Shown: positions 1-64,000 of the stretch, in pieces | Numbering within the stretch: position 1 is the stretch's first letter | Layout of the letters: each line of letters opens with the position of its first letter | Origin: Candidatus Latescibacterota bacterium | GTDB lineage: Bacteria; Latescibacterota; UBA2968; UBA8231 | Assembly: GCA_965200315.1 (NCBI GenBank) | Contig: OZ241362.1 | Location: forward strand, 1,472,001-1,536,000 | Length of the DNA stretch: 64,000 nt | Direction of reading: 5' to 3' | The notes under the pieces: model-generated | The model's input: the letters and a program-made list of their open reading frames with translations, nothing else | Told to the model about the DNA's origin: nothing | The model's database searches: none | Made by a program: the position numbers and the translations under genes

Positions 1-2
1 CA

Positions 3-236
3 ATCGCCAGCCTGCATCTCGATATGTGCGTTCACAACAGCTTGATGCAGGAGATTTTTGTGTCGTCCATGGAGCGGTACAACAAGGTACTTACGCAGCC
101 TATTGAAGTGATCGATGGGCACTGTGTGCCACCGGAAGGGCCGGGTTGGGGTGTAGAGTTGCGCGAGGATGTTGTGGCGCAGCATCCACCGAAGTCGTTT
201 ACGTCAGTTGAGTCTGAGCCGTATATGGAATTTTAG
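3..236 (+). CDS. mandelate racemase/muconate lactonizing enzyme family protein (enolase superfamily), 5'-partial
   Basis: Frame is open from the window edge. IASLHLDMCVHNSLMQE...DGHCVPPEGPGWGVEL is a typical MR/MLE C-terminus. Confidence 0.8.
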   Translation: MASLHLDMCVHNSLMQEIFVSSMERYNKVLTQPIEVIDGHCVPPEGPGWGVELREDVVAQHPPKSFTSVESEPYMEF

Positions 237-273
237 GTAGCAGAAAGTGGGAGGAAGTGCGGTCGGAAAACGG

Positions 274-316
274 CTGGCCTCCGCGTCATGTAGGGCGACG
301 CGGAGGCCGGTTTATT
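274..316. terminator. probable intrinsic terminator between convergent genes
   Basis: 12-bp perfect stem GGCCTCCGCGTC (276-287)/GACGCGGAGGCC (297-308), followed by GGTTTATT. Confidence 0.65.
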
Positions 317-317
317 G

Positions 318-779
318 TTACAGTGAATCGCGCTTGAATTGCACGTACGCGGGCTGCTCGGAAGCCACAGCCTTATCAGCGGCTTGGCCAAAAGCATCCA
401 TGATTTCTTCGTAATCCGATCCATAGGGCACAGTGACAACCGACGCGGAATCCACAGCCGCCGAGGCCATGTCATCGGCAGCACATGTAACCGTTATGGC
501 CACGGAGTTATATAACCCGAGGGTTAGAATAGATCCCAAGACGGAGCCAAAGCTCTGGCTCGTCTCAATTTTTGCTATGCCATTTTCGCATTGGCTTTCG
601 GCTTGGACCACATCCGACGCTATATTGTGCGACAAAAACCACAACCCCCAACCCTTTGACTCGATTCTCATGGTCTTACCACTTGGGGGGCGGCTCATAT
701 CAATGGTAGCACATCCGGCCAAAAGAAACAGGCTAAAAAAGACTACTATGAGAGAACTCCCCTGCAAACGCTTGATCAT
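318..779 (-). CDS. Bor/Iss-family-like lipoprotein with C-terminal extension
   Basis: Lipobox LLAGC. WGL...C.NGIAKIETSQSF...SILTLGLY...ITVTC matches the Bor pattern. ATG 779 follows a GGGAGAG RBS. Confidence 0.65.
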   Translation of the reverse strand: MIKRLQGSSLIVVFFSLFLLAGCATIDMSRPPSGKTMRIESKGWGLWFLSHNIASDVVQAESQCENGIAKIETSQSFGSVLGSILTLGLYNSVAITVTCAADDMASAAVDSASVVTVPYGSDYEEIMDAFGQAADKAVASEQPAYVQFKRDSL

Positions 780-893
780 TTTAACTCTCCCTTCCTGAGG
801 TAAATAAAACAAAATACCGGCTCCTATGCCGACAATGGTGTAATATAAACCAAGCACCAAAGACATGACAAACCCTCGGTGGCATTCCCTGAA

Positions 894-1859
894 TTACTTC
901 TTCGCCGTCCTAATCTCAGCCGCCTCAATCTGATCCACTAGCGCGACCGAGTGAATCACGTCGCGGATGTCGGTAATCGGCTGCCGGTTTTCAACCACGC
1001 AATCGGCAAAGTGCTCGTGCATGGTCAGCAGGCCCTCGTAGCGGGGTACGTCGTCTTGTGGTACGCCATCGATTTCCCAGCCGCCGAGCGTGCGGACTTG
1101 GTTGTCCTCGTGGATTTCGATTTCGCTGGGAATTTTCATGTAGCAGCCAATGCCCACGCCGTGTAGCTCCGAGCGCAGCACCCGCCCGCCAGAGGCGCGG
1201 TTGCCGAACATCACGCCGGTCGCGCGGTTGTCAAAGCGCACCAGCGCTGTGTAGTGGTCGAAGCCCTCGCCGCCGAATTTGTCTTGATAGGCCGTAACTT
1301 CCACCGCCTCGCCGCCAGCCATGTAGCGCAGCAGATCGACGATGTGGACTAGGTCGTTCCACAAAGTGGTGGTGAATTCGGCGGCGCACTGCGGAAGCTG
1401 TTTTTTGAAGGTCGTCGTCGCCAGCGACACCGGGCCTTTGGCCGCAACCAAGCGCATGGCCTCGCGGGTGACGGCAGTGTAGCGGCGCTGGAGGCCGACC
1501 ATCACCCAGACCCCCTCGCGCTCGGCAGCCTCTAAAATCGCCCGCGTCTCGTCGCTATTCGCCCCGGGCGGTTTTTCAATAAATAGGTGCTTGCCAGCGG
1601 CGATGCAGTCGAGGACTGGCTGCAGAAGCCACTTCTCGTTCATCACGCAATAGACAATGTCCGGGTCGATCTCGTCGAGCATGGCGCGGTGGTCTTGGTA
1701 CGTGCGCGTAAAGCCATACTTTGCGACCACTTGCTCGAGGCGTTCCGCGTCCAATTCGCACACCGCGGCCATCTCCACTCGGTCGGCGAGGCACTGGACC
1801 GATGGATAGTGGGCGCTCTGGCCGCGGCTTCCCGCACCGATAAATCCCGCTTTAAGCAT
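894..1859 (-). CDS. Gfo/Idh/MocA family oxidoreductase
   Basis: GFIGAGSRG Rossmann motif and HLFIEKP motif; start moved to ATG 1859. Confidence 0.9.
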   Translation of the reverse strand: MLKAGFIGAGSRGQSAHYPSVQCLADRVEMAAVCELDAERLEQVVAKYGFTRTYQDHRAMLDEIDPDIVYCVMNEKWLLQPVLDCIAAGKHLFIEKPPGANSDETRAILEAAEREGVWVMVGLQRRYTAVTREAMRLVAAKGPVSLATTTFKKQLPQCAAEFTTTLWNDLVHIVDLLRYMAGGEAVEVTAYQDKFGGEGFDHYTALVRFDNRATGVMFGNRASGGRVLRSELHGVGIGCYMKIPSEIEIHEDNQVRTLGGWEIDGVPQDDVPRYEGLLTMHEHFADCVVENRQPITDIRDVIHSVALVDQIEAAEIRTAKK

Positions 1860-2691
1860 GATCTTCCCCCTTCTGGCACAAAGCCGTAAAAAAGCGCACA
1901 TCAATCCGCGCCAAGTCGATGACGCTTTCCACCGGCTCACCGCTGTACTCGCTGTGAAAGCTGACCGGGCCGGCAAAGTTCAGCCGCTTCAAGGTCGCGA
2001 TCACGGCTGGCCAATCGACAAAGCCCTGCCCCATGCGCACGACGCTGGTGGCGGGAGCACCCTGTTGGGTGATGCTCAAGGGCCGCTGGTGGACCAGATC
2101 CTTAAAAGCGAGCAGACACAAGTGCGAGCGCACGATGTCGAGGGCCATGGCGACCGGCTCGCCGCACAGCGACAAGTGCCCGGGATCGGCAAAGACCCCC
2201 ACGTATTGCGGGTCGCAGTCCTTGACGATGTTCATCGCGGCGCAGGCATTGAGGCCCATGGACGCGCCCGAATGATTGTGAATGGCGGTTTTGACGCCGT
2301 GTTTTTCCGACAGCGCCTGAAACCCCTCCATAAAGCCGCGCACTGCATCTAACTGCGTCCAGTAGGGAGTATCCGGCTGCCAGTGCCAGTAGCCGAGCTT
2401 GACGTGGGCCACGCCAGCCTCGCCCAAGGCCGCGTAATACCTTTCCGCGTAGTCGATGTCCGGGCGGTTGAAGTCGCCCGGAGCGGTTACTAAGGGAATG
2501 CAGAGGCCAGCGTCGGCGAACCGCTTCGTCGCCGCCGGCAGGGCCGTGGCCACATTGGCCGGATTGACCGGGTAGCCGTCGCGCACACACAGGTCGGCCC
2601 CCTGCACACCCATGGCCTGCAAGGCGTCGATGAGTTGCGGGACCTCAAGGCCCTCTAAGTGCTTGGTAAATGCGATATACGTCAGATCCAC
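1852..2691 (-). CDS. sugar phosphate isomerase/epimerase (xylose-isomerase-like TIM barrel)
   Basis: IHNHSG, DPGH, AFKD, GQGFVDW, SFHSEY motifs; GTG start after AAAGGAG. Confidence 0.85.
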   Translation of the reverse strand: MDLTYIAFTKHLEGLEVPQLIDALQAMGVQGADLCVRDGYPVNPANVATALPAATKRFADAGLCIPLVTAPGDFNRPDIDYAERYYAALGEAGVAHVKLGYWHWQPDTPYWTQLDAVRGFMEGFQALSEKHGVKTAIHNHSGASMGLNACAAMNIVKDCDPQYVGVFADPGHLSLCGEPVAMALDIVRSHLCLLAFKDLVHQRPLSITQQGAPATSVVRMGQGFVDWPAVIATLKRLNFAGPVSFHSEYSGEPVESVIDLARIDVRFFTALCQKGEDHA

Positions 2692-2712
2692 GATGTGCGC
2701 TCCTTTCTCTGT

Positions 2713-2741
2713 TTGACAAGGTGGGGTAAGGGTATCAAAAT
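2713..2741 (+). promoter_or_regulatory. putative sigma70 promoter
   Basis: TTGACA-N17-CAAAAT upstream of the 2783 gene in a divergent intergenic region. Confidence 0.45.
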
Positions 2742-2782
2742 ATCGGCCCAACGCCAACGAATTAAACGGAGCAAGTCGAGTC

Positions 2783-3715
2783 ATGGAAGCAATCAAGATG
2801 GAACCCAGCCCGCCGATTGAGGTCCCCAAGCCGCTCTCCGCCGCCCAAGTGCAGTCCTTTATCGACGACGGCTATCTCGTGGTACCGGGCCTGATGCAAG
2901 AAGCCGAGCTCGACGAGCTCAAACGCGACCTCGTAGATGTGGCGCGCGGCCGCTACGAGTGCAATACCATCGAGCCGGTCGATCCCACCCTGAGCGATCA
3001 AGCGGTGCTAGAGAGCATCCTTTGCATCCACCAGCCGCACTACGTCAGTCCGGTCATCGAACAGTACGTCCGCCATCCCAGAATCTGCGGCGTCCTGAGC
3101 CAGATCGCGGCCGCGCACCTGCCCTTTTGGGACGGCAGCGTCAAGTGCATGCAGTCCATGTATTTCGTCAAGCCGCCCAACTTTCAAGGGCAGGCTTGGC
3201 ACCAAGACGAGATCTACATCCCCACGCGAGATCGCTCGCTGATCGGCGCGTGGATCGCCGTGGATGACGCCACCGTAGAAAACGGCTGCCTGTACGTCAT
3301 TCCGGGGTCGCACCGGCCTGGGTACCTCTACCCGCAGCGGCCCCACGAAAACCCAGACGAGTTCGACTTCGCGCCCGAGAGCTACGGATTTGACGAGCGC
3401 GTCGAGATCCCGGTTGAAGTGGAAGCCGGTGCCCTCGTGTTCTTCAACGGCTATCTCCTCCACCGCTCGTACAAAAATCGGGGCAACACCTATCGCCGCG
3501 TCTTGGTCAACCACTACTGCAACGCCTATAGCCTGTTGCCTTGGAGCATCGAAGAAGGCGAATCGCCCGCCCGCGCCGACCGGCGCACCATCGTGCCCGT
3601 GGCCGGCATCGATCCCTACGCTTGGAAGGGCTATCAAGCGCCGGCCAAGTCCGTGGGGTTGCGGCACTCCAAGGCCATCGACGAGGTCCGCGCCACCCGC
3701 GAGGAGCACGCTTGA
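2783..3715 (+). CDS. phytanoyl-CoA dioxygenase (PhyH) family Fe(II)/2OG dioxygenase
   Basis: F.DDGYLV, WHQD, WIAVDDATVENGCL.VIPGSH, LLHRS motifs. Confidence 0.92.
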   Translation: MEAIKMEPSPPIEVPKPLSAAQVQSFIDDGYLVVPGLMQEAELDELKRDLVDVARGRYECNTIEPVDPTLSDQAVLESILCIHQPHYVSPVIEQYVRHPRICGVLSQIAAAHLPFWDGSVKCMQSMYFVKPPNFQGQAWHQDEIYIPTRDRSLIGAWIAVDDATVENGCLYVIPGSHRPGYLYPQRPHENPDEFDFAPESYGFDERVEIPVEVEAGALVFFNGYLLHRSYKNRGNTYRRVLVNHYCNAYSLLPWSIEEGESPARADRRTIVPVAGIDPYAWKGYQAPAKSVGLRHSKAIDEVRATREEHA

Positions 3716-3944
3716 AAATCGGCGACTCTACATTGGCGGCGTACCGCGTCCCCCGGCAATAGGTTCGACCGACGGCAAAATCAAACTTGGGGATCGGCGA
3801 TCCGAATTCTTATGCTGGTAGTGGGCGCGGCGGTTCCGGCTGCCAGCCAAGGCGGCGTGGGCTTAGCCGGGCAGCTTGCCGAGCCTGCTAAATAGCTGGC
3901 TATCTGTATCCCAACCAGCGGCCAAGAGACACCAGTTCGGCTCA

Positions 3945-3969
3945 CTATAGCAGTCCTACGTTATTCGTG
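3945..3969 (+). repeat. MITE-like terminal repeat, left copy
   Basis: CTATAGCAGTCCTACGTTATTC matches the reverse complement of 10599-10620 at 18/22 positions. Confidence 0.55.
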
Positions 3970-4010
3970 CGATGCGGCGCATCGCTGGGTGCGCGGGCGT
4001 CTCGCCCGCG
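3969..4010. repeat. two adjacent GC-rich REP-like palindromes
   Basis: GCGATGC-ggc-GCATCGC and CGCGGGCG-tct-CGCCCGCG. Confidence 0.5.
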
Positions 4011-4035
4011 GGCAGGCCAGCGGCACCAAGTCGAT

Positions 4036-4575
4036 ATGACCAGCTTGGCCAACTCGGTCCCCGGGCTGATCAGCTATTGGGTGCCGCTGGTGTCGAGTCC
4101 GTTTTATTACGCCAGCTCGGAAAACAACTGGGACGAACTGATCCTGCCCTATCTCCCTACCTCGCTGGTGCCCCACGACCTAGCGGCCATTCGCGCTTTT
4201 TTTGAAGGCAACGAAGGGCAGGCGAGTGCGATTCCTTGGAAAGTGTGGCTGACGCCGCTGTTGAGCTGGTTGCCGCTGATCGTCGCGCTGCACGTGGCCA
4301 CCTTGTGCCTGATGGTTGTCGTGCGCCGGCACTGGGTCTGGTGGCCCTTGCATCCGATTGGCTTTCCCATCAGCTCGACCTTTCACTGGATGGCTTTCAA
4401 CGCCTTTTTGGCCTGGCTCATCAAGGGGCCAGTCCTGTACTACGGCGGCGTCCATCTCTACCGCCAAGTGCGGCCGTTCTTCTTGGGGATGATCCTCGGG
4501 CACTTTGCGATCTTCGGGGTCTTCTGGGTCATCGACTCCTTCACGGGCATGATCGGCAACGGTCTGTTCCTCTGA
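4036..4575 (+). pseudogene. DUF6785/DUF6784-type polytopic membrane protein, N-truncated and internally deleted
   Basis: FYYASSENNW...IPW..WL.PL..W...RRHW joins directly to the C-terminal WWPLHPIG...RPFFLGMILG. The paralogue at 14107 continues RRPWMEGERL at this point. Confidence 0.65.
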
Positions 4576-4651
4576 GCAGTGATGCACAATCGGGTTGCTC
4601 GCCGCTGGCCGCAACATTTATTTGTCCGTCCACTTAAAAAAGGAGGCGGCT

Positions 4652-5884
4652 TTGGACAAAATCAGACTGGCATTAGTCGGCTGCGGGGGCATGGGAACGC
4701 GGCACCTATACGGGCTGGGGACCCTCGCCAAAACCCCGTTTGACAATGTAGAGCTAGTCGCCGTATGCGACATCCGGCGCGACAACGCCGAACTGGCAGC
4801 CTCAGAGGCCGAAAAACTCGTGGGCCAGCGGCCCGCGGTGTTCACCGATCTCGAAACCATGCACCGCGAAGTCTCCGACCTAATGGCCGTGGATGTCGTG
4901 GTGGACCCGTCGGTGCATCACGCCGTGGTCTGCCAAGCCCTCGATCTGGGGTTGCACGTGATGGTAGAAAAGCCCATGGCCATTACCGTCAAGGGCTGCC
5001 AGCAGATGATCGAGGCTGCCGAGCGCAACCAGCGCATCCTGTCGGTGGCGGAAAATTTTCGCCGCGATCCCTCGGCGCGGCTGGTGCATCACCTGCTAAA
5101 GCACGGGGCCATTGGCCGCCCTTACATGGCAATCTTCCACTCGCTGGCCCCGCATCGCGAGGTATTCATCACGCCTTGGCGGCACATGAAGAATCGCGGC
5201 GGGCTGCTATTGGACTTAGGCGTCCATTTCACCGACATGATTCGCTACCAACTCGGGGACATTGAGGAAGCCTACGGGGCCGTCGAGTTAGCCTCGCCTG
5301 TGCGCCACAAGCCCGAAGCCGTTCACTCGCCCTATGAGTTTTACCAAACCCGCTTCACCGAGATGGAGCAGCAAGTCGAAGCCACGGCCGAAGACACCTC
5401 TATGGCGATGTTTCGGATGAAAAGCGGCATCGCGGTCAACTGGGTGGTGGGCTTGGGGGGATACGGCTCTTGCGGCGGCGAGGTCATTTTCGGGTCTGAG
5501 GGCGTAATGCAGGGGTTTGGCACACGCGGCGCGAGGGCGTGCTTGCAACGGGCCGATGGCACGACGCTCGACCACGCTGCGCTCGTGGCCAGCTCAGAAG
5601 CGTTCTCCCTAGAGCCACTGGCCGAGCATTTTTTCCCCGAGCGAGTCGCCGACCAAGACATCGACTGGAAACTGTTGGCACTAGAGTACTTTGAACTAGC
5701 CGAGGCCATTCTCAACAGGCGAAAAATCGAAGTGAATGGAATGGAGGGCCTAAAAGATGTGGCCGCGGTGTACGCGATTTTCGAGTCGAGCCGGTTGGGT
5801 CGGGCCGTGCGGCTCAGTGAGGTAGAAAGCGGAGCCGTCTATGAGTACCAAGCCGAAATCGACGAGGCACTGGGCATCGGCTAA
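4652..5884 (+). CDS. Gfo/Idh/MocA family oxidoreductase
   Basis: LVGCGGMG, HVMVEKPMA, GGLLLDLGVH; TTG start after AGGAGG. Confidence 0.9.
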   Translation: MDKIRLALVGCGGMGTRHLYGLGTLAKTPFDNVELVAVCDIRRDNAELAASEAEKLVGQRPAVFTDLETMHREVSDLMAVDVVVDPSVHHAVVCQALDLGLHVMVEKPMAITVKGCQQMIEAAERNQRILSVAENFRRDPSARLVHHLLKHGAIGRPYMAIFHSLAPHREVFITPWRHMKNRGGLLLDLGVHFTDMIRYQLGDIEEAYGAVELASPVRHKPEAVHSPYEFYQTRFTEMEQQVEATAEDTSMAMFRMKSGIAVNWVVGLGGYGSCGGEVIFGSEGVMQGFGTRGARACLQRADGTTLDHAALVASSEAFSLEPLAEHFFPERVADQDIDWKLLALEYFELAEAILNRRKIEVNGMEGLKDVAAVYAIFESSRLGRAVRLSEVESGAVYEYQAEIDEALGIG

Positions 5885-5896
5885 CAGGAGGTTGAG

Positions 5897-6574
5897 ATGA
5901 AAAAGCTCACCGACAAAATTGCGCTAGTAACCGGAGCCGGCCGCGGCCTCGGGCGGTCGTACGCCTTGCGCTTGGCTCAGCTCGGGGCCGATGTGGTGAT
6001 CAACGACGTCAACCTAGATTCGGCCAAGCAATACAACGAAAAGCTGAACGCGGACACGGTCGTCGATACAAGCGAATGGGGCCGCCTCGACATTCTGGTC
6101 AACAACGCCGGTGGCGGCTTGCGCTTACCGGGCGCCCCCCCGGAAGAAGAGTACTTCCGCTTCATCATGGAAATCAACTTGATGAGCGCGGTCCACTGTT
6201 GCTTGGCGGCAAAAGAGCCTATGCAGCGCCAGCGCAGCGGCAAAATCATCAACATTTCTTCGTTAGCCGGGTTGCGCGGGACCGAAGGGGGACCGCCGTA
6301 CAGCATCGCCAAGGCCGGAGTTGCCCACTACACCAAGGTCTTGGCCAAGGAGTTGGGGCCTTATGGGGTCAACGTCAACTGCATTGCGCCCGGCTACATC
6401 CTCAGCGCACGCAAAATCGCCGAAGGCATGGGCGCGGGCGCGGGCGACCACATCCCGCTCGGTCGCTTCGGCAAGCCAGAAGATTGCGCTAAGGTAGTGG
6501 AATTTTTGGCTACCGATCTCTCGGATTACGTGACCGGCCAGTGCATTTCCGTCTGCGGCGGAGTCGCGATCTGA
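5897..6574 (+). CDS. SDR family NAD(P)-dependent oxidoreductase (possibly internally deleted)
   Basis: TGAGRGLG, NNAG, YxxxK (YSIAK). The segment between NADTVV and WGRLDIL looks about 30 aa short. Confidence 0.8.
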   Translation: MKKLTDKIALVTGAGRGLGRSYALRLAQLGADVVINDVNLDSAKQYNEKLNADTVVDTSEWGRLDILVNNAGGGLRLPGAPPEEEYFRFIMEINLMSAVHCCLAAKEPMQRQRSGKIINISSLAGLRGTEGGPPYSIAKAGVAHYTKVLAKELGPYGVNVNCIAPGYILSARKIAEGMGAGAGDHIPLGRFGKPEDCAKVVEFLATDLSDYVTGQCISVCGGVAI

Positions 6575-6807
6575 ATCACCAATTGGAAGGTGCCGCCAGC
6601 GACACCAATGCTGCTATCAGATTTGCGACTGCGTGTATTACAAATACATACGGCAATGGAACGGAATCGTTCGTAAGTAATAGGCTAACACTAAGCCCAC
6701 TACAAAAGATGAGAGCAATCTCGGTAGTGGCCCGAAGTGAGATAACGAAAACAGAGTAGCATTTGCCGCAGCGGCACTCCTCTGCGTTCATCTGCGCGGC
6801 CCCACAG

Positions 6808-7977
6808 CTAAGACGGCTCGGCCTGCAGATGTTCTTTAACCTCGTCAAAAAACGCCTTAAAGGAGCCGGTGGCGGCGCGTTCCCAACGGTCGAACGTCGC
6901 TTGCAGGACTGCTAGCCAGCACTCTTTGGGCAGACTTTGCACCGCCAAGCAGACGTAATAGGCATCGGTCAACGCCAAGCCCCGCCGGCCATCCACGAGG
7001 GCTTGCTCCATGCGCTCGACGAACGGAGCTATCTCGGGCAAGGCTTCGACGCACTTTGCCTTGTGCTGAACAAAGCTCGCCAAGTGATTGACCATGCTCC
7101 GGCTAAAGTCGTGCCGCTTAGCGGTGCCGGATACGTCGCCGAGGTCCAAGTCTCCCCTGTGATACAATGCCAACAACTGCTGGGTGATCGTGCGTTGCTT
7201 CGCCCCAAGGGTTGCTTGCCGCGCACTGCGCAAGCCGCTGGTGAGGGCCGACATGTCATGGCAGCAGTTGAGCCAGCGCGTACCTTTGGCGACCACGCGG
7301 CGCATAGACTCGCCCGGGCCGACCGCCGTACCCATGGCCTTGCCACTGGCAGCGCAAGCGGCTCCCACGCGGTCAAAGGCCGCCAGTACGCGCTCGTGGT
7401 CTATGTGGGGAACTCCTTCGCGCTCGACTCCGTAGCTGTGCGCCAAGTCGCTCGGCCCCACGAAGAGCAAGTCAATTCCTGCAACGGCGGCAATGGCTTC
7501 CACCTCTTCCACGCCCTCGGCGTCTTCGATCATCACGCCCAGTATAGTCTCGGCGTCGGCCCTTCCCATGTACTCGGCGGGGTCCAGCGTACCGTAGTCC
7601 GAATCCCGGCCACAACCCAAGCCGCGCAAGCCCAGCGGCCGGAACTTGGCCATCTGCACAAAAGCCTGCGCTTCGTCCGCGCTCTTGCAATGGGGCCAAA
7701 CCAGCCCCCCGGCCCCTAACTCCAGCGGCTTAATCGCCTGATTGTACGGCCCCTTGGGGATGCGGACCACTGTATCGACCCCCGTGGCCTGCGCCGCCAA
7801 AATTAGCTGCGACAGCGCGTCTAGCCCCAGATGGGAATGCTCCATGTCGATCCAGACGCAGCCAAAGCCCGCTTGAGCGGCCAACTCTACCACGACCGGA
7901 CCGAAGATTCGGTTGATTTCGACTATCTCCACGGTCGCCCCTCCGAGCAGGGCGGCCTTGGTCTGGTTGGTTTTCAT
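6808..7977 (-). CDS. HpcH/HpaI aldolase family protein with about 130-aa unrelated C-terminal extension
   Basis: WIDMEHS, KFRPLGLRG, VMIE, LFVGPSDL; ATGA overlap with the upstream stop. Confidence 0.8.
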   Translation of the reverse strand: MKTNQTKAALLGGATVEIVEINRIFGPVVVELAAQAGFGCVWIDMEHSHLGLDALSQLILAAQATGVDTVVRIPKGPYNQAIKPLELGAGGLVWPHCKSADEAQAFVQMAKFRPLGLRGLGCGRDSDYGTLDPAEYMGRADAETILGVMIEDAEGVEEVEAIAAVAGIDLLFVGPSDLAHSYGVEREGVPHIDHERVLAAFDRVGAACAASGKAMGTAVGPGESMRRVVAKGTRWLNCCHDMSALTSGLRSARQATLGAKQRTITQQLLALYHRGDLDLGDVSGTAKRHDFSRSMVNHLASFVQHKAKCVEALPEIAPFVERMEQALVDGRRGLALTDAYYVCLAVQSLPKECWLAVLQATFDRWERAATGSFKAFFDEVKEHLQAEPS

Positions 7978-8894
7978 GATGCCTCCGCAAATTGTGGCAG
8001 CACGTCGCGGCCAAACCACTCGATGGTTTGCCGGATCGCCTCCGGTGGGATGCCCAGCGCCCCGGCACCAATCGTCACGCGCTCTAAGCCGGGCAATTGC
8101 GCGTGGATTTCGGCGAGCCGGGCGGCCACGTGTTCGGGCGGCCCGCAGAGCCAAGCGCCCTCGCGTACCAAATCGCGCACCGTCGGCAAGCCGGCCCGCG
8201 CCGCTGCCGCCCCGTCGTACGTGGCCGCGATTTGCGCCTCATTCAGCGCCGGCATCCGGCCCAAAGGGGCCAGTACCTTGAGCTGTTCCTCAAACCAAAC
8301 CCCAGCCTCGCAAATCGCCTGCTCTTGGGTGTCGGCCAAGTGGACTTGTAGCACCAAGGCCAACCCTGCGCCCAATTCGGCGTCGCGGCCCGTGCGGGCC
8401 AACGCATCGCGCCAGCGCTCGGCGATTTCCACAGCCCGCCCATCGCCGGGCACCACGCCCTTGATCCCGTGCTTAATCATAAACGCAATACCGCGCGGGT
8501 TGGCGCTGAAGATCGGCTGCCAGCACTCGACTGGCCGGTTGCGCGGGCGCGGCACTAGGGTGATTTCCGTGAGCGTATCTCGGCGATGCACTACCTTAGC
8601 CGGCAGCTCGTAGTGCGGGCCGCAATGGGCAAACGACGGCTCGTTCCACGCCTTGAAGAGAATCTCCACTTGCGGGATATTGGGGATGCCGCCGTAGCCT
8701 TCGCGCTGGAAGTGGTGTTCGGCCAACCACAGGGTGTCGTAGCCAGCCGCGTCCATGAGCTGAGCCATGGCGCGGGCTTCGGCAAAGACCGCGGCAAGGT
8801 GCTCGTCCGTTTCGATCCGCTCATCCACCGGCCGGCCGGCAAATCCCAAATCGTCCATGGCGACGTGCCCGCCGTAAAAGTAGTCGAATTTCAC
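7974..8894 (-). pseudogene. LLM-class flavin-dependent oxidoreductase, apparently internally deleted
   Basis: GYDTLWLAEHHF and CGPPEHV motifs are present, but the HPLRLAED...GRG segment is missing (IPNIPQ|VEILFKAW). Confidence 0.6.
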
Positions 8895-8991
8895 AGATAC
8901 TCCGCTCGTTTACCTACTCGCTTTCGCAGGGCGTTTTTTCTATATTCGCCCACCTGTCAACGCCCACTGTAAAACCACAGGAGACCTAATT

Positions 8992-9723
8992 ATGGCAGCA
9001 AGTGGACCCGTTCCCACCGCCCGCGCCCAAGGTCGCGGCCCAACCATCTGGCTGGCTGGCTCGCCCGACGAGCTAAAGGAGTGGATGCCCCTCGGAATCG
9101 CCGGAATCGTCACCAATACGGTAGTGCTCAACCAATACGCCAAACAATACGGCTCGGTCATCAGCCTGATAGAGCAATATCTCAAGCTCACCGACAAGCC
9201 CGTGGTGATGGAAATCGACGGCCATTGCGTTGAAGAGCTCTTAGAGGTCGGGCAAGTTTTTACCAACATGTCGGAGCAGATCATCCTCAAGATCCCCTGC
9301 AACGTCAACGGACTCAAGGCGTTTAGCATCCTCAAGGATCAAGGCGTCGAGACCTTCTGCACCACGGTGTTCTCACTGACGCAAGCTGCGGCCGTCGCCC
9401 AAGCCGGGGTGGACCACATCTTGCCGTTTTGCGAGCCGGTCAAGGAAGTGGGCGGCGATCCGACCAAGCTGATCCGCGAATGCGCGCAGATGTTCAGCGG
9501 CTGGGGCCAGCGTCCCTTCATTATGGCCGCCCTCATCCGCTCGGTGGAGACCGCGCACGCCGCCTTCCGCGACGGGGCCGACGAACTCGTCACCATGTGG
9601 ACTGTGTACCGCGACATGATGGATCACCCGCTGACCGCGCAGTGGAACAAGACCTTTATGGACGAGTGGGTCGACATGCACCAGAGCGGATTGCTGGAGG
9701 GCGTGCCGGTGCGCTCCGATTGA
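8992..9723 (+). CDS. transaldolase/fructose-6-phosphate aldolase family protein (divergent)
   Basis: GIVTN, LKIP (Schiff-base Lys), TTVFSLTQA, HPLT...F..W. Confidence 0.8.
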   Translation: MAASGPVPTARAQGRGPTIWLAGSPDELKEWMPLGIAGIVTNTVVLNQYAKQYGSVISLIEQYLKLTDKPVVMEIDGHCVEELLEVGQVFTNMSEQIILKIPCNVNGLKAFSILKDQGVETFCTTVFSLTQAAAVAQAGVDHILPFCEPVKEVGGDPTKLIRECAQMFSGWGQRPFIMAALIRSVETAHAAFRDGADELVTMWTVYRDMMDHPLTAQWNKTFMDEWVDMHQSGLLEGVPVRSD

Positions 9724-9731
9724 CCGCGCCT

Positions 9732-10517
9732 TCACCCGCGCTCGGCCGGGATCTGGCACAGCAATTCGCTCCAAGCCGCGCCCAGATTCATCACGTCCCC
9801 GCCGCAGATTACCAAATCGCAGCCCGCGTCCATCGCGGCCGTAAGCAGTGGCCCCGGCAAGGTGAAGATGCCGCTCAGCTTGCCGGCGGCCCGCGCCTTG
9901 GCCAAGCACGAGAGCACGGCCTCGCGCAGCTTTGGATCGCCCATCTGGCCGGTGCAGCCCATATCGACCGCTAGGTCCCCCGGCCCCATGAAGATACCAG
10001 AGAGGCCCTCCACGGCGACTATTTCATCGACATTCGCCACGGCCTCCATGGTCTCGATCTGGGCAAAGAGGTGGGTACGCGCATTGGCACGGGCTAGGAC
10101 AGCGGGCAGGTCTTCCATGCCAAAACCCATGCCGCGCGTACGCACATTGAAGCCGCGTCGGCCCAACGGCGGGTACTTGCCCACCTCGACGATGCGGTGC
10201 GCATAGGCCGCATCGTCCACCATGGGGACGAGAATGATCCGCGCTCCGATTTCGAGTGCCCGCAGCACGTGGTGGCGCTCGCCATCGGGCAGGCGAATGA
10301 GCGGAAAAACGCCGCCGGCCTCCGCGGCCAAGCACAAGGTCTCGGCCCGCTCAAAGCCGACCGGGCCGTGTTCGCTTTCGATCCACACCGCTTCAAAACC
10401 GACCTGCGCCGCCAGCGAGACGAGCAGGGGCGAGGCGCTGTTGACGGTAACGCCGCGGATCCGGCGCGGCCGCCCAGCCTGATCTAAGAATACATCGTCG
10501 GTGATTTTTAAGGTCAT
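9732..10517 (-). CDS. HpcH/HpaI aldolase family protein
   Basis: WIESEHG, KYPPLGRRG, AQIET, FMGPGDL. Confidence 0.9.
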   Translation of the reverse strand: MTLKITDDVFLDQAGRPRRIRGVTVNSASPLLVSLAAQVGFEAVWIESEHGPVGFERAETLCLAAEAGGVFPLIRLPDGERHHVLRALEIGARIILVPMVDDAAYAHRIVEVGKYPPLGRRGFNVRTRGMGFGMEDLPAVLARANARTHLFAQIETMEAVANVDEIVAVEGLSGIFMGPGDLAVDMGCTGQMGDPKLREAVLSCLAKARAAGKLSGIFTLPGPLLTAAMDAGCDLVICGGDVMNLGAAWSELLCQIPAERG

Positions 10518-10559
10518 GGGAGTCGTTTCTCTTGTTTGAAGTTAGTGGAGATTGTGCAT

Positions 10560-10589
10560 CATCTGCGCCCATCTGCGTCCATCTGCGGA
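10560..10589 (+). repeat. 10-bp tandem repeat x3 (CATCTGCGNN)
   Basis: CATCTGCGCC CATCTGCGTC CATCTGCGGA; a related two-unit copy lies near 6780-6797. Confidence 0.7.
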
Positions 10590-10595
10590 TCCTCT

Positions 10596-10620
10596 TGTGA
10601 ATGATATAGGATTGCTATAG
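10596..10620 (-). repeat. MITE-like terminal repeat, right copy
   Basis: Reverse complement is CTATAGCAATCCTATATCATTCACA, matching 3945-3969. Confidence 0.55.
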
Positions 10621-10626
10621 GAGAAC

Positions 10627-10665
10627 AAAAAAGACCCCCGTGCCGGAGAAGTTGGCGCGGGGGTT
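10627..10665 (-). terminator. Rho-independent terminator downstream of the TA pair
   Basis: Minus-strand stem ACCCCCGCGCC/GGCACGGGGGT followed by a U-tract. Confidence 0.65.
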
Positions 10666-10748
10666 GCCTGTGGAGATCTCAGCCATTGTCAGTGAACGAT
10701 TTTATGATTACATGAACCACAACCGTGCCGATTAAATCTGTTCCCTTG

Positions 10749-10967
10749 CTATGCACTGGTCATTTCAACCTCGCTAGGGAGTTTACTGACAATCAGTTTT
10801 TCCATCTCGACTTTGTTGCTGGCATTATCAATGTCAATACCAACAAGCCTATCGTCGGCATCGTAATCGAGAATGACACCTTCCGAGATTTCCCGACTCT
10901 CTGCGCTAGACTGTTCGGACAAGTCAATGTACAGTGAGTCCGTTTCCGGGTAGTAGTTGAGCTTCAT
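10749..10967 (-). CDS. DUF2283 family protein (putative antitoxin)
   Basis: MKLNYYPETDSLYIDL...GVILDYD...LVGIDI, 72 aa and acidic. Confidence 0.85.
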   Translation of the reverse strand: MKLNYYPETDSLYIDLSEQSSAESREISEGVILDYDADDRLVGIDIDNASNKVEMEKLIVSKLPSEVEMTSA

Positions 10968-11206
10968 GGCTTGAATCCTCGATCTGGAAAAGCGTTGTGA
11001 ATAGTCGTCTTATCGTCGAGCGTAATGACTCTTAGATAGCGACCCCCGAATTCGGGAATTGCGGCCCAAAAACAGAATCTGTTATGTTCCTGTGGCTCTG
11101 AACGAACAGCGTTCTCAATGACATAGATGCACCATTCTTTCTTCAAATAAGACCGCTTACGCAGGACTTGCTGCTCAAAATACTCTGTAAACCCATACTC
11201 AGCCAT
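10964..11206 (-). CDS. DUF4258/RelE-like putative toxin
   Basis: 80 aa with GRYLRVI...IHNAFPDR; ATGA overlap with the DUF2283 gene. Confidence 0.7.
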   Translation of the reverse strand: MAEYGFTEYFEQQVLRKRSYLKKEWCIYVIENAVRSEPQEHNRFCFWAAIPEFGGRYLRVITLDDKTTIHNAFPDRGFKP

Positions 11207-11278
11207 TCACTAACAAATAACGGATACTGAACAAATGTCAAGTTTTCGGGCTTTTCCCACTCCAAAGGAGGCCATATT

Positions 11279-11980
11279 GTGACACCACTAGACTACGGAC
11301 GATCATTTGTAATCGGCAACGGCCCGGACAACGAGGTGCGGTTTTGGGTCGAGTCGCGGACGCGCATCATCGACGAAGCCTCCGGCCAGAGCGAGGACTA
11401 CGTGCAGGTGGGGTCGTGCAAGAGCGAGCACACCTTTGCCAAAGAAAACCTCCTGCACGAGGACAACTACGACTTCCTGCCCGTGTTCGGCCCGGAGTGG
11501 TCAGTCGTCTATCGGCGGCACGCCTACCTACGCGACAGCTATCGGGAGATCCGCCGCTCAGCCGAGTGGTGGAACGGGCAACAGTACCATCTGATTGCCG
11601 GAAGCGATGTGGAGGAACTCACCAGCGCTGCGGCGGTGCGCGAGGCGACCTACGACTCGGTGCCAATCGCAGCGCAAACCCAAGTGCGGAACGAGGAAAC
11701 CGGGTTGCAGGCGATCATGGAATACCCGGTCAAGACCATGAACACCAACCGCGCCAACGATATCTACCAAGTTGACACCGGCCCGGTGGCCTTCCCAGAC
11801 CTGAGCCAGCGCCGCGCCCGCCACGTCGATTCTCTATCCCTCGCCTTTGTGGTCTTCAATGCGCCGCACTTTGCCGACTTCGTCCTTGAAGCGCCGACCC
11901 GCGTAGGCGACGAGCAGGTGTATCACTATTCAAAACTGGTATCTCTAGTAGCAGCAAACAGGCTCTACGCAGTGCGATAG
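11279..11980 (+). CDS. hypothetical protein
   Basis: 233-aa ORF with GGAGG RBS and host-like codon usage; no motif recognised. Confidence 0.8.
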   Translation: MTPLDYGRSFVIGNGPDNEVRFWVESRTRIIDEASGQSEDYVQVGSCKSEHTFAKENLLHEDNYDFLPVFGPEWSVVYRRHAYLRDSYREIRRSAEWWNGQQYHLIAGSDVEELTSAAAVREATYDSVPIAAQTQVRNEETGLQAIMEYPVKTMNTNRANDIYQVDTGPVAFPDLSQRRARHVDSLSLAFVVFNAPHFADFVLEAPTRVGDEQVYHYSKLVSLVAANRLYAVR

Positions 11981-12107
11981 TAGAAGCGATTTGGAAACGT
12001 TGCCAAAGAGACTGATAACCAACCACTAACCACTGGCTAGACCATGCGTAACACCACTTATTTCACCTTGGTCTATTGCGTAAATGTGTCGTATCAAAGG
12101 AGGCATC

Positions 12108-13094
12108 ATGTACAGAGTAGGAGTCATCGGCTGTAGGGGCATTGGCAATCGGCACGCCCGAGGGGCCGAGAGTATAGCAAACGCCGAGGTCGTGGCTGGT
12201 TGCGACCTCGTGCCAGAGCAACGCGACGAATTTGCCGCGCAGTTCAAAGGGGCTAGTCCTGAGCTGAAGATGTACGCCGATTACCAAAGGATGCTGGAAG
12301 AGGCACAGCTCGACATCGTCACGGTGGCCACCGGCGACAACCGGCACGCCGACTTGGTGGTGGCCGCGGCCGAAGCTGGTGCCAAGGGGATTTTCTGCGA
12401 AAAACCGCTGGCCACCAGCGTGGAGGACGCCGACCGCATGGTGGCTGCCGCAGAACGCCACAACGCCTTGCTGTCGGTTGACCACACCCGCCACTGGTTT
12501 CCCGTCTGGCATCGCTGCCAAGAGCTGGTGGCCGGCGGCGAGATTGGCGACGTGAGAGCGGTCTTGTGCGAGCACTACGGCACGCGGTCCATGCTGTTCC
12601 GCAACGGCACTCACCTGCTCGACGCCATCATGTGGTACGCCGGCAGCAATCCAGAGTGGCTCGTCGCCGAGTTGGAGGACGGGTACGAAGACTACAGAGA
12701 ATATCGCGGCGACGGCGGACACGACCCCACCACCGAGCCGAGCGCCAACGCCTACATCCACTTTGCCAACGGCGTACGCGGGATATACCTCGGAGAAAAA
12801 CAGACTCCCAACCGACTCGACTTCACAGTGTCGGGCACCACGGGGAGCATTTTCATCGAGCGGGAAGGCGACGCCTACATCGAGCGAGACGGAGAGCGGG
12901 AGTTGGTTGAACCGCGCCCGTGGGAAGTCGAAGGAATCGAAGCGGGCATGCACGAGCTCGTGCGGGCGCTCGACGGTGAAGACGAGTTGTCGTGTACCGG
13001 CCGAGATGGTCTGACCGTTGTGGAGATGATGATCGCCTGCCTGCAATCGCAGCAGCACAACAACGCCAAAATCGCGCTGCCGTTGCCCCGGTAG
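12108..13094 (+). CDS. Gfo/Idh/MocA family oxidoreductase
   Basis: VIGCRGIG, IFCEKPLA, GTHLLD; ATG 12108 after AGGAGG. Confidence 0.9.
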   Translation: MYRVGVIGCRGIGNRHARGAESIANAEVVAGCDLVPEQRDEFAAQFKGASPELKMYADYQRMLEEAQLDIVTVATGDNRHADLVVAAAEAGAKGIFCEKPLATSVEDADRMVAAAERHNALLSVDHTRHWFPVWHRCQELVAGGEIGDVRAVLCEHYGTRSMLFRNGTHLLDAIMWYAGSNPEWLVAELEDGYEDYREYRGDGGHDPTTEPSANAYIHFANGVRGIYLGEKQTPNRLDFTVSGTTGSIFIEREGDAYIERDGERELVEPRPWEVEGIEAGMHELVRALDGEDELSCTGRDGLTVVEMMIACLQSQQHNNAKIALPLPR

Positions 13095-13127
13095 GGACGG
13101 GAGAGAGCGGTTTGCCGAATCCACGTA

Positions 13128-13943
13128 TTAAGCGTAGGGCCAAAACTGATTCCACGCGGTCAACCAGTCTTCTGCGCGGCTTTCAACCGAGAGCGGCCCC
13201 GTTATCTCAACCCCGGTACGTCCCTTGAATTCGGCGAGCTGATCCACGCTGGCGAGTTCAATTTGAATAGTCGTTGGCTTTGCCGGGACATAAGGCTTGG
13301 TCCGGGTCAGATCGGCGAGTGCGTTTCTAGCCGCGTCTTCGATCAACTCGCGGGCGCGGACCGGCGGTAGTTGGCGGGCACTAAACCGACTCAATCCCTT
13401 TTTAACGGCCACGGTTGGCAGCAATTCGCCGAGAAGAGCTTTGGCTTCGCGGCAGACGGCCTCATCGCCAGTGACGAGGGCAATCGGCACCCCGTAGTGC
13501 CCGTTGAGCGCGGCGTTGATGCCGGTTTCGCCGACGAGATCGTCGTTGAACCAGAGGTTTCTATACTGGACGCTGGAGATGGTGTGGCACAGCACCCCGT
13601 CGGGTGTTCCATTGCGGGCGTGCATGCCGATCAGCAGGCAGGCATCGCACCCTTGCTCCCACAGCTCGTCGTAGCGACCCCACTCGTGATGGGCGACCCA
13701 TTCGCAATCGGGATCAATTTTGTCGGGGATGAGCGAATTAAAGCTCCATCCTTTGCCCGCACCGTGGCAATCGACCACGACAATTTCCGTCGCGCCAGCG
13801 GCTTTGGCCCCGCGCACGGCCGCGTTGATTTCCTCCGTATAGAGCTGTCGGCCCTCTTCAAACATCGCGGCACCACCACTGACCTGCTCCCACACCACAA
13901 TGCCGCTTACCCCCTCCATGTCGGACATAATCAACACGCGCAT
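13128..13943 (-). CDS. dppA: M55 family D-aminopeptidase
   Basis: SDMEGVSG, DCHG, IGMHA, LCHT, GETGINA. Confidence 0.88.
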   Translation of the reverse strand: MRVLIMSDMEGVSGIVVWEQVSGGAAMFEEGRQLYTEEINAAVRGAKAAGATEIVVVDCHGAGKGWSFNSLIPDKIDPDCEWVAHHEWGRYDELWEQGCDACLLIGMHARNGTPDGVLCHTISSVQYRNLWFNDDLVGETGINAALNGHYGVPIALVTGDEAVCREAKALLGELLPTVAVKKGLSRFSARQLPPVRARELIEDAARNALADLTRTKPYVPAKPTTIQIELASVDQLAEFKGRTGVEITGPLSVESRAEDWLTAWNQFWPYA

Positions 13944-14106
13944 TATTTCGTCTCCTTTTATCGTCGGAATGTGGATTGCAACCGTTTGGCAGGTTGCGAA
14001 ATTTTGCGTAGATCAGGCGGCCAACTTCAGCAACAGCCCTTCACTTCCCGAGCAGAAGGTGCCTGACGGCGAATGAATTCGTAAAACAGCGCACCGGCCG
14101 CAGCCC

Positions 14107-14862
14107 CTAGATCTGCGGCTGGCGGAAGACCGCGCTGGCCAAGGCCGTTCCCTCGCGTCCGTTGATCATCTCGATAGGGACCTGCATCATCGGATAGAGG
14201 AGACGTTCCCCTTCCATCCACGGCCGGCGCAAAAGCACCATCAGGCTAATCGACACTAAGTAGAGAGCGAGGAGGAAAACAGACCAATAGCCCAACGCCT
14301 CCAACCAGCCTTGCCAAGGCACCGACATCCCCTTGGGCAGGCCCTCGTAGAAACCTTGGATCAACGGACCATCGCTGGGGGCGATCCAAGCGGGAACATA
14401 GGGCTGGATCAGTTCGCCCCAATTGTTTTCGGGAGTGGCATAGTAAAAGACCCCCGTGATCATGGGCAGCAAGTGCTCGACCAAACCAAAGGTGGGAATC
14501 GAGGCCGACACCATCATCATGGCGTAAATCAGCACCAACTCCTCCCGCCTCAGCGCCAAATTGCGGGCCAAGGTTCCCACCAAGATATTACCCAACACCA
14601 AGTAGAAGAACAGAAAGAGCGCGACGGGATTGCTAAAGCACCAAGCCATGAAGGTGCCCTGGATGATGGCGTTGGCGTAGATGGTGCCGACGCCAATGAG
14701 CAGGCACAACAAGGCCCCCAACAAAAAGGCCCGAATGGAAAGGGACTGGCTCTCCGGGGCCGGAGTCTCCTCCAAGTTGGCTCGTCTGATAAAAGTCTCG
14801 GCCATCCGCTCCCACCTCGCCTGTCGAGCACCCGACTCGCTATGAGGGTCTCTAGGCGTCAC
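14107..14862 (-). pseudogene. DUF6785-type membrane protein, C-terminally truncated
   Basis: ELVLIYAMM, FYYATPENNW, VPW..W, RRPWMEGERLLYP; stops after about 250 aa with no WWPLHP C-terminal part. Confidence 0.6.
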
Positions 14863-14878
14863 GAATTTGCGGCCAATG

Positions 14879-15709
14879 CTAGCAGAAAGCGCGGTACGCT
14901 TCCACCAGCTTGGTTGCCCCCTCCAAAATCAGGTTGCGCTCGTCCTCAGCCTCAAAAAACAAGGCCCCCTGTTCCACCCAGCGCCGGGCCGCCTCTGGCC
15001 CTGAGGCTGTGGTCCCGAACGGAATTCCGTGCTTTTTGCACAATTGCAGGATCTCTTCCATCGGGCCGCGCACATCCGGGTGGTCCGGCTGCCCCGGCTG
15101 CCCCATTTCCACGGAAAAATCGCCCGGCCCGACATAGACCATGTCCACCCCCGGCGTCGAGACGATTTCCTCGGCCCGCTCGTAAGCCCGCCGCGTCTCT
15201 AGGTGTACCACTAGGGATATTTCCGCGTCTTGGGCCGCCATCCACGCTCGGTGATCTGTGACCTTGCAATAGTCGCTGTTGCCGTATCCCGGCGCGGCGG
15301 CGCGGGTGCCCAAGGGCGGGAACTTGAGATAGCTGTGCAAAGCCTCGATGTCCGCTCGCGATTCCGTGCGCGGAAGCTGTAGCCCCACCACGCCGCACTC
15401 CAACAGCTTGGCCACTGCGGCTCGCTCTAGCTGCGGGGTTTTGGCAATGACCGGCAGGCCGTTGTCGCGCGCGGCCTGCACGGTATCGGCTAGCGAGGTT
15501 AAATCGAAATAGCCGTGCTCAAATTCGATGTAGATAAAATCGCAGCCGGCCTGCTCGAAGCACTTGACCAGCGACGGCCGCACATACTCGGCAATCATGC
15601 CACCCACCAACACCTCCCCGGCCCGCAAACGGGCCTTGAGCTGGCGGCCGGGGCCTCCTTCGGGATAGAGGTAGCTATTGAGTGGTTTGTCGGCGACAGG
15701 TTTGGGCAT
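14879..15709 (-). CDS. HpcH/HpaI aldolase family protein
   Basis: YIEFEHG, KFPPLGTR, HLET, YVGPGDF. Confidence 0.9.
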   Translation of the reverse strand: MPKPVADKPLNSYLYPEGGPGRQLKARLRAGEVLVGGMIAEYVRPSLVKCFEQAGCDFIYIEFEHGYFDLTSLADTVQAARDNGLPVIAKTPQLERAAVAKLLECGVVGLQLPRTESRADIEALHSYLKFPPLGTRAAAPGYGNSDYCKVTDHRAWMAAQDAEISLVVHLETRRAYERAEEIVSTPGVDMVYVGPGDFSVEMGQPGQPDHPDVRGPMEEILQLCKKHGIPFGTTASGPEAARRWVEQGALFFEAEDERNLILEGATKLVEAYRAFC

Positions 15710-15749
15710 ATTCTACTTTCTCTTTCTACATTCGCACGCTGCTGCGACC

Positions 15750-16565
15750 TTAAACCGAACGATTATCTGGCGAATAGGCGCGGTTATCACCGCCTATTTG
15801 CCACGTGCCGCGAAACAAAGAGCGGCGCTTGGGCGGCATGGCCTCGATGACCTCGTGGCTGAGGTTGAGCCGATGCCATTGGGCCCACAGAGAATTGTAG
15901 CAATTGAAAACGGCACAGCGCGGATTGTCCGAGTTGCGCCAATCGTTGGCTGCATGTAGCAGGCTTTCGGTGAAGACAATAGCCGAGCCGGGCGGGCAGC
16001 TATATTGGGCCATGGCCGCCTTCATGGGTTCCTCCCAAGGAGATTCGCCGATATTGGGCCGGTTGGGGTCGGGGCCGCCGTAGTTGAAATGGGCCTTGTG
16101 AGAGCCGGAGAGAAACGTGGTGCCCCCTTGGCCGGCTTTCACTTCTTCAAGCTCCCACACCACCCGTGTCAGCCCGGAAAATATCTTGTTGCCGGCCACT
16201 TGGTAGCGCATGGCATTGGCTTGTTGCGGGGGCCTCACTACATGCGGCAGGCCCGTGCCGTTGCTGGTGCTTTTCCAGCCGACCTGCCGCACGGTGGTAA
16301 AGGAATTTTCGCAGCGGAAGCTGTAGTACTCGTCCCCAAGATACGGCTCTTCAGCGAGGATTTCAGTGAGAATGCCAACCACCGCTGGATGGTCCAAAAG
16401 TTCCTGCAAGGCACCTTGGTAGCCTTGTTTGGCACCGCCGTATACTTCGGCCTTCGTCGCTTCAATTTCCGCCTCGGACAGCACCGAGGGCAACAAGAGC
16501 CAACCTTGGAGGTCGAAAAAAAACTTCTGCTCTGCGGTCATGGGCGCGGCATTGTGCTCGCTCAT
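15750..16565 (-). CDS. PhyH-like dioxygenase with atypical metal-binding motif
   Basis: EQKFFFDLQGWLLL, GGTTFLSGSHK, FTESLLH; no HxD. Confidence 0.8.
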   Translation of the reverse strand: MSEHNAAPMTAEQKFFFDLQGWLLLPSVLSEAEIEATKAEVYGGAKQGYQGALQELLDHPAVVGILTEILAEEPYLGDEYYSFRCENSFTTVRQVGWKSTSNGTGLPHVVRPPQQANAMRYQVAGNKIFSGLTRVVWELEEVKAGQGGTTFLSGSHKAHFNYGGPDPNRPNIGESPWEEPMKAAMAQYSCPPGSAIVFTESLLHAANDWRNSDNPRCAVFNCYNSLWAQWHRLNLSHEVIEAMPPKRRSLFRGTWQIGGDNRAYSPDNRSV

Positions 16566-16586
16566 GGCGTTCTCCTTGTCGATTCG

Positions 16587-17396
16587 TTACACCTGTTTAG
16601 TCCACTCAATCGGCTCGCGGGCGATGCCCTGTTCCCGGGCCCATTCGGCCAAGCCGTTGCTCGATCCCCCCAATAGCTGCTTGCCAAGATCATCTACTTG
16701 GCTCAGCACCTCGTCGCCCGGTTGGACGAGGTTCATATTATCCCGCAGCCCTCCCATCCAGCGGTAGCTGTAGCCCAGTATGACCACCTTTGATGTGCGC
16801 TGGCTTAAATTAGGTGCCGCTGTGTGGAAGACGCGGTTCTCAAACAAAAAGGCATCACCGGCATTGAGACACAAATCCACCGCCTTCTCTGGATCGACTT
16901 GGCCTTGAGGGATGGGCAACGGCGTCGGCAGCCGATGCGATCCGGGGGCGAACATGGTAAAACCCGACTGCGGCGTGGGAAAATCCGTCAGGCAATAGCC
17001 CACTTTTATGCCGGCGCGGACGATGCCTTCGTGGCCCAAATCTTCGGTCATGCCGATGTCGCGATGCCATCCCCGCACCCCTTCCCCGGCATCGTCCTGT
17101 GGGAATTTATAGATAATCGCCGTGGTGTGCAGATGGATGTTGGGCGACAGCAACTGGACCAATAGCGGCACTGTCGAGGAATGGGTCAGCAGCGGGTGAA
17201 ACGCCTGCTCTTGTACGATACCCGGCCGCCGCTGAACATAGTATTGGTCTGCTTGGCGTCCGAATTCATCGATCATCCGGTCGCACACTGTCGTCAACTG
17301 CTCCACTTCGCGCTGCGTCAGTGCCCTTGGGACGACCAGATAGCCGTTGTCGTCAAAGAAGCGACGCTGTTGCTCCTCCAGTAGGACCAATTCCAT
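16587..17396 (-). CDS. phytanoyl-CoA dioxygenase (PhyH) family protein
   Basis: FFDDNGYLV, WHRD, PGSH, VFHT. Confidence 0.9.
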   Translation of the reverse strand: MELVLLEEQQRRFFDDNGYLVVPRALTQREVEQLTTVCDRMIDEFGRQADQYYVQRRPGIVQEQAFHPLLTHSSTVPLLVQLLSPNIHLHTTAIIYKFPQDDAGEGVRGWHRDIGMTEDLGHEGIVRAGIKVGYCLTDFPTPQSGFTMFAPGSHRLPTPLPIPQGQVDPEKAVDLCLNAGDAFLFENRVFHTAAPNLSQRTSKVVILGYSYRWMGGLRDNMNLVQPGDEVLSQVDDLGKQLLGGSSNGLAEWAREQGIAREPIEWTKQV

Positions 17397-17422
17397 TGCT
17401 CACTTACCTCGCGTTATGAGCT

Positions 17423-17884
17423 TTAGATCAACTCGGCGTCGCAACGGGAACAGTGTTCCCACGCGGGCGATTCCACCGGCTTGTCGCAATCCGGGCACAA
17501 GCCGAGGGGATGATCGTCCTCGCGGCAGCGGCGACCGTCTTTGTAGGTAATGAGGCGCCAGACCGTCTCGCCGTCCGTAGCGTAAAAAGTCCACGTCCCC
17601 TTCTTGCGCCCGTCCGAGCTCTTGCCGCGGTATTCGTTGAATTGCCCGGTCTGTTTCCGTTTGCCGTTTTCATAGTAGGCTACGTGGTCGCCAGTGAGTT
17701 TATTTTCCTCGTAGTGGTTGATGCTGGCGGGCTGGCCGTTTCTGTGGTACTCGACCCATTTGCCCGTCTTCTTGCCCATGTCGAAAGCGCCTTCGCGTCG
17801 CTTGCCGCCGTCGGCATAGTATAGCACCCAAGGGCCGTGTTTTTTGCCGCCTTTGTACTCGACGTCTTCGAGATGGCTGGCCAT
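17423..17884 (-). CDS. MORN-variant repeat (YwqK-like) protein with C-terminal zinc ribbon
   Basis: Repeated G.W..YY..G units; CPDC...CSRC tail; ATG 17884 after GGAGG. Confidence 0.75.
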   Translation of the reverse strand: MASHLEDVEYKGGKKHGPWVLYYADGGKRREGAFDMGKKTGKWVEYHRNGQPASINHYEENKLTGDHVAYYENGKRKQTGQFNEYRGKSSDGRKKGTWTFYATDGETVWRLITYKDGRRCREDDHPLGLCPDCDKPVESPAWEHCSRCDAELI

Positions 17885-17930
17885 GATTTCCTCCGTATTA
17901 ATTGGCCGATGTGTTATTCCGCGCCCCCAA

Positions 17931-18596
17931 CTAGTGTGGGTTGGCGGTAACAGCAGCGGTAGTACGAGTGTAGGCGCGGGTGCGGTCTGCACCGTCCACG
18001 CCTAGAGAAGTGAGAAAGAGACTATCACCTGCGAGCTGGTAGGTGCCGGCGAACTCCATTTGCTCTTTAGTGAGGTTGAAGAAATGGGAATAGAATGCTT
18101 CTACAGAGGCGCGGTCTTCCTCAGATATGGCTTCCCCAGCATCTTGCCCGCGGATAAAATCCTCAGCAGAAAATTCGCAGAGCCGGATCTGAATATCGCC
18201 TTCATATATGATGAATTCGTCGTACCCGATCCACAGGCTGTCGCCAGCAGTACGCCAAGTACCTATCCCGTCGTAGGCCCTAGAGTCGAAGAGGCGGCCC
18301 CGTTCTTTTAATTCCCTCAACGATTCGTCAGGGAGGTAGCTGAGGTCAGAAACCCTCACGGAATTGAGGTGGGCGGTCCCGTCCTCTCGGAAAGTCACGC
18401 GGCGGGAGGATTGGCCTGCCGCCGTGTCGTAAAAAACAGTGGCATTTTCAAAGGTCTTCTTTTTTAGGGTGTCAATCCAAGTAAAGCGGAACCCCTCAAT
18501 TCCTTCTTGACTATGTTCCCAAGTGCCCAGCAGTCCATCCTGACCAGCGGCGGGCAAGACCCAGAGCGCACAAAGGATCGCTATACGGTATAGCAT
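17931..18596 (-). CDS. hypothetical secreted protein (lipocalin-like motifs)
   Basis: Signal peptide, LLGTWE, GTW...GDSL and GTY...GDSL; AAAGGAG RBS. Confidence 0.7.
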   Translation of the reverse strand: MLYRIAILCALWVLPAAGQDGLLGTWEHSQEGIEGFRFTWIDTLKKKTFENATVFYDTAAGQSSRRVTFREDGTAHLNSVRVSDLSYLPDESLRELKERGRLFDSRAYDGIGTWRTAGDSLWIGYDEFIIYEGDIQIRLCEFSAEDFIRGQDAGEAISEEDRASVEAFYSHFFNLTKEQMEFAGTYQLAGDSLFLTSLGVDGADRTRAYTRTTAAVTANPH

Positions 18597-18675
18597 GACG
18601 GGTCTCCTTTCTAGGTGGTAAATCTACATACCCAACCCTCAGTATCAAAAACCTCCATCGCCAACATCGTCGCCC

Positions 18676-20235
18676 TCAAGTAACGCCGCACTCATAAGGC
18701 CCTAAGTCCGGGTCGGTGTTGTGAACGCCGCGATAGGTGCTCTTGCCGCGCAGGTAACGCACCTCTAGTTCCAAGTCTCGCACATAGATGAGCGGCGTAG
18801 CTTCTGGGTCGCGCTCGTGCAGAGAGACCTCCACGACGTTGGTTCCCCGCACCGGCCAATGGGCCTCGTCCAACCGGAAGACAAACCAGTAACTCGAATG
18901 CGAGCGGTAGCGTGGCGCAGTCATCTGATAGATGTGGTCGATCTTGCGCGTGATATGCGCTGGCAGCTCGCTGCCGTTCAGCTTGAAGCTGAGGCGGTCG
19001 CGGTCGGTAGCGCGCATCAGCCGTAGCCGCAAAATCACCTCGTGAACTCGGCCCGCTGCGCCCCAGCGCGGCAGATCGTCGCTGATGGGCAGGTCTAGCG
19101 CTATGGGTTGGTCTAGCGACAGCGGGGCCGGTAGCTGCATGACGAGTCCCGGCTCGGTCTTCGGCTGTGCGGCTGAACGCCCGGTGGGCGTGGGGATCGC
19201 GTAGATTTTGTCTTTGACCGCCATCACGTCCGGGTGCGGCAACTCGCGGAGCTGCTCGTAGAAGGACGGTCCGTACGGCCAGTTGCCGGCCCAATGGACC
19301 AAATTCAGCCCATCGACGCCCTGCGCCCAGTAGTTGGTCGCGGCGGCGCGCACCATGGCGCTGGGGGCCGCGCCCAGCCGGTCCGAATCCACGTTGTTGC
19401 GGATGACGCCGTGAACCCGGCAATCCGCGTCTTGGGCCGCTGCGATTAGGGGCCGGAAATCCGCGGTCGCGTCAAGCAGGGACATGGACGCGAAGTTTTC
19501 CGCGACCAAGACATCGGCAATTCCCTCGCGGATCCACGTTTCGGGATCCAAGCCAATGGACCGGCACCCGGCGATACTGCTGGGGATGCGCAGGGCTAGC
19601 TCGCGGTCCGGGCCGCTTTGCTTGACGGCCTCGCGGACGCGCTGGAGCCAGTCGGTAAAGATCGCCCGGCCGCGCTCTATGCAGTCGGGGTGAAAAAAGG
19701 CACCGCCAGCGTAGTGATTGAGGTTGAGTTCAAAGCCATCCACCGGATAGTTTTGCAGGGTTTCCTCAATCAAGGCAAAGCGCATTTTGCGGACTTCTGG
19801 TCGCGCAAAATCGGCCAACTGGGTATCGCCGATCCGCAAGCCCTCGCCTAAGTCGGCCTGCACCTGGAGAGAGGGATAGATCAACAGCCCCTTGGCCTGT
19901 GCGCGGTCGCAGACGATGTGCAGCAAATCGCGGCCCTCGGCAATGAGTTGTTGGGCATTGCGATAGGCGCGCTGGAAGACGAGGTGCTCCCAGTGATGGT
20001 CGTCCTCCGGCCGGAACTGAGCGGTAGCCGCTGTCTCTGGTCCCCAGTGATCGGCCACTTGGGTGTCGTGCAAAAAGGCGTTGCCAAAGCCGAGGTTGAA
20101 AACCAATGCCTCAATCGGCGTTCCCAACAGCTCATCAACCGCAGCCTCGCACCCCTCTTGCGCGACGGGTGGCTCGCACATGTAGAGCAAGGTGTGGCGC
20201 GAGTCGTTTTCAAACATCAGGCGGGGTTTGGGCAT
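18676..20235 (-). CDS. putative glycoside-hydrolase-like (GHL10/DUF187-type) TIM-barrel protein
   Basis: LMFENDSRH, DFARPEVR, YPVDGFEL, W..GVDGL; C-terminal beta domain. Confidence 0.6.
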   Translation of the reverse strand: MPKPRLMFENDSRHTLLYMCEPPVAQEGCEAAVDELLGTPIEALVFNLGFGNAFLHDTQVADHWGPETAATAQFRPEDDHHWEHLVFQRAYRNAQQLIAEGRDLLHIVCDRAQAKGLLIYPSLQVQADLGEGLRIGDTQLADFARPEVRKMRFALIEETLQNYPVDGFELNLNHYAGGAFFHPDCIERGRAIFTDWLQRVREAVKQSGPDRELALRIPSSIAGCRSIGLDPETWIREGIADVLVAENFASMSLLDATADFRPLIAAAQDADCRVHGVIRNNVDSDRLGAAPSAMVRAAATNYWAQGVDGLNLVHWAGNWPYGPSFYEQLRELPHPDVMAVKDKIYAIPTPTGRSAAQPKTEPGLVMQLPAPLSLDQPIALDLPISDDLPRWGAAGRVHEVILRLRLMRATDRDRLSFKLNGSELPAHITRKIDHIYQMTAPRYRSHSSYWFVFRLDEAHWPVRGTNVVEVSLHERDPEATPLIYVRDLELEVRYLRGKSTYRGVHNTDPDLGPYECGVT

Positions 20236-20324
20236 GTGTGCGTCCTCCGCGCATTACAATTTGGTGCGAAAAACCTAAAACCGTATTATTCCCCCGGTCA
20301 ATCGCCTCGCCCCGAGAGGTCCCC

Positions 20325-21413
20325 ATGATCGAACTCCGCGCCACCGGCCTCATCTACCGAGACTCTACGCTCCATGCTTGGCACCCCACCCTAGCGGTGT
20401 TGCCCAACGGCGACCTATTGGCCGCCTACGACTTGGGCAAAACCATCGGTGCTCTTGATTATTGCACCTATCTTGCGCGCTCGACCGATGGCGGGCGGGC
20501 GTGGAGCGAGCCGGTGGCCTTTTTCACGGATCCCGTTGCCGCGCCCGCCCGCCGCACCGTCCGCATCAGCACCCTAGCCGACGGAACCTTGATCGGCGCG
20601 GGCCGACGCAGCTATTGCCACCACCCCGAGACCAGCGGCTGGAATCCGCAGACGTACGGCGTAGAGCAAGGCGATTGGTTCGTGCTCCGCAGCCGCGACG
20701 GGCTCCACTGGCAAGGGCCACAGAAAATCGAGCCGCCACTAGCTGGTCCCTACGAAGTCTGCCACGCCTTTGTCGAGACCGGCGACGGCCGGTTGCTCCT
20801 GCCCACGGGCCTGTTGCGGACTTGGGAAGGAGACGCGCCCGACGGACTCAAGGCTCTAACGTTGGTCTCTGACGACCAAGGCCAGACTTGGGCCAAATAT
20901 ATCGAGCTGTTCGCCGATCCCCAAGGCGCGGTGATCTACCACGAAGTCAGTCTCGTGGAACTGACGGGCGGGCGGCTCCTCGCGGTGGCTTGGCCCTTTA
21001 ACTCGGCGGTAGGTAAAACCCTGACGGAGGTGCCTTACGCGATAGCACCAGACGGCAAGACATTCAGCGTCCGCGGCTCGACCAGGATCGCCGGCGAGAC
21101 GACCAAGTTGCTGCACTTGGGTGGCGGTCGGGTCCTGTGCCTGACGCGCCGCACCGACGTGGCTGGCCTGTGGGCGATGCTCGCGCAGATACAAGGCGAC
21201 GCGTGGGTCCAGCTCGCAGAGGCCCCCCTGTGGCAAGGCGCGGCGTCGCGGATGCAGGGCGAGCGGGACGCGGCTACCGAGCTGGCCGAACTCCACTTTG
21301 GCTTTCCCAGCCTCTTGCGCCTGCCCGATGGCGACGTGCTGGCGGCCTTCTGGTGTCGCGAAGACCATATTCACAACATCCGCTGGCTGCGGATTAGCGT
21401 AAAGAATCACTAG
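20325..21413 (+). CDS. sialidase-like BNR-repeat beta-propeller protein
   Basis: Asp-boxes STDGGRAW and SDDQGQTW; GFP near the C-terminus. Confidence 0.8.
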   Translation: MIELRATGLIYRDSTLHAWHPTLAVLPNGDLLAAYDLGKTIGALDYCTYLARSTDGGRAWSEPVAFFTDPVAAPARRTVRISTLADGTLIGAGRRSYCHHPETSGWNPQTYGVEQGDWFVLRSRDGLHWQGPQKIEPPLAGPYEVCHAFVETGDGRLLLPTGLLRTWEGDAPDGLKALTLVSDDQGQTWAKYIELFADPQGAVIYHEVSLVELTGGRLLAVAWPFNSAVGKTLTEVPYAIAPDGKTFSVRGSTRIAGETTKLLHLGGGRVLCLTRRTDVAGLWAMLAQIQGDAWVQLAEAPLWQGAASRMQGERDAATELAELHFGFPSLLRLPDGDVLAAFWCREDHIHNIRWLRISVKNH

Positions 21414-21422
21414 GAGAGCACC

Positions 21423-22912
21423 ATGCACATCGGCGACCAATGGATGCAGTTGCACAGCCGCGACAAAGCTCTCAATCAGGCGTTCGCTCGGCCCTTTCCG
21501 GTCGGCGTCGAATACTACCGCCCACCCGTGCCACCGCCTGAGTACTGGGCCGAGGACTTTCGCCGGATTAGCACCGCTGGTATGAGCATCGTCCGCGTCT
21601 GGTACTCTTGGGACTGGGTCGATACCCTGCCCAACCACTACGAGTTCGACGATCACGGCCTAAAGGTCTGGGTCGATACCCCGCTAGGCACCCACATGGC
21701 CTGCCCGGCTTGGATGTTGCGCTCCCACCCGGACATGCGAGTCGTCCGCCGCGACGGCCGTGTGCAACAAAACACGACCGGCGCGTTCGCCGCACACGGA
21801 GCGATGATCCACAATTTCGACCACCCGATGTGGCGGGTTTACGTCGAGCACTATCTGCGCCAATTCGTGCCGCGCTACAAAGACCACCAAGCCTTGGGGG
21901 TCTGGGGCACTTGGGACGGCATTGGCTACGCCGGCGCGTGGACGGCTAACCCTGATCAAGGGCGGTGCCGGGGCCATGTTCTGGCAGTACCGACCAGAGT
22001 ACATGACCTACGAAGCACCCGGACTCAATATAGCTGCACTCGACGGCGAGCCGACCGAGCGACTTCACGCGGCAACCGAGACCATCGTCCAGATCGACCG
22101 CATCGCCGCCCACCTGCCGCTGGCCATTCCACGCGCCGATGTGGCCATTGCCTACAGTGGACCAAGCGACGACGCATTTGATTTTAACGACCAGGGCGTC
22201 CAGTTCATCCAGCACCACCGGGCGCTCTACCGCGCCCTGTGGGCACAAAGCGTCTCACCTCGTAGCCGACGGCTACTTTGGTACCTTTGCCGGCAAGGGC
22301 CACTGGAGTTTCAAGCCGCCCGAGGGCCTCAGCGATCTCATCGACTGCCGGAGCGCCGATTTTGATGTCGTCGCTGATTTCGATGTCCAGGCTGGCAAAA
22401 ACATCGTGCAGATGGAGTGTGGCACCTTTGCCCTGCCGGCGGGGACGACCTATTCAATCCTAGAAGCCCAAGGTGCCACGGCGCCCATCGCTACCATCGG
22501 CGACGAGGTGGTCGGGGTGCGCTCAGCCGCCGGGCGCTTCACTTGGTACGGGTTTGCGCTCTCGGCTACAGCTTCGTCGCAAGTGCCCGGGCAACCGGGG
22601 TCACCCGCGCCAGTGGGGCTGGTCCACGATGAGGTAGCGATCGCACTGCTGGCGACCGCGGGCGTCGAGCCGTGGTTTGCGCTTACTGGCGATCGCATCG
22701 TCGCCTTTCGCCGCCACTTTCGGCAGGGCGGGTCGCTGATCTTCGCGCTCAACTTAGAACGGCGCACAGCGCGGACGCGGGTGCAGCCACGCTGGCCGAT
22801 AAAATCGGCCCGAGACCTGCTAGGCGAACGAGATCTCGCGCTCTGCGACGGAGCCTTTGAGCTGACGCTAGCGTTTGGCGAGGTGGCGGTGATACACTGT
22901 GCGGATCGCTGA
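21423..22912 (+). pseudogene. GH42-like beta-galactosidase, frameshifted and deleted
   Basis: GVEYYRPP.P...W.ED...SW..V N-terminus. FWQYRPE...EAPG lies in a second frame (from about 21950) and the C-terminus in a third frame (from about 22255). Confidence 0.7.
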
Positions 22913-22937
22913 TCGTCTTGGAGCGCAAGAGCGAACG

Positions 22938-22990
22938 ATGCAATTGAGCCAAGCTCGATTCTTGGAAGAAGGGTTTTTGGTCCCGCCCGG
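22938..22990 (+). pseudogene. possible 5' remnant of a PhyH-family gene
   Basis: MQLSQARFLEEGFLV resembles the PhyH N-terminal F.E.GY/FLV motif, then similarity is lost. Confidence 0.35.
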
Positions 22991-23034
22991 CACAGATCAG
23001 AGAATGATCGAGCACCGCCGAGAGAGCAAGCCGC

Positions 23035-23931
23035 TCAGAGGGGATTTATCAGCCCGATGGCATCCAAGACGGCCCCGATCTTTTCCACTTCCTCGTCTGT
23101 GGCCGTGACCATAGGCGGACGCAACCAGCGCGAGGCAATGCCATTGAGTTCGAGCGCGGTGCGCCACACAGCCTGACCGCCGCCTACCACATCTGTGGCC
23201 ACTCCCCAGAAGGGTTCTTCGATTTGGGCGATGATGGTCTGGGCCGTTTTGGCGTCGCCGTCTTGGAAGGCCCGCCAGTAGCTTTGTGCTATATGGGGAG
23301 CAAACGAAGATGGATAGCAAAAAAAGGCGCGGATGCCGCAGGGCCATTGTGCAAAATTGCGCCATAGGCCCCCGCCGGTCATGAACTTCCACCGATCGCC
23401 ATAGCGATGCACAGTCGCCTTTGCGTATTCGAGTGTACCGTCTTCTTTGAAGGTGCAGATGTTGGGCGCGTCGAGTAGCGCGTCGAGAATTTCATAGGGA
23501 GGACACCCCACCAACATCAGGGGCATGACTTGGGCTACTTTGCGATATTGGATGACCTTGCCTTGCGGCTGGGCTTGTTCCGACGGCAGCACCATCAGCA
23601 CGTCGGCTCCCCAACTACGGCAATACTCGGCGAACTGGACCGCCCGATCGTCTGGCCAGCGCCGAGTAGCCGCTACCGTCAATGCCCGTCCGGCAACCCG
23701 GTCGACCAAAAAGCGGGTGAGCTGGGCGACTTCTTCATCGCTGAGGAACTCGAACTGGCTATCCCCGTAGGTCAGCAAGCTGACCTTGCTGCCGCTCGAG
23801 ATGCCGATGTCGATTACGCGGCCGATGCCCTCCCAGTCTAGCTGGCCGTTGGGCAGAAATGTGGTGGGGATGGAGTTGACCGGACCTTCGAGTACATTTT
23901 TGATCTCGTCCGGCTTCTTGACTGATGGCAT
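23035..23931 (-). CDS. dihydrodipicolinate synthase (DapA/NanA) family aldolase
   Basis: PTTF..NGQLD, F..LSDEE, GADVLMVLP, NI..FKED; AAAGGA RBS. Confidence 0.8.
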   Translation of the reverse strand: MPSVKKPDEIKNVLEGPVNSIPTTFLPNGQLDWEGIGRVIDIGISSGSKVSLLTYGDSQFEFLSDEEVAQLTRFLVDRVAGRALTVAATRRWPDDRAVQFAEYCRSWGADVLMVLPSEQAQPQGKVIQYRKVAQVMPLMLVGCPPYEILDALLDAPNICTFKEDGTLEYAKATVHRYGDRWKFMTGGGLWRNFAQWPCGIRAFFCYPSSFAPHIAQSYWRAFQDGDAKTAQTIIAQIEEPFWGVATDVVGGGQAVWRTALELNGIASRWLRPPMVTATDEEVEKIGAVLDAIGLINPL

Positions 23932-24084
23932 TGACGCATTCCTTTCGCGAATAAATGTAGAGGAAAACACCAGCGCCCTCCAGCCTAAGACTTCCCAATC
24001 AGGCATTGCTCAGAGCACCGCGAGACACCAAATTATGGATGGCCTCGTGCCGCTTGCGTCATGCCACCCAACGTTTAACGAAAC

Positions 24085-25368
24085 ATGAACGCTGATTCGC
24101 TCGAAATACAACCCCTGCAAAAACCTCTCGACGCCGAAGTCTCCGTTCCCGGGTCCAAAAGCTATACCAACCGGGCGCTGCTGGTCGCGGCACTAGCCAA
24201 CGGAGAATCGCACCTTACGGGCGCACTCTTTAGCGACGACACCGACTACATGGTCCAAGCATTGTGCAAACTCGGCGTCTTTATAGAGGCCGATCCAAAG
24301 GCCGCTAGCTTTGTGGTCGCAGGCAATGGCGGACGGATTCCCGTCGATGGTGCCGAGCTGTACATCGGCAATTCGGGCACCACTTCACGGTCGATCACAA
24401 GCTATGTCGCGCTCGGCAATGGAACCTTTGTCATCGACGGCGACGCGCCCATGCGCCATAGCCGACCGATGGCCGATCTGCTCGACGCACTTGGCCAGCT
24501 CGGTATCGACGCTCGCTCGCGCAATGGATGCCTACCCATAGAGGTGCAAGCCAAGGGGTTCAGAGGTGGAAAAACCCGGCTCGACGCCAGCAAGAGCAGC
24601 CAGTTCCTCACTTCGCTGCTGCTCGTCGCTCCCTACGCCGCCAACGGCTTGGAAATCGAAATGGTCAGCGAGTTCAAGACCGAATATATCGACATTACTA
24701 TGGCGGTAATGCAGGCATTTGGAATCGAGGTCGAGCACGACGAGTACCGGCGCTTTCGCGTCGCTGGTAGCCAATGCTATACGCCCCGTACCTACGCCAT
24801 TGAGCCGGATGCTTCCAACGCCTCGTACTTCTTTGCCGCCGCTGCGCTCACCGGCGGTCGGGTACGCGTAGCCGACATTGCCGCCAACTCAGCCCAAGGC
24901 GATATCCACTTCGTCGATGTGCTCGAGAAAATGGGCTGCACGGTCAACCGCTACGCCCGCGGAGTTGAGGTGATCGGGCCGGATCAACTCAGGGGAATCG
25001 ACGTCGATATGAAGGCCATATCAGATACCTCGCTGACGCTAGCTGCGATCGCGCCCTTTGCCAAGAATCCTGTGCGGCTCCGCAACATCGAGCACACGCG
25101 CTGGCAGGAGACCGACCGGATTGCCGCTATGGTCGCCCAATTGCGTCGGCTCGACGTAGCAGTAGAAGAACACAGAGATGGCGTTACGATCGCGCCGTCT
25201 AAGCCCAAAAGCAGCAGCATAGATACCTATAAGGATCACCGAGTAGCTATGAGTTTTGCTCTAGTCGGATTGCGAGTGCCCGGAATCCACATCAACGACC
25301 CAGGATGCGTCGGCAAAACTTTTCCGACATACTTCGACGTCTGGGATCAGATAAGAAGCTCGGCGTGA
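24085..25368 (+). CDS. aroA: 3-phosphoshikimate 1-carboxyvinyltransferase (EPSP synthase)
   Basis: PGSKSYTNR, GNSGTT, SSQF, ETDRI, DHRVAM, KTFP. Confidence 0.97.
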   Translation: MNADSLEIQPLQKPLDAEVSVPGSKSYTNRALLVAALANGESHLTGALFSDDTDYMVQALCKLGVFIEADPKAASFVVAGNGGRIPVDGAELYIGNSGTTSRSITSYVALGNGTFVIDGDAPMRHSRPMADLLDALGQLGIDARSRNGCLPIEVQAKGFRGGKTRLDASKSSQFLTSLLLVAPYAANGLEIEMVSEFKTEYIDITMAVMQAFGIEVEHDEYRRFRVAGSQCYTPRTYAIEPDASNASYFFAAAALTGGRVRVADIAANSAQGDIHFVDVLEKMGCTVNRYARGVEVIGPDQLRGIDVDMKAISDTSLTLAAIAPFAKNPVRLRNIEHTRWQETDRIAAMVAQLRRLDVAVEEHRDGVTIAPSKPKSSSIDTYKDHRVAMSFALVGLRVPGIHINDPGCVGKTFPTYFDVWDQIRSSA

Positions 25369-25385
25369 GCGGAAGGGAACGGTCG

Positions 25386-25425
25386 AAACAAAGATGCCCT
25401 ATCGGTCGCTTACCGATAGGGCATC
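25386..25425 (-). terminator. intrinsic terminator ending the minus-strand envelope operon
   Basis: 14-bp perfect stem GATGCCCTATCGGT/ACCGATAGGGCATC, with TTTGTTT on the minus strand. Confidence 0.8.
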
Positions 25426-25450
25426 CAAGCTTCTTGCTGCTTGAAGGTGC

Positions 25451-26830
25451 TTATTGAGTAAACTGGGTCACGTTGGCGATGCCGCCCGGCTGAGTCAACG
25501 CATAGACGATTAGGTTGACCCCGAACTGCAACCCGCGCTCTCGTGCATCAGCCAGCGGATCGCCCCAGTACCAGCTAATATTTAGGTCGCTGAAGACCAC
25601 CGCAACCCGACCGCGTAGTTCCAACATCTCCAAATCGAACACATTGCCAGCCGGTGCGCCGCCCATCGGCGGACCATCGGGAAAATCCCAGAAGCTATAG
25701 TAAAGATCGTGGCTCTTGGGCACTTTCTGCCACTTGGAGCCGTCGCTACCCTTGGTTATTATTTTTTTTAGCACCAGCGGATCTTTCATCAGGGCCTTAA
25801 ACTGGCGGTCAAACGGCGTACCCGAAACCCCGGCTTCTTTGCCCTCGAGTCCGTTCTCAGCGTCGCTTTGGCGAATTTCCTCAGCATAGAGAAAACCACC
25901 ATTCTTGAGATAGTCGCCTAGGTTGGTTTTCTCTGTATCGCTGATTTGCAAAACAGCATCGTTGCCCGTCACATAAATCATAGGGGCGTCCATAATGCGC
26001 GGATCCGAAAACTCCAAGGTCGTGCCCTCAATGCGGGCATTAATTTGGGTATGGTCGCGCATATAGCGCATCAACTCCTCTACCGCAGTTGGGAATCGAT
26101 CGCTGTTCTTGTCTGCGATATCGTAGTCAATGACTGTCATGTTAAAGAAGCCGCGGATATTGCGTTTATTGTCGGGATCATGAATCAAGATCGCTTGATA
26201 GCGGCCGATGTCTAAGTCGCCGACATTGAGCAATTCGTGCCTCAGGCTCAGAGCCTCTTGCACTGGTGCCGACGTTTCCGCCAGTTCGATCATCGCGACC
26301 TCGTCGAAGGCCAACTCTTCGGGCTTGGCACCTGAAAAGGCACCCAAGACCTGCGTACCGGGTAAAACCGAACTCAAGAGGTCGCTACCTACCGCGCTTA
26401 CATCGGCTATCGCCGATATATCCTGTGGCAAATCCGGTGGTGCCATCGATTGTAGCATCTCCATCTGCACTTCGGATATCTCGGGTCGCTTGGCTAAGTC
26501 GAAGTTCTTTTCGAGAATTGGCGGAGGAGCGCGGAAAATGATTAGCTGCTCTTTTGCTTCTTCTTCGCCAATGCCAAATAGATAATCGTAAACGAAGACG
26601 CCAGCGTGGATGGCTACCGAGAGGAAAAAGGCCACTCCCATGCTCATCCGGCGGCCAGTGGTAGCCGTATATAGGGCGTATAACAGTACCCCAACACCCG
26701 CCAAACCGGCGGCGATTACCACCCACTTGGACAGGATGAAAAGGACGTGAATGAGAAAGGCCGCGCCGACAGCCATATAGGCCGTTTTTTGGCGCTGGGC
26801 CTGTACTGCTTTTTTATACTCGTCTACCAC
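25451..26830 (-). CDS. DUF4159-domain protein with N-terminal TM helices (TonB-like SxxxH)
   Basis: C-terminal P.IY.TG...L.DYL.NGGFLY...GVNLIVYALT; TM helix LSVAIHAG; follows exbBD. Confidence 0.75.
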   Translation of the reverse strand: MVDEYKKAVQAQRQKTAYMAVGAAFLIHVLFILSKWVVIAAGLAGVGVLLYALYTATTGRRMSMGVAFFLSVAIHAGVFVYDYLFGIGEEEAKEQLIIFRAPPPILEKNFDLAKRPEISEVQMEMLQSMAPPDLPQDISAIADVSAVGSDLLSSVLPGTQVLGAFSGAKPEELAFDEVAMIELAETSAPVQEALSLRHELLNVGDLDIGRYQAILIHDPDNKRNIRGFFNMTVIDYDIADKNSDRFPTAVEELMRYMRDHTQINARIEGTTLEFSDPRIMDAPMIYVTGNDAVLQISDTEKTNLGDYLKNGGFLYAEEIRQSDAENGLEGKEAGVSGTPFDRQFKALMKDPLVLKKIITKGSDGSKWQKVPKSHDLYYSFWDFPDGPPMGGAPAGNVFDLEMLELRGRVAVVFSDLNISWYWGDPLADARERGLQFGVNLIVYALTQPGGIANVTQFTQ

Positions 26831-26867
26831 AGTCTTTCTCCCTCTTGGAAGGGCCTAGAAACCTCAT

Positions 26868-27275
26868 TCAGTTACGCTGCGGTTCCGTGGCGATGACCTG
26901 ATCAATGACACCCACTTGACGAGCAATGTCCATGATTTGGACGATTTGACCGTGCGTGGAGCGCTCGTCTCCTTGGATGATAATCATCGTGGTGTTGTCC
27001 AACAGCTGTCTCTTCGCTTGCAATTCCTCTTTGAGAGTTGCAAAGGTCACCGACTTGTGGTTCAGCTTCATATTACCGTCTTGGTCCACGACAATAAAAA
27101 GGTTCTCCTTTTCCGGAGCCTGGGCCTCTTCGGCCTCGGGCAATTTAATATCCAAACCCGGAGTAATGGCGAACACAGCGGTTACCATAAAGAAGATGAG
27201 TAGCTGAAAGACCACGTCAATCATCGGAGTCAGATCGGGCATAGTCAGCTCTTTTTTTTCTACTCTCTCAGCCAT
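26868..27275 (-). CDS. exbD: ExbD/TolR family protein
   Basis: LTPMIDVVFQLLIFFM with conserved Asp; IQGD...G.IV.IMD. Confidence 0.9.
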   Translation of the reverse strand: MAERVEKKELTMPDLTPMIDVVFQLLIFFMVTAVFAITPGLDIKLPEAEEAQAPEKENLFIVVDQDGNMKLNHKSVTFATLKEELQAKRQLLDNTTMIIIQGDERSTHGQIVQIMDIARQVGVIDQVIATEPQRN

Positions 27276-27304
27276 CTATCTCATGCCTCCTAAAAAGAGC
27301 CGCC

Positions 27305-27958
27305 TTAGGCAGCTTGCGTACCTTGCCAACGACGTAGCAGGGCGTCCACAAAACCGTGGCCATAGGCTTCAAACTCAACAGACTTGCCCGTGGCGCGGTT
27401 GCTAAAGTATGTGAAGATCGCGATTGAAGGCACGGCGATCACCAGACCGGTAACTGTAGTGATCAGCGCTTCGGAAATACCTGCGGCGACGATCGTCGGC
27501 TCACCAAGCCCCTTTTCCGCAATACCTTCAAACGCGTTGATCATACCGTTGACCGTGCCCAGCAGGCCGAGCAACACCACGGACTTGGACACGAAGTCAA
27601 TAACGGCTAGATACCGTTCAAGATACGCCAAGGCGGCGCGTTCAACCGTGCCGTTCATTTCCTCGCGCATTTCCTCCATCGTGCGTTGCTCACGCGACAA
27701 GTGTTCAAAGCGCTCAATCCCCTCGCCGTACACCTCGCCTTCTAGCTTGCCAACCTCGGCACAGTATTCCTTGAGTTGGTCAATGGAAGCACCCGAGTCT
27801 ATACGTGCGTTGATGTCATTGGTGACTTCGGCCAATTCGTCCTCAGAGCGCAGCCGTGCATACGTATAAATGCGCTCGAGAAAAAACGCAATGGAAAGCA
27901 TAGACCAGAGCCCCAAAGGATACATAAAAGGTCCACCTTCGCGAAAAAGTTCAATCAT
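27305..27958 (-). CDS. exbB: MotA/TolQ/ExbB proton channel family protein
   Basis: GG.FMYPL, LLGLLGTV.GMI.AF, AGISEALITT..GL. Confidence 0.9.
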   Translation of the reverse strand: MIELFREGGPFMYPLGLWSMLSIAFFLERIYTYARLRSEDELAEVTNDINARIDSGASIDQLKEYCAEVGKLEGEVYGEGIERFEHLSREQRTMEEMREEMNGTVERAALAYLERYLAVIDFVSKSVVLLGLLGTVNGMINAFEGIAEKGLGEPTIVAAGISEALITTVTGLVIAVPSIAIFTYFSNRATGKSVEFEAYGHGFVDALLRRWQGTQAA

Positions 27959-28005
27959 TTTCTTTTTCCCTCCTTAAGGAAGTTAGGACGCAAAAAAAGC
28001 AAACG

Positions 28006-31000
28006 TTAGAGGACGCGAGCTTCCTGCATTACCTGTAGCTGCTCTCTGGCATAGTCCACCTGCGTCACGTATTTGGGGTTGTCGCCATAGCTGTCGACGA
28101 CCTCCTGAAAGACGGTACCAGCCTGACGGAATTCCTCCTGGGCCATATAGGCGGCACCGATGTTGACTAGTGAATTGACAGCTTGATCGCTCTTGGGATA
28201 CTTCTGCTGTACTTCCTTGAAGACCGCCATTGCCTCGTCGTAATTTTTCTCAGCCAAAAGCTGTTCGCCCGTTGCATAAAGATTGTAGGCATCGATCTCA
28301 GCCAAATGTCCGAGCAGAGTCCTTGCCTTGTTGGGCAGCGCTCGATCTTGGGCAATCAACTTGTCAACGGGAAAGCGATCCAAGAAAGTCTGGTAGCTTG
28401 CGGTGGCCTTCTCGTAATCCTTGAGGCCGTAATAGTAATCTCCGAGCGTAAATTGGCTACGTGCCCCATACGTACCGTTGGCATGTTCAGCAACTATTCT
28501 CTCGAAAACTGGCACCGCTTCTTCCTTGCGGTCGAGGTTGATCAGGCACCAAGCCTTGTTGTAGAGTGCATCGTCCACATGGCTCGACTGAGAATAGCGC
28601 CTAATGATTCGGTCGTAGTAGACCATGGCATCTAGGTAGTGCTGGTTTTTGTTCTCCACGCCGCTTCTATTGGTCATGTTAAACAGGGCATCGCCAGCAC
28701 GAAAAAGCGCCTCAGACGCATAGCGGGACTGCGGATACTTATCTGCTAGGCTAGCAAAAATATCGCTGGCGTCGCGCCATTTACCCATCCGATAGTGGGC
28801 CCAAGCATCGTAGTAATAGGCATGCACAGCGCGCTCGTCGTCAGGATATTGGGTGTAGTAGGTATTGAACGCTTGGGACATCGCTGGCAGCACGTCAACA
28901 TTGCCGTTAGCCGATAGTTGGTTATAAGCTACGCCTATTTGGAATTGGGCATTTTTGGCCCAAGCAATCTGCGGATAGTTTTCGATGATGGTGTTATACG
29001 TGGCAATCGCTTGGACGAACTGCTCCGACCTGTAGAAACAGTTGCCTTGGACGAAGAGCGCGTTGGCAATGCTCTCAACATTGATGGCCAAGTCGATGAG
29101 TTCCTGAGCTGCTTCAATACTCTGTTGAAACTTATCCAGCTTGAAGTAGGCATTGGCCAAGCGAATTAATAAACGCTCCCGGTCTTCAGTGGAGGTAGTA
29201 GTAGCCAACATCTCTTCATAGATGCGCACCGCTTCCTCTGGATTGCCCTTCTTCTCGGCCATTGAGATTAGCTGCAGCCGTGCCGAACGCACCAAGCTCT
29301 CGTCTCCAGAAGCAATAACCTCGTTTAGCAGCTTCTCCGCCTCGGCATCATTACCTTCCGCAGAGTACGACAGTGCCATCGAAAAGGAGACCTTTAGCTG
29401 CATCGCCTTGGGGACTTTGGTGTCCAATAGCCACTTGTAATCGAGCAACGCACGGTCGTAACGGCCCGAGTAGTGATAGGCCAATGCACGTCCGTAGCGG
29501 GTATCGCGAATGACATCGCTTTCAGGGTACTCTTCAAGCACCATGGTATAGCGCTCGACTGCATCGACGTAGTTTTTATTATTGAGGTCGAGCTGAGCCA
29601 TCTGGAAATGGGCCCTAGCCTCCAAATCGCGGTCACCGGTCACGCCTTCTAGCAATTGATTGAGCAGCGCACGTCCCTCGGCGATGCGATCTTGAGAAAT
29701 GTAGAGGTTAGCCGCCTCAATCAGCGCGGCAATGTATGTCTCGCGAGCATCGCGGTCAACCTCGGAGAAAGCAGCGATGGCCTCGTCTTTCCGGCCTTCG
29801 TCTCGGTAGAGAATACCAAGGCCATAGTAAGCATCAGCCGTATGCCGCGTATCCTGATAGCTTTCCGTTATAGCCTTGTAGGCTTCAATGGCCTCCTCAA
29901 CTTTCTGCTGCTCGTAGTTTAACCGAGCGATGCGCAACAAGCACAACGGCGCTTGGTCGGATCGGGGAAAGTTGTCCACTGCCTGCGTGTAGCTTGCGAT
30001 AGCCTGATCCGCCACGCCGAGTTTTTCGGCAGACCAACCTGCGCTATACAGCGCTGCGGAGCGCAAACCCGTATCGCTATCCGGGTAGTCTCCCAGCAGT
30101 TGTAGGTAGTCTTCACGGGCAGCAGCATAGTCTCCGGCGAAGTACTTGGCTTCGCCTTTCTGATACTGAGCGTTTGGCGGATAAGGCGTATCCCCGTAGA
30201 GTTCAATCACTTGGTTGTAAGCAGTCCACGCCTCGTCGAACTTCTCCCACTCCATGTAGTTGTCGCCGATTCTCATCTGCACCTTGGCTTTATAAAAGCG
30301 TTCCTCGGCGGTTTCTTGGGCGGCGATCAACTCTTGGTAGGCTTCCTCAAATTGGTCTGTTTTGCGGAAGATCTCAGCAACGCGTAACGAGGAAGTCTCA
30401 AAAAGCTGTCGATAGTTTTCAAAATCGACATTCTTCCCCTCGCGAAACGAACCGCGCAAGAGTTCAAACATCCGGTCGTAGAGATCGCGCACATCGCGGT
30501 AGGCTTTAATGGCCTCTTCGTCGTGCCCCATCTGGTCGTAGGCGTTGGCCTCTAAATAAAGGGCTTGGGCAATAACCGGACTACTGGGATACTTATCGGG
30601 AACTACTTGGGCCATCTCAACAGATTTAGCGTACTCGCCCTTTTCATAGAACGCACTAGCGATGCGGAACTGCGAATCCGGCGCATAGCGGTCTTGCGGA
30701 TAAGCCGACAACATGCCGTTGAGCGTTTCGATGGATTGGTCGTACTCTTTTGTATTAAACTCGCTCCAGCCCGCGTAAAAATACGCCTTGCCAGCTTCCG
30801 GCGTCTCGGGGAACAACTCGACGTAGTGCTTGTATTCCTTTGTTGCCTCGCCATACTCTTTGGCGAGAAAGCGAGTCTCGGCAACTTGGAACTGCACCAA
30901 GGACTTGAAATCCTCGGCTACGCTTCCTACATCGAGAACTTGGCGATAGGCTTCCACCGCTTCTTCGTGTTGCCCGCTCTTTTTGTAGGCATTGCCCAGC

Positions 31001-31251
31001 TGATACCAAGCTGCCGCGACTACGGGCAATTCCAAGTCGTTGCCAAACACTACCCGCACACTGTCGGTACGCACGGCCTTGCTGTCAAACTTGACGATCT
31101 TTGAATACTCGATGATCGCCCCTTCAAACTCGCCAAGGGCGTAGAGAGATTGTCCGGCGTCAAAACTGGTCTTCAGATTTTGCGGCACCGGTAGAAAAAG
31201 GCTAGCTCCTAGCCCCAATCCCAGCGCGATAAGTCCGGCCCAGACCGTCAT
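28006..31251 (-). CDS. large TPR protein (CpoB/BamD-like repeats), 1081 aa
   Basis: N-terminal hydrophobic anchor; many A.Y..G...Y...yP.S-type TPR units; AAGGAG RBS. Confidence 0.88.
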   Translation of the reverse strand: MTVWAGLIALGLGLGASLFLPVPQNLKTSFDAGQSLYALGEFEGAIIEYSKIVKFDSKAVRTDSVRVVFGNDLELPVVAAAWYQLGNAYKKSGQHEEAVEAYRQVLDVGSVAEDFKSLVQFQVAETRFLAKEYGEATKEYKHYVELFPETPEAGKAYFYAGWSEFNTKEYDQSIETLNGMLSAYPQDRYAPDSQFRIASAFYEKGEYAKSVEMAQVVPDKYPSSPVIAQALYLEANAYDQMGHDEEAIKAYRDVRDLYDRMFELLRGSFREGKNVDFENYRQLFETSSLRVAEIFRKTDQFEEAYQELIAAQETAEERFYKAKVQMRIGDNYMEWEKFDEAWTAYNQVIELYGDTPYPPNAQYQKGEAKYFAGDYAAAREDYLQLLGDYPDSDTGLRSAALYSAGWSAEKLGVADQAIASYTQAVDNFPRSDQAPLCLLRIARLNYEQQKVEEAIEAYKAITESYQDTRHTADAYYGLGILYRDEGRKDEAIAAFSEVDRDARETYIAALIEAANLYISQDRIAEGRALLNQLLEGVTGDRDLEARAHFQMAQLDLNNKNYVDAVERYTMVLEEYPESDVIRDTRYGRALAYHYSGRYDRALLDYKWLLDTKVPKAMQLKVSFSMALSYSAEGNDAEAEKLLNEVIASGDESLVRSARLQLISMAEKKGNPEEAVRIYEEMLATTTSTEDRERLLIRLANAYFKLDKFQQSIEAAQELIDLAINVESIANALFVQGNCFYRSEQFVQAIATYNTIIENYPQIAWAKNAQFQIGVAYNQLSANGNVDVLPAMSQAFNTYYTQYPDDERAVHAYYYDAWAHYRMGKWRDASDIFASLADKYPQSRYASEALFRAGDALFNMTNRSGVENKNQHYLDAMVYYDRIIRRYSQSSHVDDALYNKAWCLINLDRKEEAVPVFERIVAEHANGTYGARSQFTLGDYYYGLKDYEKATASYQTFLDRFPVDKLIAQDRALPNKARTLLGHLAEIDAYNLYATGEQLLAEKNYDEAMAVFKEVQQKYPKSDQAVNSLVNIGAAYMAQEEFRQAGTVFQEVVDSYGDNPKYVTQVDYAREQLQVMQEARVL

Positions 31252-31311
31252 TTGTGTATCTCCTTGTTACTCTAAGTTTCTAGTTTGGAGTTTATCGGGG
31301 TGTTTATTTTT

Positions 31312-32247
31312 TTAGAATTCGTATGCGAAGGAGAACCGATGTGCGCCATTGGTCTCGGTCAAATCCAAACCGATGTCATAGGCATAGTCGAACACCAACT
31401 GGTTCCACTGATACCCCAACCCCGCATTCAAACCACCGCCGGCGTCCTCCGACAACAAACGACGACCGCCCGCCCGCAACAACAACCCCTCCACCAACTG
31501 CGTCTCCCCACCAACCACCAACCCCTGATCCGAACCCTCACCCGTCAAATCACGACGAACATACTGAACCGAAACCAACGACTGACTGCTCAGACGATAC
31601 CCCACCCCCACATGCACGTCCATCGGCAACGCACCCGCATCCGCATCCCCTTCCACCTTGCCATAGGCCACATTCGGCTGGTTGAGATTCTTCAACAACA
31701 CCCCCACCTGCGCCCCTTGCACCGGACTCTGCCACAGCAAACCCAAATCAACCCCGACATTGCCCGCACTCTGGTTCGACAGCGGATCGGCACGCCCGTC
31801 ATCGTCGGGAATCGACCCCACACTCCAAAACAAATACTTGGCCGATACGCCCACCTGCAGCCGACGCTCCACCTGATACGACAGCGACACAAACGCCCCG
31901 TTTTCACTCATCAGCGAGGAGCCAATCCGCTCATAGCCCAAACCCAAGCCCAGCTTGTCGCCCAACGGCTGCGCATAGGACACCACGTGCTGACCCAGAT
32001 CGTCACCTTCAATGCCAGCATACAAAAGCGACACATTGGTGTAGGCCACCTGACGCTGGGAAACTTGACCCAACCCAGCCGGATTGGCAAACACCGCATC
32101 GGCGTTGTCGGCCACCGCCACAAAGCTGTTGCCCAACCCCTGGGCGCGCGCCCCCGAACCCACATTCTGAATGTTGACTACACCCTCGCTGGATTGGGCG
32201 ACGAACAGCACACCTACTAAAACACTAAGCATTTTCAGAGATTTCAT
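31312..32247 (-). CDS. PorV/PorQ-like outer-membrane beta-barrel
   Basis: Signal peptide; GARA.GLG..FVA.AD.A.A.F.NPAGL motif; C-terminal HRFSFAYEF beta-signal. Confidence 0.8.
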   Translation of the reverse strand: MKSLKMLSVLVGVLFVAQSSEGVVNIQNVGSGARAQGLGNSFVAVADNADAVFANPAGLGQVSQRQVAYTNVSLLYAGIEGDDLGQHVVSYAQPLGDKLGLGLGYERIGSSLMSENGAFVSLSYQVERRLQVGVSAKYLFWSVGSIPDDDGRADPLSNQSAGNVGVDLGLLWQSPVQGAQVGVLLKNLNQPNVAYGKVEGDADAGALPMDVHVGVGYRLSSQSLVSVQYVRRDLTGEGSDQGLVVGGETQLVEGLLLRAGGRRLLSEDAGGGLNAGLGYQWNQLVFDYAYDIGLDLTETNGAHRFSFAYEF

Positions 32248-32281
32248 GATGCAACTCCTCCTTGGTGGTCTCGCTTAAAGG

Positions 32282-33028
32282 CTAGTTTGCCTTAGCGACT
32301 TTAGGAACGACCGTGCCGTCCTTGTAGGTCTTGCCGATATCTCGGACGAATTTATAGGAAATATTGGTGGTCTCCACCGGCTCATTGCGAAAGTCAAATC
32401 TCAGGACTACATCGAGCACTTGGACTTCGATATCACTCACGTCGGGATGGAGCACGGGAAAAATAACAAAGCCTTCTGACTCTTGGCCGCTGAATATCTC
32501 CTCGTCTTTGAGCATCGTCCGCCGCAGCAAGTCGCGGCGCTCTTGATAGCGAGCATATTCGTTGCCTCTATAGCCTATGGCATAGGCGCGATAATACGTG
32601 TCGAGCTGCTCAAAGTTGAGGCTCCAATACTCGCGCTTATTGCTTGCTTTGACAACAATTTTGCTCGGATCAATCTTGACTTTAGGGTAGGCGTAATTCT
32701 TAACGCCGAGGCGGAAGACAGTGAAACGCTGTTTTTCTTCGTCGGTTCCCCAAAATACCGTATTGCCAAAGGTATAGGGATTTGTGGACTTAGGGCCCGC
32801 TTGGGAATTGTTGAAAAACTGGCGGTTCAACTCCTCGTCGGTCATCGGCTTGAGCCGCACTTCAAAGCGATCCTGGGCAAATGTCAGCGTCCCGTCATCT
32901 GCCACACTTATAGACGAGGCCTGATCTTGGCCAGGCTGCAATGGCCCCGTGTAATAGCTATACCCACAGCCCAACATACCCGAGCCGATAATCAAAGCCA
33001 AGAATAATACTCGCGTAAACTCCATCAT
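32282..33028 (-). CDS. uncharacterised lipoprotein (paralogue of 47802..48560)
   Basis: Lipobox MLGC; shares ELNRQF, NPYTFGN, RFTVFRL and YPKV blocks with the 47802 gene. Confidence 0.8.
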   Translation of the reverse strand: MMEFTRVLFLALIIGSGMLGCGYSYYTGPLQPGQDQASSISVADDGTLTFAQDRFEVRLKPMTDEELNRQFFNNSQAGPKSTNPYTFGNTVFWGTDEEKQRFTVFRLGVKNYAYPKVKIDPSKIVVKASNKREYWSLNFEQLDTYYRAYAIGYRGNEYARYQERRDLLRRTMLKDEEIFSGQESEGFVIFPVLHPDVSDIEVQVLDVVLRFDFRNEPVETTNISYKFVRDIGKTYKDGTVVPKVAKAN

Positions 33029-33969
33029 TCAGACACTCCTCGGTGGTATCGCTGTGTGTGCAAAGAGGCTTTTAAGCGCCCCCAAGATATCGACTCCACG
33101 GCCGTAAATATACCCTCTAGCGGCATCAGGATCAAGTCAGCAAAGCGGTCGGAAAAGCGATACGAATTGTGTTGGCCCGAAAGCGACCACTTAGCATCAA
33201 AAAGCTCTGAATGCACGTCAAAATCGTTGAACTCTACGTTAAAACCAAGGATTTCATTTTCCCGCAAGATATGCTCTTCACTCTGAAAGACCGCATTGAC
33301 ATCGACACGATCAAAGGGCACGAGCATGACTTCATAGTTTGTCACTCCCTCTCCTCCCAATCCACTTATAAACTCGACCGCTGCCTCGGTATAAGGACCA
33401 TCGGATAGCGCGTACCAAGCAGCGGCAGAAAAATTGACGAAAAAATCCTCGTCAGGCGGTGGGCCAGCCAAAACAAAGTGATTAGCTTCAGCTCCATTGC
33501 GCCGTATACGCTCTTCGTGGCTCAACTCGGTGAAATTGGCGAATTGTCCACCTGAGTGGTCCGCGTCAATAAATAATTCCATAGCGTCGTCTTGGAAAAG
33601 TGCCGTAGCACTACCGGCAGGACGATCAATCTGGTGTATATCATCGCGAACCTGAGCAGCAATGTAGAGCTTGTTTTCTGCTTTATTCCACCCCACCATG
33701 AGACGAGCAGCAAAATCATCCGAATCGCTCGCCTCAACTTCTGGATTAATCAGGTCGTGGAATTGACCCGTTAATATGGCGTAGGAGTCGCCTACAACTT
33801 CCCAATCTTTCAAATCGCCGTCAATAACGGGAACTAAGTGATCGGGGAATTGAAAGGCTCTATAGGCCACTCCTTCGGGGTAATGACCCAAAACTGGTTT
33901 AACCGAACCGGCTGTGAACTGTAGCACCAGTACTAAAAAAAATAAACGCAACCACAGCACCTCGGCCAC
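33025..33969 (-). CDS. secreted CBM9/DOMON-like protein with C-terminal SWGRLK tail
   Basis: Signal peptide; P.IDGDL.DW, W....LYIA..V.DD, DA.ELFID, GFNV..ND; paralogue of 57410..58306. Confidence 0.7.
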   Translation of the reverse strand: MAEVLWLRLFFLVLVLQFTAGSVKPVLGHYPEGVAYRAFQFPDHLVPVIDGDLKDWEVVGDSYAILTGQFHDLINPEVEASDSDDFAARLMVGWNKAENKLYIAAQVRDDIHQIDRPAGSATALFQDDAMELFIDADHSGGQFANFTELSHEERIRRNGAEANHFVLAGPPPDEDFFVNFSAAAWYALSDGPYTEAAVEFISGLGGEGVTNYEVMLVPFDRVDVNAVFQSEEHILRENEILGFNVEFNDFDVHSELFDAKWSLSGQHNSYRFSDRFADLILMPLEGIFTAVESISWGRLKASLHTQRYHRGVSE

Positions 33970-34013
33970 ACCTTCTTATTTGTTTTTTTAATATATCTCA
34001 ATTATGGGGTTGT

Positions 34014-34042
34014 ATGATAATCAATGGCCTAAGACGTGTCAA
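34014..34042 (-). promoter_or_regulatory. sigma70 promoter for the 33969-to-25451 operon
   Basis: TTGACA-N17-TATCAT on the minus strand. Confidence 0.75.
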
Positions 34043-34093
34043 GATATATTAGAGGCAGCCGTAGAAACAATGGACTTAAACGAATAAAACCAA

Positions 34094-34120
34094 TAAATAA
34101 CAGTGAGTTAGGGTTATTTA
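34094..34120. promoter_or_regulatory. dyad, candidate operator between the divergent promoters
   Basis: TAAATAAC-N11-GTTATTTA. Confidence 0.35.
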
Positions 34121-34243
34121 GCCCCCGTACAAATCGTTGCAAATCACCTCATCTGTGACTCAACTTTATTAATTATCTAAGTGATTGACGGCAAAGGCCC
34201 TTCTTTTTTTCGCTCTTTCGCTCGTTAGTCCGATCAGACTATC

Positions 34244-34272
34244 TTGAGGTGTTTACCAGTATACTATATAAT
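34244..34272 (+). promoter_or_regulatory. sigma70 promoter for the 34524 gene
   Basis: TTGAGG-N17-TATAAT. Confidence 0.6.
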
Positions 34273-34298
34273 AGAATAGCGAAACGTTTAAATACGTA

Positions 34299-34403
34299 AC
34301 TGATGTTACGCAGTAGCTCTCTATCCTTTGGTCTAGCAAAGGCTATTGACCCAAGATATGGGGACGAAATCGAGGATTTTCTGGAAAACTGCGTAACGTC
34401 AGT
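34299..34403 (+). repeat. 16-bp inverted repeat in the long 5' leader
   Basis: ACTGATGTTACGCAGT (34299-34314) / ACTGCGTAACGTCAGT (34388-34403); 15/16, with the mismatch a G-U pair on the + transcript. Confidence 0.7.
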
Positions 34404-34523
34404 GCGTAATTAGACCGGCCGATGGGACTGAGTTGGAGTGTGCAACTGCCGTCGGCATACCCTTGTTTTAAGTCCGGCTCATTGAGGTAGTCAAGGGCTT
34501 ATGTTTTTTCGCGGAGGTGTTCG

Positions 34524-37178
34524 ATGGTCAGGTTATTGGTAGCGGTGCTCGGCGTCGCGTTTGTGTTCAGCAACGGCTATGCCGAAATCAAGCGGTGGCG
34601 GATCGGCGACGATGTACATCCCTGGACTCTGCGGCCGGTTACCGGTCGCCTCGACTTGGGGCGCAGTTGGGCGGTCGAGCTGATCGCCGATGACGATGGC
34701 GATGGACTCATCGACGAAGACCCAGTCGAACTAATCGACAACGACGACGACGGCCAGATCAACGAAGACCCCGTTGATCCGCAAGTCGACAATGATGGCG
34801 ACGGCCAGATCAATGAAGACCCAGACAACAACCGCGATGATGATGGCGACGGACTTATCGACGAAGACCCACTTGAACTAATCGACAATGACGGCGACGG
34901 ACTCACTGACGAAGATGGTCCCGACTCACAGATCGACAACGACGGTGATGGTCTGCTCAACGAAGACGGGCTGTACACTCCTTACGATGATGACTGGGAT
35001 GGCTTGCTAAACGAGGACCCGGCTAATGCTCTCGATGATGACGGCGACGGACTCATCGACGAAGACCCACCGCTGCCCGAACACGGCCAAGGCGTCACCA
35101 CCTGGCTGCGGCCGGTGCGTCTAGACAGCCTGCGCAACCTCGCCTATCTGCTCAACCAGCGCTTCAAGGCCGGCGAGTTCGGCGGCGTTATCCCCGGCAA
35201 GGATACCCAGCGCCCCTTTATGGTGGTGCCAAGCGAATATGGCTTCCGACGCGAGGTCTCCGATCCCATATCGGCCGACTACTGGGCAGTTGCGGGGGTA
35301 ATCGACCGCAAAGAGGCCGAAAAGGCCGTCGATGGAAACCTGAAGACAGACTTCACCTCCACTAAGTATGGTCGTGGTGGGATTGCTGTCAACCTGATGG
35401 GTTACTACTATATCAACCGTATCGTCTTCCGCCCGCAGCCAACCTTGCCCGGCGGTACCATTGCCAATTACTTTATCAACTACGGCGATCAGACCTCCAT
35501 CTATAGGCTCTCTGAGGCCATTCGGGCGGACCGGACACTAGTTCAAGCTGTCCGGGGCCAATTCAACCCGGTAATCAAGGACCTCCTATTCGATCCACCT
35601 TTTGTCGCCGGCCGTATTGACATGGTATCGATTGATCTAGAAGGAAAACTTAGCCAGACCGCCGAAATCGGGCACTTCGGCGACGGCTATGCCATCGATG
35701 GGCAGTACATCTCGGCCATCATCGACGTGGGAACACCTACTCCGCGCATCCGTCGCTACGACCGCGAGATCGAGCAGTTCTCCGCCTCGGACCGCGAGGG
35801 TTATGAAAACCAGTTTCCCCTCGATGTTGCTGGCGGCCAAGTCAACTGGGGCAAAGTGCGCTGGCGCGGACACCGCGAAGGCCGCGAAGGCGATATCCGT
35901 ATCCAGTTCCGCGTTGGCAACGCCCTCGACACCCATATATATGCCCGCCGCTTAGGCCCCGGCCTCTCTGACACCCAAGACGAAAATGGCGTTCCCCTAG
36001 ACCTTTTCTCTTGGGCGAAGCTTCCTGAAGGCCGCGTCCCCGAACACGAACTTCCATACAATGAGCTAGGGGTTGATCTGGGCGACGACGGGCTCCTCGG
36101 CTGGAGCTTCTGGTCGGCCCCTTTCAAGCTCGAAGACGCCCTCATCGACGACAGCCTGCCCGAAGCCGAGTGGCAAAACACGGGCGTCCAGCTACCCCTT
36201 CCCGGCGGAACGCGCTACATCCAGTTCCGCATCTTCTTCGACTCCGCCCAGCACAGCGCGGCCCTGTTGGACTTCATCGAGTTCGACTACGACGCACCGC
36301 TGGTGTCGGGGGGCATTGTCGCTGAGATTTTTCCGCCGCACGTCCCGTTGGGCGAGGAGACGGCTTTTCGCTACTTTGTCCGACCATTCTTCAAAACCGA
36401 CGAGACGACCGCCTTCAACCGGATCGAGATCGCCGTGCCCAGCGCGGACACGCGCATCGACACCTTGCGCTTCGACGGCCAAGACTGGACCGAAATCGCC
36501 GCTGGCACGGGGGCCGACCCTTTGAGCGAGATGCATCCCATCCGCCGCGCCCCAGCCGAGGGACGCGCCGACAGCTTGGGGCAATTTGCCCAGCGCGTGG
36601 TCACAGACCCGCGCACGGGCTCGTCCAAACTGCACATCAAGCTGCCTCTGATGGGGGCCGAGCACTTCCAATTCGGCCAGAATATCGAGATCGTGTTCCG
36701 CTCCAAGCTCTTTCGCGGCTCAGAGGAGTTCACCAGTTCGGTGTGGAATGACCAAGGTGATCCCAGTGTCGAATCCATCCCGCAACCGGCCGAGGATGGG
36801 GACGCCACCCCCGACATCGCCACCAATGCCCTTCTCGTGGTCGCCGACGAGATTGACCAAATCGTCAAGGCTCCCCACATCGCTCCCAACCCCTTCACCC
36901 CCAACGGTGATGGCATCAACGACGAGGTCACTTTTTCCTTTGACCTTTTCCTCGTCCTCAATCAGGTCAATGTCCAAGTCGAAATCTACGATCTGTCCGG
37001 CCGCCGCATTGCCCAGATTCAGACCGGCGGCTCGACGGCAGGCAGTCTCCAAGTCGCGTGGGATGGCCGCGACAGCCAAGGTCAAGTCGCCCGGCCGGGC
37101 ATCTATCTCTACCGGCTTGCCATTGACTTAGACAACACCTCCACGGAGCACTCGGGCACCCTATCGCTGGCCTATTGA
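34524..37178 (+). CDS. large secreted protein with Asp-rich repeats and CHU_C/FlgD-Ig-like C-terminal domain
   Basis: Signal peptide; eight DxDxDGxxxED repeats; PNPFTPNGDGINDE...YDLSGR...WDGRD...PGIY...LAY. Confidence 0.85.
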   Translation: MVRLLVAVLGVAFVFSNGYAEIKRWRIGDDVHPWTLRPVTGRLDLGRSWAVELIADDDGDGLIDEDPVELIDNDDDGQINEDPVDPQVDNDGDGQINEDPDNNRDDDGDGLIDEDPLELIDNDGDGLTDEDGPDSQIDNDGDGLLNEDGLYTPYDDDWDGLLNEDPANALDDDGDGLIDEDPPLPEHGQGVTTWLRPVRLDSLRNLAYLLNQRFKAGEFGGVIPGKDTQRPFMVVPSEYGFRREVSDPISADYWAVAGVIDRKEAEKAVDGNLKTDFTSTKYGRGGIAVNLMGYYYINRIVFRPQPTLPGGTIANYFINYGDQTSIYRLSEAIRADRTLVQAVRGQFNPVIKDLLFDPPFVAGRIDMVSIDLEGKLSQTAEIGHFGDGYAIDGQYISAIIDVGTPTPRIRRYDREIEQFSASDREGYENQFPLDVAGGQVNWGKVRWRGHREGREGDIRIQFRVGNALDTHIYARRLGPGLSDTQDENGVPLDLFSWAKLPEGRVPEHELPYNELGVDLGDDGLLGWSFWSAPFKLEDALIDDSLPEAEWQNTGVQLPLPGGTRYIQFRIFFDSAQHSAALLDFIEFDYDAPLVSGGIVAEIFPPHVPLGEETAFRYFVRPFFKTDETTAFNRIEIAVPSADTRIDTLRFDGQDWTEIAAGTGADPLSEMHPIRRAPAEGRADSLGQFAQRVVTDPRTGSSKLHIKLPLMGAEHFQFGQNIEIVFRSKLFRGSEEFTSSVWNDQGDPSVESIPQPAEDGDATPDIATNALLVVADEIDQIVKAPHIAPNPFTPNGDGINDEVTFSFDLFLVLNQVNVQVEIYDLSGRRIAQIQTGGSTAGSLQVAWDGRDSQGQVARPGIYLYRLAIDLDNTSTEHSGTLSLAY
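34689..35069 (+). repeat. eight coding Asp-rich repeats of 16-17 aa
   Basis: D[DN]DxDG[LQ]x[DN]ED units with degenerate 48-51 bp DNA repeats. Confidence 0.85.
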
Positions 37179-37272
37179 CCAAACATGCACATCTTTGCCC
37201 AAGCCTTCAAATCAGGGCAAAGTCGCACCGTAAAACGCTTGCGTAATTTTCCTTTCTCACCATCCTAACGCC

Positions 37273-39372
37273 ATGGCGCGCAGCACTCGCCTTTTTTTCT
37301 GCGCGCTCCTACTAGTCGCCCTCGCACTGCGGCTGGGCTATCTGTGGGAACATCGCGCCAATCCCTTCTTCGACGCGCCCGTAGTCGACGCCCAGACCTT
37401 TCTCAAACAGGCCCAAGCCCTTCTTGCCAGCGGTCCATTTTGGGAAGGAGACGAACCGTATTGGCAACCCCCCCTCTACGTCTACCTGCTGACACTCGTT
37501 TGCTGGCTCCTTCCAGCCTCGTACTTCGTCGGTATCCGGCTCGTACACGTGGGCCTCGGCGTTGTTTCCTGCCTATTGGTGTACGCATTGGCCCGGTACG
37601 CCTTTGGCGAGCAGGTTGGCCGCATCGCCGGCTTCATGGCGGCTTTATGCGGTTCTTTGCTCTACTTTGAAGGCGAGCTATTGGCCGTGCCAGTGGAAGT
37701 CTTCCTCAATCTCCTGCTCCTATACGGCCTGTTGCTGGCGTGGAGACGCGATCATGGGCACTATTGGGTGCTAACCGGCCTCATCGCGGGCCTTGCGGCT
37801 CTCACTCGTCCCAATATCTTGCTCTTTATCGCGGCCTTTTGCGCCTGGGCACTGTGGCACCGGCGCACATCTGCCTATCGTTCCCTGTTCTTTTTCATCG
37901 TTCCCATAGCCTTGGTTATCCTGCCCGTTACCTATCGCAACTGGACTATTGAGTCGGATCTCGTCTTTATCTCCTCCAATGCCGGCGTCAATTTCTACAT
38001 TGGCAACAACGCCGACTACGAGCACACGGTCTCGCTGCGTCCGGGTATGCAGTGGGAGACCATGATCGCCGAGGCGGAAAACTCTGGGCACAAGACCGCA
38101 GCCGCCCAATCGGCCTTTTTCTTAGGCAAAGCCCTCGATTACATAACCACGCAGCCCCTCGATTATCTCGGTCTGCTCTGCAAAAAGGCATTCCACTTTT
38201 GGAGCGGCCCAGAGATTAAGCGCAATCAAGACATATACTACGCCCGCCAACACTCGCAGATTTTGAGTTTCTTGCTCTGGGATTGGCATGTGTCGATACC
38301 CTTCGGCCTGATCGGCCCGCTGAGCTTACTTGGCTTGGGGCTGAGTATGAGGGGGGAGTGGACGCCGCCGATTGCCTTGCTACGGATCTACGCTCTCGTA
38401 TATACGGCCTCGGTCATACTTTTTTTTCCCGTAGCCCGCTACCGCATGCCAGTCGTGCCGGTGCTGATCGCTTTTGCTGCTTTTGCCGCCTTTCACATCT
38501 ACTTAGGCGTGCGCCGCAGAGCCTATATCCGCACCACAGTGCTCGCCTTGCCTCTAGTAGGTCTATTAGTCCTGTGCAACATAACCGAGGCCGCGCCGAC
38601 TGGAGAAGACGCTCAACTCTACTTCGACCTTGGCGAGGTTCATCTGCGCAAGCAAGACTACGCCCTGTCTGTGCGTTACTCGCGCCGGGCACTGGAATTG
38701 GACCCAGAGTACAATTATGCCCGCCACAATCTAGCCGTGGCGTACTTTCACCAAGAGTGCTATGGGGAAAGCGAACACGAGGCCCTCCAGACCCTAGCGG
38801 AAAATCCCCGGCGCACCGACACTCGCGTCCTCCTAGGCCGGATTTACCTAGCGACCAATAAACCACAGCAAGCCGCAGCACATTTACGTCACGTCCTCAA
38901 ACGAGATCCAGAGTCCGGCATGGCCCACTACTACTATGGTCGCCTGCTCTATCGCCAAGGGCACTATGCCGAGGCCGCAACCCACTTGCAACAGGCACTT
39001 TCTTGGCAGCCACAGGACTTCTGGCTGCACTACGAGCTGGGGAGAGCCTTCCAGCAAGCCGGGCAAGCCAAAGCCGCACTCGACCAGTACCACCAAGCCC
39101 TATCGCTCGCAAGGCGACCCGAAGCCCTAAATGCCATCGGTGCCTTGCACTTACTCGCTGGGCGCACACAGGAGGCGCAAACGCATTTTCTTCAAGCCAT
39201 AGAACTAGCCCCGGATAATCCAGAAGTTCACGTCAACCTCGCGCTCATCGAACTTGAAAATGGGGACCATGCCGCGGCCATTGACCGGCTGCGGCAAGTG
39301 CTGGCGAGCGGTACCTTCCCCCACGCGCAGCGCCTGCTCGACGAAGCCTATCGCCGCCTCGAATCGCCATAG
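37273..39372 (+). CDS. GT-C (ArnT/PMT-like, family 39) glycosyltransferase fused to C-terminal TPRs
   Basis: Polytopic N-terminus with PPLY, LTRPN, G.NFYIGN, RYRMP; TPRs from about aa 450. Confidence 0.85.
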   Translation: MARSTRLFFCALLLVALALRLGYLWEHRANPFFDAPVVDAQTFLKQAQALLASGPFWEGDEPYWQPPLYVYLLTLVCWLLPASYFVGIRLVHVGLGVVSCLLVYALARYAFGEQVGRIAGFMAALCGSLLYFEGELLAVPVEVFLNLLLLYGLLLAWRRDHGHYWVLTGLIAGLAALTRPNILLFIAAFCAWALWHRRTSAYRSLFFFIVPIALVILPVTYRNWTIESDLVFISSNAGVNFYIGNNADYEHTVSLRPGMQWETMIAEAENSGHKTAAAQSAFFLGKALDYITTQPLDYLGLLCKKAFHFWSGPEIKRNQDIYYARQHSQILSFLLWDWHVSIPFGLIGPLSLLGLGLSMRGEWTPPIALLRIYALVYTASVILFFPVARYRMPVVPVLIAFAAFAAFHIYLGVRRRAYIRTTVLALPLVGLLVLCNITEAAPTGEDAQLYFDLGEVHLRKQDYALSVRYSRRALELDPEYNYARHNLAVAYFHQECYGESEHEALQTLAENPRRTDTRVLLGRIYLATNKPQQAAAHLRHVLKRDPESGMAHYYYGRLLYRQGHYAEAATHLQQALSWQPQDFWLHYELGRAFQQAGQAKAALDQYHQALSLARRPEALNAIGALHLLAGRTQEAQTHFLQAIELAPDNPEVHVNLALIELENGDHAAAIDRLRQVLASGTFPHAQRLLDEAYRRLESP

Positions 39373-39497
39373 GAGGTTCCTTGTCTAGCTGCCTCCAAGC
39401 TCTTTTACTTCTTTCTTGCACGGCACCCATCTTCAGTGCTGGGCCGCTCTTTACCGACGAAACCCAAGCATCAATCGCTTCATATCGGAGTAAACTT

Positions 39498-40832
39498 ATG
39501 CGTCTTATCCTGCTTTTTTTGGTCTTATGTACCGCCTGTACCCGCGAAACACCCGATCCACCCCAAGCTCCTGCCTCGCCCACCGACTCGGCAGCCCAGA
39601 CCTTTGCCGCTGGTCGCGCACTCCAAGCCCGCGGCCTCTTTACCCCAGCCGAGCAAGCCTATCGCCAAGCACTGCAACAAGCTCCAGACAACCCCCAATA
39701 CCACTACTATCTCGGCGTTGTATTGCATGCCCAGAGTCGTTTTGCCGAGGCGCAGGCCCAGTTTGAGAAGGCGCTTGATCTAGAACCCGACTACGCTGGC
39801 CCCCGCATCGCCTTGGGCAAAATGTTCTATGATGTGCATGGAAAAGTAGAAGAGGCTCGTCAACTCCTCACCGAGGCACTGGAACTAGCCCCCAACGCCG
39901 TCGAAGCGCGGTATATCTTGGGCGTGATCCACCAACGCGAAGGCCAGCTACAAGAGGCCCGCGAAATTTTCGCCGCCATCGCCGCGGCCGACTCTACCCA
40001 CCTTCAAGCTCGGCTACAGCTAGGTCTAGCAGACCTAAAGTTGGGCAACTACCAAGAGGCCGAGCGCCAACTGCGCCAAGTCGCGCACCTGAGTCCCCAC
40101 GAGCCGGCCGCGTTTCTCGGAATCGGGCAAGCTCTGTTGCGCATGGGCCGCGCCGCAGAAGGGCAACGCGCCCTTGAGCGTAGGCACGTCTTGGACGAAC
40201 AAAACGCCCAGCTCAAGCCCCACCAAGACGCGGTGCGCCAGAACCCCGATCAACCCCAAGCCCACTCCAATCTCGCCGCCCTCTACAGCCGCTTTGGGCG
40301 TCTCAAACTGGCCGTCGAGCACTACCGCCAGTCCATCCTCATCGACTCAACCTATGGCCTAGGGTACCAAGGATTGGGCACCCTGCTCCAGCGTCGGGAC
40401 AAGGACGAGTTGGCAGCGCGTTACTACCTCGAAGCCCTGAGCCACGACTCGACCTTGGCCGAAAGCCACAACAATCTGGGCTTGATCTTTCACAAGCGGG
40501 GGGAACTAGAAAAGGCCCTCAAACAATACGAGCGGGCCGTGCGATTTTCCCCATCTACGGGTTTTTACCACTCCAATCTCGGCAATGCGTATCTCGAAAT
40601 GGATCGACTAGACCAAGCGCAGGCAGCCATCGAGCAGGCCATCGAATTAGACGCAAAGCTCTATAGTGCTCACATACTGCTCGGCGATATCCATGCCCGC
40701 CGCGGAGAATTCGCCCGGGCCATTGCGCTCTGGGAGGACATTCCGTCTGGTGGGGCGGGCAGTGAGGCTTTACAAACCAAAATGGCCGAGGCCCGACGAC
40801 AGCTCTCCGCGCAAGGGGACGCGCCGCGATGA
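39498..40832 (+). CDS. TPR-containing putative lipoprotein
   Basis: MRLILLFLVLCTAC signal; repeated TPRs (ESHNNLG etc.). The frame is also open back to a TTG at 39381. Confidence 0.8.
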   Translation: MRLILLFLVLCTACTRETPDPPQAPASPTDSAAQTFAAGRALQARGLFTPAEQAYRQALQQAPDNPQYHYYLGVVLHAQSRFAEAQAQFEKALDLEPDYAGPRIALGKMFYDVHGKVEEARQLLTEALELAPNAVEARYILGVIHQREGQLQEAREIFAAIAAADSTHLQARLQLGLADLKLGNYQEAERQLRQVAHLSPHEPAAFLGIGQALLRMGRAAEGQRALERRHVLDEQNAQLKPHQDAVRQNPDQPQAHSNLAALYSRFGRLKLAVEHYRQSILIDSTYGLGYQGLGTLLQRRDKDELAARYYLEALSHDSTLAESHNNLGLIFHKRGELEKALKQYERAVRFSPSTGFYHSNLGNAYLEMDRLDQAQAAIEQAIELDAKLYSAHILLGDIHARRGEFARAIALWEDIPSGGAGSEALQTKMAEARRQLSAQGDAPR

Positions 40833-42331
40833 GCTTGGCTGTCCTGCTCGCCGCACTATGGGCGATGTTGAGTGGTTGCGGCTTAGATCTCGCCCCGGAA
40901 AAAGAAAGCGACCGCTTGGTGCAGGCGGGGCGCAACTTCGCCGCAGAACACCGCTACGCCGAGGCGCACCACGCCTTTGAAGAAGCTCTAGCTCTAGACT
41001 CACTCGATGCCGCAGCGCACTGTGCATTGGGCGATCTCGCCGCTCGGCTTGGGCACGTTGAGCGGGCCGTCCAAGCCTACAAAGCCGCGATCGCAGCCGA
41101 CTCCACCTATCATCGCGCTCGGCATAATCTAGCGGTAATCGAAGCCGACCGGGGGCACCTGCCGCTGGCCATCGAGTTGCTCGAACGTATTCCGACCTAC
41201 GTTCCTGCCCTCCGCACCCTACCTCTCTTCTACGCCAAACAGGGGCACTACGACCTAGCCGAAAAAGGATTGCACACTGCACTAGAGGTAGGCAGGGAAG
41301 ACCTTGACGTGCGGCAACAACTCGGCCGACTCTATGTGCGTCAAGGACGCTACGACGAGGCCCGAGCCGCACTCGACTTAGCCCTCGCCCAAGACTCGAC
41401 CCTAGCCGAGAGTCATCGTCTGCTGGGTTTGTTGCACCTAGCCGAGCGGCGTTACCCAGCGGCACTGGCGACCTTTCGCCGTGCGCTCGCGCTCGACCCG
41501 CACTTAATCGAGGCTCACTACAATCTTTCTTCGGCACTTTTGGGATTGGGACAGCCAACTCAAGCGCAAGCGGCACTGGCGCGTTTTGAGACCCTCGCTG
41601 CCCACGCTGCTCAAATCGCGCACCTGCGTCGCCAGCTCGACACCGATCCCGACCATCGCGAGACTCGCTTGCAACTAGCCCATCACTATCGGAAACTGGG
41701 GAGGGACGACGACGCTCTCACCCACTATCGGGCCATATTACTGACTGACCCAGCCGACTTAGAGGCCCTAATTTCGCTAAGCGGGCTTTTGTCGGCGCGC
41801 GGAGAAGATCAAGAAGTGCTCGAACTATGCCGCCGAGGCATCTCTCAGCACCCAGAGGATGTGCGCACCAGCAAGCTCCATTTCACCCGTGGCTATGTCT
41901 ATATGCGGCACAGCCAGTACCAAGAGGCTCGCACGGCCTTTGAGCACGCACTGGCGCTAGATTCTTCCTCGGCTACAGCTTGGAACAACCTCGGTCACGT
42001 ACGACTAAGTTTGGGAGAGGAAGCGGCAGCGCAACGAGCACTGGAGGCGGCCATTGCCGCCGATTCAACGCTGGCCGATGCTCACTACAATCTCGGCAGT
42101 CTGTTCTTGCAAAAAGGGCAGCTAGCGCAAGCGCAACGAGCCTATCGGGCGGCGATTGTCGCCGATTCGACCTTTGCGCGGGCTTATTACGCGCTAGCAA
42201 CGGTGTACCAAGCCCAAGGCAAAATCTCGGAGGCACGCCGTTGCTACCAAACCTTTATCGACAAGTGGCAAGGCACCCCAGACTTCCTGCGCCAAGCCCG
42301 CGAACGGCTCGCCCAACTGCCGAGTCCCTGA
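40829..42331 (+). CDS. TPR-containing lipoprotein
   Basis: Lipobox LSGC; AHYNL/AWNNLG TPR repeats; ATGA overlap. Confidence 0.85.
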   Translation: MSLAVLLAALWAMLSGCGLDLAPEKESDRLVQAGRNFAAEHRYAEAHHAFEEALALDSLDAAAHCALGDLAARLGHVERAVQAYKAAIAADSTYHRARHNLAVIEADRGHLPLAIELLERIPTYVPALRTLPLFYAKQGHYDLAEKGLHTALEVGREDLDVRQQLGRLYVRQGRYDEARAALDLALAQDSTLAESHRLLGLLHLAERRYPAALATFRRALALDPHLIEAHYNLSSALLGLGQPTQAQAALARFETLAAHAAQIAHLRRQLDTDPDHRETRLQLAHHYRKLGRDDDALTHYRAILLTDPADLEALISLSGLLSARGEDQEVLELCRRGISQHPEDVRTSKLHFTRGYVYMRHSQYQEARTAFEHALALDSSSATAWNNLGHVRLSLGEEAAAQRALEAAIAADSTLADAHYNLGSLFLQKGQLAQAQRAYRAAIVADSTFARAYYALATVYQAQGKISEARRCYQTFIDKWQGTPDFLRQARERLAQLPSP

Positions 42332-42332
42332 T

Positions 42333-44054
42333 ATGTCCATACTAGTCCTTCTCATCTGCTTTCTCTGTCTGGCCTGTAACTCCACCGAAGACACCGCGCC
42401 ACCTGCGCCGTTGCAGCACGCCGCGCCCATAGCCTCGTCTCTCCGCTTTGTCGAAGTTGCGTCTGCCGTCGGCCTGACATGGCAGCACGAAAACGGCCGC
42501 AGTCCCCAGCGCTACTTCCCCGAGACCATGGGCGGTGGGGGTGCCTTCTTTGACTACGACGGCGATGGCGATCTGGATGTTTACGCTGTAAATGGTGCTT
42601 TTATCACTGCCGGTCCGCAGGATGCGGACCCTGTCAATAGACTCTTTCGCAACGATGGCCAGCGCTTTATCTCGGTCGCGGCCGGAGTCGCCCATCGAGG
42701 CGTTGGCATGGGGGTTGCCGCGGCCGACTACGACCGCGACGGCGACCTCGACCTCTATCTGACCAACTTTGGCCCCAACGCACTCTTTCGCAACGACGAC
42801 GGACACTTTGCCGAAATCGGACGGCAGACAGGCGTCGCCGATGCACACTGGGGCACCAGTTGCGCCTTTGCCGATTATGACCGCGACGGCGACCTCGACC
42901 TCTATGTCGCCAACTACGTGTCCTACGATCCAGCCGCAGCCCGCACCAACCAAGTGCCCTATATGGCCAGCTATGAAAGCTATGGCGGCCAAGCACCTGT
43001 CGGCTATCCGCATCCAGACAACTTCGCGGGGCAAGCCGATCTGCTCTACCGCAACGACGGCACAGGAGACTTTGTCGATGTCTCGGCCGGGGCGGGCATC
43101 GCCGATGCGAGCGGCAAGGGGCTAGGGGTGGTTTTTGGCGACTACGACAACGACGGTTGGCCCGACATCTATGTGGCCAACGATGCGGTGCGCAACTTTT
43201 TTTACCACAACAACCAAGACGGGACCTTTGCCGAACGAGCGGGACTAGCCGGGGTATCTTATGGCCAAGACGGACAAATGGAAGCGGGCATGGGGGTAGA
43301 TTGGGGGGATTACAACGGCGACGGTGTACTCGATTTGACGGTGACCAACTTCCAGGCCGAGCCCAACGCGCTCTATCGGGGCGAAGGGGGCTTCTTCTCG
43401 GTTGCGACCTTTGCCGCCGGGGTGGGCTTGCCGTCGCTGCCCTTGCTCGGATTTGGCACTCAGTTTTTCGACCCCGACCTCGATGGCGACCTCGACCTGT
43501 TTGCCGCCAACGGCCACGTCCTCGACAACGTTCGCGACATCGACCAATCCACCAGCTATGGACAGCGCAATTTGCTCTTCCGCAATGACGGCGGCCGCTT
43601 CGCCGAGGTTTCCGCAGCGGCCGGCCCCGGCTTCGCCTTAGAGCGAGTCAGCCGCGGCAGTGCCACCGGCGACTACGACAGCGACGGCGACCCCGATCTA
43701 CTGGTTTTTAATTCCGGGCAACCGCTCAGCTTGCTGCGCAACGACCACGGCGACGCCAATCACTGGATCACCATTCGGCTAGCGGGAGCCAACGGCAACC
43801 CAAACGGCATCGGTTCTCGCCTGACGGCGACTAGCGGCGACTTGGTCCAGACTAGGGAACTGCGCGGCAGCCGCTCGTACCTATCGCAAAGCCAGCTTCG
43901 CATCTGTTTGGGACTGGGCAAACGGCCGCAACTCGACTCGCTAGCAGTGCGCTGGCCTTCTGGCCGCGTGGAGCGATTCGGTCCCTTTGCAGTCAACCAA
44001 GCCATCACACTCGTCGAAGGCGAGGGTATTAGCGCGGCTTCTGACCCGCCCTAA
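42333..44054 (+). CDS. CRTAC1-family protein (FG-GAP/VCBS repeats + ASPIC/UnbV)
   Basis: ETMGGG, repeated DYD.DGDLD, SYLSQ...GLG...V.WPSG. Confidence 0.9.
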   Translation: MSILVLLICFLCLACNSTEDTAPPAPLQHAAPIASSLRFVEVASAVGLTWQHENGRSPQRYFPETMGGGGAFFDYDGDGDLDVYAVNGAFITAGPQDADPVNRLFRNDGQRFISVAAGVAHRGVGMGVAAADYDRDGDLDLYLTNFGPNALFRNDDGHFAEIGRQTGVADAHWGTSCAFADYDRDGDLDLYVANYVSYDPAAARTNQVPYMASYESYGGQAPVGYPHPDNFAGQADLLYRNDGTGDFVDVSAGAGIADASGKGLGVVFGDYDNDGWPDIYVANDAVRNFFYHNNQDGTFAERAGLAGVSYGQDGQMEAGMGVDWGDYNGDGVLDLTVTNFQAEPNALYRGEGGFFSVATFAAGVGLPSLPLLGFGTQFFDPDLDGDLDLFAANGHVLDNVRDIDQSTSYGQRNLLFRNDGGRFAEVSAAAGPGFALERVSRGSATGDYDSDGDPDLLVFNSGQPLSLLRNDHGDANHWITIRLAGANGNPNGIGSRLTATSGDLVQTRELRGSRSYLSQSQLRICLGLGKRPQLDSLAVRWPSGRVERFGPFAVNQAITLVEGEGISAASDPP

Positions 44055-46047
44055 TCTGCGCGACGAGTGCCCGGCCGAACGCCTCTTGGCCCTGCTCGGC
44101 GGCTATTTCTACCGCATATCGCTCAGCGTCAGCCAAGCGGCCCGCAGTCATTAGTTCGGCGACGAGCAATTCTAGCAGATCCGTCGTGAACGTCTTGCGG
44201 ATGTTCGCGTCTTGCGCAGTGCGCTCTAGCGCTGCTAACGCCCTGATATGCTCTCCGAGCAAATGGTAGGTATAGCCGCGAATAAAATCCTGGAGTCCTA
44301 AAGAAAAGTCCGGGGCCGCGCTCAAAAAGCGCAAGCGGTCCAACAGGCCACTGAGCGCGGCGTGCTCAGCCGGACCAATAGGATTCCCCGCGAGTTGTCC
44401 ACAACGCACCTGGCGCAGCGTACTCCACAAATCGCCCCATATCGTATAAGGCTCCTCCAAACGGGCCGCACGATAATAGGCCCGTGCGCGATCGTACTCC
44501 TGAGCGGCGTAACATGCGTCAGCCACATTCAGCACCAATAGCTCCGGCCCCTCTCCCGTTTGCCAGCGTTCGACTCCGTTCTGCTCTCCGGCGCTTAGTT
44601 CGTCCCACAGGGCTACGGCCTGCTGACGCAAGGTCTGCACTCGATGCTCGTTCCCCGCATCCAAAGGCGGCGCGGCCAAGAGCCCGGCCATGGCCCGCAG
44701 CACGGCCAGCCGCTCAACGGGCAAATCACCGAGCCTACGGCCGTATTCGTCGGCTGTCGCCAACCGATCAGCAGCCCCGGGCGCGACCTTCCAAGGGGCC
44801 GGTGCTCCTTCCAGCGCAGCGACAATGGACCGGGCCAAGAGCACTTGGCCAGCCGCGGCCGGATGTAGGTGATCGGCCATCAGCTCCCAACCTACGCCGG
44901 CCGCCGGGCTGTGGCGGCGGAAGTGCGCCTCGACATCGGCGAGGAATACCTCTTCTTCGGCCGCGACTCGGCGCACGACTTCGTTTAAGGCTGCGGTTGC
45001 CCGCCAAGGCCGCGGATCCAACTCACGCGCCTGCACATAAGCCGCCCGTGCCCTATTCCCACGGCCCAACTGCTCTAAGTGATAACCGCGCAAGAAGTGC
45101 AAATAAGCGCCGTCTGCATAGAGCACCTCGGCCTGCGCCAAGGCCGCCAACGCGGTCAGCGACGCTTGCTTTCTATGGCCCTGCGCCAAAAAATCCATAT
45201 AGCGCGGGCGCACCTCATCTGGCAAAGGCGGCTCAATGTGCGCGGGCGCAAAACCGCGCTCGTTGCTGGTCACCGTACAGAGCACCAAGGGAATGCGCCG
45301 CGCTCGGCAAAAGGCCACCACATCGCGGATATTGGTCTCCAAATTGGCCGCTGCCTGCGCCCGCCGCGGATCGGACGCTGGGATTGCGCCGGCCTTAGAC
45401 ATCACCTCGATTAAGGGACCATCCGACCCCTCTTTTCCCAACGGCCCTATCAGCTTGCCAACCAAGGGCCTCAACCGCCATTGCACTAGCGCGTAGTGGA
45501 CCCGCTTCATCCACACGGCTTGCCCCCCTTGGGCCAATGAGGCCGCTCCATACACCCCGTATAGCTCGTTGTGTCCAGTATAGACTACGACCAAGTCCAC
45601 CCCGAGCGCGGCTGTGCCGTCTTCTACGGCGCGAGCCACGGCAAAGCTCGAAGCAGCGGTAATTCCGGCGTTAAAGACCTCAATTTGGCGCGTTGGGAAG
45701 AGGTCGCCGAGCATTTCTTGTAGATAAGACGGAGCCGATAAACGCTTGGGGTGGGGATAGCCCTGTACGGTCGAACCCCCGGCAAAAAGTACGCGCAACG
45801 CGCCCTCGGGCGCGGGTTCGATATAGGGCCTCGGGGTCATGCGGATGCCGCGCTGGATAGGCTCGGCCATGCCGGCAAAGAAGCGACGAGCATAGTCCGG
45901 GTTGACCGCGTGGAGTGCCCGGCCTTCAACGTGCGCTAGTTGGATGACAAACGCCGGCGGATCCAGTGCCGGAATCAGCCGCAACCCGCCTTCGATGAGC
46001 GCGACCAAACCCACGCCGAGCAGCAGTGCCGCGAGCCGACCACGCAT
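44029..46047 (-). CDS. SGNH/GDSL hydrolase-like membrane-anchored protein with TPRs
   Basis: GGST..GYP, NAG, Y.GHNE.YG, DHLHP; TPR segments. Confidence 0.8.
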   Translation of the reverse strand: MRGRLAALLLGVGLVALIEGGLRLIPALDPPAFVIQLAHVEGRALHAVNPDYARRFFAGMAEPIQRGIRMTPRPYIEPAPEGALRVLFAGGSTVQGYPHPKRLSAPSYLQEMLGDLFPTRQIEVFNAGITAASSFAVARAVEDGTAALGVDLVVVYTGHNELYGVYGAASLAQGGQAVWMKRVHYALVQWRLRPLVGKLIGPLGKEGSDGPLIEVMSKAGAIPASDPRRAQAAANLETNIRDVVAFCRARRIPLVLCTVTSNERGFAPAHIEPPLPDEVRPRYMDFLAQGHRKQASLTALAALAQAEVLYADGAYLHFLRGYHLEQLGRGNRARAAYVQARELDPRPWRATAALNEVVRRVAAEEEVFLADVEAHFRRHSPAAGVGWELMADHLHPAAAGQVLLARSIVAALEGAPAPWKVAPGAADRLATADEYGRRLGDLPVERLAVLRAMAGLLAAPPLDAGNEHRVQTLRQQAVALWDELSAGEQNGVERWQTGEGPELLVLNVADACYAAQEYDRARAYYRAARLEEPYTIWGDLWSTLRQVRCGQLAGNPIGPAEHAALSGLLDRLRFLSAAPDFSLGLQDFIRGYTYHLLGEHIRALAALERTAQDANIRKTFTTDLLELLVAELMTAGRLADAERYAVEIAAEQGQEAFGRALVAQIRAGQKPR

Positions 46048-46051
46048 GTTT

Positions 46052-47716
46052 TTAAGGAGTGGCGGCGTAGCGGGCGAGGGCGTCTTGGCGGATGTGTACC
46101 TCGCCTGCGTACGCTTGGCGCAGCGAGTCGAGAAACGCTTCGAAGAGCACGCCTTCACGGCGCTTGCGGATCTTGACGCGAATGGGCCGCTGCACCTGCT
46201 TAAAGGGCAGCAACGCCATCTCGTAAGGCTGGTCGAGGCGGAACACGCTGTATTTCTCTTGTACTTCCATCGGGCCTTGTAGGACCCCGACGTTTTTGGA
46301 ATTGCTGTCGCCAAAGAAGGTGCGGTACGGCGACTGATAGAGCGACTCTATGGTGACCCGACCGCTGTCGGCGAACGTGTGGCCACCTACCGGCTTCATG
46401 CTGGGCCGCACGGAGTGGCGCTGGGCCAACTCCGCTAGCCGCTCCCCGCGCGCTACCCGCGCGAGCATGTCTTCGGCCTCTGCGCGCGTATCGACTAGTA
46501 CCTCGGTCATTTCGATGACGCCGGGCAGAGAGCGGTAGGTATCGAGGTATTTTTCGTAATAGGCTCTAACTTCGGCGTCCGTCACCTCGACCCTACCCTC
46601 GACCTCGTCTAGGCGCAATTGGGACGCGAGAAGCTTCTGGTGCTTTTTCTTTTTCCACTCCACTAGGTCAACTCGCTGCTGCAGTCCCTGAGCGCGGGCT
46701 TCAAGGGCCAGCAGCGAATCGGGAAGAACCCACAACTCAAGCAAGTGGAAGACCGCTGCGCTATCAGGCGGCAGCGCACCTTTTTCCACATCGAGCAGCC
46801 CCTGCACGAAGTCGCCCACCTTGATCGCGCCGCCCGTGTATTCGACCAGCGGTGCCTGCGCTTGTGCTTGGTCCAGTCCACGGCGATGCAGTCCATCGAG
46901 CACAGCGTGGATGCGATCGAGGTGATAGCGCAGGTCGTGCGCCTCCTTGAGCGAATCTATGACTGCTTCGCGCCGACTCCCCCACTTGCGCTGACTCAAC
47001 TGCTTGGCGATATCGCCGCGCAATTTCTCAAAGGGGATGCGCCGCTTTTTGAGAACCTTAATCACCTCATATCCGTCAATCGTGCGGATCGGCTCGCTGA
47101 CTTGGCCTTCCTCCAAGTGGAAGGTGCCATCGCGCAGGCTGGATACGGCACCAGCTTGGTCAAAGAAAGCACCGAGATTGCCGCCTTTGTCTGCGTCTTC
47201 AGCCAAGGAACGTTCTCGTGCCAATTCGGAGAAGCTAGCCCCTGCATCCAGCAGGCGGATGATTTCGCGGGCGTCTTCTTCGCTCGCGGAGAGAATGTGA
47301 GCCGGCCAGATTTCCCAACCTAACGAGTCCTTTTCATAGATCGTACGAAGCTCCTCTTCGGTAATTGTGAGCTGGGCATCGACCATTTCGCGAGACAGCT
47401 CTTCAACTAAGCGCTTATTGACCATCTTGGAAAGCTCGTGTTTCAGGACAGGGAGCTGATCCAGTCCCCGCTTCCTAGCCTCGCGCAGCACGAGTTCCTT
47501 GTCCACCAAGCTCTGTAAATGCGCGTGGTGAGCAGCCACGCCCTCTTTCTTTGAGCGCAGATAGTCGGGTAACTTCTGCTCATAGCGGTCTAGGTCTAGG
47601 GTAGTGATGGCCTTCCCAACGACCGTGGCCAAAACTGTGGCTGAATCGATGGTTTCGTACTCTAGGCCACACCCTGCAAGCACTAGGAAGACAATTAAAA
47701 AATATCTCCACGACAT
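46052..47716 (-). CDS. parvulin-type peptidyl-prolyl isomerase lipoprotein (PrsA/SurA-like, tandem domains)
   Basis: Lipobox LAGC; HIL...F.ELA...S....GGNLG...G.VSEPI...GY.VIK, plus a second degenerate copy. Confidence 0.85.
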   Translation of the reverse strand: MSWRYFLIVFLVLAGCGLEYETIDSATVLATVVGKAITTLDLDRYEQKLPDYLRSKKEGVAAHHAHLQSLVDKELVLREARKRGLDQLPVLKHELSKMVNKRLVEELSREMVDAQLTITEEELRTIYEKDSLGWEIWPAHILSASEEDAREIIRLLDAGASFSELARERSLAEDADKGGNLGAFFDQAGAVSSLRDGTFHLEEGQVSEPIRTIDGYEVIKVLKKRRIPFEKLRGDIAKQLSQRKWGSRREAVIDSLKEAHDLRYHLDRIHAVLDGLHRRGLDQAQAQAPLVEYTGGAIKVGDFVQGLLDVEKGALPPDSAAVFHLLELWVLPDSLLALEARAQGLQQRVDLVEWKKKKHQKLLASQLRLDEVEGRVEVTDAEVRAYYEKYLDTYRSLPGVIEMTEVLVDTRAEAEDMLARVARGERLAELAQRHSVRPSMKPVGGHTFADSGRVTIESLYQSPYRTFFGDSNSKNVGVLQGPMEVQEKYSVFRLDQPYEMALLPFKQVQRPIRVKIRKRREGVLFEAFLDSLRQAYAGEVHIRQDALARYAATP

Positions 47717-47733
47717 ACTTCTCACCTGTGTAC

Positions 47734-47772
47734 AAAATCTGCGCGGTACCGCTCTCATCGCGGCACCGCGCA
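47734..47772 (-). terminator. GC-rich hairpin (terminator or mRNA stabiliser)
   Basis: TGCGCGGTACCGC / GCGGCACCGCGCA stem, followed by GATTTTG on the minus strand. Confidence 0.45.
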
Positions 47773-47801
47773 TCTGAGTGATATTAGCCAGTGATCCCGC
47801 G

Positions 47802-48560
47802 CTACTTGTTGGTCGCCACCTTGCGCCCGTCTGGATAGATGCGACCAATCTCCCGCTCAAAGTGCATTTCGACATCCACATCCTCAATCGAATCCCCCTT
47901 GTAGTCGAAGCGCACCACCACATCGGGAATATGGATGGTCAACTCATCGACGTCCGGTGCCAGTGGCTTGAAGACGAGATACCCTTCGTTCGTTTGGGCG
48001 CTGAACACTTCCTCATCGCGAAACATCGTACGCGCCAAGATGCCGTCGCGCTCCTGCCAGATGTAGCGAGCGTTGCCGGGCGTCCCCGGATCGTCGCCGC
48101 CAGTGCCGCTACCTACGTAGCGGCGATAGTATATTGAGAGTTGTTCGTGCCTCAGTGCGTAGTACTTGCGCCCGTTAGAGGTGGTTATATAGACCTTTTT
48201 GGGGTCGAGATAGACCTTGGGGTATTCGTAATTCAAAACGTACAGGCGAAAGACAGTGAAGCGCTGCGGGGTATCCCCAGTACGAAAGTACGTCGAGTTG
48301 CCAAAAGTGTAGGGGTTGCGCGACTCAGCTCCCTCGTTGGAGTACACGCTGAACTGGCGGTTCAACTCCGCGTCGATCATCGGCCGTAGACTAATTTCGA
48401 GCCGGGCCTGTCTATAAGACACGGTGCCGTCGTCGGCCACCGTCTTGTTAGCTCCTTGTTCGGACTCGCTCATCGGTTTGAGATCTTCGGCGTAGTAGCG
48501 ATAGGAGCAGCCTAGAAAAAGCAACCCGATCAAAAGCAGCGGTGTGAAACATTTCAGCAT
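47802..48560 (-). CDS. uncharacterised lipoprotein (paralogue of 32282..33028)
   Basis: Lipobox FLGC; GGAGG RBS; conserved blocks shared with the paralogue. Confidence 0.8.
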   Translation of the reverse strand: MLKCFTPLLLIGLLFLGCSYRYYAEDLKPMSESEQGANKTVADDGTVSYRQARLEISLRPMIDAELNRQFSVYSNEGAESRNPYTFGNSTYFRTGDTPQRFTVFRLYVLNYEYPKVYLDPKKVYITTSNGRKYYALRHEQLSIYYRRYVGSGTGGDDPGTPGNARYIWQERDGILARTMFRDEEVFSAQTNEGYLVFKPLAPDVDELTIHIPDVVVRFDYKGDSIEDVDVEMHFEREIGRIYPDGRKVATNK

Positions 48561-48574
48561 GGGTAACCTCCTAC

Positions 48575-51325
48575 TCAATAGCCAGCGAACACGGTGATGA
48601 ACATCGCCGTTTCCGTACGCGCCTTATCGGCCGAAGCTCGGTCAATCCGCGACACGCGGAACCCGGTCTGGGTCCATAGATTATAGCCCAAATAGTCGAC
48701 GTTGTTGGTAAACTGCAAGGCGTAAACCATCTCGTTGCGATCCGAGCGCAACTGATGATCTTCTAGTTCCTCGCGGAACTGCTTGACGAGCAGGTACTCA
48801 AGGCCGGTCTGTAGCTCGGTACGCGACAGGATCGGTACGCGCAGGACCAACGACCAGAGCTCGCTCAATTCGGTAGTCGCCACGCGCACTTGGGTATCCT
48901 CGCGGCGCGATGGCCGCTGATGCTGAAACTCGCTCTTCCAGCGCGGCTGAAACTTGAGGGCACCTAGGTCAAAGGCGTAATCTATCTTGTTAAGGACGCC
49001 AAAGAAGGAAGCCGTTTCGCGGATATCCTGCTCCTCAATAGGCCGCTCGTCGAAGTTCGTCTGCTTGAAAACTTCCCATTTGAGTCGATTCTTAAAGTGG
49101 ATCCGGTCGCTCTGGTACTGATAGCCCAAATACAAGGTATTGGCCCAGCCATCGCGCAAGGGTAGCGGGTCAGTATAGGGCACTAGATCGCCGCGCGATC
49201 CTTGGCGCACAATCCATTCGATTACGTCGTCGCGTATATCGTCTTGGACTAGGCGATAGTTGTTGTACACCTGTACTCGCCCCTTGCTTGCGTAGTCCCT
49301 GTCGAAGGTCAGCAAGACGTAATTGGTGACGTTCTTTCGGGCCTCGGCTAGCTGGCGCTCGTCGAGGCGACCGACGGTCAGCCTCGCTTCCGGTCCTAAA
49401 TGGGAACCTACGTAGATGTTGTACCCGCGCCGATCCCGTTTGTACAAGTAGTCGGGCAACTCGTCGTTTTCAAAGCGGTCAACAATGCCGTTGTTGTTCA
49501 TATCGATGCCAAAGAGGAACTCGGGGCGATCGGATGCGTAGCGCAAGAACGGCTCCTCGTAGTCCGGCACCGTATTTTCGCGCAATTGGGAGTCGTTCTG
49601 ATTGAAGTCGTTGATGAAGTCGTTGTTCTCGTCAAAACCGGGGAACACCCGGAGATCCTGCGAGAAATTGGCGCGCAGCCAGTCCGGGTTGCGGTCTTGG
49701 TCGTCGTTGTCGTCAACAAATTCGTACACGAAACGAGTGTCGTCGTCGTAGTTAATATCGGCCGCGTCGTTCAGGGTGCCGGCTAAAAAGGTGCTGGTGC
49801 TGTAACTGGGATCAACGTTATAGACCTCGCCGAAGCCGTAGTAGGGATACGCTCGCTTATAGGCATTGATGAACCAAGCATCGGCCGAGGTACTGTGAGC
49901 TTGGTGATTGGTCACATCAGTCTCGGACCGCCGCGGATAGCGAAAGTGCTGGCGGTTTCGGTCGTATTCGCCCGCAAGATAAAACCCACCGACATCGGAA
50001 ACGTCGAGAGTGACGCCGAAAATCTCATTGGCTACCGGCAACCCGTATTTGATGCGCACAAAGCCTTGGTTTGAGCCATCCTTCACATTGCCATCAGCAC
50101 GTACCGTGCGCTCAGGAATACCCTCGGAGAGCAAGACCGGCTGAAAGTTGCGGTTGGCTTGGCGGTTGGAGGTGACGTCGGTCCGGTAATCGTTAGCCAA
50201 GAGCAACAGAAACTCAATGCTCTTGATCTGCTCAGGCCGGGGACCAAAGGAATTGCGGTACTGAGGACCTTCGAGATCGTACACTAGCACGATGACTTCG
50301 TTTCCATCGGCCGAGAGGAAGCCTTCGCGGCGGAAACCACCCTGCACCGACGGACTGTAGTCGAGGACACTGCTATTGCCAATTTGGCGACGATTGCTGA
50401 TGCGCTCGCCGTCAATGGTCGTAATGATCATCTCCTCCTGGAAGAAGGCCGCACCGGCGATGTTGTCCTCGGGCGAATCGTCGCTCAAGCGCACTTCAAT
50501 ACGCGAAATGTCGGCGTTGTTTTGACCCTCGGTAAGCGTACCTTTGAAGGGGTTGCCCTGAAATGCCTGCCCTTTGGTCGAGGAGTTGAAAGCATTGACG
50601 TAGGTCGCGCCAACCTTGACAAAGTCGCCGATCTGTATAGTACCACGACCGCCAAGCATATTAGTATCGTTCGAGCGATAGCGAGCGGTACTGGTAGCAC
50701 CTGACAGCGTTTCGACCTGCCCGGGTGCACTGGGACGCGAGAGGAGCAGAGTCGCTTCGTACTTGTCGGTGGACAAGTCGAACTGAATACCGGCGAACGT
50801 CGGTTTGGAAAAGGTCATCGGCGTCAGGGTGGTGCGGATGCGGTCGCCGATGGTCAAGGCATAGGCGTATTGGCCCTTCTGGTCCGAGGCAATAACCACG
50901 CTCGAAAACCAACCACCGAACCTGTCTGTCTTGAACAGACTGCTACCCGATGTCTGCGGTGCGGAAACACTCCAGTCGTAAATGAGCTGGCCGCGGGTGA
51001 TGTAATTCCCATAAATGTCGTAGAAATACTCGCCTTCTTGGGTGGTCCTGACATAGTACTGATAATGCCGACGGGCGTAATTCGTATAGTCCTGTTGCCG
51101 CCACTGGTACTCGTTGAAAAGTTCCTGGGGCACGTACCACTTCTTCACCGCCGGATCTAGCGCGTCAAAGAGAACGCCAGGCCCCACAGGGTCGTAATAT
51201 ACTTCCCCACCGCGGCGCACACCTAGACGCGAACCAAAGTCCTCCTGTGCTGGGAGATGCTCTACCACCACTCCCAGCATCAGGAGCACAACCGCACCGA
51301 TGCGACAACTCCAAGCTGTATTCAC
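48575..51325 (-). CDS. large hypothetical putative outer-membrane protein, 916 aa
   Basis: Signal peptide; amphipathic beta-strand C-terminal part ending MFITVFAGY; internal DDNDDQD, DENNDF and DMNNNG motifs. Confidence 0.7.
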   Translation of the reverse strand: MNTAWSCRIGAVVLLMLGVVVEHLPAQEDFGSRLGVRRGGEVYYDPVGPGVLFDALDPAVKKWYVPQELFNEYQWRQQDYTNYARRHYQYYVRTTQEGEYFYDIYGNYITRGQLIYDWSVSAPQTSGSSLFKTDRFGGWFSSVVIASDQKGQYAYALTIGDRIRTTLTPMTFSKPTFAGIQFDLSTDKYEATLLLSRPSAPGQVETLSGATSTARYRSNDTNMLGGRGTIQIGDFVKVGATYVNAFNSSTKGQAFQGNPFKGTLTEGQNNADISRIEVRLSDDSPEDNIAGAAFFQEEMIITTIDGERISNRRQIGNSSVLDYSPSVQGGFRREGFLSADGNEVIVLVYDLEGPQYRNSFGPRPEQIKSIEFLLLLANDYRTDVTSNRQANRNFQPVLLSEGIPERTVRADGNVKDGSNQGFVRIKYGLPVANEIFGVTLDVSDVGGFYLAGEYDRNRQHFRYPRRSETDVTNHQAHSTSADAWFINAYKRAYPYYGFGEVYNVDPSYSTSTFLAGTLNDAADINYDDDTRFVYEFVDDNDDQDRNPDWLRANFSQDLRVFPGFDENNDFINDFNQNDSQLRENTVPDYEEPFLRYASDRPEFLFGIDMNNNGIVDRFENDELPDYLYKRDRRGYNIYVGSHLGPEARLTVGRLDERQLAEARKNVTNYVLLTFDRDYASKGRVQVYNNYRLVQDDIRDDVIEWIVRQGSRGDLVPYTDPLPLRDGWANTLYLGYQYQSDRIHFKNRLKWEVFKQTNFDERPIEEQDIRETASFFGVLNKIDYAFDLGALKFQPRWKSEFQHQRPSRREDTQVRVATTELSELWSLVLRVPILSRTELQTGLEYLLVKQFREELEDHQLRSDRNEMVYALQFTNNVDYLGYNLWTQTGFRVSRIDRASADKARTETAMFITVFAGY

Positions 51326-51378
51326 AAAAGCCCTCCCTTGTTTACCAAATTTCCGGTCTAAATTGCAGCGTATTCCAA

Positions 51379-54300
51379 TTAGTAGGCGACGTGGACGAGA
51401 CGCACGAGTTGGTTATCCTTGTCGTCAGCCTCAACCTCAATCTGGCAGAGATAGATCCCCGGCGACACGATCTGTCCATTCAGATTCCGCCCGTCCCAAG
51501 TGAACGTCTGATCCCCCACTTTGCCGCTCTCCGTCGCGCTCTGCCCCCGGCCGACCAAGCGACCACCCAGATCGTAAAACGCCACACCCAACGGCCGCTC
51601 CTCTAACACCTTCAACAGCGCGAAGTGGACCAAAAGCTCATCGTTGATCCCGTCGCCATTGGGTGTAAAGACCGGTGTCAGCACTACGTCTTGGATCAAC
51701 GAACCCAGCAAGGACATCAGACTGACTCGCGTCGTCGAGGAGTCCACTAGTTCGGTGGCGTCCCTGTTCTCGGTATCGACTCGCTGGAAGACGCCCTCGT
51801 CGGAGTTGGACGCACGGACAAAAGAGGTGAACTCAATGCCTTCGCGGAAGCTCTGCGATTCAAACTGTACCTCGATGAGGGCGTGCACCTCGGCGGGCAA
51901 GTCGGCATTGAGCGAGAAGGGGAAGCGGACCCAGATCGAGTCCTCTCCTGCCGCTATGCGCTCCAGCACCGAGCCATCCTCAGTGCGCAAGACACCGTCA
52001 TCTCCCTCGGCAAAGGCGCGGTCGAAGCGCGTGGTCCCTGCTGAGGTCCGCATTTGAGCTGGGTCGAGAAGCGAGGGCGTCTCGGTGACCTCAACTTGGC
52101 CGAGGCGGACCCCAGTTAGGCGAGCGGCACGGGGAGTAACGATCAGCACCTCATTGAAGCCGTCGCGCACAGTGGCGTCTGTCGGGTCGGGCGCAGCAGC
52201 ACGAATAAAATAGGAAAATTGTTGGGGCTTGAGCGGATTGATATCGCGCGGCAGAGTGTAGTCGGTGGGCAAAACGTCTAAATTAGTCAGCCTCTTTGTA
52301 GACCCCTCGTCCCTTACCAGTGCCAGTTCACCAGCTAACTCTAGCGCCAGAGGCGGCGCGAGTTCAATCCGCAACTCGCGGATTCGCGCCGTCTTGAAAG
52401 GATCCTCGGAGGATATATTGACCCGGACTTGGACAAATTTGCGTGGATTGGGCGAGGTGATCGCCGCCTCATTGAGGCCGTTAGTGGATAGATAGCCCTC
52501 GCTCCATTCGCTCCAGCCGACGAAGGCCAACTCACCATCCTTGGCAAAGCTCGAACGCGGTGCCCGGCGCAATTTTTTACCATCCTCATCGATGAGTCCG
52601 TCGCCGTCATTGTCGATGAGGTCAATGGGATCTTCATCGTTGGCACCGTCGCCATCGTCGTCCTTGCGCGAGGCGTGTCTCTCGTTGCTGGGCAGAGTCT
52701 GCCAGATCTCCCATGCCAGCCACTCCAAGGCTATTTCGTCGTAAACATTTTTTGACACTTCCTCGCGCTCTTCTTTGCCACCGATGCTGACGACCTGATA
52801 GTAGGTAAAATTGGTGTCCGTCTGATCGGAGGTGCGCGTCTGTACCTGCAAGCGGACATCCGGGTGAAGATCTAGCGGCTCAATCCGCTCACGGGATTGA
52901 CCGGTGAGCAGATCGGTATCGCGGATGAGCACATCGCCTTCCCAAGAAATGCGCGGCAGGGTTTTGCGGATGAAGTTACCGCGCGAATCGGTCAGGGAGA
53001 TGGGTGGCGAGTACGCCCACACGCTGACAGGATATCCCTCGCCGTAGAGCTGGATCTCGGCCATGGTCGCCAACGCACCATAGCGACCCGACTGATGCCC
53101 GGTAACGTCGATATCGCGGACCTGTAAGAATCGGATCTTGCGAGGGGTAAAGGCCTCTTGGAAAATGCGCACTACCGGCGTGTGGTTATCGATATGCTCC
53201 TCGCTAATGATGTTGTCCCATTTGAGCCCCTCTTCGAGCTGGGGGAAGTCGTTGGGATCTTTCATGCTCAAGGGTTTGAGCAGTGTGCCATCGGAGACCA
53301 AGATGCCCGGTCCTAAAAAGGCACCCAAGTGGCTCTGATTGATACGCTTGTTGACCACCGAGAGATTATCGACCCAGAACACGGCCCCTAAATCGTACCA
53401 AGCCGTGCCCTTGACGTAAACTGGCGACCATGTATTAGCAGTCCACTGCGAGTCGTACAGCCCATCGGTGGCCAAGTCAGGAGCGCCCAAACCGCCGTGT
53501 TCAAACGAGGCACCACCGCGCTGTTCGGGCTGCAGCGCGTAATTGTCGCCCTTGGCCCAGATCTGAATCTCGGAGATGCGAGGAACCTCTTTGACATAGT
53601 AGAGGATCGGCCCGCGCTTTTCCTCGGGTAAGGTTTGGTATTTTTCGCGGGCAGTCTGGTTGGCATCGCCTTGGATTTCAACGAGTAAACCGCCGGCCGT
53701 CTGGCGTTGATAGACGAGCGCACCACGCTGTCCCTCGGGCAGTGCTTCATAAGCGAGGCGTGCCTCTTCGCCTTCACCTAGGAAGGAATAGCGCCAGAGA
53801 TCCGAATCCGTAATTTTGACGCGGACATACTGGATGAAAGCTCCGCTAATATCGGGCAGACCATTCAAGTCCCAGTCGGCCCGATCCAGCGGCGAAAGAG
53901 GGAAGGTCATCTGAGCATAGCGTCCCTCGGTCCCGGGAACCGCAACCAGCGTCACTTCACCAGTCTCAACTCCCCCACCACCTTCACAGCGGGTCTCACC
54001 GGCAAAACCCACACCTTCGTCGCGTACGCACTGAGCCAACTTGCCAGCGACGAATCCAGTCGAGACTTCTTCTACGAGTGTGAACTGGAGATTATTGCCC
54101 AAGGGAAAGGGAAAGCGCTCGCCCATTGAGGCGAAGAGCACTAATGCCTTGACTGGTTGGCCGAGGAACTCGTCTTCGAACTGACCGCCAGGAAAGATGA
54201 TCGTCAAGCTATCGGCGAAAACTAGCCTCCCTAGATCAATTTCAAGCTCCCAATTGCTGAGTCCGTCGAGATTAAAGTCGCCGGGATCGCTCAAGCGGCT

Positions 54301-54714
54301 TGTAAAACTGACCGGCGTATCCGGCTCCCAGAACGTGCTCAAGTCGTTGTCGAGAATATTGTTGGCCAAGGCATCGTTGGATTTGGCGGTCGCCCCACCA
54401 CTAGTTAGCGCACCGGCAGCGCGGACTAAGTCGGGATAGGTGAAGTCTCTAACTGTAGGGCCGACATTGATATTGCGGCGGAAAAACACCGGTCGCAGAC
54501 CGTCGGCCCCGACCTGAAAGATATCCGCTTCCCTGACCGGAACGTTCAAGCTCGTGACCAGATCGTTCTGATATATCCAATTTTCCCAGTGAGAAGCTCG
54601 ATCCACGATGATCGCATTGTCTCGGAGGCGATAGGCATCGCTGTTCTGGGCCAGACAGAAATTCGGCATAGATACTACGACGAGGGGTATCCCCCACTTT
54701 AGCAGCCGCTTCAT
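51379..54714 (-). CDS. large secreted protein (discoidin-like modules) with CHU_C/FlgD-Ig-like CTD, 1111 aa
   Basis: Signal peptide; ILDNDLSTFW, IDLGR, ATDGL; PVFTPNGDGINDE...WDGRN...PGIY...VAY. Confidence 0.85.
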   Translation of the reverse strand: MKRLLKWGIPLVVVSMPNFCLAQNSDAYRLRDNAIIVDRASHWENWIYQNDLVTSLNVPVREADIFQVGADGLRPVFFRRNINVGPTVRDFTYPDLVRAAGALTSGGATAKSNDALANNILDNDLSTFWEPDTPVSFTSRLSDPGDFNLDGLSNWELEIDLGRLVFADSLTIIFPGGQFEDEFLGQPVKALVLFASMGERFPFPLGNNLQFTLVEEVSTGFVAGKLAQCVRDEGVGFAGETRCEGGGGVETGEVTLVAVPGTEGRYAQMTFPLSPLDRADWDLNGLPDISGAFIQYVRVKITDSDLWRYSFLGEGEEARLAYEALPEGQRGALVYQRQTAGGLLVEIQGDANQTAREKYQTLPEEKRGPILYYVKEVPRISEIQIWAKGDNYALQPEQRGGASFEHGGLGAPDLATDGLYDSQWTANTWSPVYVKGTAWYDLGAVFWVDNLSVVNKRINQSHLGAFLGPGILVSDGTLLKPLSMKDPNDFPQLEEGLKWDNIISEEHIDNHTPVVRIFQEAFTPRKIRFLQVRDIDVTGHQSGRYGALATMAEIQLYGEGYPVSVWAYSPPISLTDSRGNFIRKTLPRISWEGDVLIRDTDLLTGQSRERIEPLDLHPDVRLQVQTRTSDQTDTNFTYYQVVSIGGKEEREEVSKNVYDEIALEWLAWEIWQTLPSNERHASRKDDDGDGANDEDPIDLIDNDGDGLIDEDGKKLRRAPRSSFAKDGELAFVGWSEWSEGYLSTNGLNEAAITSPNPRKFVQVRVNISSEDPFKTARIRELRIELAPPLALELAGELALVRDEGSTKRLTNLDVLPTDYTLPRDINPLKPQQFSYFIRAAAPDPTDATVRDGFNEVLIVTPRAARLTGVRLGQVEVTETPSLLDPAQMRTSAGTTRFDRAFAEGDDGVLRTEDGSVLERIAAGEDSIWVRFPFSLNADLPAEVHALIEVQFESQSFREGIEFTSFVRASNSDEGVFQRVDTENRDATELVDSSTTRVSLMSLLGSLIQDVVLTPVFTPNGDGINDELLVHFALLKVLEERPLGVAFYDLGGRLVGRGQSATESGKVGDQTFTWDGRNLNGQIVSPGIYLCQIEVEADDKDNQLVRLVHVAY

Positions 54715-54750
54715 AGCATATCCTTTCTTTTTGTACTTGTCTGACTAAGG

Positions 54751-57228
54751 CTAATACGCTACAGAAACGATGCGCGTTTGAGCACTGCCCGCATCATCGG
54801 CTTTAGCTGAAATGCGCAATACGTAGAGGCCTGGCGGCACAATTTGTCCGCCATCAGCGCGACCATCCCACTGCTGCGAATACCCTCCCGACAACAGATC
54901 GCGTTCAATAAGACGCAGACGCCGACCATTCAAATCGAATATCTCCAGACGCACCGGTTTCGGCGTCAGCAGGCGCTGCACATCAAAGAGCACGGTCATC
55001 TCGTCGTTGATGCCGTCGCCATTAGGCGTAAAAGGGTTAGGCTCGGCCTTAAAGTTGCTTACTAGATCCTCGCTCTGCGCCGAAACATCGGCGATGACAG
55101 CCAAAGAGTTGCGATCCGAAAGCTGGTCCGTCGCTCCAAAGTCCACCACATCGTTGCCTTCCACTCCCTGCGGTAGAAAGAAGGCCAATGTATCGAGCGC
55201 ACCCTCACCGACTGCTAGGATTCCATTGCGGGTAAAGCGCCGTTCCACATCGGCATCCAAGGTATCGAGGAAGGCATTGGCGGAGAAGTTAGTGCGGAAA
55301 TTAATAACCCGGCCTAGGAAGCGGACTTTCACTAGTACATCACGCACTTGTCCATCCTCGGCTGGGCCAATAGTCGGAAAACCAACGACGAACTGATTAT
55401 CGACGACGTGCAATTCTTGAAATTGCCTTTCTCCAGCCTCGCCTTCGCCAAGCCCGAAGCGGGAGAGAACCTGGACTTGGCCGTCGCCCAGGTCCACTTC
55501 CATCCCTACAATCTCCTCGGTGCGTGCCGGCGTAAAAACCTGTAGGCGATTAAAGCCGTTGTTTTCGGGTCCTATGGAAGCTTTTAAGGCTAGGACGAAG
55601 GAGGTATCGCGGCCGGCGATTACATCCACTGCCGGGGCGATCTCGCCGAGAACTCGATCAATGATCTGCGGGGCGGAGTATTCAACGCGCATGTTGCGAA
55701 TAACTGTCGCCGACTCCGGCGACTGGCTCAGGAACTCCACCTCAACCTGAATAAAGGGCCGCCCGCTCGGCGCATTGACCCGTTCGCCATTGTCGGCTGT
55801 TTGCGCACTGCTCCAAAACTCGAGGTCGGGTTCGATGCGCCGCCGCACACTGACCGGCAATTTTATGTAGTCCTCGCGAGTTAGGCGGATCACCTGGCGC
55901 TCCTCGGGCAGGGCGGCACTAAAGACCTCGCGGGCCTCTATGTTGAACTCCGAGGAGTCCAGATGTACTACTTGGCCTTGAGTCGAGGAACCGAGCCGTC
56001 GGTCGATGAGAACTGCCTTCTCTTTCCACTCCACTTCGCGGTCGTAGTAGTTGATGCGAAAGAGCACATCGGGCTCAGCAGTGAACCCCGTCCGGACGCG
56101 TACGATCGCTCTAGACTTGGTGGGATCGCCGATCTTTTCTTCATCCCAGAAGATCCTCCCCAGAGTCGCTGGGGGCAGCGGTAGCGCATTGGAGGTATAT
56201 ACCGCTTCGGACATGAAACCGTCAGCGAAAAACTCCATTTCAGCCAAGTCGTAATCCAGCGGAGTCTGAAAATCGAAGCGCACGTAGCGCATTTCGGGGA
56301 GCGGGTCGAACACGACTGCAATAGTATCTTCCACATTGACTGGCACACTCGCCTCGGGGACGAAGGTAGGAAACGTATCGCCGATTTTATCAAATCTAGG
56401 GAAGCCCAATGGTCCGGTTATCGGATCTTCGAGACTGAGACCGGCGATCACCGTCTCGGTCCCAGGCAGACCGCGAAAGAGAGTGTAGGCGGAGACGCGC
56501 ACCGGCTCTTCGAGACTGGGATAGAGGCGAAAAAGCCGGATTGGAAAGTAGTGGCCCAAATCAATATAGAGGAGCCATTGCTGCGCGACGTCTTCCCCCA
56601 ACCGATCGATGCGTTCAAAATGGGTCAATGGATCGCCATCGAATACGCGCCCCAAGCCCTCTTGCAACCGTATCCCGGTCAAGGCTCTTTCAAATCTACC
56701 GAGGGCCGTGAGGTTGAGACTTTTGTTGTACTTATCGCCGCCGGGCGGGCGAGGAAAAGACTCAGCCACGTTAATCATGGCCTCGATCTCGGTAATGCTG
56801 GCCCGGCGCAATAATTGGACGGCCTCTAAGCTGCGCGGGAAAGGGCTCCAGCGGGGAATCAGCACTGTGCCCTCCTCGACGATCGTACCATCTTCGCGTT
56901 CCGCATCGGTCAGTGCCACCACATCAGCCCTAGTCACATTGAGCGAAAAGGCGAAGAGGATGGAGTCAATCGCCGCATCTACTTCGTCGGCAGTTAAGGC
57001 GAGGGAAATATCGGGAACGGGCACTATACGCGCGGGCGCGATGGGGCCAATGCCGTCTTCATAACTTTCGAGGTCTATTAGTTCAATAAAAGTATTCTTT
57101 GATACCGAGCTCTGTTTGACCTCACCCCAAGTTGAATTACCAGGAATGGATAACAAGCGCAATTCCGCGGTAGCTTTTACCACCCAACCCGACAAGACCA
57201 GTGCAGCGACAAAAATCCCTATTCTCAT
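54751..57228 (-). CDS. large secreted protein with CHU_C/FlgD-Ig-like CTD, 825 aa
   Basis: Signal peptide; VFDGDPLT, IDLG; PNPFTPNGDGINDE...WDGRA...PGLY...VAY. Confidence 0.85.
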   Translation of the reverse strand: MRIGIFVAALVLSGWVVKATAELRLLSIPGNSTWGEVKQSSVSKNTFIELIDLESYEDGIGPIAPARIVPVPDISLALTADEVDAAIDSILFAFSLNVTRADVVALTDAEREDGTIVEEGTVLIPRWSPFPRSLEAVQLLRRASITEIEAMINVAESFPRPPGGDKYNKSLNLTALGRFERALTGIRLQEGLGRVFDGDPLTHFERIDRLGEDVAQQWLLYIDLGHYFPIRLFRLYPSLEEPVRVSAYTLFRGLPGTETVIAGLSLEDPITGPLGFPRFDKIGDTFPTFVPEASVPVNVEDTIAVVFDPLPEMRYVRFDFQTPLDYDLAEMEFFADGFMSEAVYTSNALPLPPATLGRIFWDEEKIGDPTKSRAIVRVRTGFTAEPDVLFRINYYDREVEWKEKAVLIDRRLGSSTQGQVVHLDSSEFNIEAREVFSAALPEERQVIRLTREDYIKLPVSVRRRIEPDLEFWSSAQTADNGERVNAPSGRPFIQVEVEFLSQSPESATVIRNMRVEYSAPQIIDRVLGEIAPAVDVIAGRDTSFVLALKASIGPENNGFNRLQVFTPARTEEIVGMEVDLGDGQVQVLSRFGLGEGEAGERQFQELHVVDNQFVVGFPTIGPAEDGQVRDVLVKVRFLGRVINFRTNFSANAFLDTLDADVERRFTRNGILAVGEGALDTLAFFLPQGVEGNDVVDFGATDQLSDRNSLAVIADVSAQSEDLVSNFKAEPNPFTPNGDGINDEMTVLFDVQRLLTPKPVRLEIFDLNGRRLRLIERDLLSGGYSQQWDGRADGGQIVPPGLYVLRISAKADDAGSAQTRIVSVAY

Positions 57229-57344
57229 TCCGTTACTCCCGGTAGAGTTTGCACTCTCGCCTAGGTTGGCATAGGCGGCATGGGAACGAGCTTGTTATGC
57301 GATACAAGCAGCTATATTTAGAAATATAAGAGAAGGTTTTAAGC

Positions 57345-57380
57345 GCAAAGAGAGGGAGGATGATACCCCCCTCTCTTTGC
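57345..57380 (-). terminator. hairpin downstream of the 57410 gene
   Basis: GCAAAGAGAGGGAGG / CCCCCCTCTCTTTGC stem. Confidence 0.55.
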
Positions 57381-57409
57381 ACAGACAGGTAAAACAGGAT
57401 TTTGGTCGT

Positions 57410-58306
57410 TTACTCGCTCAGCGAGGCCTTAATGCGGCCCCAAGAGTCTTCTTCGACCGCCGTACCGCCACCGGCTCCGACCAAGCGAGCATCGACAAAG
57501 CGCTCGGCAAAGCGCCAAGTTGCGGCCTGACCAGATATGGTGTGGAAGGCGCGATCTTGGCCCGGAGCCTGATCCGTATCCGGCGTCGAAATTTGGTAAC
57601 CAATGATCTTACCTTCAAAGAGAGGCGACGCGACGCTGTCGTCGGGACTGTTCCAGATCAGATCATCGAACGGTGTGCAGTAAAACTCGATGATGCTGAC
57701 CGTTGGACCGTCGCCCACTGAGACACCACCGCCGTCGGCGTAGGGCACATCGTTGACCCATTCAGAACCTGCACCGAGGTAGAAGACATGGCGACCCGAA
57801 GGGTCGTCCGCAACGGCGATGTACTGCTGCGCCGTGCGGTTGTTATTCAGTTTCTTTTCTTCATCGGTCCAGTCCGGGTTGGCCGAGCCAGTGTAGTCGC
57901 CACCAGTGTGGTCGCCGTCGAGCATGACTTCGATCGCCTCATAATTCCAAGGGCTGCTGCCGTCGTACTCTCTACCGAAGTACACGTTATCGATTCGCTC
58001 CATGGCGAACCAGATTGTGCCGTTAGTAGAATTCCAGCCCGACCAAATGCGATAGTCGAGATCCGACGGGTCGTACTGCGCACCGTCGCCCACTGTGGGA
58101 TCTTGGTATAGATCAGTGGGGACAAACTGGGGATCGCCGACTACATCTTCCCAGTCCTCAACAGTCCCATCGGTAAAGTCGATGTCACCTATATCTTCAT
58201 CGGCCATTTCAAAGAGCAGGTAAACCTGTTCTCCAATATGCGCACTGGCACCGCTTGTCAGTCCCAGTATCAAGCCCATAGCGACAAGGCCATAAAAACG
58301 TTTCAT
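57410..58306 (-). CDS. secreted CBM9/DOMON-like protein with C-terminal SWGRIK tail
   Basis: Signal peptide ending ASA; DG.VEDWE, GWN, EA.E..LDGDH.GG; ends GGGTAVEEDSWGRIKASLSE; AAGGAG RBS. Confidence 0.75.
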   Translation of the reverse strand: MKRFYGLVAMGLILGLTSGASAHIGEQVYLLFEMADEDIGDIDFTDGTVEDWEDVVGDPQFVPTDLYQDPTVGDGAQYDPSDLDYRIWSGWNSTNGTIWFAMERIDNVYFGREYDGSSPWNYEAIEVMLDGDHTGGDYTGSANPDWTDEEKKLNNNRTAQQYIAVADDPSGRHVFYLGAGSEWVNDVPYADGGGVSVGDGPTVSIIEFYCTPFDDLIWNSPDDSVASPLFEGKIIGYQISTPDTDQAPGQDRAFHTISGQAATWRFAERFVDARLVGAGGGTAVEEDSWGRIKASLSE

Positions 58307-58323
58307 AAGCTGCGACTCCTTCC

Positions 58324-58614
58324 AATGCCCCTTATAGGGATTGTGGTGATTTTGGGGCAGCGACCATTTCGGCTCGATCTGCGTCATAGCACGGGATAAC
58401 GCTTCTTGCCTCCGTAGTCTGTCTTCCCCTCGTAGAAAATTACGCCCACTAGCAATCGACATCCATTCCTATCTTTATTAAAAGTTAATCGGAGCCGATG
58501 TAGAGAGCTTTTCGTCGATGCAATATAGGAAGTTCTCCTCTGTGCTGCAAGTATTTCTTGCAGGGACTAGCCCGTCTGCATGCTCTCCCGCTCATACTCC
58601 CTATAAGGGGCATT
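58324..58614. repeat. perfect 17-bp inverted repeats flanking a 257-bp promoter-containing segment
   Basis: AATGCCCCTTATAGGGA (58324-58340) / TCCCTATAAGGGGCATT (58598-58614). Confidence 0.85.
58522..58550 (-). promoter_or_regulatory. sigma70-like promoter for the 58306 gene
   Basis: TTGCAG-N17-TATATT on the minus strand. Confidence 0.55.
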
Positions 58615-58637
58615 ATCGGGAGTTAAACAAGGCGCAC

Positions 58638-59507
58638 TTATTGAGAATCCCCAGCACCGTCGTCAGCGCTTTCTTCGTCCTTATCTTGCCGAAAGCGAAT
58701 ATGCTTCACATCGTGCATACCAATCGCAAATGGACTTGAACCCTCGACGCCCGTAAAGGCCCGGTTGACGCGCTCGAAATAGCTCTTGTCGGTCTCGCCC
58801 GAAAGGCGAACTAGGCTCGCTTCGACCGTACCCATAACGGCTTTCCCCGACCAATAAGTCGCCGTTATCGGCCTGAACTCATCACCCGTCCCGCCGTCTC
58901 CAAAGTCAATTCGCGCCACTTTGTCTAGGGGAATAAAGCGCTTATTGCGGCCCTTGAAAAAGTCGAGCCGCTGCTTGCCGCGAAAGCGCAAATTTTCCAC
59001 CTCAAAGCGCCTGCCGTTCATCGTGATGATCGTGGCCTTGAGAATTTTTTCCTCGGGTGGCTCCTCGCCGACGGGGTGGCGCAAGACAATCTCTTGCACA
59101 TCGCTGGCGAGAATGAAAAACGGCCCCAGTTCGGTCACCCCAGAGAAGCGACGCCCACTACTCCCACCGCCAACCGCATCTTGGTGAGGCGAAGCAGAGC
59201 CACCCGTCACTATCAAGCCCGCTTCTTGAACACCGTTCCGGAACACAAGCATGACGCTCTGTTCCTCGTCGCTGCGTTCCCCTTCAAAGCGCAACCGATC
59301 TACCCTAACCAGTTCCACCAATCGACGCTGCCCTTGGACATAGATTTCCAAATCCTGACGCCCCTGAAAGGTGAACTTATCTACTTGGTGCTGATTTCCG
59401 TAGCGATCGATGACGGTCGCCTTGAGTGGGGACGTGGCCGCGCCACTGGCCGACACCCATAGCGTGGCCAAGAGTGCAATTCCACCCCATAGTCCTCTGC
59501 GCTTCAT
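58638..59507 (-). CDS. hypothetical secreted protein with internal domain duplication
   Basis: Signal peptide; LKATVI...G....V..F.FQG...V.RL.F repeated as LKATII...G....V....FRG...V.RIDF. Confidence 0.75.
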   Translation of the reverse strand: MKRRGLWGGIALLATLWVSASGAATSPLKATVIDRYGNQHQVDKFTFQGRQDLEIYVQGQRRLVELVRVDRLRFEGERSDEEQSVMLVFRNGVQEAGLIVTGGSASPHQDAVGGGSSGRRFSGVTELGPFFILASDVQEIVLRHPVGEEPPEEKILKATIITMNGRRFEVENLRFRGKQRLDFFKGRNKRFIPLDKVARIDFGDGGTGDEFRPITATYWSGKAVMGTVEASLVRLSGETDKSYFERVNRAFTGVEGSSPFAIGMHDVKHIRFRQDKDEESADDGAGDSQ

Positions 59508-59527
59508 GGCATTGCTCCGCGATAAGC

Positions 59528-60220
59528 CTAAGGCTGTTCGGCCCCTTCGCCCCCGCTTTCGCCCGGTTGTGCCGGCGAGGGCGGCGGTCCGATGAGAATG
59601 TTCTGGGTCTGTCCCATGCTGATCTGTACGGGTCTAATGTCATCCCGACCGGTGGGAGAATTTTCAATCCGCACCTTGTATTCGCCCACTGGCATGATAA
59701 AGTAGCGCACCTCGGTTGAGGTCATGCCCCGGCCCAGCATAGTCCGCAAATTGTAGTCAAAAATTAGGAAAGGCACCTGACTGCGGCCCTGCGCATCGGA
59801 AAAAATGACCTGAAAGCGGCCGATAGGTATGGTCGTGTACATTTCCTGTCCCATCAGGACTTCGATTTCCTTCTCAACGCTGTCGTCGATATCTGTATTG
59901 ACCACAACTGTGTATCTGCCAGGGTCTAGATCGACAAATTGCGGTAGAGATCGGTAGCCCGTCTCATATCCTATGGGCGAACTCGCAGCCATGCGCGGCG
60001 ATTCTGAGTGAACTTCTTCGCCAGTCTCTCCGTCGAGGACATAGTAATTGACCTCGTTGATCCCGCCCGTCTCCAACATGAGCCGCCCCTTGCCCTCGGG
60101 AATAGGCGGCAGACCATAACCGCCTCCGCTGCCTCCGGTGGTGGCACAGCCAGCCACAACGGCTGCTATACCGATCAGAAACCACTTTCGCATCTGTATG
60201 TATTCGACTTTCGACGCCAT
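59528..60220 (-). CDS. hypothetical lipoprotein (PEGA/Ig-like beta repeats)
   Basis: Lipobox VAGC; LDPGRYTVVV and MPVGEYKVRI; GGAGG RBS. Confidence 0.7.
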   Translation of the reverse strand: MASKVEYIQMRKWFLIGIAAVVAGCATTGGSGGGYGLPPIPEGKGRLMLETGGINEVNYYVLDGETGEEVHSESPRMAASSPIGYETGYRSLPQFVDLDPGRYTVVVNTDIDDSVEKEIEVLMGQEMYTTIPIGRFQVIFSDAQGRSQVPFLIFDYNLRTMLGRGMTSTEVRYFIMPVGEYKVRIENSPTGRDDIRPVQISMGQTQNILIGPPPSPAQPGESGGEGAEQP

Positions 60221-60337
60221 CTTTCCCTCCTTGGGACGAGCTGTAGGAAACGGACAACTACCTAAGAGTCAAAATTTAAACATTCTGTCTGAATGTGTTA
60301 AGCTAATATAGATATATAGGCTCTTAGCTGCTGTCAA

Positions 60338-61948
60338 CTACTCGCCGCGACTCGCGAGAGATACGAGGATGAAGTGCCGATCCTGTCTTGGCTGCCGGCT
60401 GACGAAGTGCATAAATTCTGCTTCGTCGTGCCACTGGCGCGGGTGCGCCGAAGGGATCGTCACGCCTCGGCGTAATAGATTTTGCCAAAAAGACTCGTTT
60501 CCCACAACAAAACCAGCCGCTACAAGGAAATAGTCTGCGCCCTCAGCCGCGAGGCTGTCGAGCCGATTGGGCGCAAATTCATCCGGGGTTATTTGCCATC
60601 CTTTGCGCTGGCAGTAGTAGAGCAAGGTTGGACTTTGCGACCGGTGCGGTACCCCGGTGTTTTCGTCCTCGTCGCCGATGACTAACAGCGCATCCTGCGG
60701 CAACTTGGCGCCGAGCACCCGCCCCACCAAGTGGCAGCTTTGGTAGTAGTTGTGCCAATTGTTGGGCTGCGCGTAATACGGCCTAACCGCCCAAGCACTG
60801 TAGGCGGCAACCCCGACGATCAGGGTACATACTAACACGACGCGCCAGTGGTGCGTCCAGTTCCGCGCGAATCGACACCACCCCGCCGCTGCGGTATCTG
60901 CCCCAATAATGGCTTCAAGCACCCGTCCAGCTAGAAGGGCCCCGACCGGAGCAAAGGGTAGTTGGTAGTAATGTAGCCTGCGATTGCCCTCAGGGACGAC
61001 AAAGACGTAAAGCACCAGCCCTCCCATCCACACCCAGAGCGTCCACTCGCGCCGTTGACTAGGCGCTAGGGCGAGTCCAGCCAAAACTAGGATCGCCCCG
61101 GCAGGCGTATAGACGCTGTGCCAGAAGCGCTCTAACAGCGCAAAATAGAAATCCACTGTAAAAAGTAAGCTGCGATCCCATTTGTCATAGCCGTAGCGAT
61201 TCCAGATACCGAACGTCAGGCCGGTCTCCTCAAAGAGCAGGCTGGCGTGCCAGTACCAGAGCACAGCGGGTGCCAAGGCCAGCACGAGGTAGAGCCAAAG
61301 CACGGGCTTGAAGGCGAAGCGCCACCCCCAGTGCAACCAAGCTAAGGCGACCAGCGGGAAACCGAGATAGAGGGTAGGTATTTTGACGAGAAAACACAGA
61401 GCGGCCAAAAGGGCAGCCAGCGCGAAGTCCCATCGGCGACTGCTGTCAATCCACCGAGCGAAAGCCCAAAGCGACCCCACGCTCAAAAGGATCATTAGTG
61501 CCTCGGGCATAAAGGTGCGCCCGTAGTAAATGCTCATGGGGAAAATCAGATAGAGTAGGGCAGCTAACAGCGCACCCGGTCGCCCCATGCCCAATCGCAG
61601 GCCCAGCCAATAGAGCAACGCGGCTGCCGCCATCGAGCACAGCGCCGCCACCAGCCGCCCAAGCCACTCATAGGAACCGTCGGCAGTGGCGTAAAGCAGG
61701 GCAACGACAAAGGGATACAGCGGAAAATTCGTCTCCACATACCCAGGGGTGGTACCGCGCCAATCAACGCGCGGATAGAAGAGCGAATACCCTTCTTCAT
61801 AAAAATTGCGGGCTATAGCGGCCGTGTCTGTCTGACGCCAAGCCTGCTTGTCGGTCAGGGGATCTTGCAGGTTTACAAACCGTAGGGCCAGCCCCAAGGC
61901 AAGGACGATGTAGAGATAAAAAGCGCCCTTAGCCCCCTTCGTTTGCAT
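60338..61948 (-). CDS. GT-C (ArnT-like, family 39) glycosyltransferase
   Basis: WRQ.DTA.IARNF, FPLY, GR.FMPE, LVK, H.YYQ.P; polytopic. Confidence 0.85.
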   Translation of the reverse strand: MQTKGAKGAFYLYIVLALGLALRFVNLQDPLTDKQAWRQTDTAAIARNFYEEGYSLFYPRVDWRGTTPGYVETNFPLYPFVVALLYATADGSYEWLGRLVAALCSMAAAALLYWLGLRLGMGRPGALLAALLYLIFPMSIYYGRTFMPEALMILLSVGSLWAFARWIDSSRRWDFALAALLAALCFLVKIPTLYLGFPLVALAWLHWGWRFAFKPVLWLYLVLALAPAVLWYWHASLLFEETGLTFGIWNRYGYDKWDRSLLFTVDFYFALLERFWHSVYTPAGAILVLAGLALAPSQRREWTLWVWMGGLVLYVFVVPEGNRRLHYYQLPFAPVGALLAGRVLEAIIGADTAAAGWCRFARNWTHHWRVVLVCTLIVGVAAYSAWAVRPYYAQPNNWHNYYQSCHLVGRVLGAKLPQDALLVIGDEDENTGVPHRSQSPTLLYYCQRKGWQITPDEFAPNRLDSLAAEGADYFLVAAGFVVGNESFWQNLLRRGVTIPSAHPRQWHDEAEFMHFVSRQPRQDRHFILVSLASRGE

Positions 61949-61954
61949 GTTGGA

Positions 61955-63130
61955 TCAGTAGGGACGCCAGCTCGGCGACATATCGTCGCGGTCGTCGTTG
62001 TCGGTCAGGTTGATGGGCAGCAGCGGCGGCGCGTCCATCTCGTCCAAGTCGAATCCAGCCGTTCCGACCAAGTAAATGTCGTATTCGTCGTCGCCCATCC
62101 TGCCGGCATAGGCTATCCCCTTGCCATCAGGCGACCAGACCGGCTCTTGCTCGTAGGTCTTCTCGGCAATGGAGATGCGGGTCTGCCCTTGCCCGTCGGG
62201 CCGCATGAGCATCAGCTCTTGACCGCCAAACTCCTCCGAGTTGTAAACCAAGCGGTCGCCTTTTGGAGAAAACGACGCGAATAAGTCGAGCTTGCGCCGA
62301 TTTTCGGTGAGGCGAGTCCGATTCGACCCGTCGAGCTCGATGAGGTAAATCTCGGCGTTGTCGTCGAAGGCTGAAGAAGTAAAGGCGATGCGGCGACCAT
62401 CGGGCGCAAACGAAGGCTGGTCGCCTTGAACCAACTTGCGCGGGTTGGCTCCGTCGGCGTCCATGAGCCAGATGGCCACATCGCCGTCGCGCTGACTGAC
62501 GAAGGCAATTGTCTCGCCATCGGGCGAAAAAACGCCGCGCTGGTCGCGCTCGGAATGTTCGGTCAAGCGCACCACATTAGAGCTATCGGCATCCATGACG
62601 TAGAGGTCGATGTTGCTCATCACGTCGCCGCGAGTGAAAAGAATCTTCTTCCCGTCGGGCGACCAAGAGGGATGCTGCTCGGGTTCGGGAGTGTGGGTTA
62701 GTTGCTGGCGGTCGCTGCCATCGGCCTTGATGGTAAATAAGTCCCAGTTGCGGACGTTTTTCTTAGTCGAAGCGTAGAGGATCGTGCCCTCGCGTTTGAA
62801 AGTAGCATTACTGCTAGCGGGAATGTCGAAAATTGCCTCGTAGGTCCGCACACCCCATAGTGGTGGCGATTCCACTTGCAAGACCTTGTTCCCCAGATAA
62901 TCCCCCGCGGCAACATTGACGGCGTACGCACCTCCGCCCAATTCGATTTTGCTATCCGGCTCGGGCAAAACGTAGGTTCCGGCTTTGACCAAGTGGTTGA
63001 ATTTGTATTGGACGTCATTGGCGTCCAAGCGCACAAACTGGCCGGCTCCACCCTTGATCTCGATTTTGACTTGATTTGAGCCACACCCGGCGACCACGAC
63101 GGCTACAATCAATGCAGATAGCTTGAACAT
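61955..63130 (-). CDS. TolB-like PD40-repeat beta-propeller lipoprotein
   Basis: Lipobox VAGC; repeated P.WSPDG..I.F and M.ADG....LT. Confidence 0.85.
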   Translation of the reverse strand: MFKLSALIVAVVVAGCGSNQVKIEIKGGAGQFVRLDANDVQYKFNHLVKAGTYVLPEPDSKIELGGGAYAVNVAAGDYLGNKVLQVESPPLWGVRTYEAIFDIPASSNATFKREGTILYASTKKNVRNWDLFTIKADGSDRQQLTHTPEPEQHPSWSPDGKKILFTRGDVMSNIDLYVMDADSSNVVRLTEHSERDQRGVFSPDGETIAFVSQRDGDVAIWLMDADGANPRKLVQGDQPSFAPDGRRIAFTSSAFDDNAEIYLIELDGSNRTRLTENRRKLDLFASFSPKGDRLVYNSEEFGGQELMLMRPDGQGQTRISIAEKTYEQEPVWSPDGKGIAYAGRMGDDEYDIYLVGTAGFDLDEMDAPPLLPINLTDNDDRDDMSPSWRPY

Positions 63131-63166
63131 GTAGTCTCCTTAATGAGTTATTGCACACCCGGCCCA

Positions 63167-63850
63167 TCAGGCCAAGCCGCTGAGCACCCGCAGGCGATTG
63201 CTGAGATGATCCATCAACTCGTTGATATTGGCGAAGGAATCCGTGTAGAGCGGTTCGTCAACCCGAAAGTACACCCGCGCCCCAGGCCGAGCGTAGCTAT
63301 CGTATTCCAGTCCAATGGGAATCAACGGCACGCGCATCCCCAACCGCTCTTCGGCCTGTACCAGATGCTCGACTACTTCCTTTTGCAGGGGCCCCAACTT
63401 GTCTTGATAACGCATGCCTTCCGGGTGCGAGACGACCAATTCCCCGCGCTGGTATAGCCCGTCTAGATAGGCTTGCATCTGTTGGTTGGCCGTGCGAGCT
63501 CGTCGAATCTCGGCGCGGCGTTGCTCCCGGTCTGCGATCCGCCTAATGTCTTTAGGTCTTACCACCTTGACGCCCCCCATCCACTCCAGTATCCCCCACA
63601 GACCAACCTTCATAATGTAGTTGGCATAGCGCCGGGTGATTCTGTACAGCAAGACCCCTTCGAGCAGAATGTCGCGGTACGCGCAGTGCTTGGGCAAAAT
63701 CAGAGCCGGCCCCTCGCACGGCAGATTGCGATCGCCCTCGACCGCCAAGCGGTGATAGCGCATGGCACCTGCCGCGAGCAGGCGAGCACCGCCGGCAAAG
63801 GCATCGATGCGCTTGATGGAGAAGTCTCTATGCTCAGCCTCTGCGGACAT
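63167..63850 (-). CDS. lysophospholipid acyltransferase (PlsC-like)
   Basis: HxxxxD (KHCAYRD), HPEGMR, IPIG. Confidence 0.8.
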   Translation of the reverse strand: MSAEAEHRDFSIKRIDAFAGGARLLAAGAMRYHRLAVEGDRNLPCEGPALILPKHCAYRDILLEGVLLYRITRRYANYIMKVGLWGILEWMGGVKVVRPKDIRRIADREQRRAEIRRARTANQQMQAYLDGLYQRGELVVSHPEGMRYQDKLGPLQKEVVEHLVQAEERLGMRVPLIPIGLEYDSYARPGARVYFRVDEPLYTDSFANINELMDHLSNRLRVLSGLA

Positions 63851-63854
63851 GGGC

Positions 63855-64000
63855 CTATTTGAACAAGTCCTTTACCTTGCCCCAAGTGCTTTCGTCTACT
63901 TCCGTAGACAAGGGTTGCAGCAGGTCTTGGCCCGGGCCAGCCAAATGCAAAGTTCCCTCGGAAGCTACGGCTGCGAAATAATCCCCGTCGGCGTCCAGCC
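63855..64000 (-). CDS. 3' end of a protein with a TWGKVK tail (start is outside the window)
   Basis: Manual translation: ...LDADGDYFAAVASEGTLHLAGPGQDLLQPLSTEVDESTWGKVKDLFK-stop; not in the ORF track. Confidence 0.75.
   Translation of the reverse strand, partial: LDADGDYFAAVASEGTLHLAGPGQDLLQPLSTEVDESTWGKVKDLFK

Follow-up and report, generated by a model that had tools for sequence, protein, structure and literature searches.

A DUF4159 protein encoded beside exbB-exbD in a Latescibacterota bacterium is a probable TonB/TolA-like periplasmic force transducer

We propose that the DUF4159 protein described here is probably a periplasmic force (energy) transducer of the TonB/TolA kind, in which DUF4159 acts as the output domain, and we infer its binding to the motor from the motifs discussed below. 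The gene lies in a stretch of 64,000 nucleotides of Latescibacterota DNA, referred to as the window (Table 1). The likeness to TonB and TolA is one of motifs and layout and not of detectable homology, since a profile of the N-terminal module (alignment A6, 30 rows) matched no TonB or TolA chain when it was compared with all PDB sequences at E ≤10. The sole PDB match of this profile, a viral membrane helix (E 0.036), is a chance match.

Table 1. Features of the DUF4159 gene, its product and the genes upstream, in window coordinates.
Feature	Position (nt)	Strand	Remarks
DUF4159-protein gene	25451..26830	(-)	459-aa ORF, stop codon 25451-25453; TM-His / linker / DUF4159 layout
DUF4159 alpha/beta domain, aa 201-459	25454..26230	(-)	pLDDT >90; predicted extracytoplasmic; without cysteine
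Acidic tether, aa 86-200	26231..26575	(-)	AF2 pLDDT <60 (predicted disorder), composition
Conserved post-membrane box, aa 96-126	26453..26545	(-)	LIIFRAPPPILEKNFDLAKRPEISEVQMEML; candidate ExbD-binding motor box, D-box-like
Helix 3 (family-wide anchor), aa 64-86	26573..26641	(-)	S71-x3-H75, nt 26606-26620
Helix 2 (return helix), aa 36-56	26663..26725	(-)	Hydropathy; R60/R61 loop cytoplasmic (predicted)
Helix 1, aa 19-34	26729..26776	(-)	Hydropathy; A24-x3-H28 at nt 26747-26761; close orthologues only
Shine-Dalgarno-like GAGGGAG	26838..26844	(-)	7 nt between its end and the GTG start; read from sequence
exbD/tolR-like gene	26868..27275	(-)	135 aa; Pfam ExbD PF02472 8.3e-28
exbB/tolQ-like gene	27305..27958	(-)	217 aa; Pfam MotA_ExbB PF01618 2e-23
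TPR protein gene	28006..31251	(-)	1081 aa; YbgF/CpoB- and BamD-like repeats; TIGR02795 1.7e-88, 10 stretches
PorV/PorQ/PorP-like outer-membrane barrel gene	31312..32247	(-)	311 aa; NF033709 6.1e-22, 78.6 bits, below cutoff 90
Lipoprotein gene	32282..33028	(-)	248 aa; lipobox LGC; short form of beta-sandwich lipoprotein family
CBM9-like gene	33025..33969	(-)	314 aa; PF06452 2.7e-6; first gene of conserved cluster

The sequence-only reading had placed the open reading frame, which has a GTG start, directly after exbB-exbD. This could be confirmed: a gap of 37 bp separates it from exbD, both motor genes lie directly upstream on the same strand, and their products match the respective Pfam families. 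Judged by sequence, the upstream ExbB5-ExbD2-type proton motor is intact. The membrane aspartate D20 of ExbD is invariant in the 29 rows of alignment A4, and the TM2/TM3 motifs of ExbB align to solved ExbB and TolQ using HMMER. These HMMER alignments start past TM1, and the TM1 tryptophan that is the partner of the histidine in ExbB/TolQ of E. coli was not located in them. S19 of ExbB is conserved in 48 of the 49 rows that cover this position, and the residue four positions on is I, L or V. The best NCBIfam models are tolQ for ExbB and tolR for ExbD (1.4e-18), both far below their cutoffs. Two copies of exbD occur in four of the related loci (L033, L034, L068 and L072). Moreover, none of the 52 window ORFs scanned with Pfam matched TonB_C, Plug or TonB_dep_Rec, indicating that no rival transducer is encoded near the DUF4159 gene. 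The gene for the PorV-like barrel is kept in the orthologue loci, as is the CBM9-like gene where 8 kb of upstream DNA are available.

Hydropathy gives three hydrophobic segments in the protein, at about residues 19-34, 36-56 and 64-86. The two small-x3-His motifs that had been read from the sequence, a Ser-x3-His in the last of these helices and an AxxxH in an earlier one, are exact (S71 at nt 26618-26620 and H75 at nt 26606-26608; A24-x3-H28). Structures of the TonB-ExbBD and TolAQR complexes show conserved contacts of the Ser-x3-His pair with TM1 of ExbB/TolQ (PMC12215075, excerpt). Using 120 homologues of the protein with at least 68% identity, we found a histidine at the H75 column for 119 of 121 rows and at the H28 column for all 120 rows that have a residue. 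In the wider alignment A3, His is present at the H75 column in 65 of 68 membrane-anchored rows, the exceptions being L, N and Q, once each; 51 of the 68 rows are less than 40% identical to the query, and 48 of these keep the histidine. The position four residues before it is occupied by A (36 rows), S (26), G (5) or T (1), and is by our count small in 67 of the 68 rows, giving the family-wide anchor motif [A/S/G]-x3-H. Hence, conservation of the S71/H75 pair, suggested as a check, holds for the histidine and fails for the serine, which is replaced by alanine in over half of the relatives. The full SHLS motif (S-x3-H-x6-L-x3-S) is present in its first half only, the residues at +7 and +11 being D82 and G86; Asp is found at H75+7 in 71 of the 121 close-homologue rows.

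Two further helices precede the anchor in the close orthologues; all paralogues, and the orthologues that are 48-65% identical, have a single TM. The cytoplasmic side has six K/R residues (four at the N-terminus and two in the RR loop) versus one in the periplasmic turn, and hydropathy and charge together predict an N-in/C-out topology. Based on this positive-inside rule and on the signal peptides of the closest single-domain relatives, the DUF4159 domain is predicted to be extracytoplasmic, so that a cytoplasmic location, which would have spoken against a transducer, was not predicted. These relatives are secreted proteins which, like Hoch_4089 (structure 4i66), consist of DUF4159 only; they are 40-61% identical to the distal domain and, unlike the window protein, have no TM-His anchor, box or tether.

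About ten residues past the membrane begins a conserved box, in which residues 99-126 are almost invariant over the 121 close-homologue rows. Its key positions are also kept in the 68 anchored rows, namely F99 in 60, P104 in 66, K108 in 56, K114 in 57 and P116 in 59. The D-box of TonB has been described as a strand of alternating hydrophobic and polar residues with prolines on both sides (PMC10907165, excerpt). The box of the paralogues, KP-[LM]SVKFVQ-RAP in alignment A6, is an exact fit to this published pattern; that of the window protein, EQ-LIIFRA-PPP, fits in part. A complex model of two ExbD chains (aa 38-135) with residues 86-135 of the DUF4159 protein, for which alignment A4 was used for ExbD and alignment A5 for the post-membrane stretch, scored 0.02 versus a mark of 0.32; run without controls, it speaks neither for nor against binding.

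The linker had been called Pro/acidic. Its acidic character is clear, with 22 acidic versus 7 basic residues in residues 86-205, whereas its enrichment in proline is mild (10 per 120, about 8%). The tether is about 115 aa long in the query, and eight relatives have one of 112-133 aa. This length bears on a second reading, in which the protein would be a regulator or assembly factor of the ExbBD motor, e.g. a plug or localisation factor, making TonB-like contacts and passing no force to the outer membrane. The contact motifs do adjoin the membrane, and neither a TonB box nor a TonB-dependent receptor or other known outer-membrane target lies in the window. However, a tether of 112-133 residues followed by a well-folded, conserved distal domain is a layout for reaching across, needless for a regulator that works close to the membrane, and we consider this explanation quite improbable.

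The globular end was proposed to be DUF4159 in place of TonB_C, and this was borne out by Pfam: residues 234-445 match DUF4159 (PF13709) with an E-value of 4.9e-24 and 85.4 bits versus a cutoff of 25.9, and neither a TonB_C match nor any other TonB/TolA C-terminal domain was found. A Foldseek search with the model likewise gave no TonB or TolA domain, and the whole protein has no NCBIfam match. The best Foldseek match of the DUF4159 model, and the sole strong one, is 4i66 (E 1.2e-9, TM 0.78), an uncharacterised protein from structural genomics. Weak matches, all with E >0.01, are ThuA-like proteins and gamma-glutamyl hydrolase. According to PMC4702930 (excerpt), DUF4159 has a fold of the class I glutamine-amidotransferase-like clan. 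A VWA match was not obtained for the protein using Pfam; its fold is ThuA/GIFT/class-I-GATase-like. The near-invariant residues of the domain are G305, Y307, G311, G312, H374, F383, P388, R408, W422, G437, N439 and A444.

The fold and the weak ThuA-like and gamma-glutamyl hydrolase matches might hint that the protein is a periplasmic enzyme, anchored in the membrane, of the class I glutamine-amidotransferase/ThuA-like type, for which the motor neighbourhood would be incidental. This is very unlikely. Cysteine is absent from the whole protein and from the conserved columns, so that the nucleophile of the Cys-His-Glu triad is missing and a role as amidotransferase could be rejected; the near-invariant residues form no such triad, and the only strong structural match is the uncharacterised 4i66.

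The family is large and comes mostly from MAGs of Latescibacterota and other FCB-group bacteria. A profile search of the N-terminal module against 5.8 billion proteins matched at least 384 clusters at 90% identity. Among the best 120 of the 384 matches, 114 carry PF13709 as their sole Pfam label and six are unlabelled fragments of 151-250 aa; a vWA or TonB_C partner of the module does not occur in these 120. A search of the ESM Atlas with residues 1-200 gave best scores of ≤0.79 and no lead.

A scan of genome contigs with the 15-row alignment A2 as query yielded 362 relatives confirmed by tblastn, and the loci considered are from the best 80 of these 362. The orthologous loci number 56: both motor genes are found directly upstream in 50, exbD alone in three, owing to upstream DNA of under 650 bp, and the remaining three have no upstream DNA. 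Where upstream DNA exists, the distance from the end of exbD to the DUF4159 gene is at most about 130 bp in every case (53/53). Among 23 paralogue loci, exbD(-exbB) lies within 2.5 kb upstream in six and is missing from the DNA retrieved in 12, five being uninformative. In a tree of 40 members, the clade of the window protein is linked to exbBD in 20 of 20 informative rows; it covers Latescibacterota, Zhuqueibacterota, Fidelibacterota and a 'Cytophagia' MAG. The expected linkage to exbBD is thus found in all orthologous loci with upstream DNA and in 6 of 18 informative paralogue loci, i.e. it is strong, short of universal. A TPR protein of about 1,050 aa and a beta-sandwich lipoprotein also accompany the family. 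Orthologue loci have the TPR gene on their upstream side, as do 9 of the 23 paralogue loci, and the lipoprotein is found in 11 of these 23. The long forms of this lipoprotein end in a TonB-CTD-like domain, the fold being taken from a long-form relative.

These companions offer a third explanation. The DUF4159 protein may be a passive periplasmic scaffold or adaptor, anchored in the inner membrane, of a module made up of TPR protein, lipoprotein and barrel, and the co-transcribed exbBD would serve another transducer, e.g. the TonB-CTD of the lipoprotein or a TonB from a gene located elsewhere. The 12 informative paralogue loci without exbBD nearby would suit a scaffold, as would the TPR protein and the lipoprotein, which accompany the gene even without exbBD (L059, L060, L076 and L079), and the lack of detectable sequence homology to TonB or TolA. 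On the other hand, a membrane-buried histidine in 65 of 68 rows and a near-invariant juxtamembrane box are hard to reconcile with a passive anchor, and the proximity of exbD in all 53 orthologous loci with upstream DNA speaks against it as well. Moreover, tonB itself is often unlinked to exbBD, e.g. in E. coli. We regard the scaffold as unlikely, if less so than the two explanations above.

According to the transducer reading, the system would be driven by the ExbB5-ExbD2-type motor encoded upstream. The anchor helix (aa 64-86), with S71 and H75, may dock on the rim of the ExbB ring in the manner of the TonB/TolA helices, and the periplasmic ExbD dimer may capture the conserved box as it does the D-box of TonB. 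The tether, predicted to be disordered, would then reach across the periplasm, where the DUF4159 domain could act as a non-enzymatic 'hand' that grips a partner in the outer envelope. This partner would most likely be the beta-sandwich lipoprotein that accompanies the family, the long TPR protein (1081 aa) or the PorV-like barrel encoded in this operon, and the movement of the motor would be relayed to an outer-membrane process. Since helix 1 carries a second invariant histidine (H28) in the same orientation, it is conceivable, as a speculation, that the protein occupies two sites on one motor by means of its extra helices.

A more daring version, which we hold to be doubtful, is that of a 'split TonB'. 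Here, the DUF4159 protein would provide the motor-binding anchor, box and tether, the neighbouring lipoprotein would be the outer-membrane part, and DUF4159 would grip the latter reversibly, in the manner of a clutch, so that ExbBD pulls PorV/FadL-like barrels instead of TonB-dependent receptors. In the operon of the window, where the lipoprotein is short, the clutch would act directly on the set of lipoprotein, TPR protein and PorV-like barrel, and the two His helices would bind two sites on one motor.

For a long time, TonB and TolA were, to our knowledge, the sole carriers known for passing energy from motors of the ExbBD/TolQR type across the periplasm. The sequence-only reading went as far as to see a new class of energy transducer. 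In support of this stand the conserved helix histidine, the predicted extracytoplasmic position of DUF4159 and the linkage to exbBD among orthologues, together with the D-box-like box and the tether of about 115 residues. The transducer reading is weakened by the incomplete SHLS motif, the variable S71, the partial box and the 12 of 18 paralogue loci without exbBD. Its novelty has to be tempered as well, because vWA-ended TonB/TolA-like transducers encoded in TPR-tolQ-tolR operons were reported in 2025 (PMC12204202, excerpt). In the searchable literature, DUF4159/PF13709 was found only in the 2015 Pfam paper.

If the transducer reading is correct, the proteins would form a second non-canonical class, which is large (at least 384 clusters by the N-terminal module), and the motor-binding N-terminal module would be a reusable 'plug' for varied periplasmic tools. 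A lead on the function of DUF4159, of which a structure has been solved, would be gained for the first time, and attention would be drawn to a conserved envelope machine of Latescibacterota and further uncultured FCB-group members, including the TPR protein, the beta-sandwich lipoprotein and the PorV-like barrel. With a TonB-CTD borne by the lipoprotein beside DUF4159 genes, modular or split force transduction becomes a hypothesis that can be tested.

TonB of the E. coli type and the DUF4159 protein share an N-in anchor helix with a histidine four residues past a small residue (PMC12215075, excerpt), a beta-strand-prone, proline-flanked box just past the membrane, to which that of the window protein corresponds in part (PMC10907165, excerpt), a long non-globular tether with a globular distal domain, and a gene beside exbB-exbD. 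They differ in that the DUF4159 protein has no TonB_C, no detectable sequence homology to TonB and no TonB-dependent receptor nearby in the window; its tether is acidic with 8% Pro, and its close orthologues possess the two extra N-terminal helices.

A likeness to TolA is seen in the ExbB and ExbD of the window, for which tolQ and tolR are the highest-scoring models, albeit far below cutoffs, and in the TPR protein of the operon, which is built of YbgF/CpoB-like repeats. One TolQR motor has been shown to bind two helices of TolA (PMC12215075, excerpt), an arrangement that would agree well with the presence of two histidine-containing helices in a protein. In contrast to the Tol system, the TolA C-terminal domain is missing from the DUF4159 protein, and tolB and pal are missing from the operon. 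A Latescibacteria MAG is reported to possess a canonical tolR-tolA-tolB-pal-cpoB locus (supplement of PMC12204202, excerpt), indicating that the system of the window is additional to Tol-Pal. That the operon is itself the Tol-Pal system of the organism was rejected on these grounds.

The closest precedent is provided by the vWA-ended transducers of 2025. Both types combine a TM helix bearing a histidine with a motor box (a candidate one in the DUF4159 protein), some 100 residues of linker and a globular end other than that of TonB, and their operons have the same order of a gene encoding a TPR protein, a tolQ-like and a tolR-like gene and then the gene for the TMH-His-linker protein (PMC12204202, excerpt). 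DUF4159, PF13709, 'amidotransferase' and 'ThuA' are absent from the supplement of that paper. The two types differ in their distal domain, which is DUF4159 with a ThuA/GIFT-like fold in the window protein instead of vWA, and in their hosts, those of the DUF4159 proteins being Latescibacterota and other FCB-group bacteria represented by MAGs.

The DUF4159 protein is encoded by a 459-aa ORF that starts with GTG and carries a GAGGGAG Shine-Dalgarno sequence ending 7 nt 5' of the start codon. DUF4159 is its sole Pfam domain (aa 234-445, E 4.9e-24, 85.4 bits against a cutoff of 25.9), and an NCBIfam search with the protein gave no match. Using ORF, Pfam and NCBIfam data, we found that the gene is the final member of a same-strand cluster, 37 bp behind exbD. 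The sequence-only reading had placed the protein behind exbB-exbD, with S71 and H75 encoded at nt 26606-26620 and an AxxxH motif in an earlier helix; this was borne out, the earlier helix carrying A24-x3-H28. No TonB_C, Plug or TonB-dependent-receptor domain was detected in the 52 window ORFs scanned.

Features of the window and of the loci of relatives (L numbers) fetched from other genomes
Feature	Sequence	Coordinates	Strand	Remark
CBM9-like protein	window	33025..33969	(-)	
248-aa lipoprotein	window	32282..33028	(-)	short form
PorV/PorQ-family-like barrel	window	31312..32247	(-)	78.6 bits, under NCBIfam cutoff 90
1081-aa TPR protein	window	28006..31251	(-)	YbgF/CpoB- and BamD-like repeats
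ExbB	window	27305..27958	(-)	
ExbD	window	26868..27275	(-)	
DUF4159 protein	window	25451..26830	(-)	
aroA	window	24085..25368		convergent, next after DUF4159 gene
Large sorting-domain protein	window	34524-37178	(+)	
Large sorting-domain protein	window	51379-54714	(-)	
Large sorting-domain protein	window	54751-57228	(-)	
Partial DUF6785 ORF	window	3967-4575	(+)	
Partial DUF6785 ORF	window	14107-14862	(-)	
Glyco_hydro_42 ORF	window	21423-22181	(+)	model positions 2-134 of 376 only
Overlapping ORF, other frame	window	22139-22912	(+)	no family match
PMT_2 glycosyltransferase-TPR fusion, two TPR proteins, FG-GAP/ASPIC protein	window	37273-44054	(+)	beside operon; FG-GAP/ASPIC at 42333-44054
Full-length DUF6785-DUF6784 protein	L059	9978-11921		two genes after DUF4159 gene
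Full-length DUF6785-DUF6784 protein	L060	5177-7111		two genes after DUF4159 gene
TM-His-DUF4159 tandem	L058	6536-9047		
TM-His-DUF4159 tandem	L064	112-2622		
TM-His-DUF4159 tandem	L065	158-4234		three copies
TM-His-DUF4159 tandem	L067	6688-9182		
TM-His-DUF4159 tandem	L071	328-3261		
DUF5683 membrane protein	L063	3347-3985		directly after big TPR gene
DUF5683 membrane protein	L068	4828-5424		directly after big TPR gene; motor genes two genes beyond
DUF5683 membrane protein	L076	6043-6588		directly after big TPR gene
Lipoprotein family member	L058	9156-9929		
Lipoprotein family member	L059	8761-9981		TonB_C 3.5e-5, at cutoff
Lipoprotein family member	L060	3960-5180		TonB_C 3.5e-5, at cutoff
Lipoprotein family member	L063	5766-6905		TonB_C 2.9e-7, above cutoff
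Lipoprotein family member	L064	2744-3514		
Lipoprotein family member	L068	8866-10062		TonB_C, weaker
Lipoprotein family member	L072	2275-3588		TonB_C, weaker
Lipoprotein family member	L076	9158-10396		TonB_C, weaker
Lipoprotein family member	L078	9137-10408		TonB_2, 1e-3
Lipoprotein family member	L079	9155-10477		no TonB_C-like Pfam match

The motor genes encode an ExbD with a membrane Asp (D20) that all 29 rows share and an ExbB whose TM2 and TM3 motifs can be aligned to solved ExbB and TolQ. The top NCBIfam models were tolQ (2e-21) and tolR (1.4e-18), both far under their cutoffs. The operon is not the Tol-Pal system of these bacteria, because the supplement of PMC12204202 lists, in its accessible part, a canonical tolR-tolA-tolB-pal-cpoB locus for a Latescibacteria MAG.

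The DUF4159 protein contains three hydrophobic segments (aa 19-34, 36-56 and 64-86). Four K/R residues lie in the N-terminus, one in the turn between helices 1 and 2 and two (R60, R61) in the loop before helix 3, which is followed by an acidic stretch; this charge distribution fits a predicted N-in, C-out topology. Independent support for a DUF4159 domain outside the cytoplasm comes from its nearest relatives (40-61% identity), which are 260-290 aa long and carry plain signal peptides. An AF2 model calculated from a 101-row alignment reached a mean pLDDT of 79. It has helices at 2-57 and 62-85; confidence is low between 86 and about 200, and high for the alpha/beta domain that occupies about 200-459. 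The single strong Foldseek match in the PDB was 4i66 (E 1.2e-9, TM 0.78), which is Hoch_4089 from Haliangium ochraceum, a structural-genomics entry without function. Weak matches (all E > 0.01) were ThuA-like proteins, the IFT52 N-terminal domain and STM3548. These matches agree with the placement of DUF4159 by Pfam, on structural grounds, in the class I glutamine-amidotransferase-like clan, as described in the accessible text of PMC4702930. The protein is not itself an amidotransferase, since its 459 residues include no cysteine.

A word-indexed search returned 308 homologues; the 120 listed are all at least 68% identical, and among these only one (P0080) bears an organism name, Candidatus Latescibacterota. 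When 1.84 billion cluster representatives were searched exhaustively, 733 relatives were obtained (E up to 0.001). Many of these have 400-430 aa and 23-36% identity to the query; in them, a single helix at the N-terminus is followed by a conserved basic box, a linker and DUF4159. Only close orthologues have two additional N-terminal helices, and orthologues of 48-65% identity have one helix. Among the 101 rows of alignment A3, which comprises relatives of the protein, 68 are membrane-anchored, 28 have no residue at the H75 column and five signal-peptide rows were excluded as misaligned there. In the anchored rows the H75 position is His in 65 (L, N and Q once each), while the S71 position is A in 36, S in 26, G in five and T in one. 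The expected conservation of S-x3-H thus holds for the His (65/68) but not for the Ser (26/68), and judged from the alignment the family motif is small-x3-His. When close homologues are aligned in 121 rows, H75 is kept as His in 119, the S71 position is occupied by S (85 rows) or A (36), and the H28 column has His in 120/120.

About ten residues past the helix starts a box that is more conserved than the helix itself (F99 in 60, P104 in 66, K108 in 56, K114 in 57 and P116 in 59 of the 68 anchored rows), and residues 99-126 are near-invariant across close homologues. The D-box of TonB, just past the TonB helix, is bound by the ExbD dimer via strand addition and is described in the accessible text of PMC10907165 as a proline-flanked strand of the pattern hydrophobic-polar-hydrophobic-polar-hydrophobic-hydrophobic-polar. 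Paralogue boxes (KP-[LM]SVKFVQ-RAP) fit this pattern exactly, whereas the box of the window's protein (EQ-LIIFRA-PPP) fits it partially. The tether from helix to domain is 115 residues long in the query, and eight relatives have 112-133; this is near the domain II of about 100 residues that PMC12204202 gives, in its accessible part, for TolA/TonB-like transducers.

A single scan of a GTDB set with one genome per species gave, for the best 80 of 362 confirmed relatives, 79 loci, which were searched with iterated ExbB and ExbD profiles; in paralogue loci the calls were confirmed by Pfam. Orthologues (48-97% identity) account for 56 loci, and 50 of these have exbB and exbD directly upstream, with 25-128 bp between the exbD end and the match start. 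Three more show exbD alone, as the DNA fetched upstream is shorter than 650 bp, and in three the upstream DNA is absent. Every orthologue locus with 8 kb of upstream DNA contains the TPR gene there, and most also have the genes for the CBM9-like protein, the lipoprotein and the PorV-like barrel. The 23 paralogue loci (26-41% identity, often several per genome) carry exbD(-exbB) within 2.5 kb upstream in six cases (L058, L066, L067, L068, L072 and L078); it is absent from the fetched DNA in 12, and a further five are too short upstream. Linkage to exbBD, as proposed from the sequence, therefore stood for orthologues (53/56) but is missing from the fetched DNA in 12 of 18 informative paralogue loci. 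In a maximum-likelihood tree with 40 members, 22 rows form the clade of the window's protein, which includes Latescibacterota, Zhuqueibacterota, Fidelibacterota and a 'Cytophagia' MAG; exbD linkage is seen in 20/20 informative rows of that clade. In the other clade of 18 rows, two are linked, 11 unlinked and five unknown.

Nine of the 23 paralogue loci encode a TPR protein of 1,037-1,100 aa ahead of the DUF4159 gene. Five loci hold tandems of two to three DUF4159 genes behind one motor or one promoter, and one genome (contigs CAZTBA01...) contains at least six paralogue loci. A second recurrent context is a sulfatase or phosphodiesterase gene directly before the DUF4159 gene (L057, L062, L069 and L071), in all four without exbBD. 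Organism labels of MAGs are used as deposited and are partly inconsistent: most loci are labelled Latescibacterota, while a number that share 79-97% identity with the window's gene (L001, L008, L019, L020, L021, L023, L030, L031, L049 and others) carry the labels Gemmatimonadota, Chloroflexota or Rhodospirillaceae, probably through errors in binning or labelling.

In ten paralogue loci the DUF4159 gene is directly followed, at 35-146 bp, by a member of the family of the 248-aa operon lipoprotein; in an eleventh the member lies 1.7 kb downstream. These beta-sandwich lipoproteins share the motif ...MTDEELN..F...STNPYT[FY]GN.... Long forms (379-440 aa) end in a TonB_C-like domain, which the window's short form lacks. 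The AF2 model of the L063 lipoprotein (pLDDT 89) matches with its C-terminal domain the solved TonB C-terminal domains 6sly, 6fip, 7zc8 and 2gsk, the last being TonB in the BtuB complex (probability 1.00, E 2e-3 to 7e-3, TM 0.5-0.6 on target), and with its N-terminal beta-sandwich YjhA and MPT63.

Large proteins flanking the operon have C-terminal type IX sorting-domain matches (CHU_C / FlgD_ig / Por_Secre_tail-like); among them, the one of 884 aa opens with long Asp-rich repeats of the DxDGDGLIDEDP type. Read alongside the PorV-like barrel, these proteins hint at some connection with type IX secretion. In two short window ORFs, the match covers no more than parts of the 498-position DUF6785 model (plus DUF6784), and these ORFs may therefore be fragments or split genes; in L059 and L060 the full-length protein is followed by an FG-GAP/ASPIC protein. 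TPR and FG-GAP/ASPIC genes similar to those beside the operon occur near L059, L060 and L076. A possible explanation for the overlapping ORF pair at 21423-22912 is a beta-galactosidase gene that is split or carries a frameshift.

Overall, the evidence best supports reading the protein as a TonB/TolA-like, motor-coupled transducer with a DUF4159 output domain. The protein combines the His with a small residue at -4, a D-box-like box, a tether of TonB length, a predicted extracytoplasmic globular end and a motor encoded 37 bp upstream. Anatomy, conservation, linkage and fold were established; in the proposed mechanism the anchor helix would dock on ExbB, ExbD would capture the protein, and force might be transmitted to a putative target. 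In solved TonB-ExbBD and TolAQR, the anchor Ser-x3-His pair makes conserved contacts to TM1 of ExbB/TolQ, and each motor is bound by two TolA helices, according to the accessible text of PMC12215075. We do not place the DUF4159 protein in the TonB/TolA family, but class it as working like a member.

In the searchable literature, 'DUF4159', 'PF13709', 'Hoch_4089' and '4I66' are mentioned only in the 2015 Pfam paper, and the accessible part of the PMC12204202 supplement does not contain 'DUF4159', 'PF13709', 'amidotransferase' or 'ThuA'. The accessible text of that paper by Williams-Jones et al. describes a class in which a TM helix with the SHLS His and a motor box are connected by a linker of about 100 residues to a vWA end. 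Compared with this class, the DUF4159 protein follows the same grammar, with another end domain and in other hosts.
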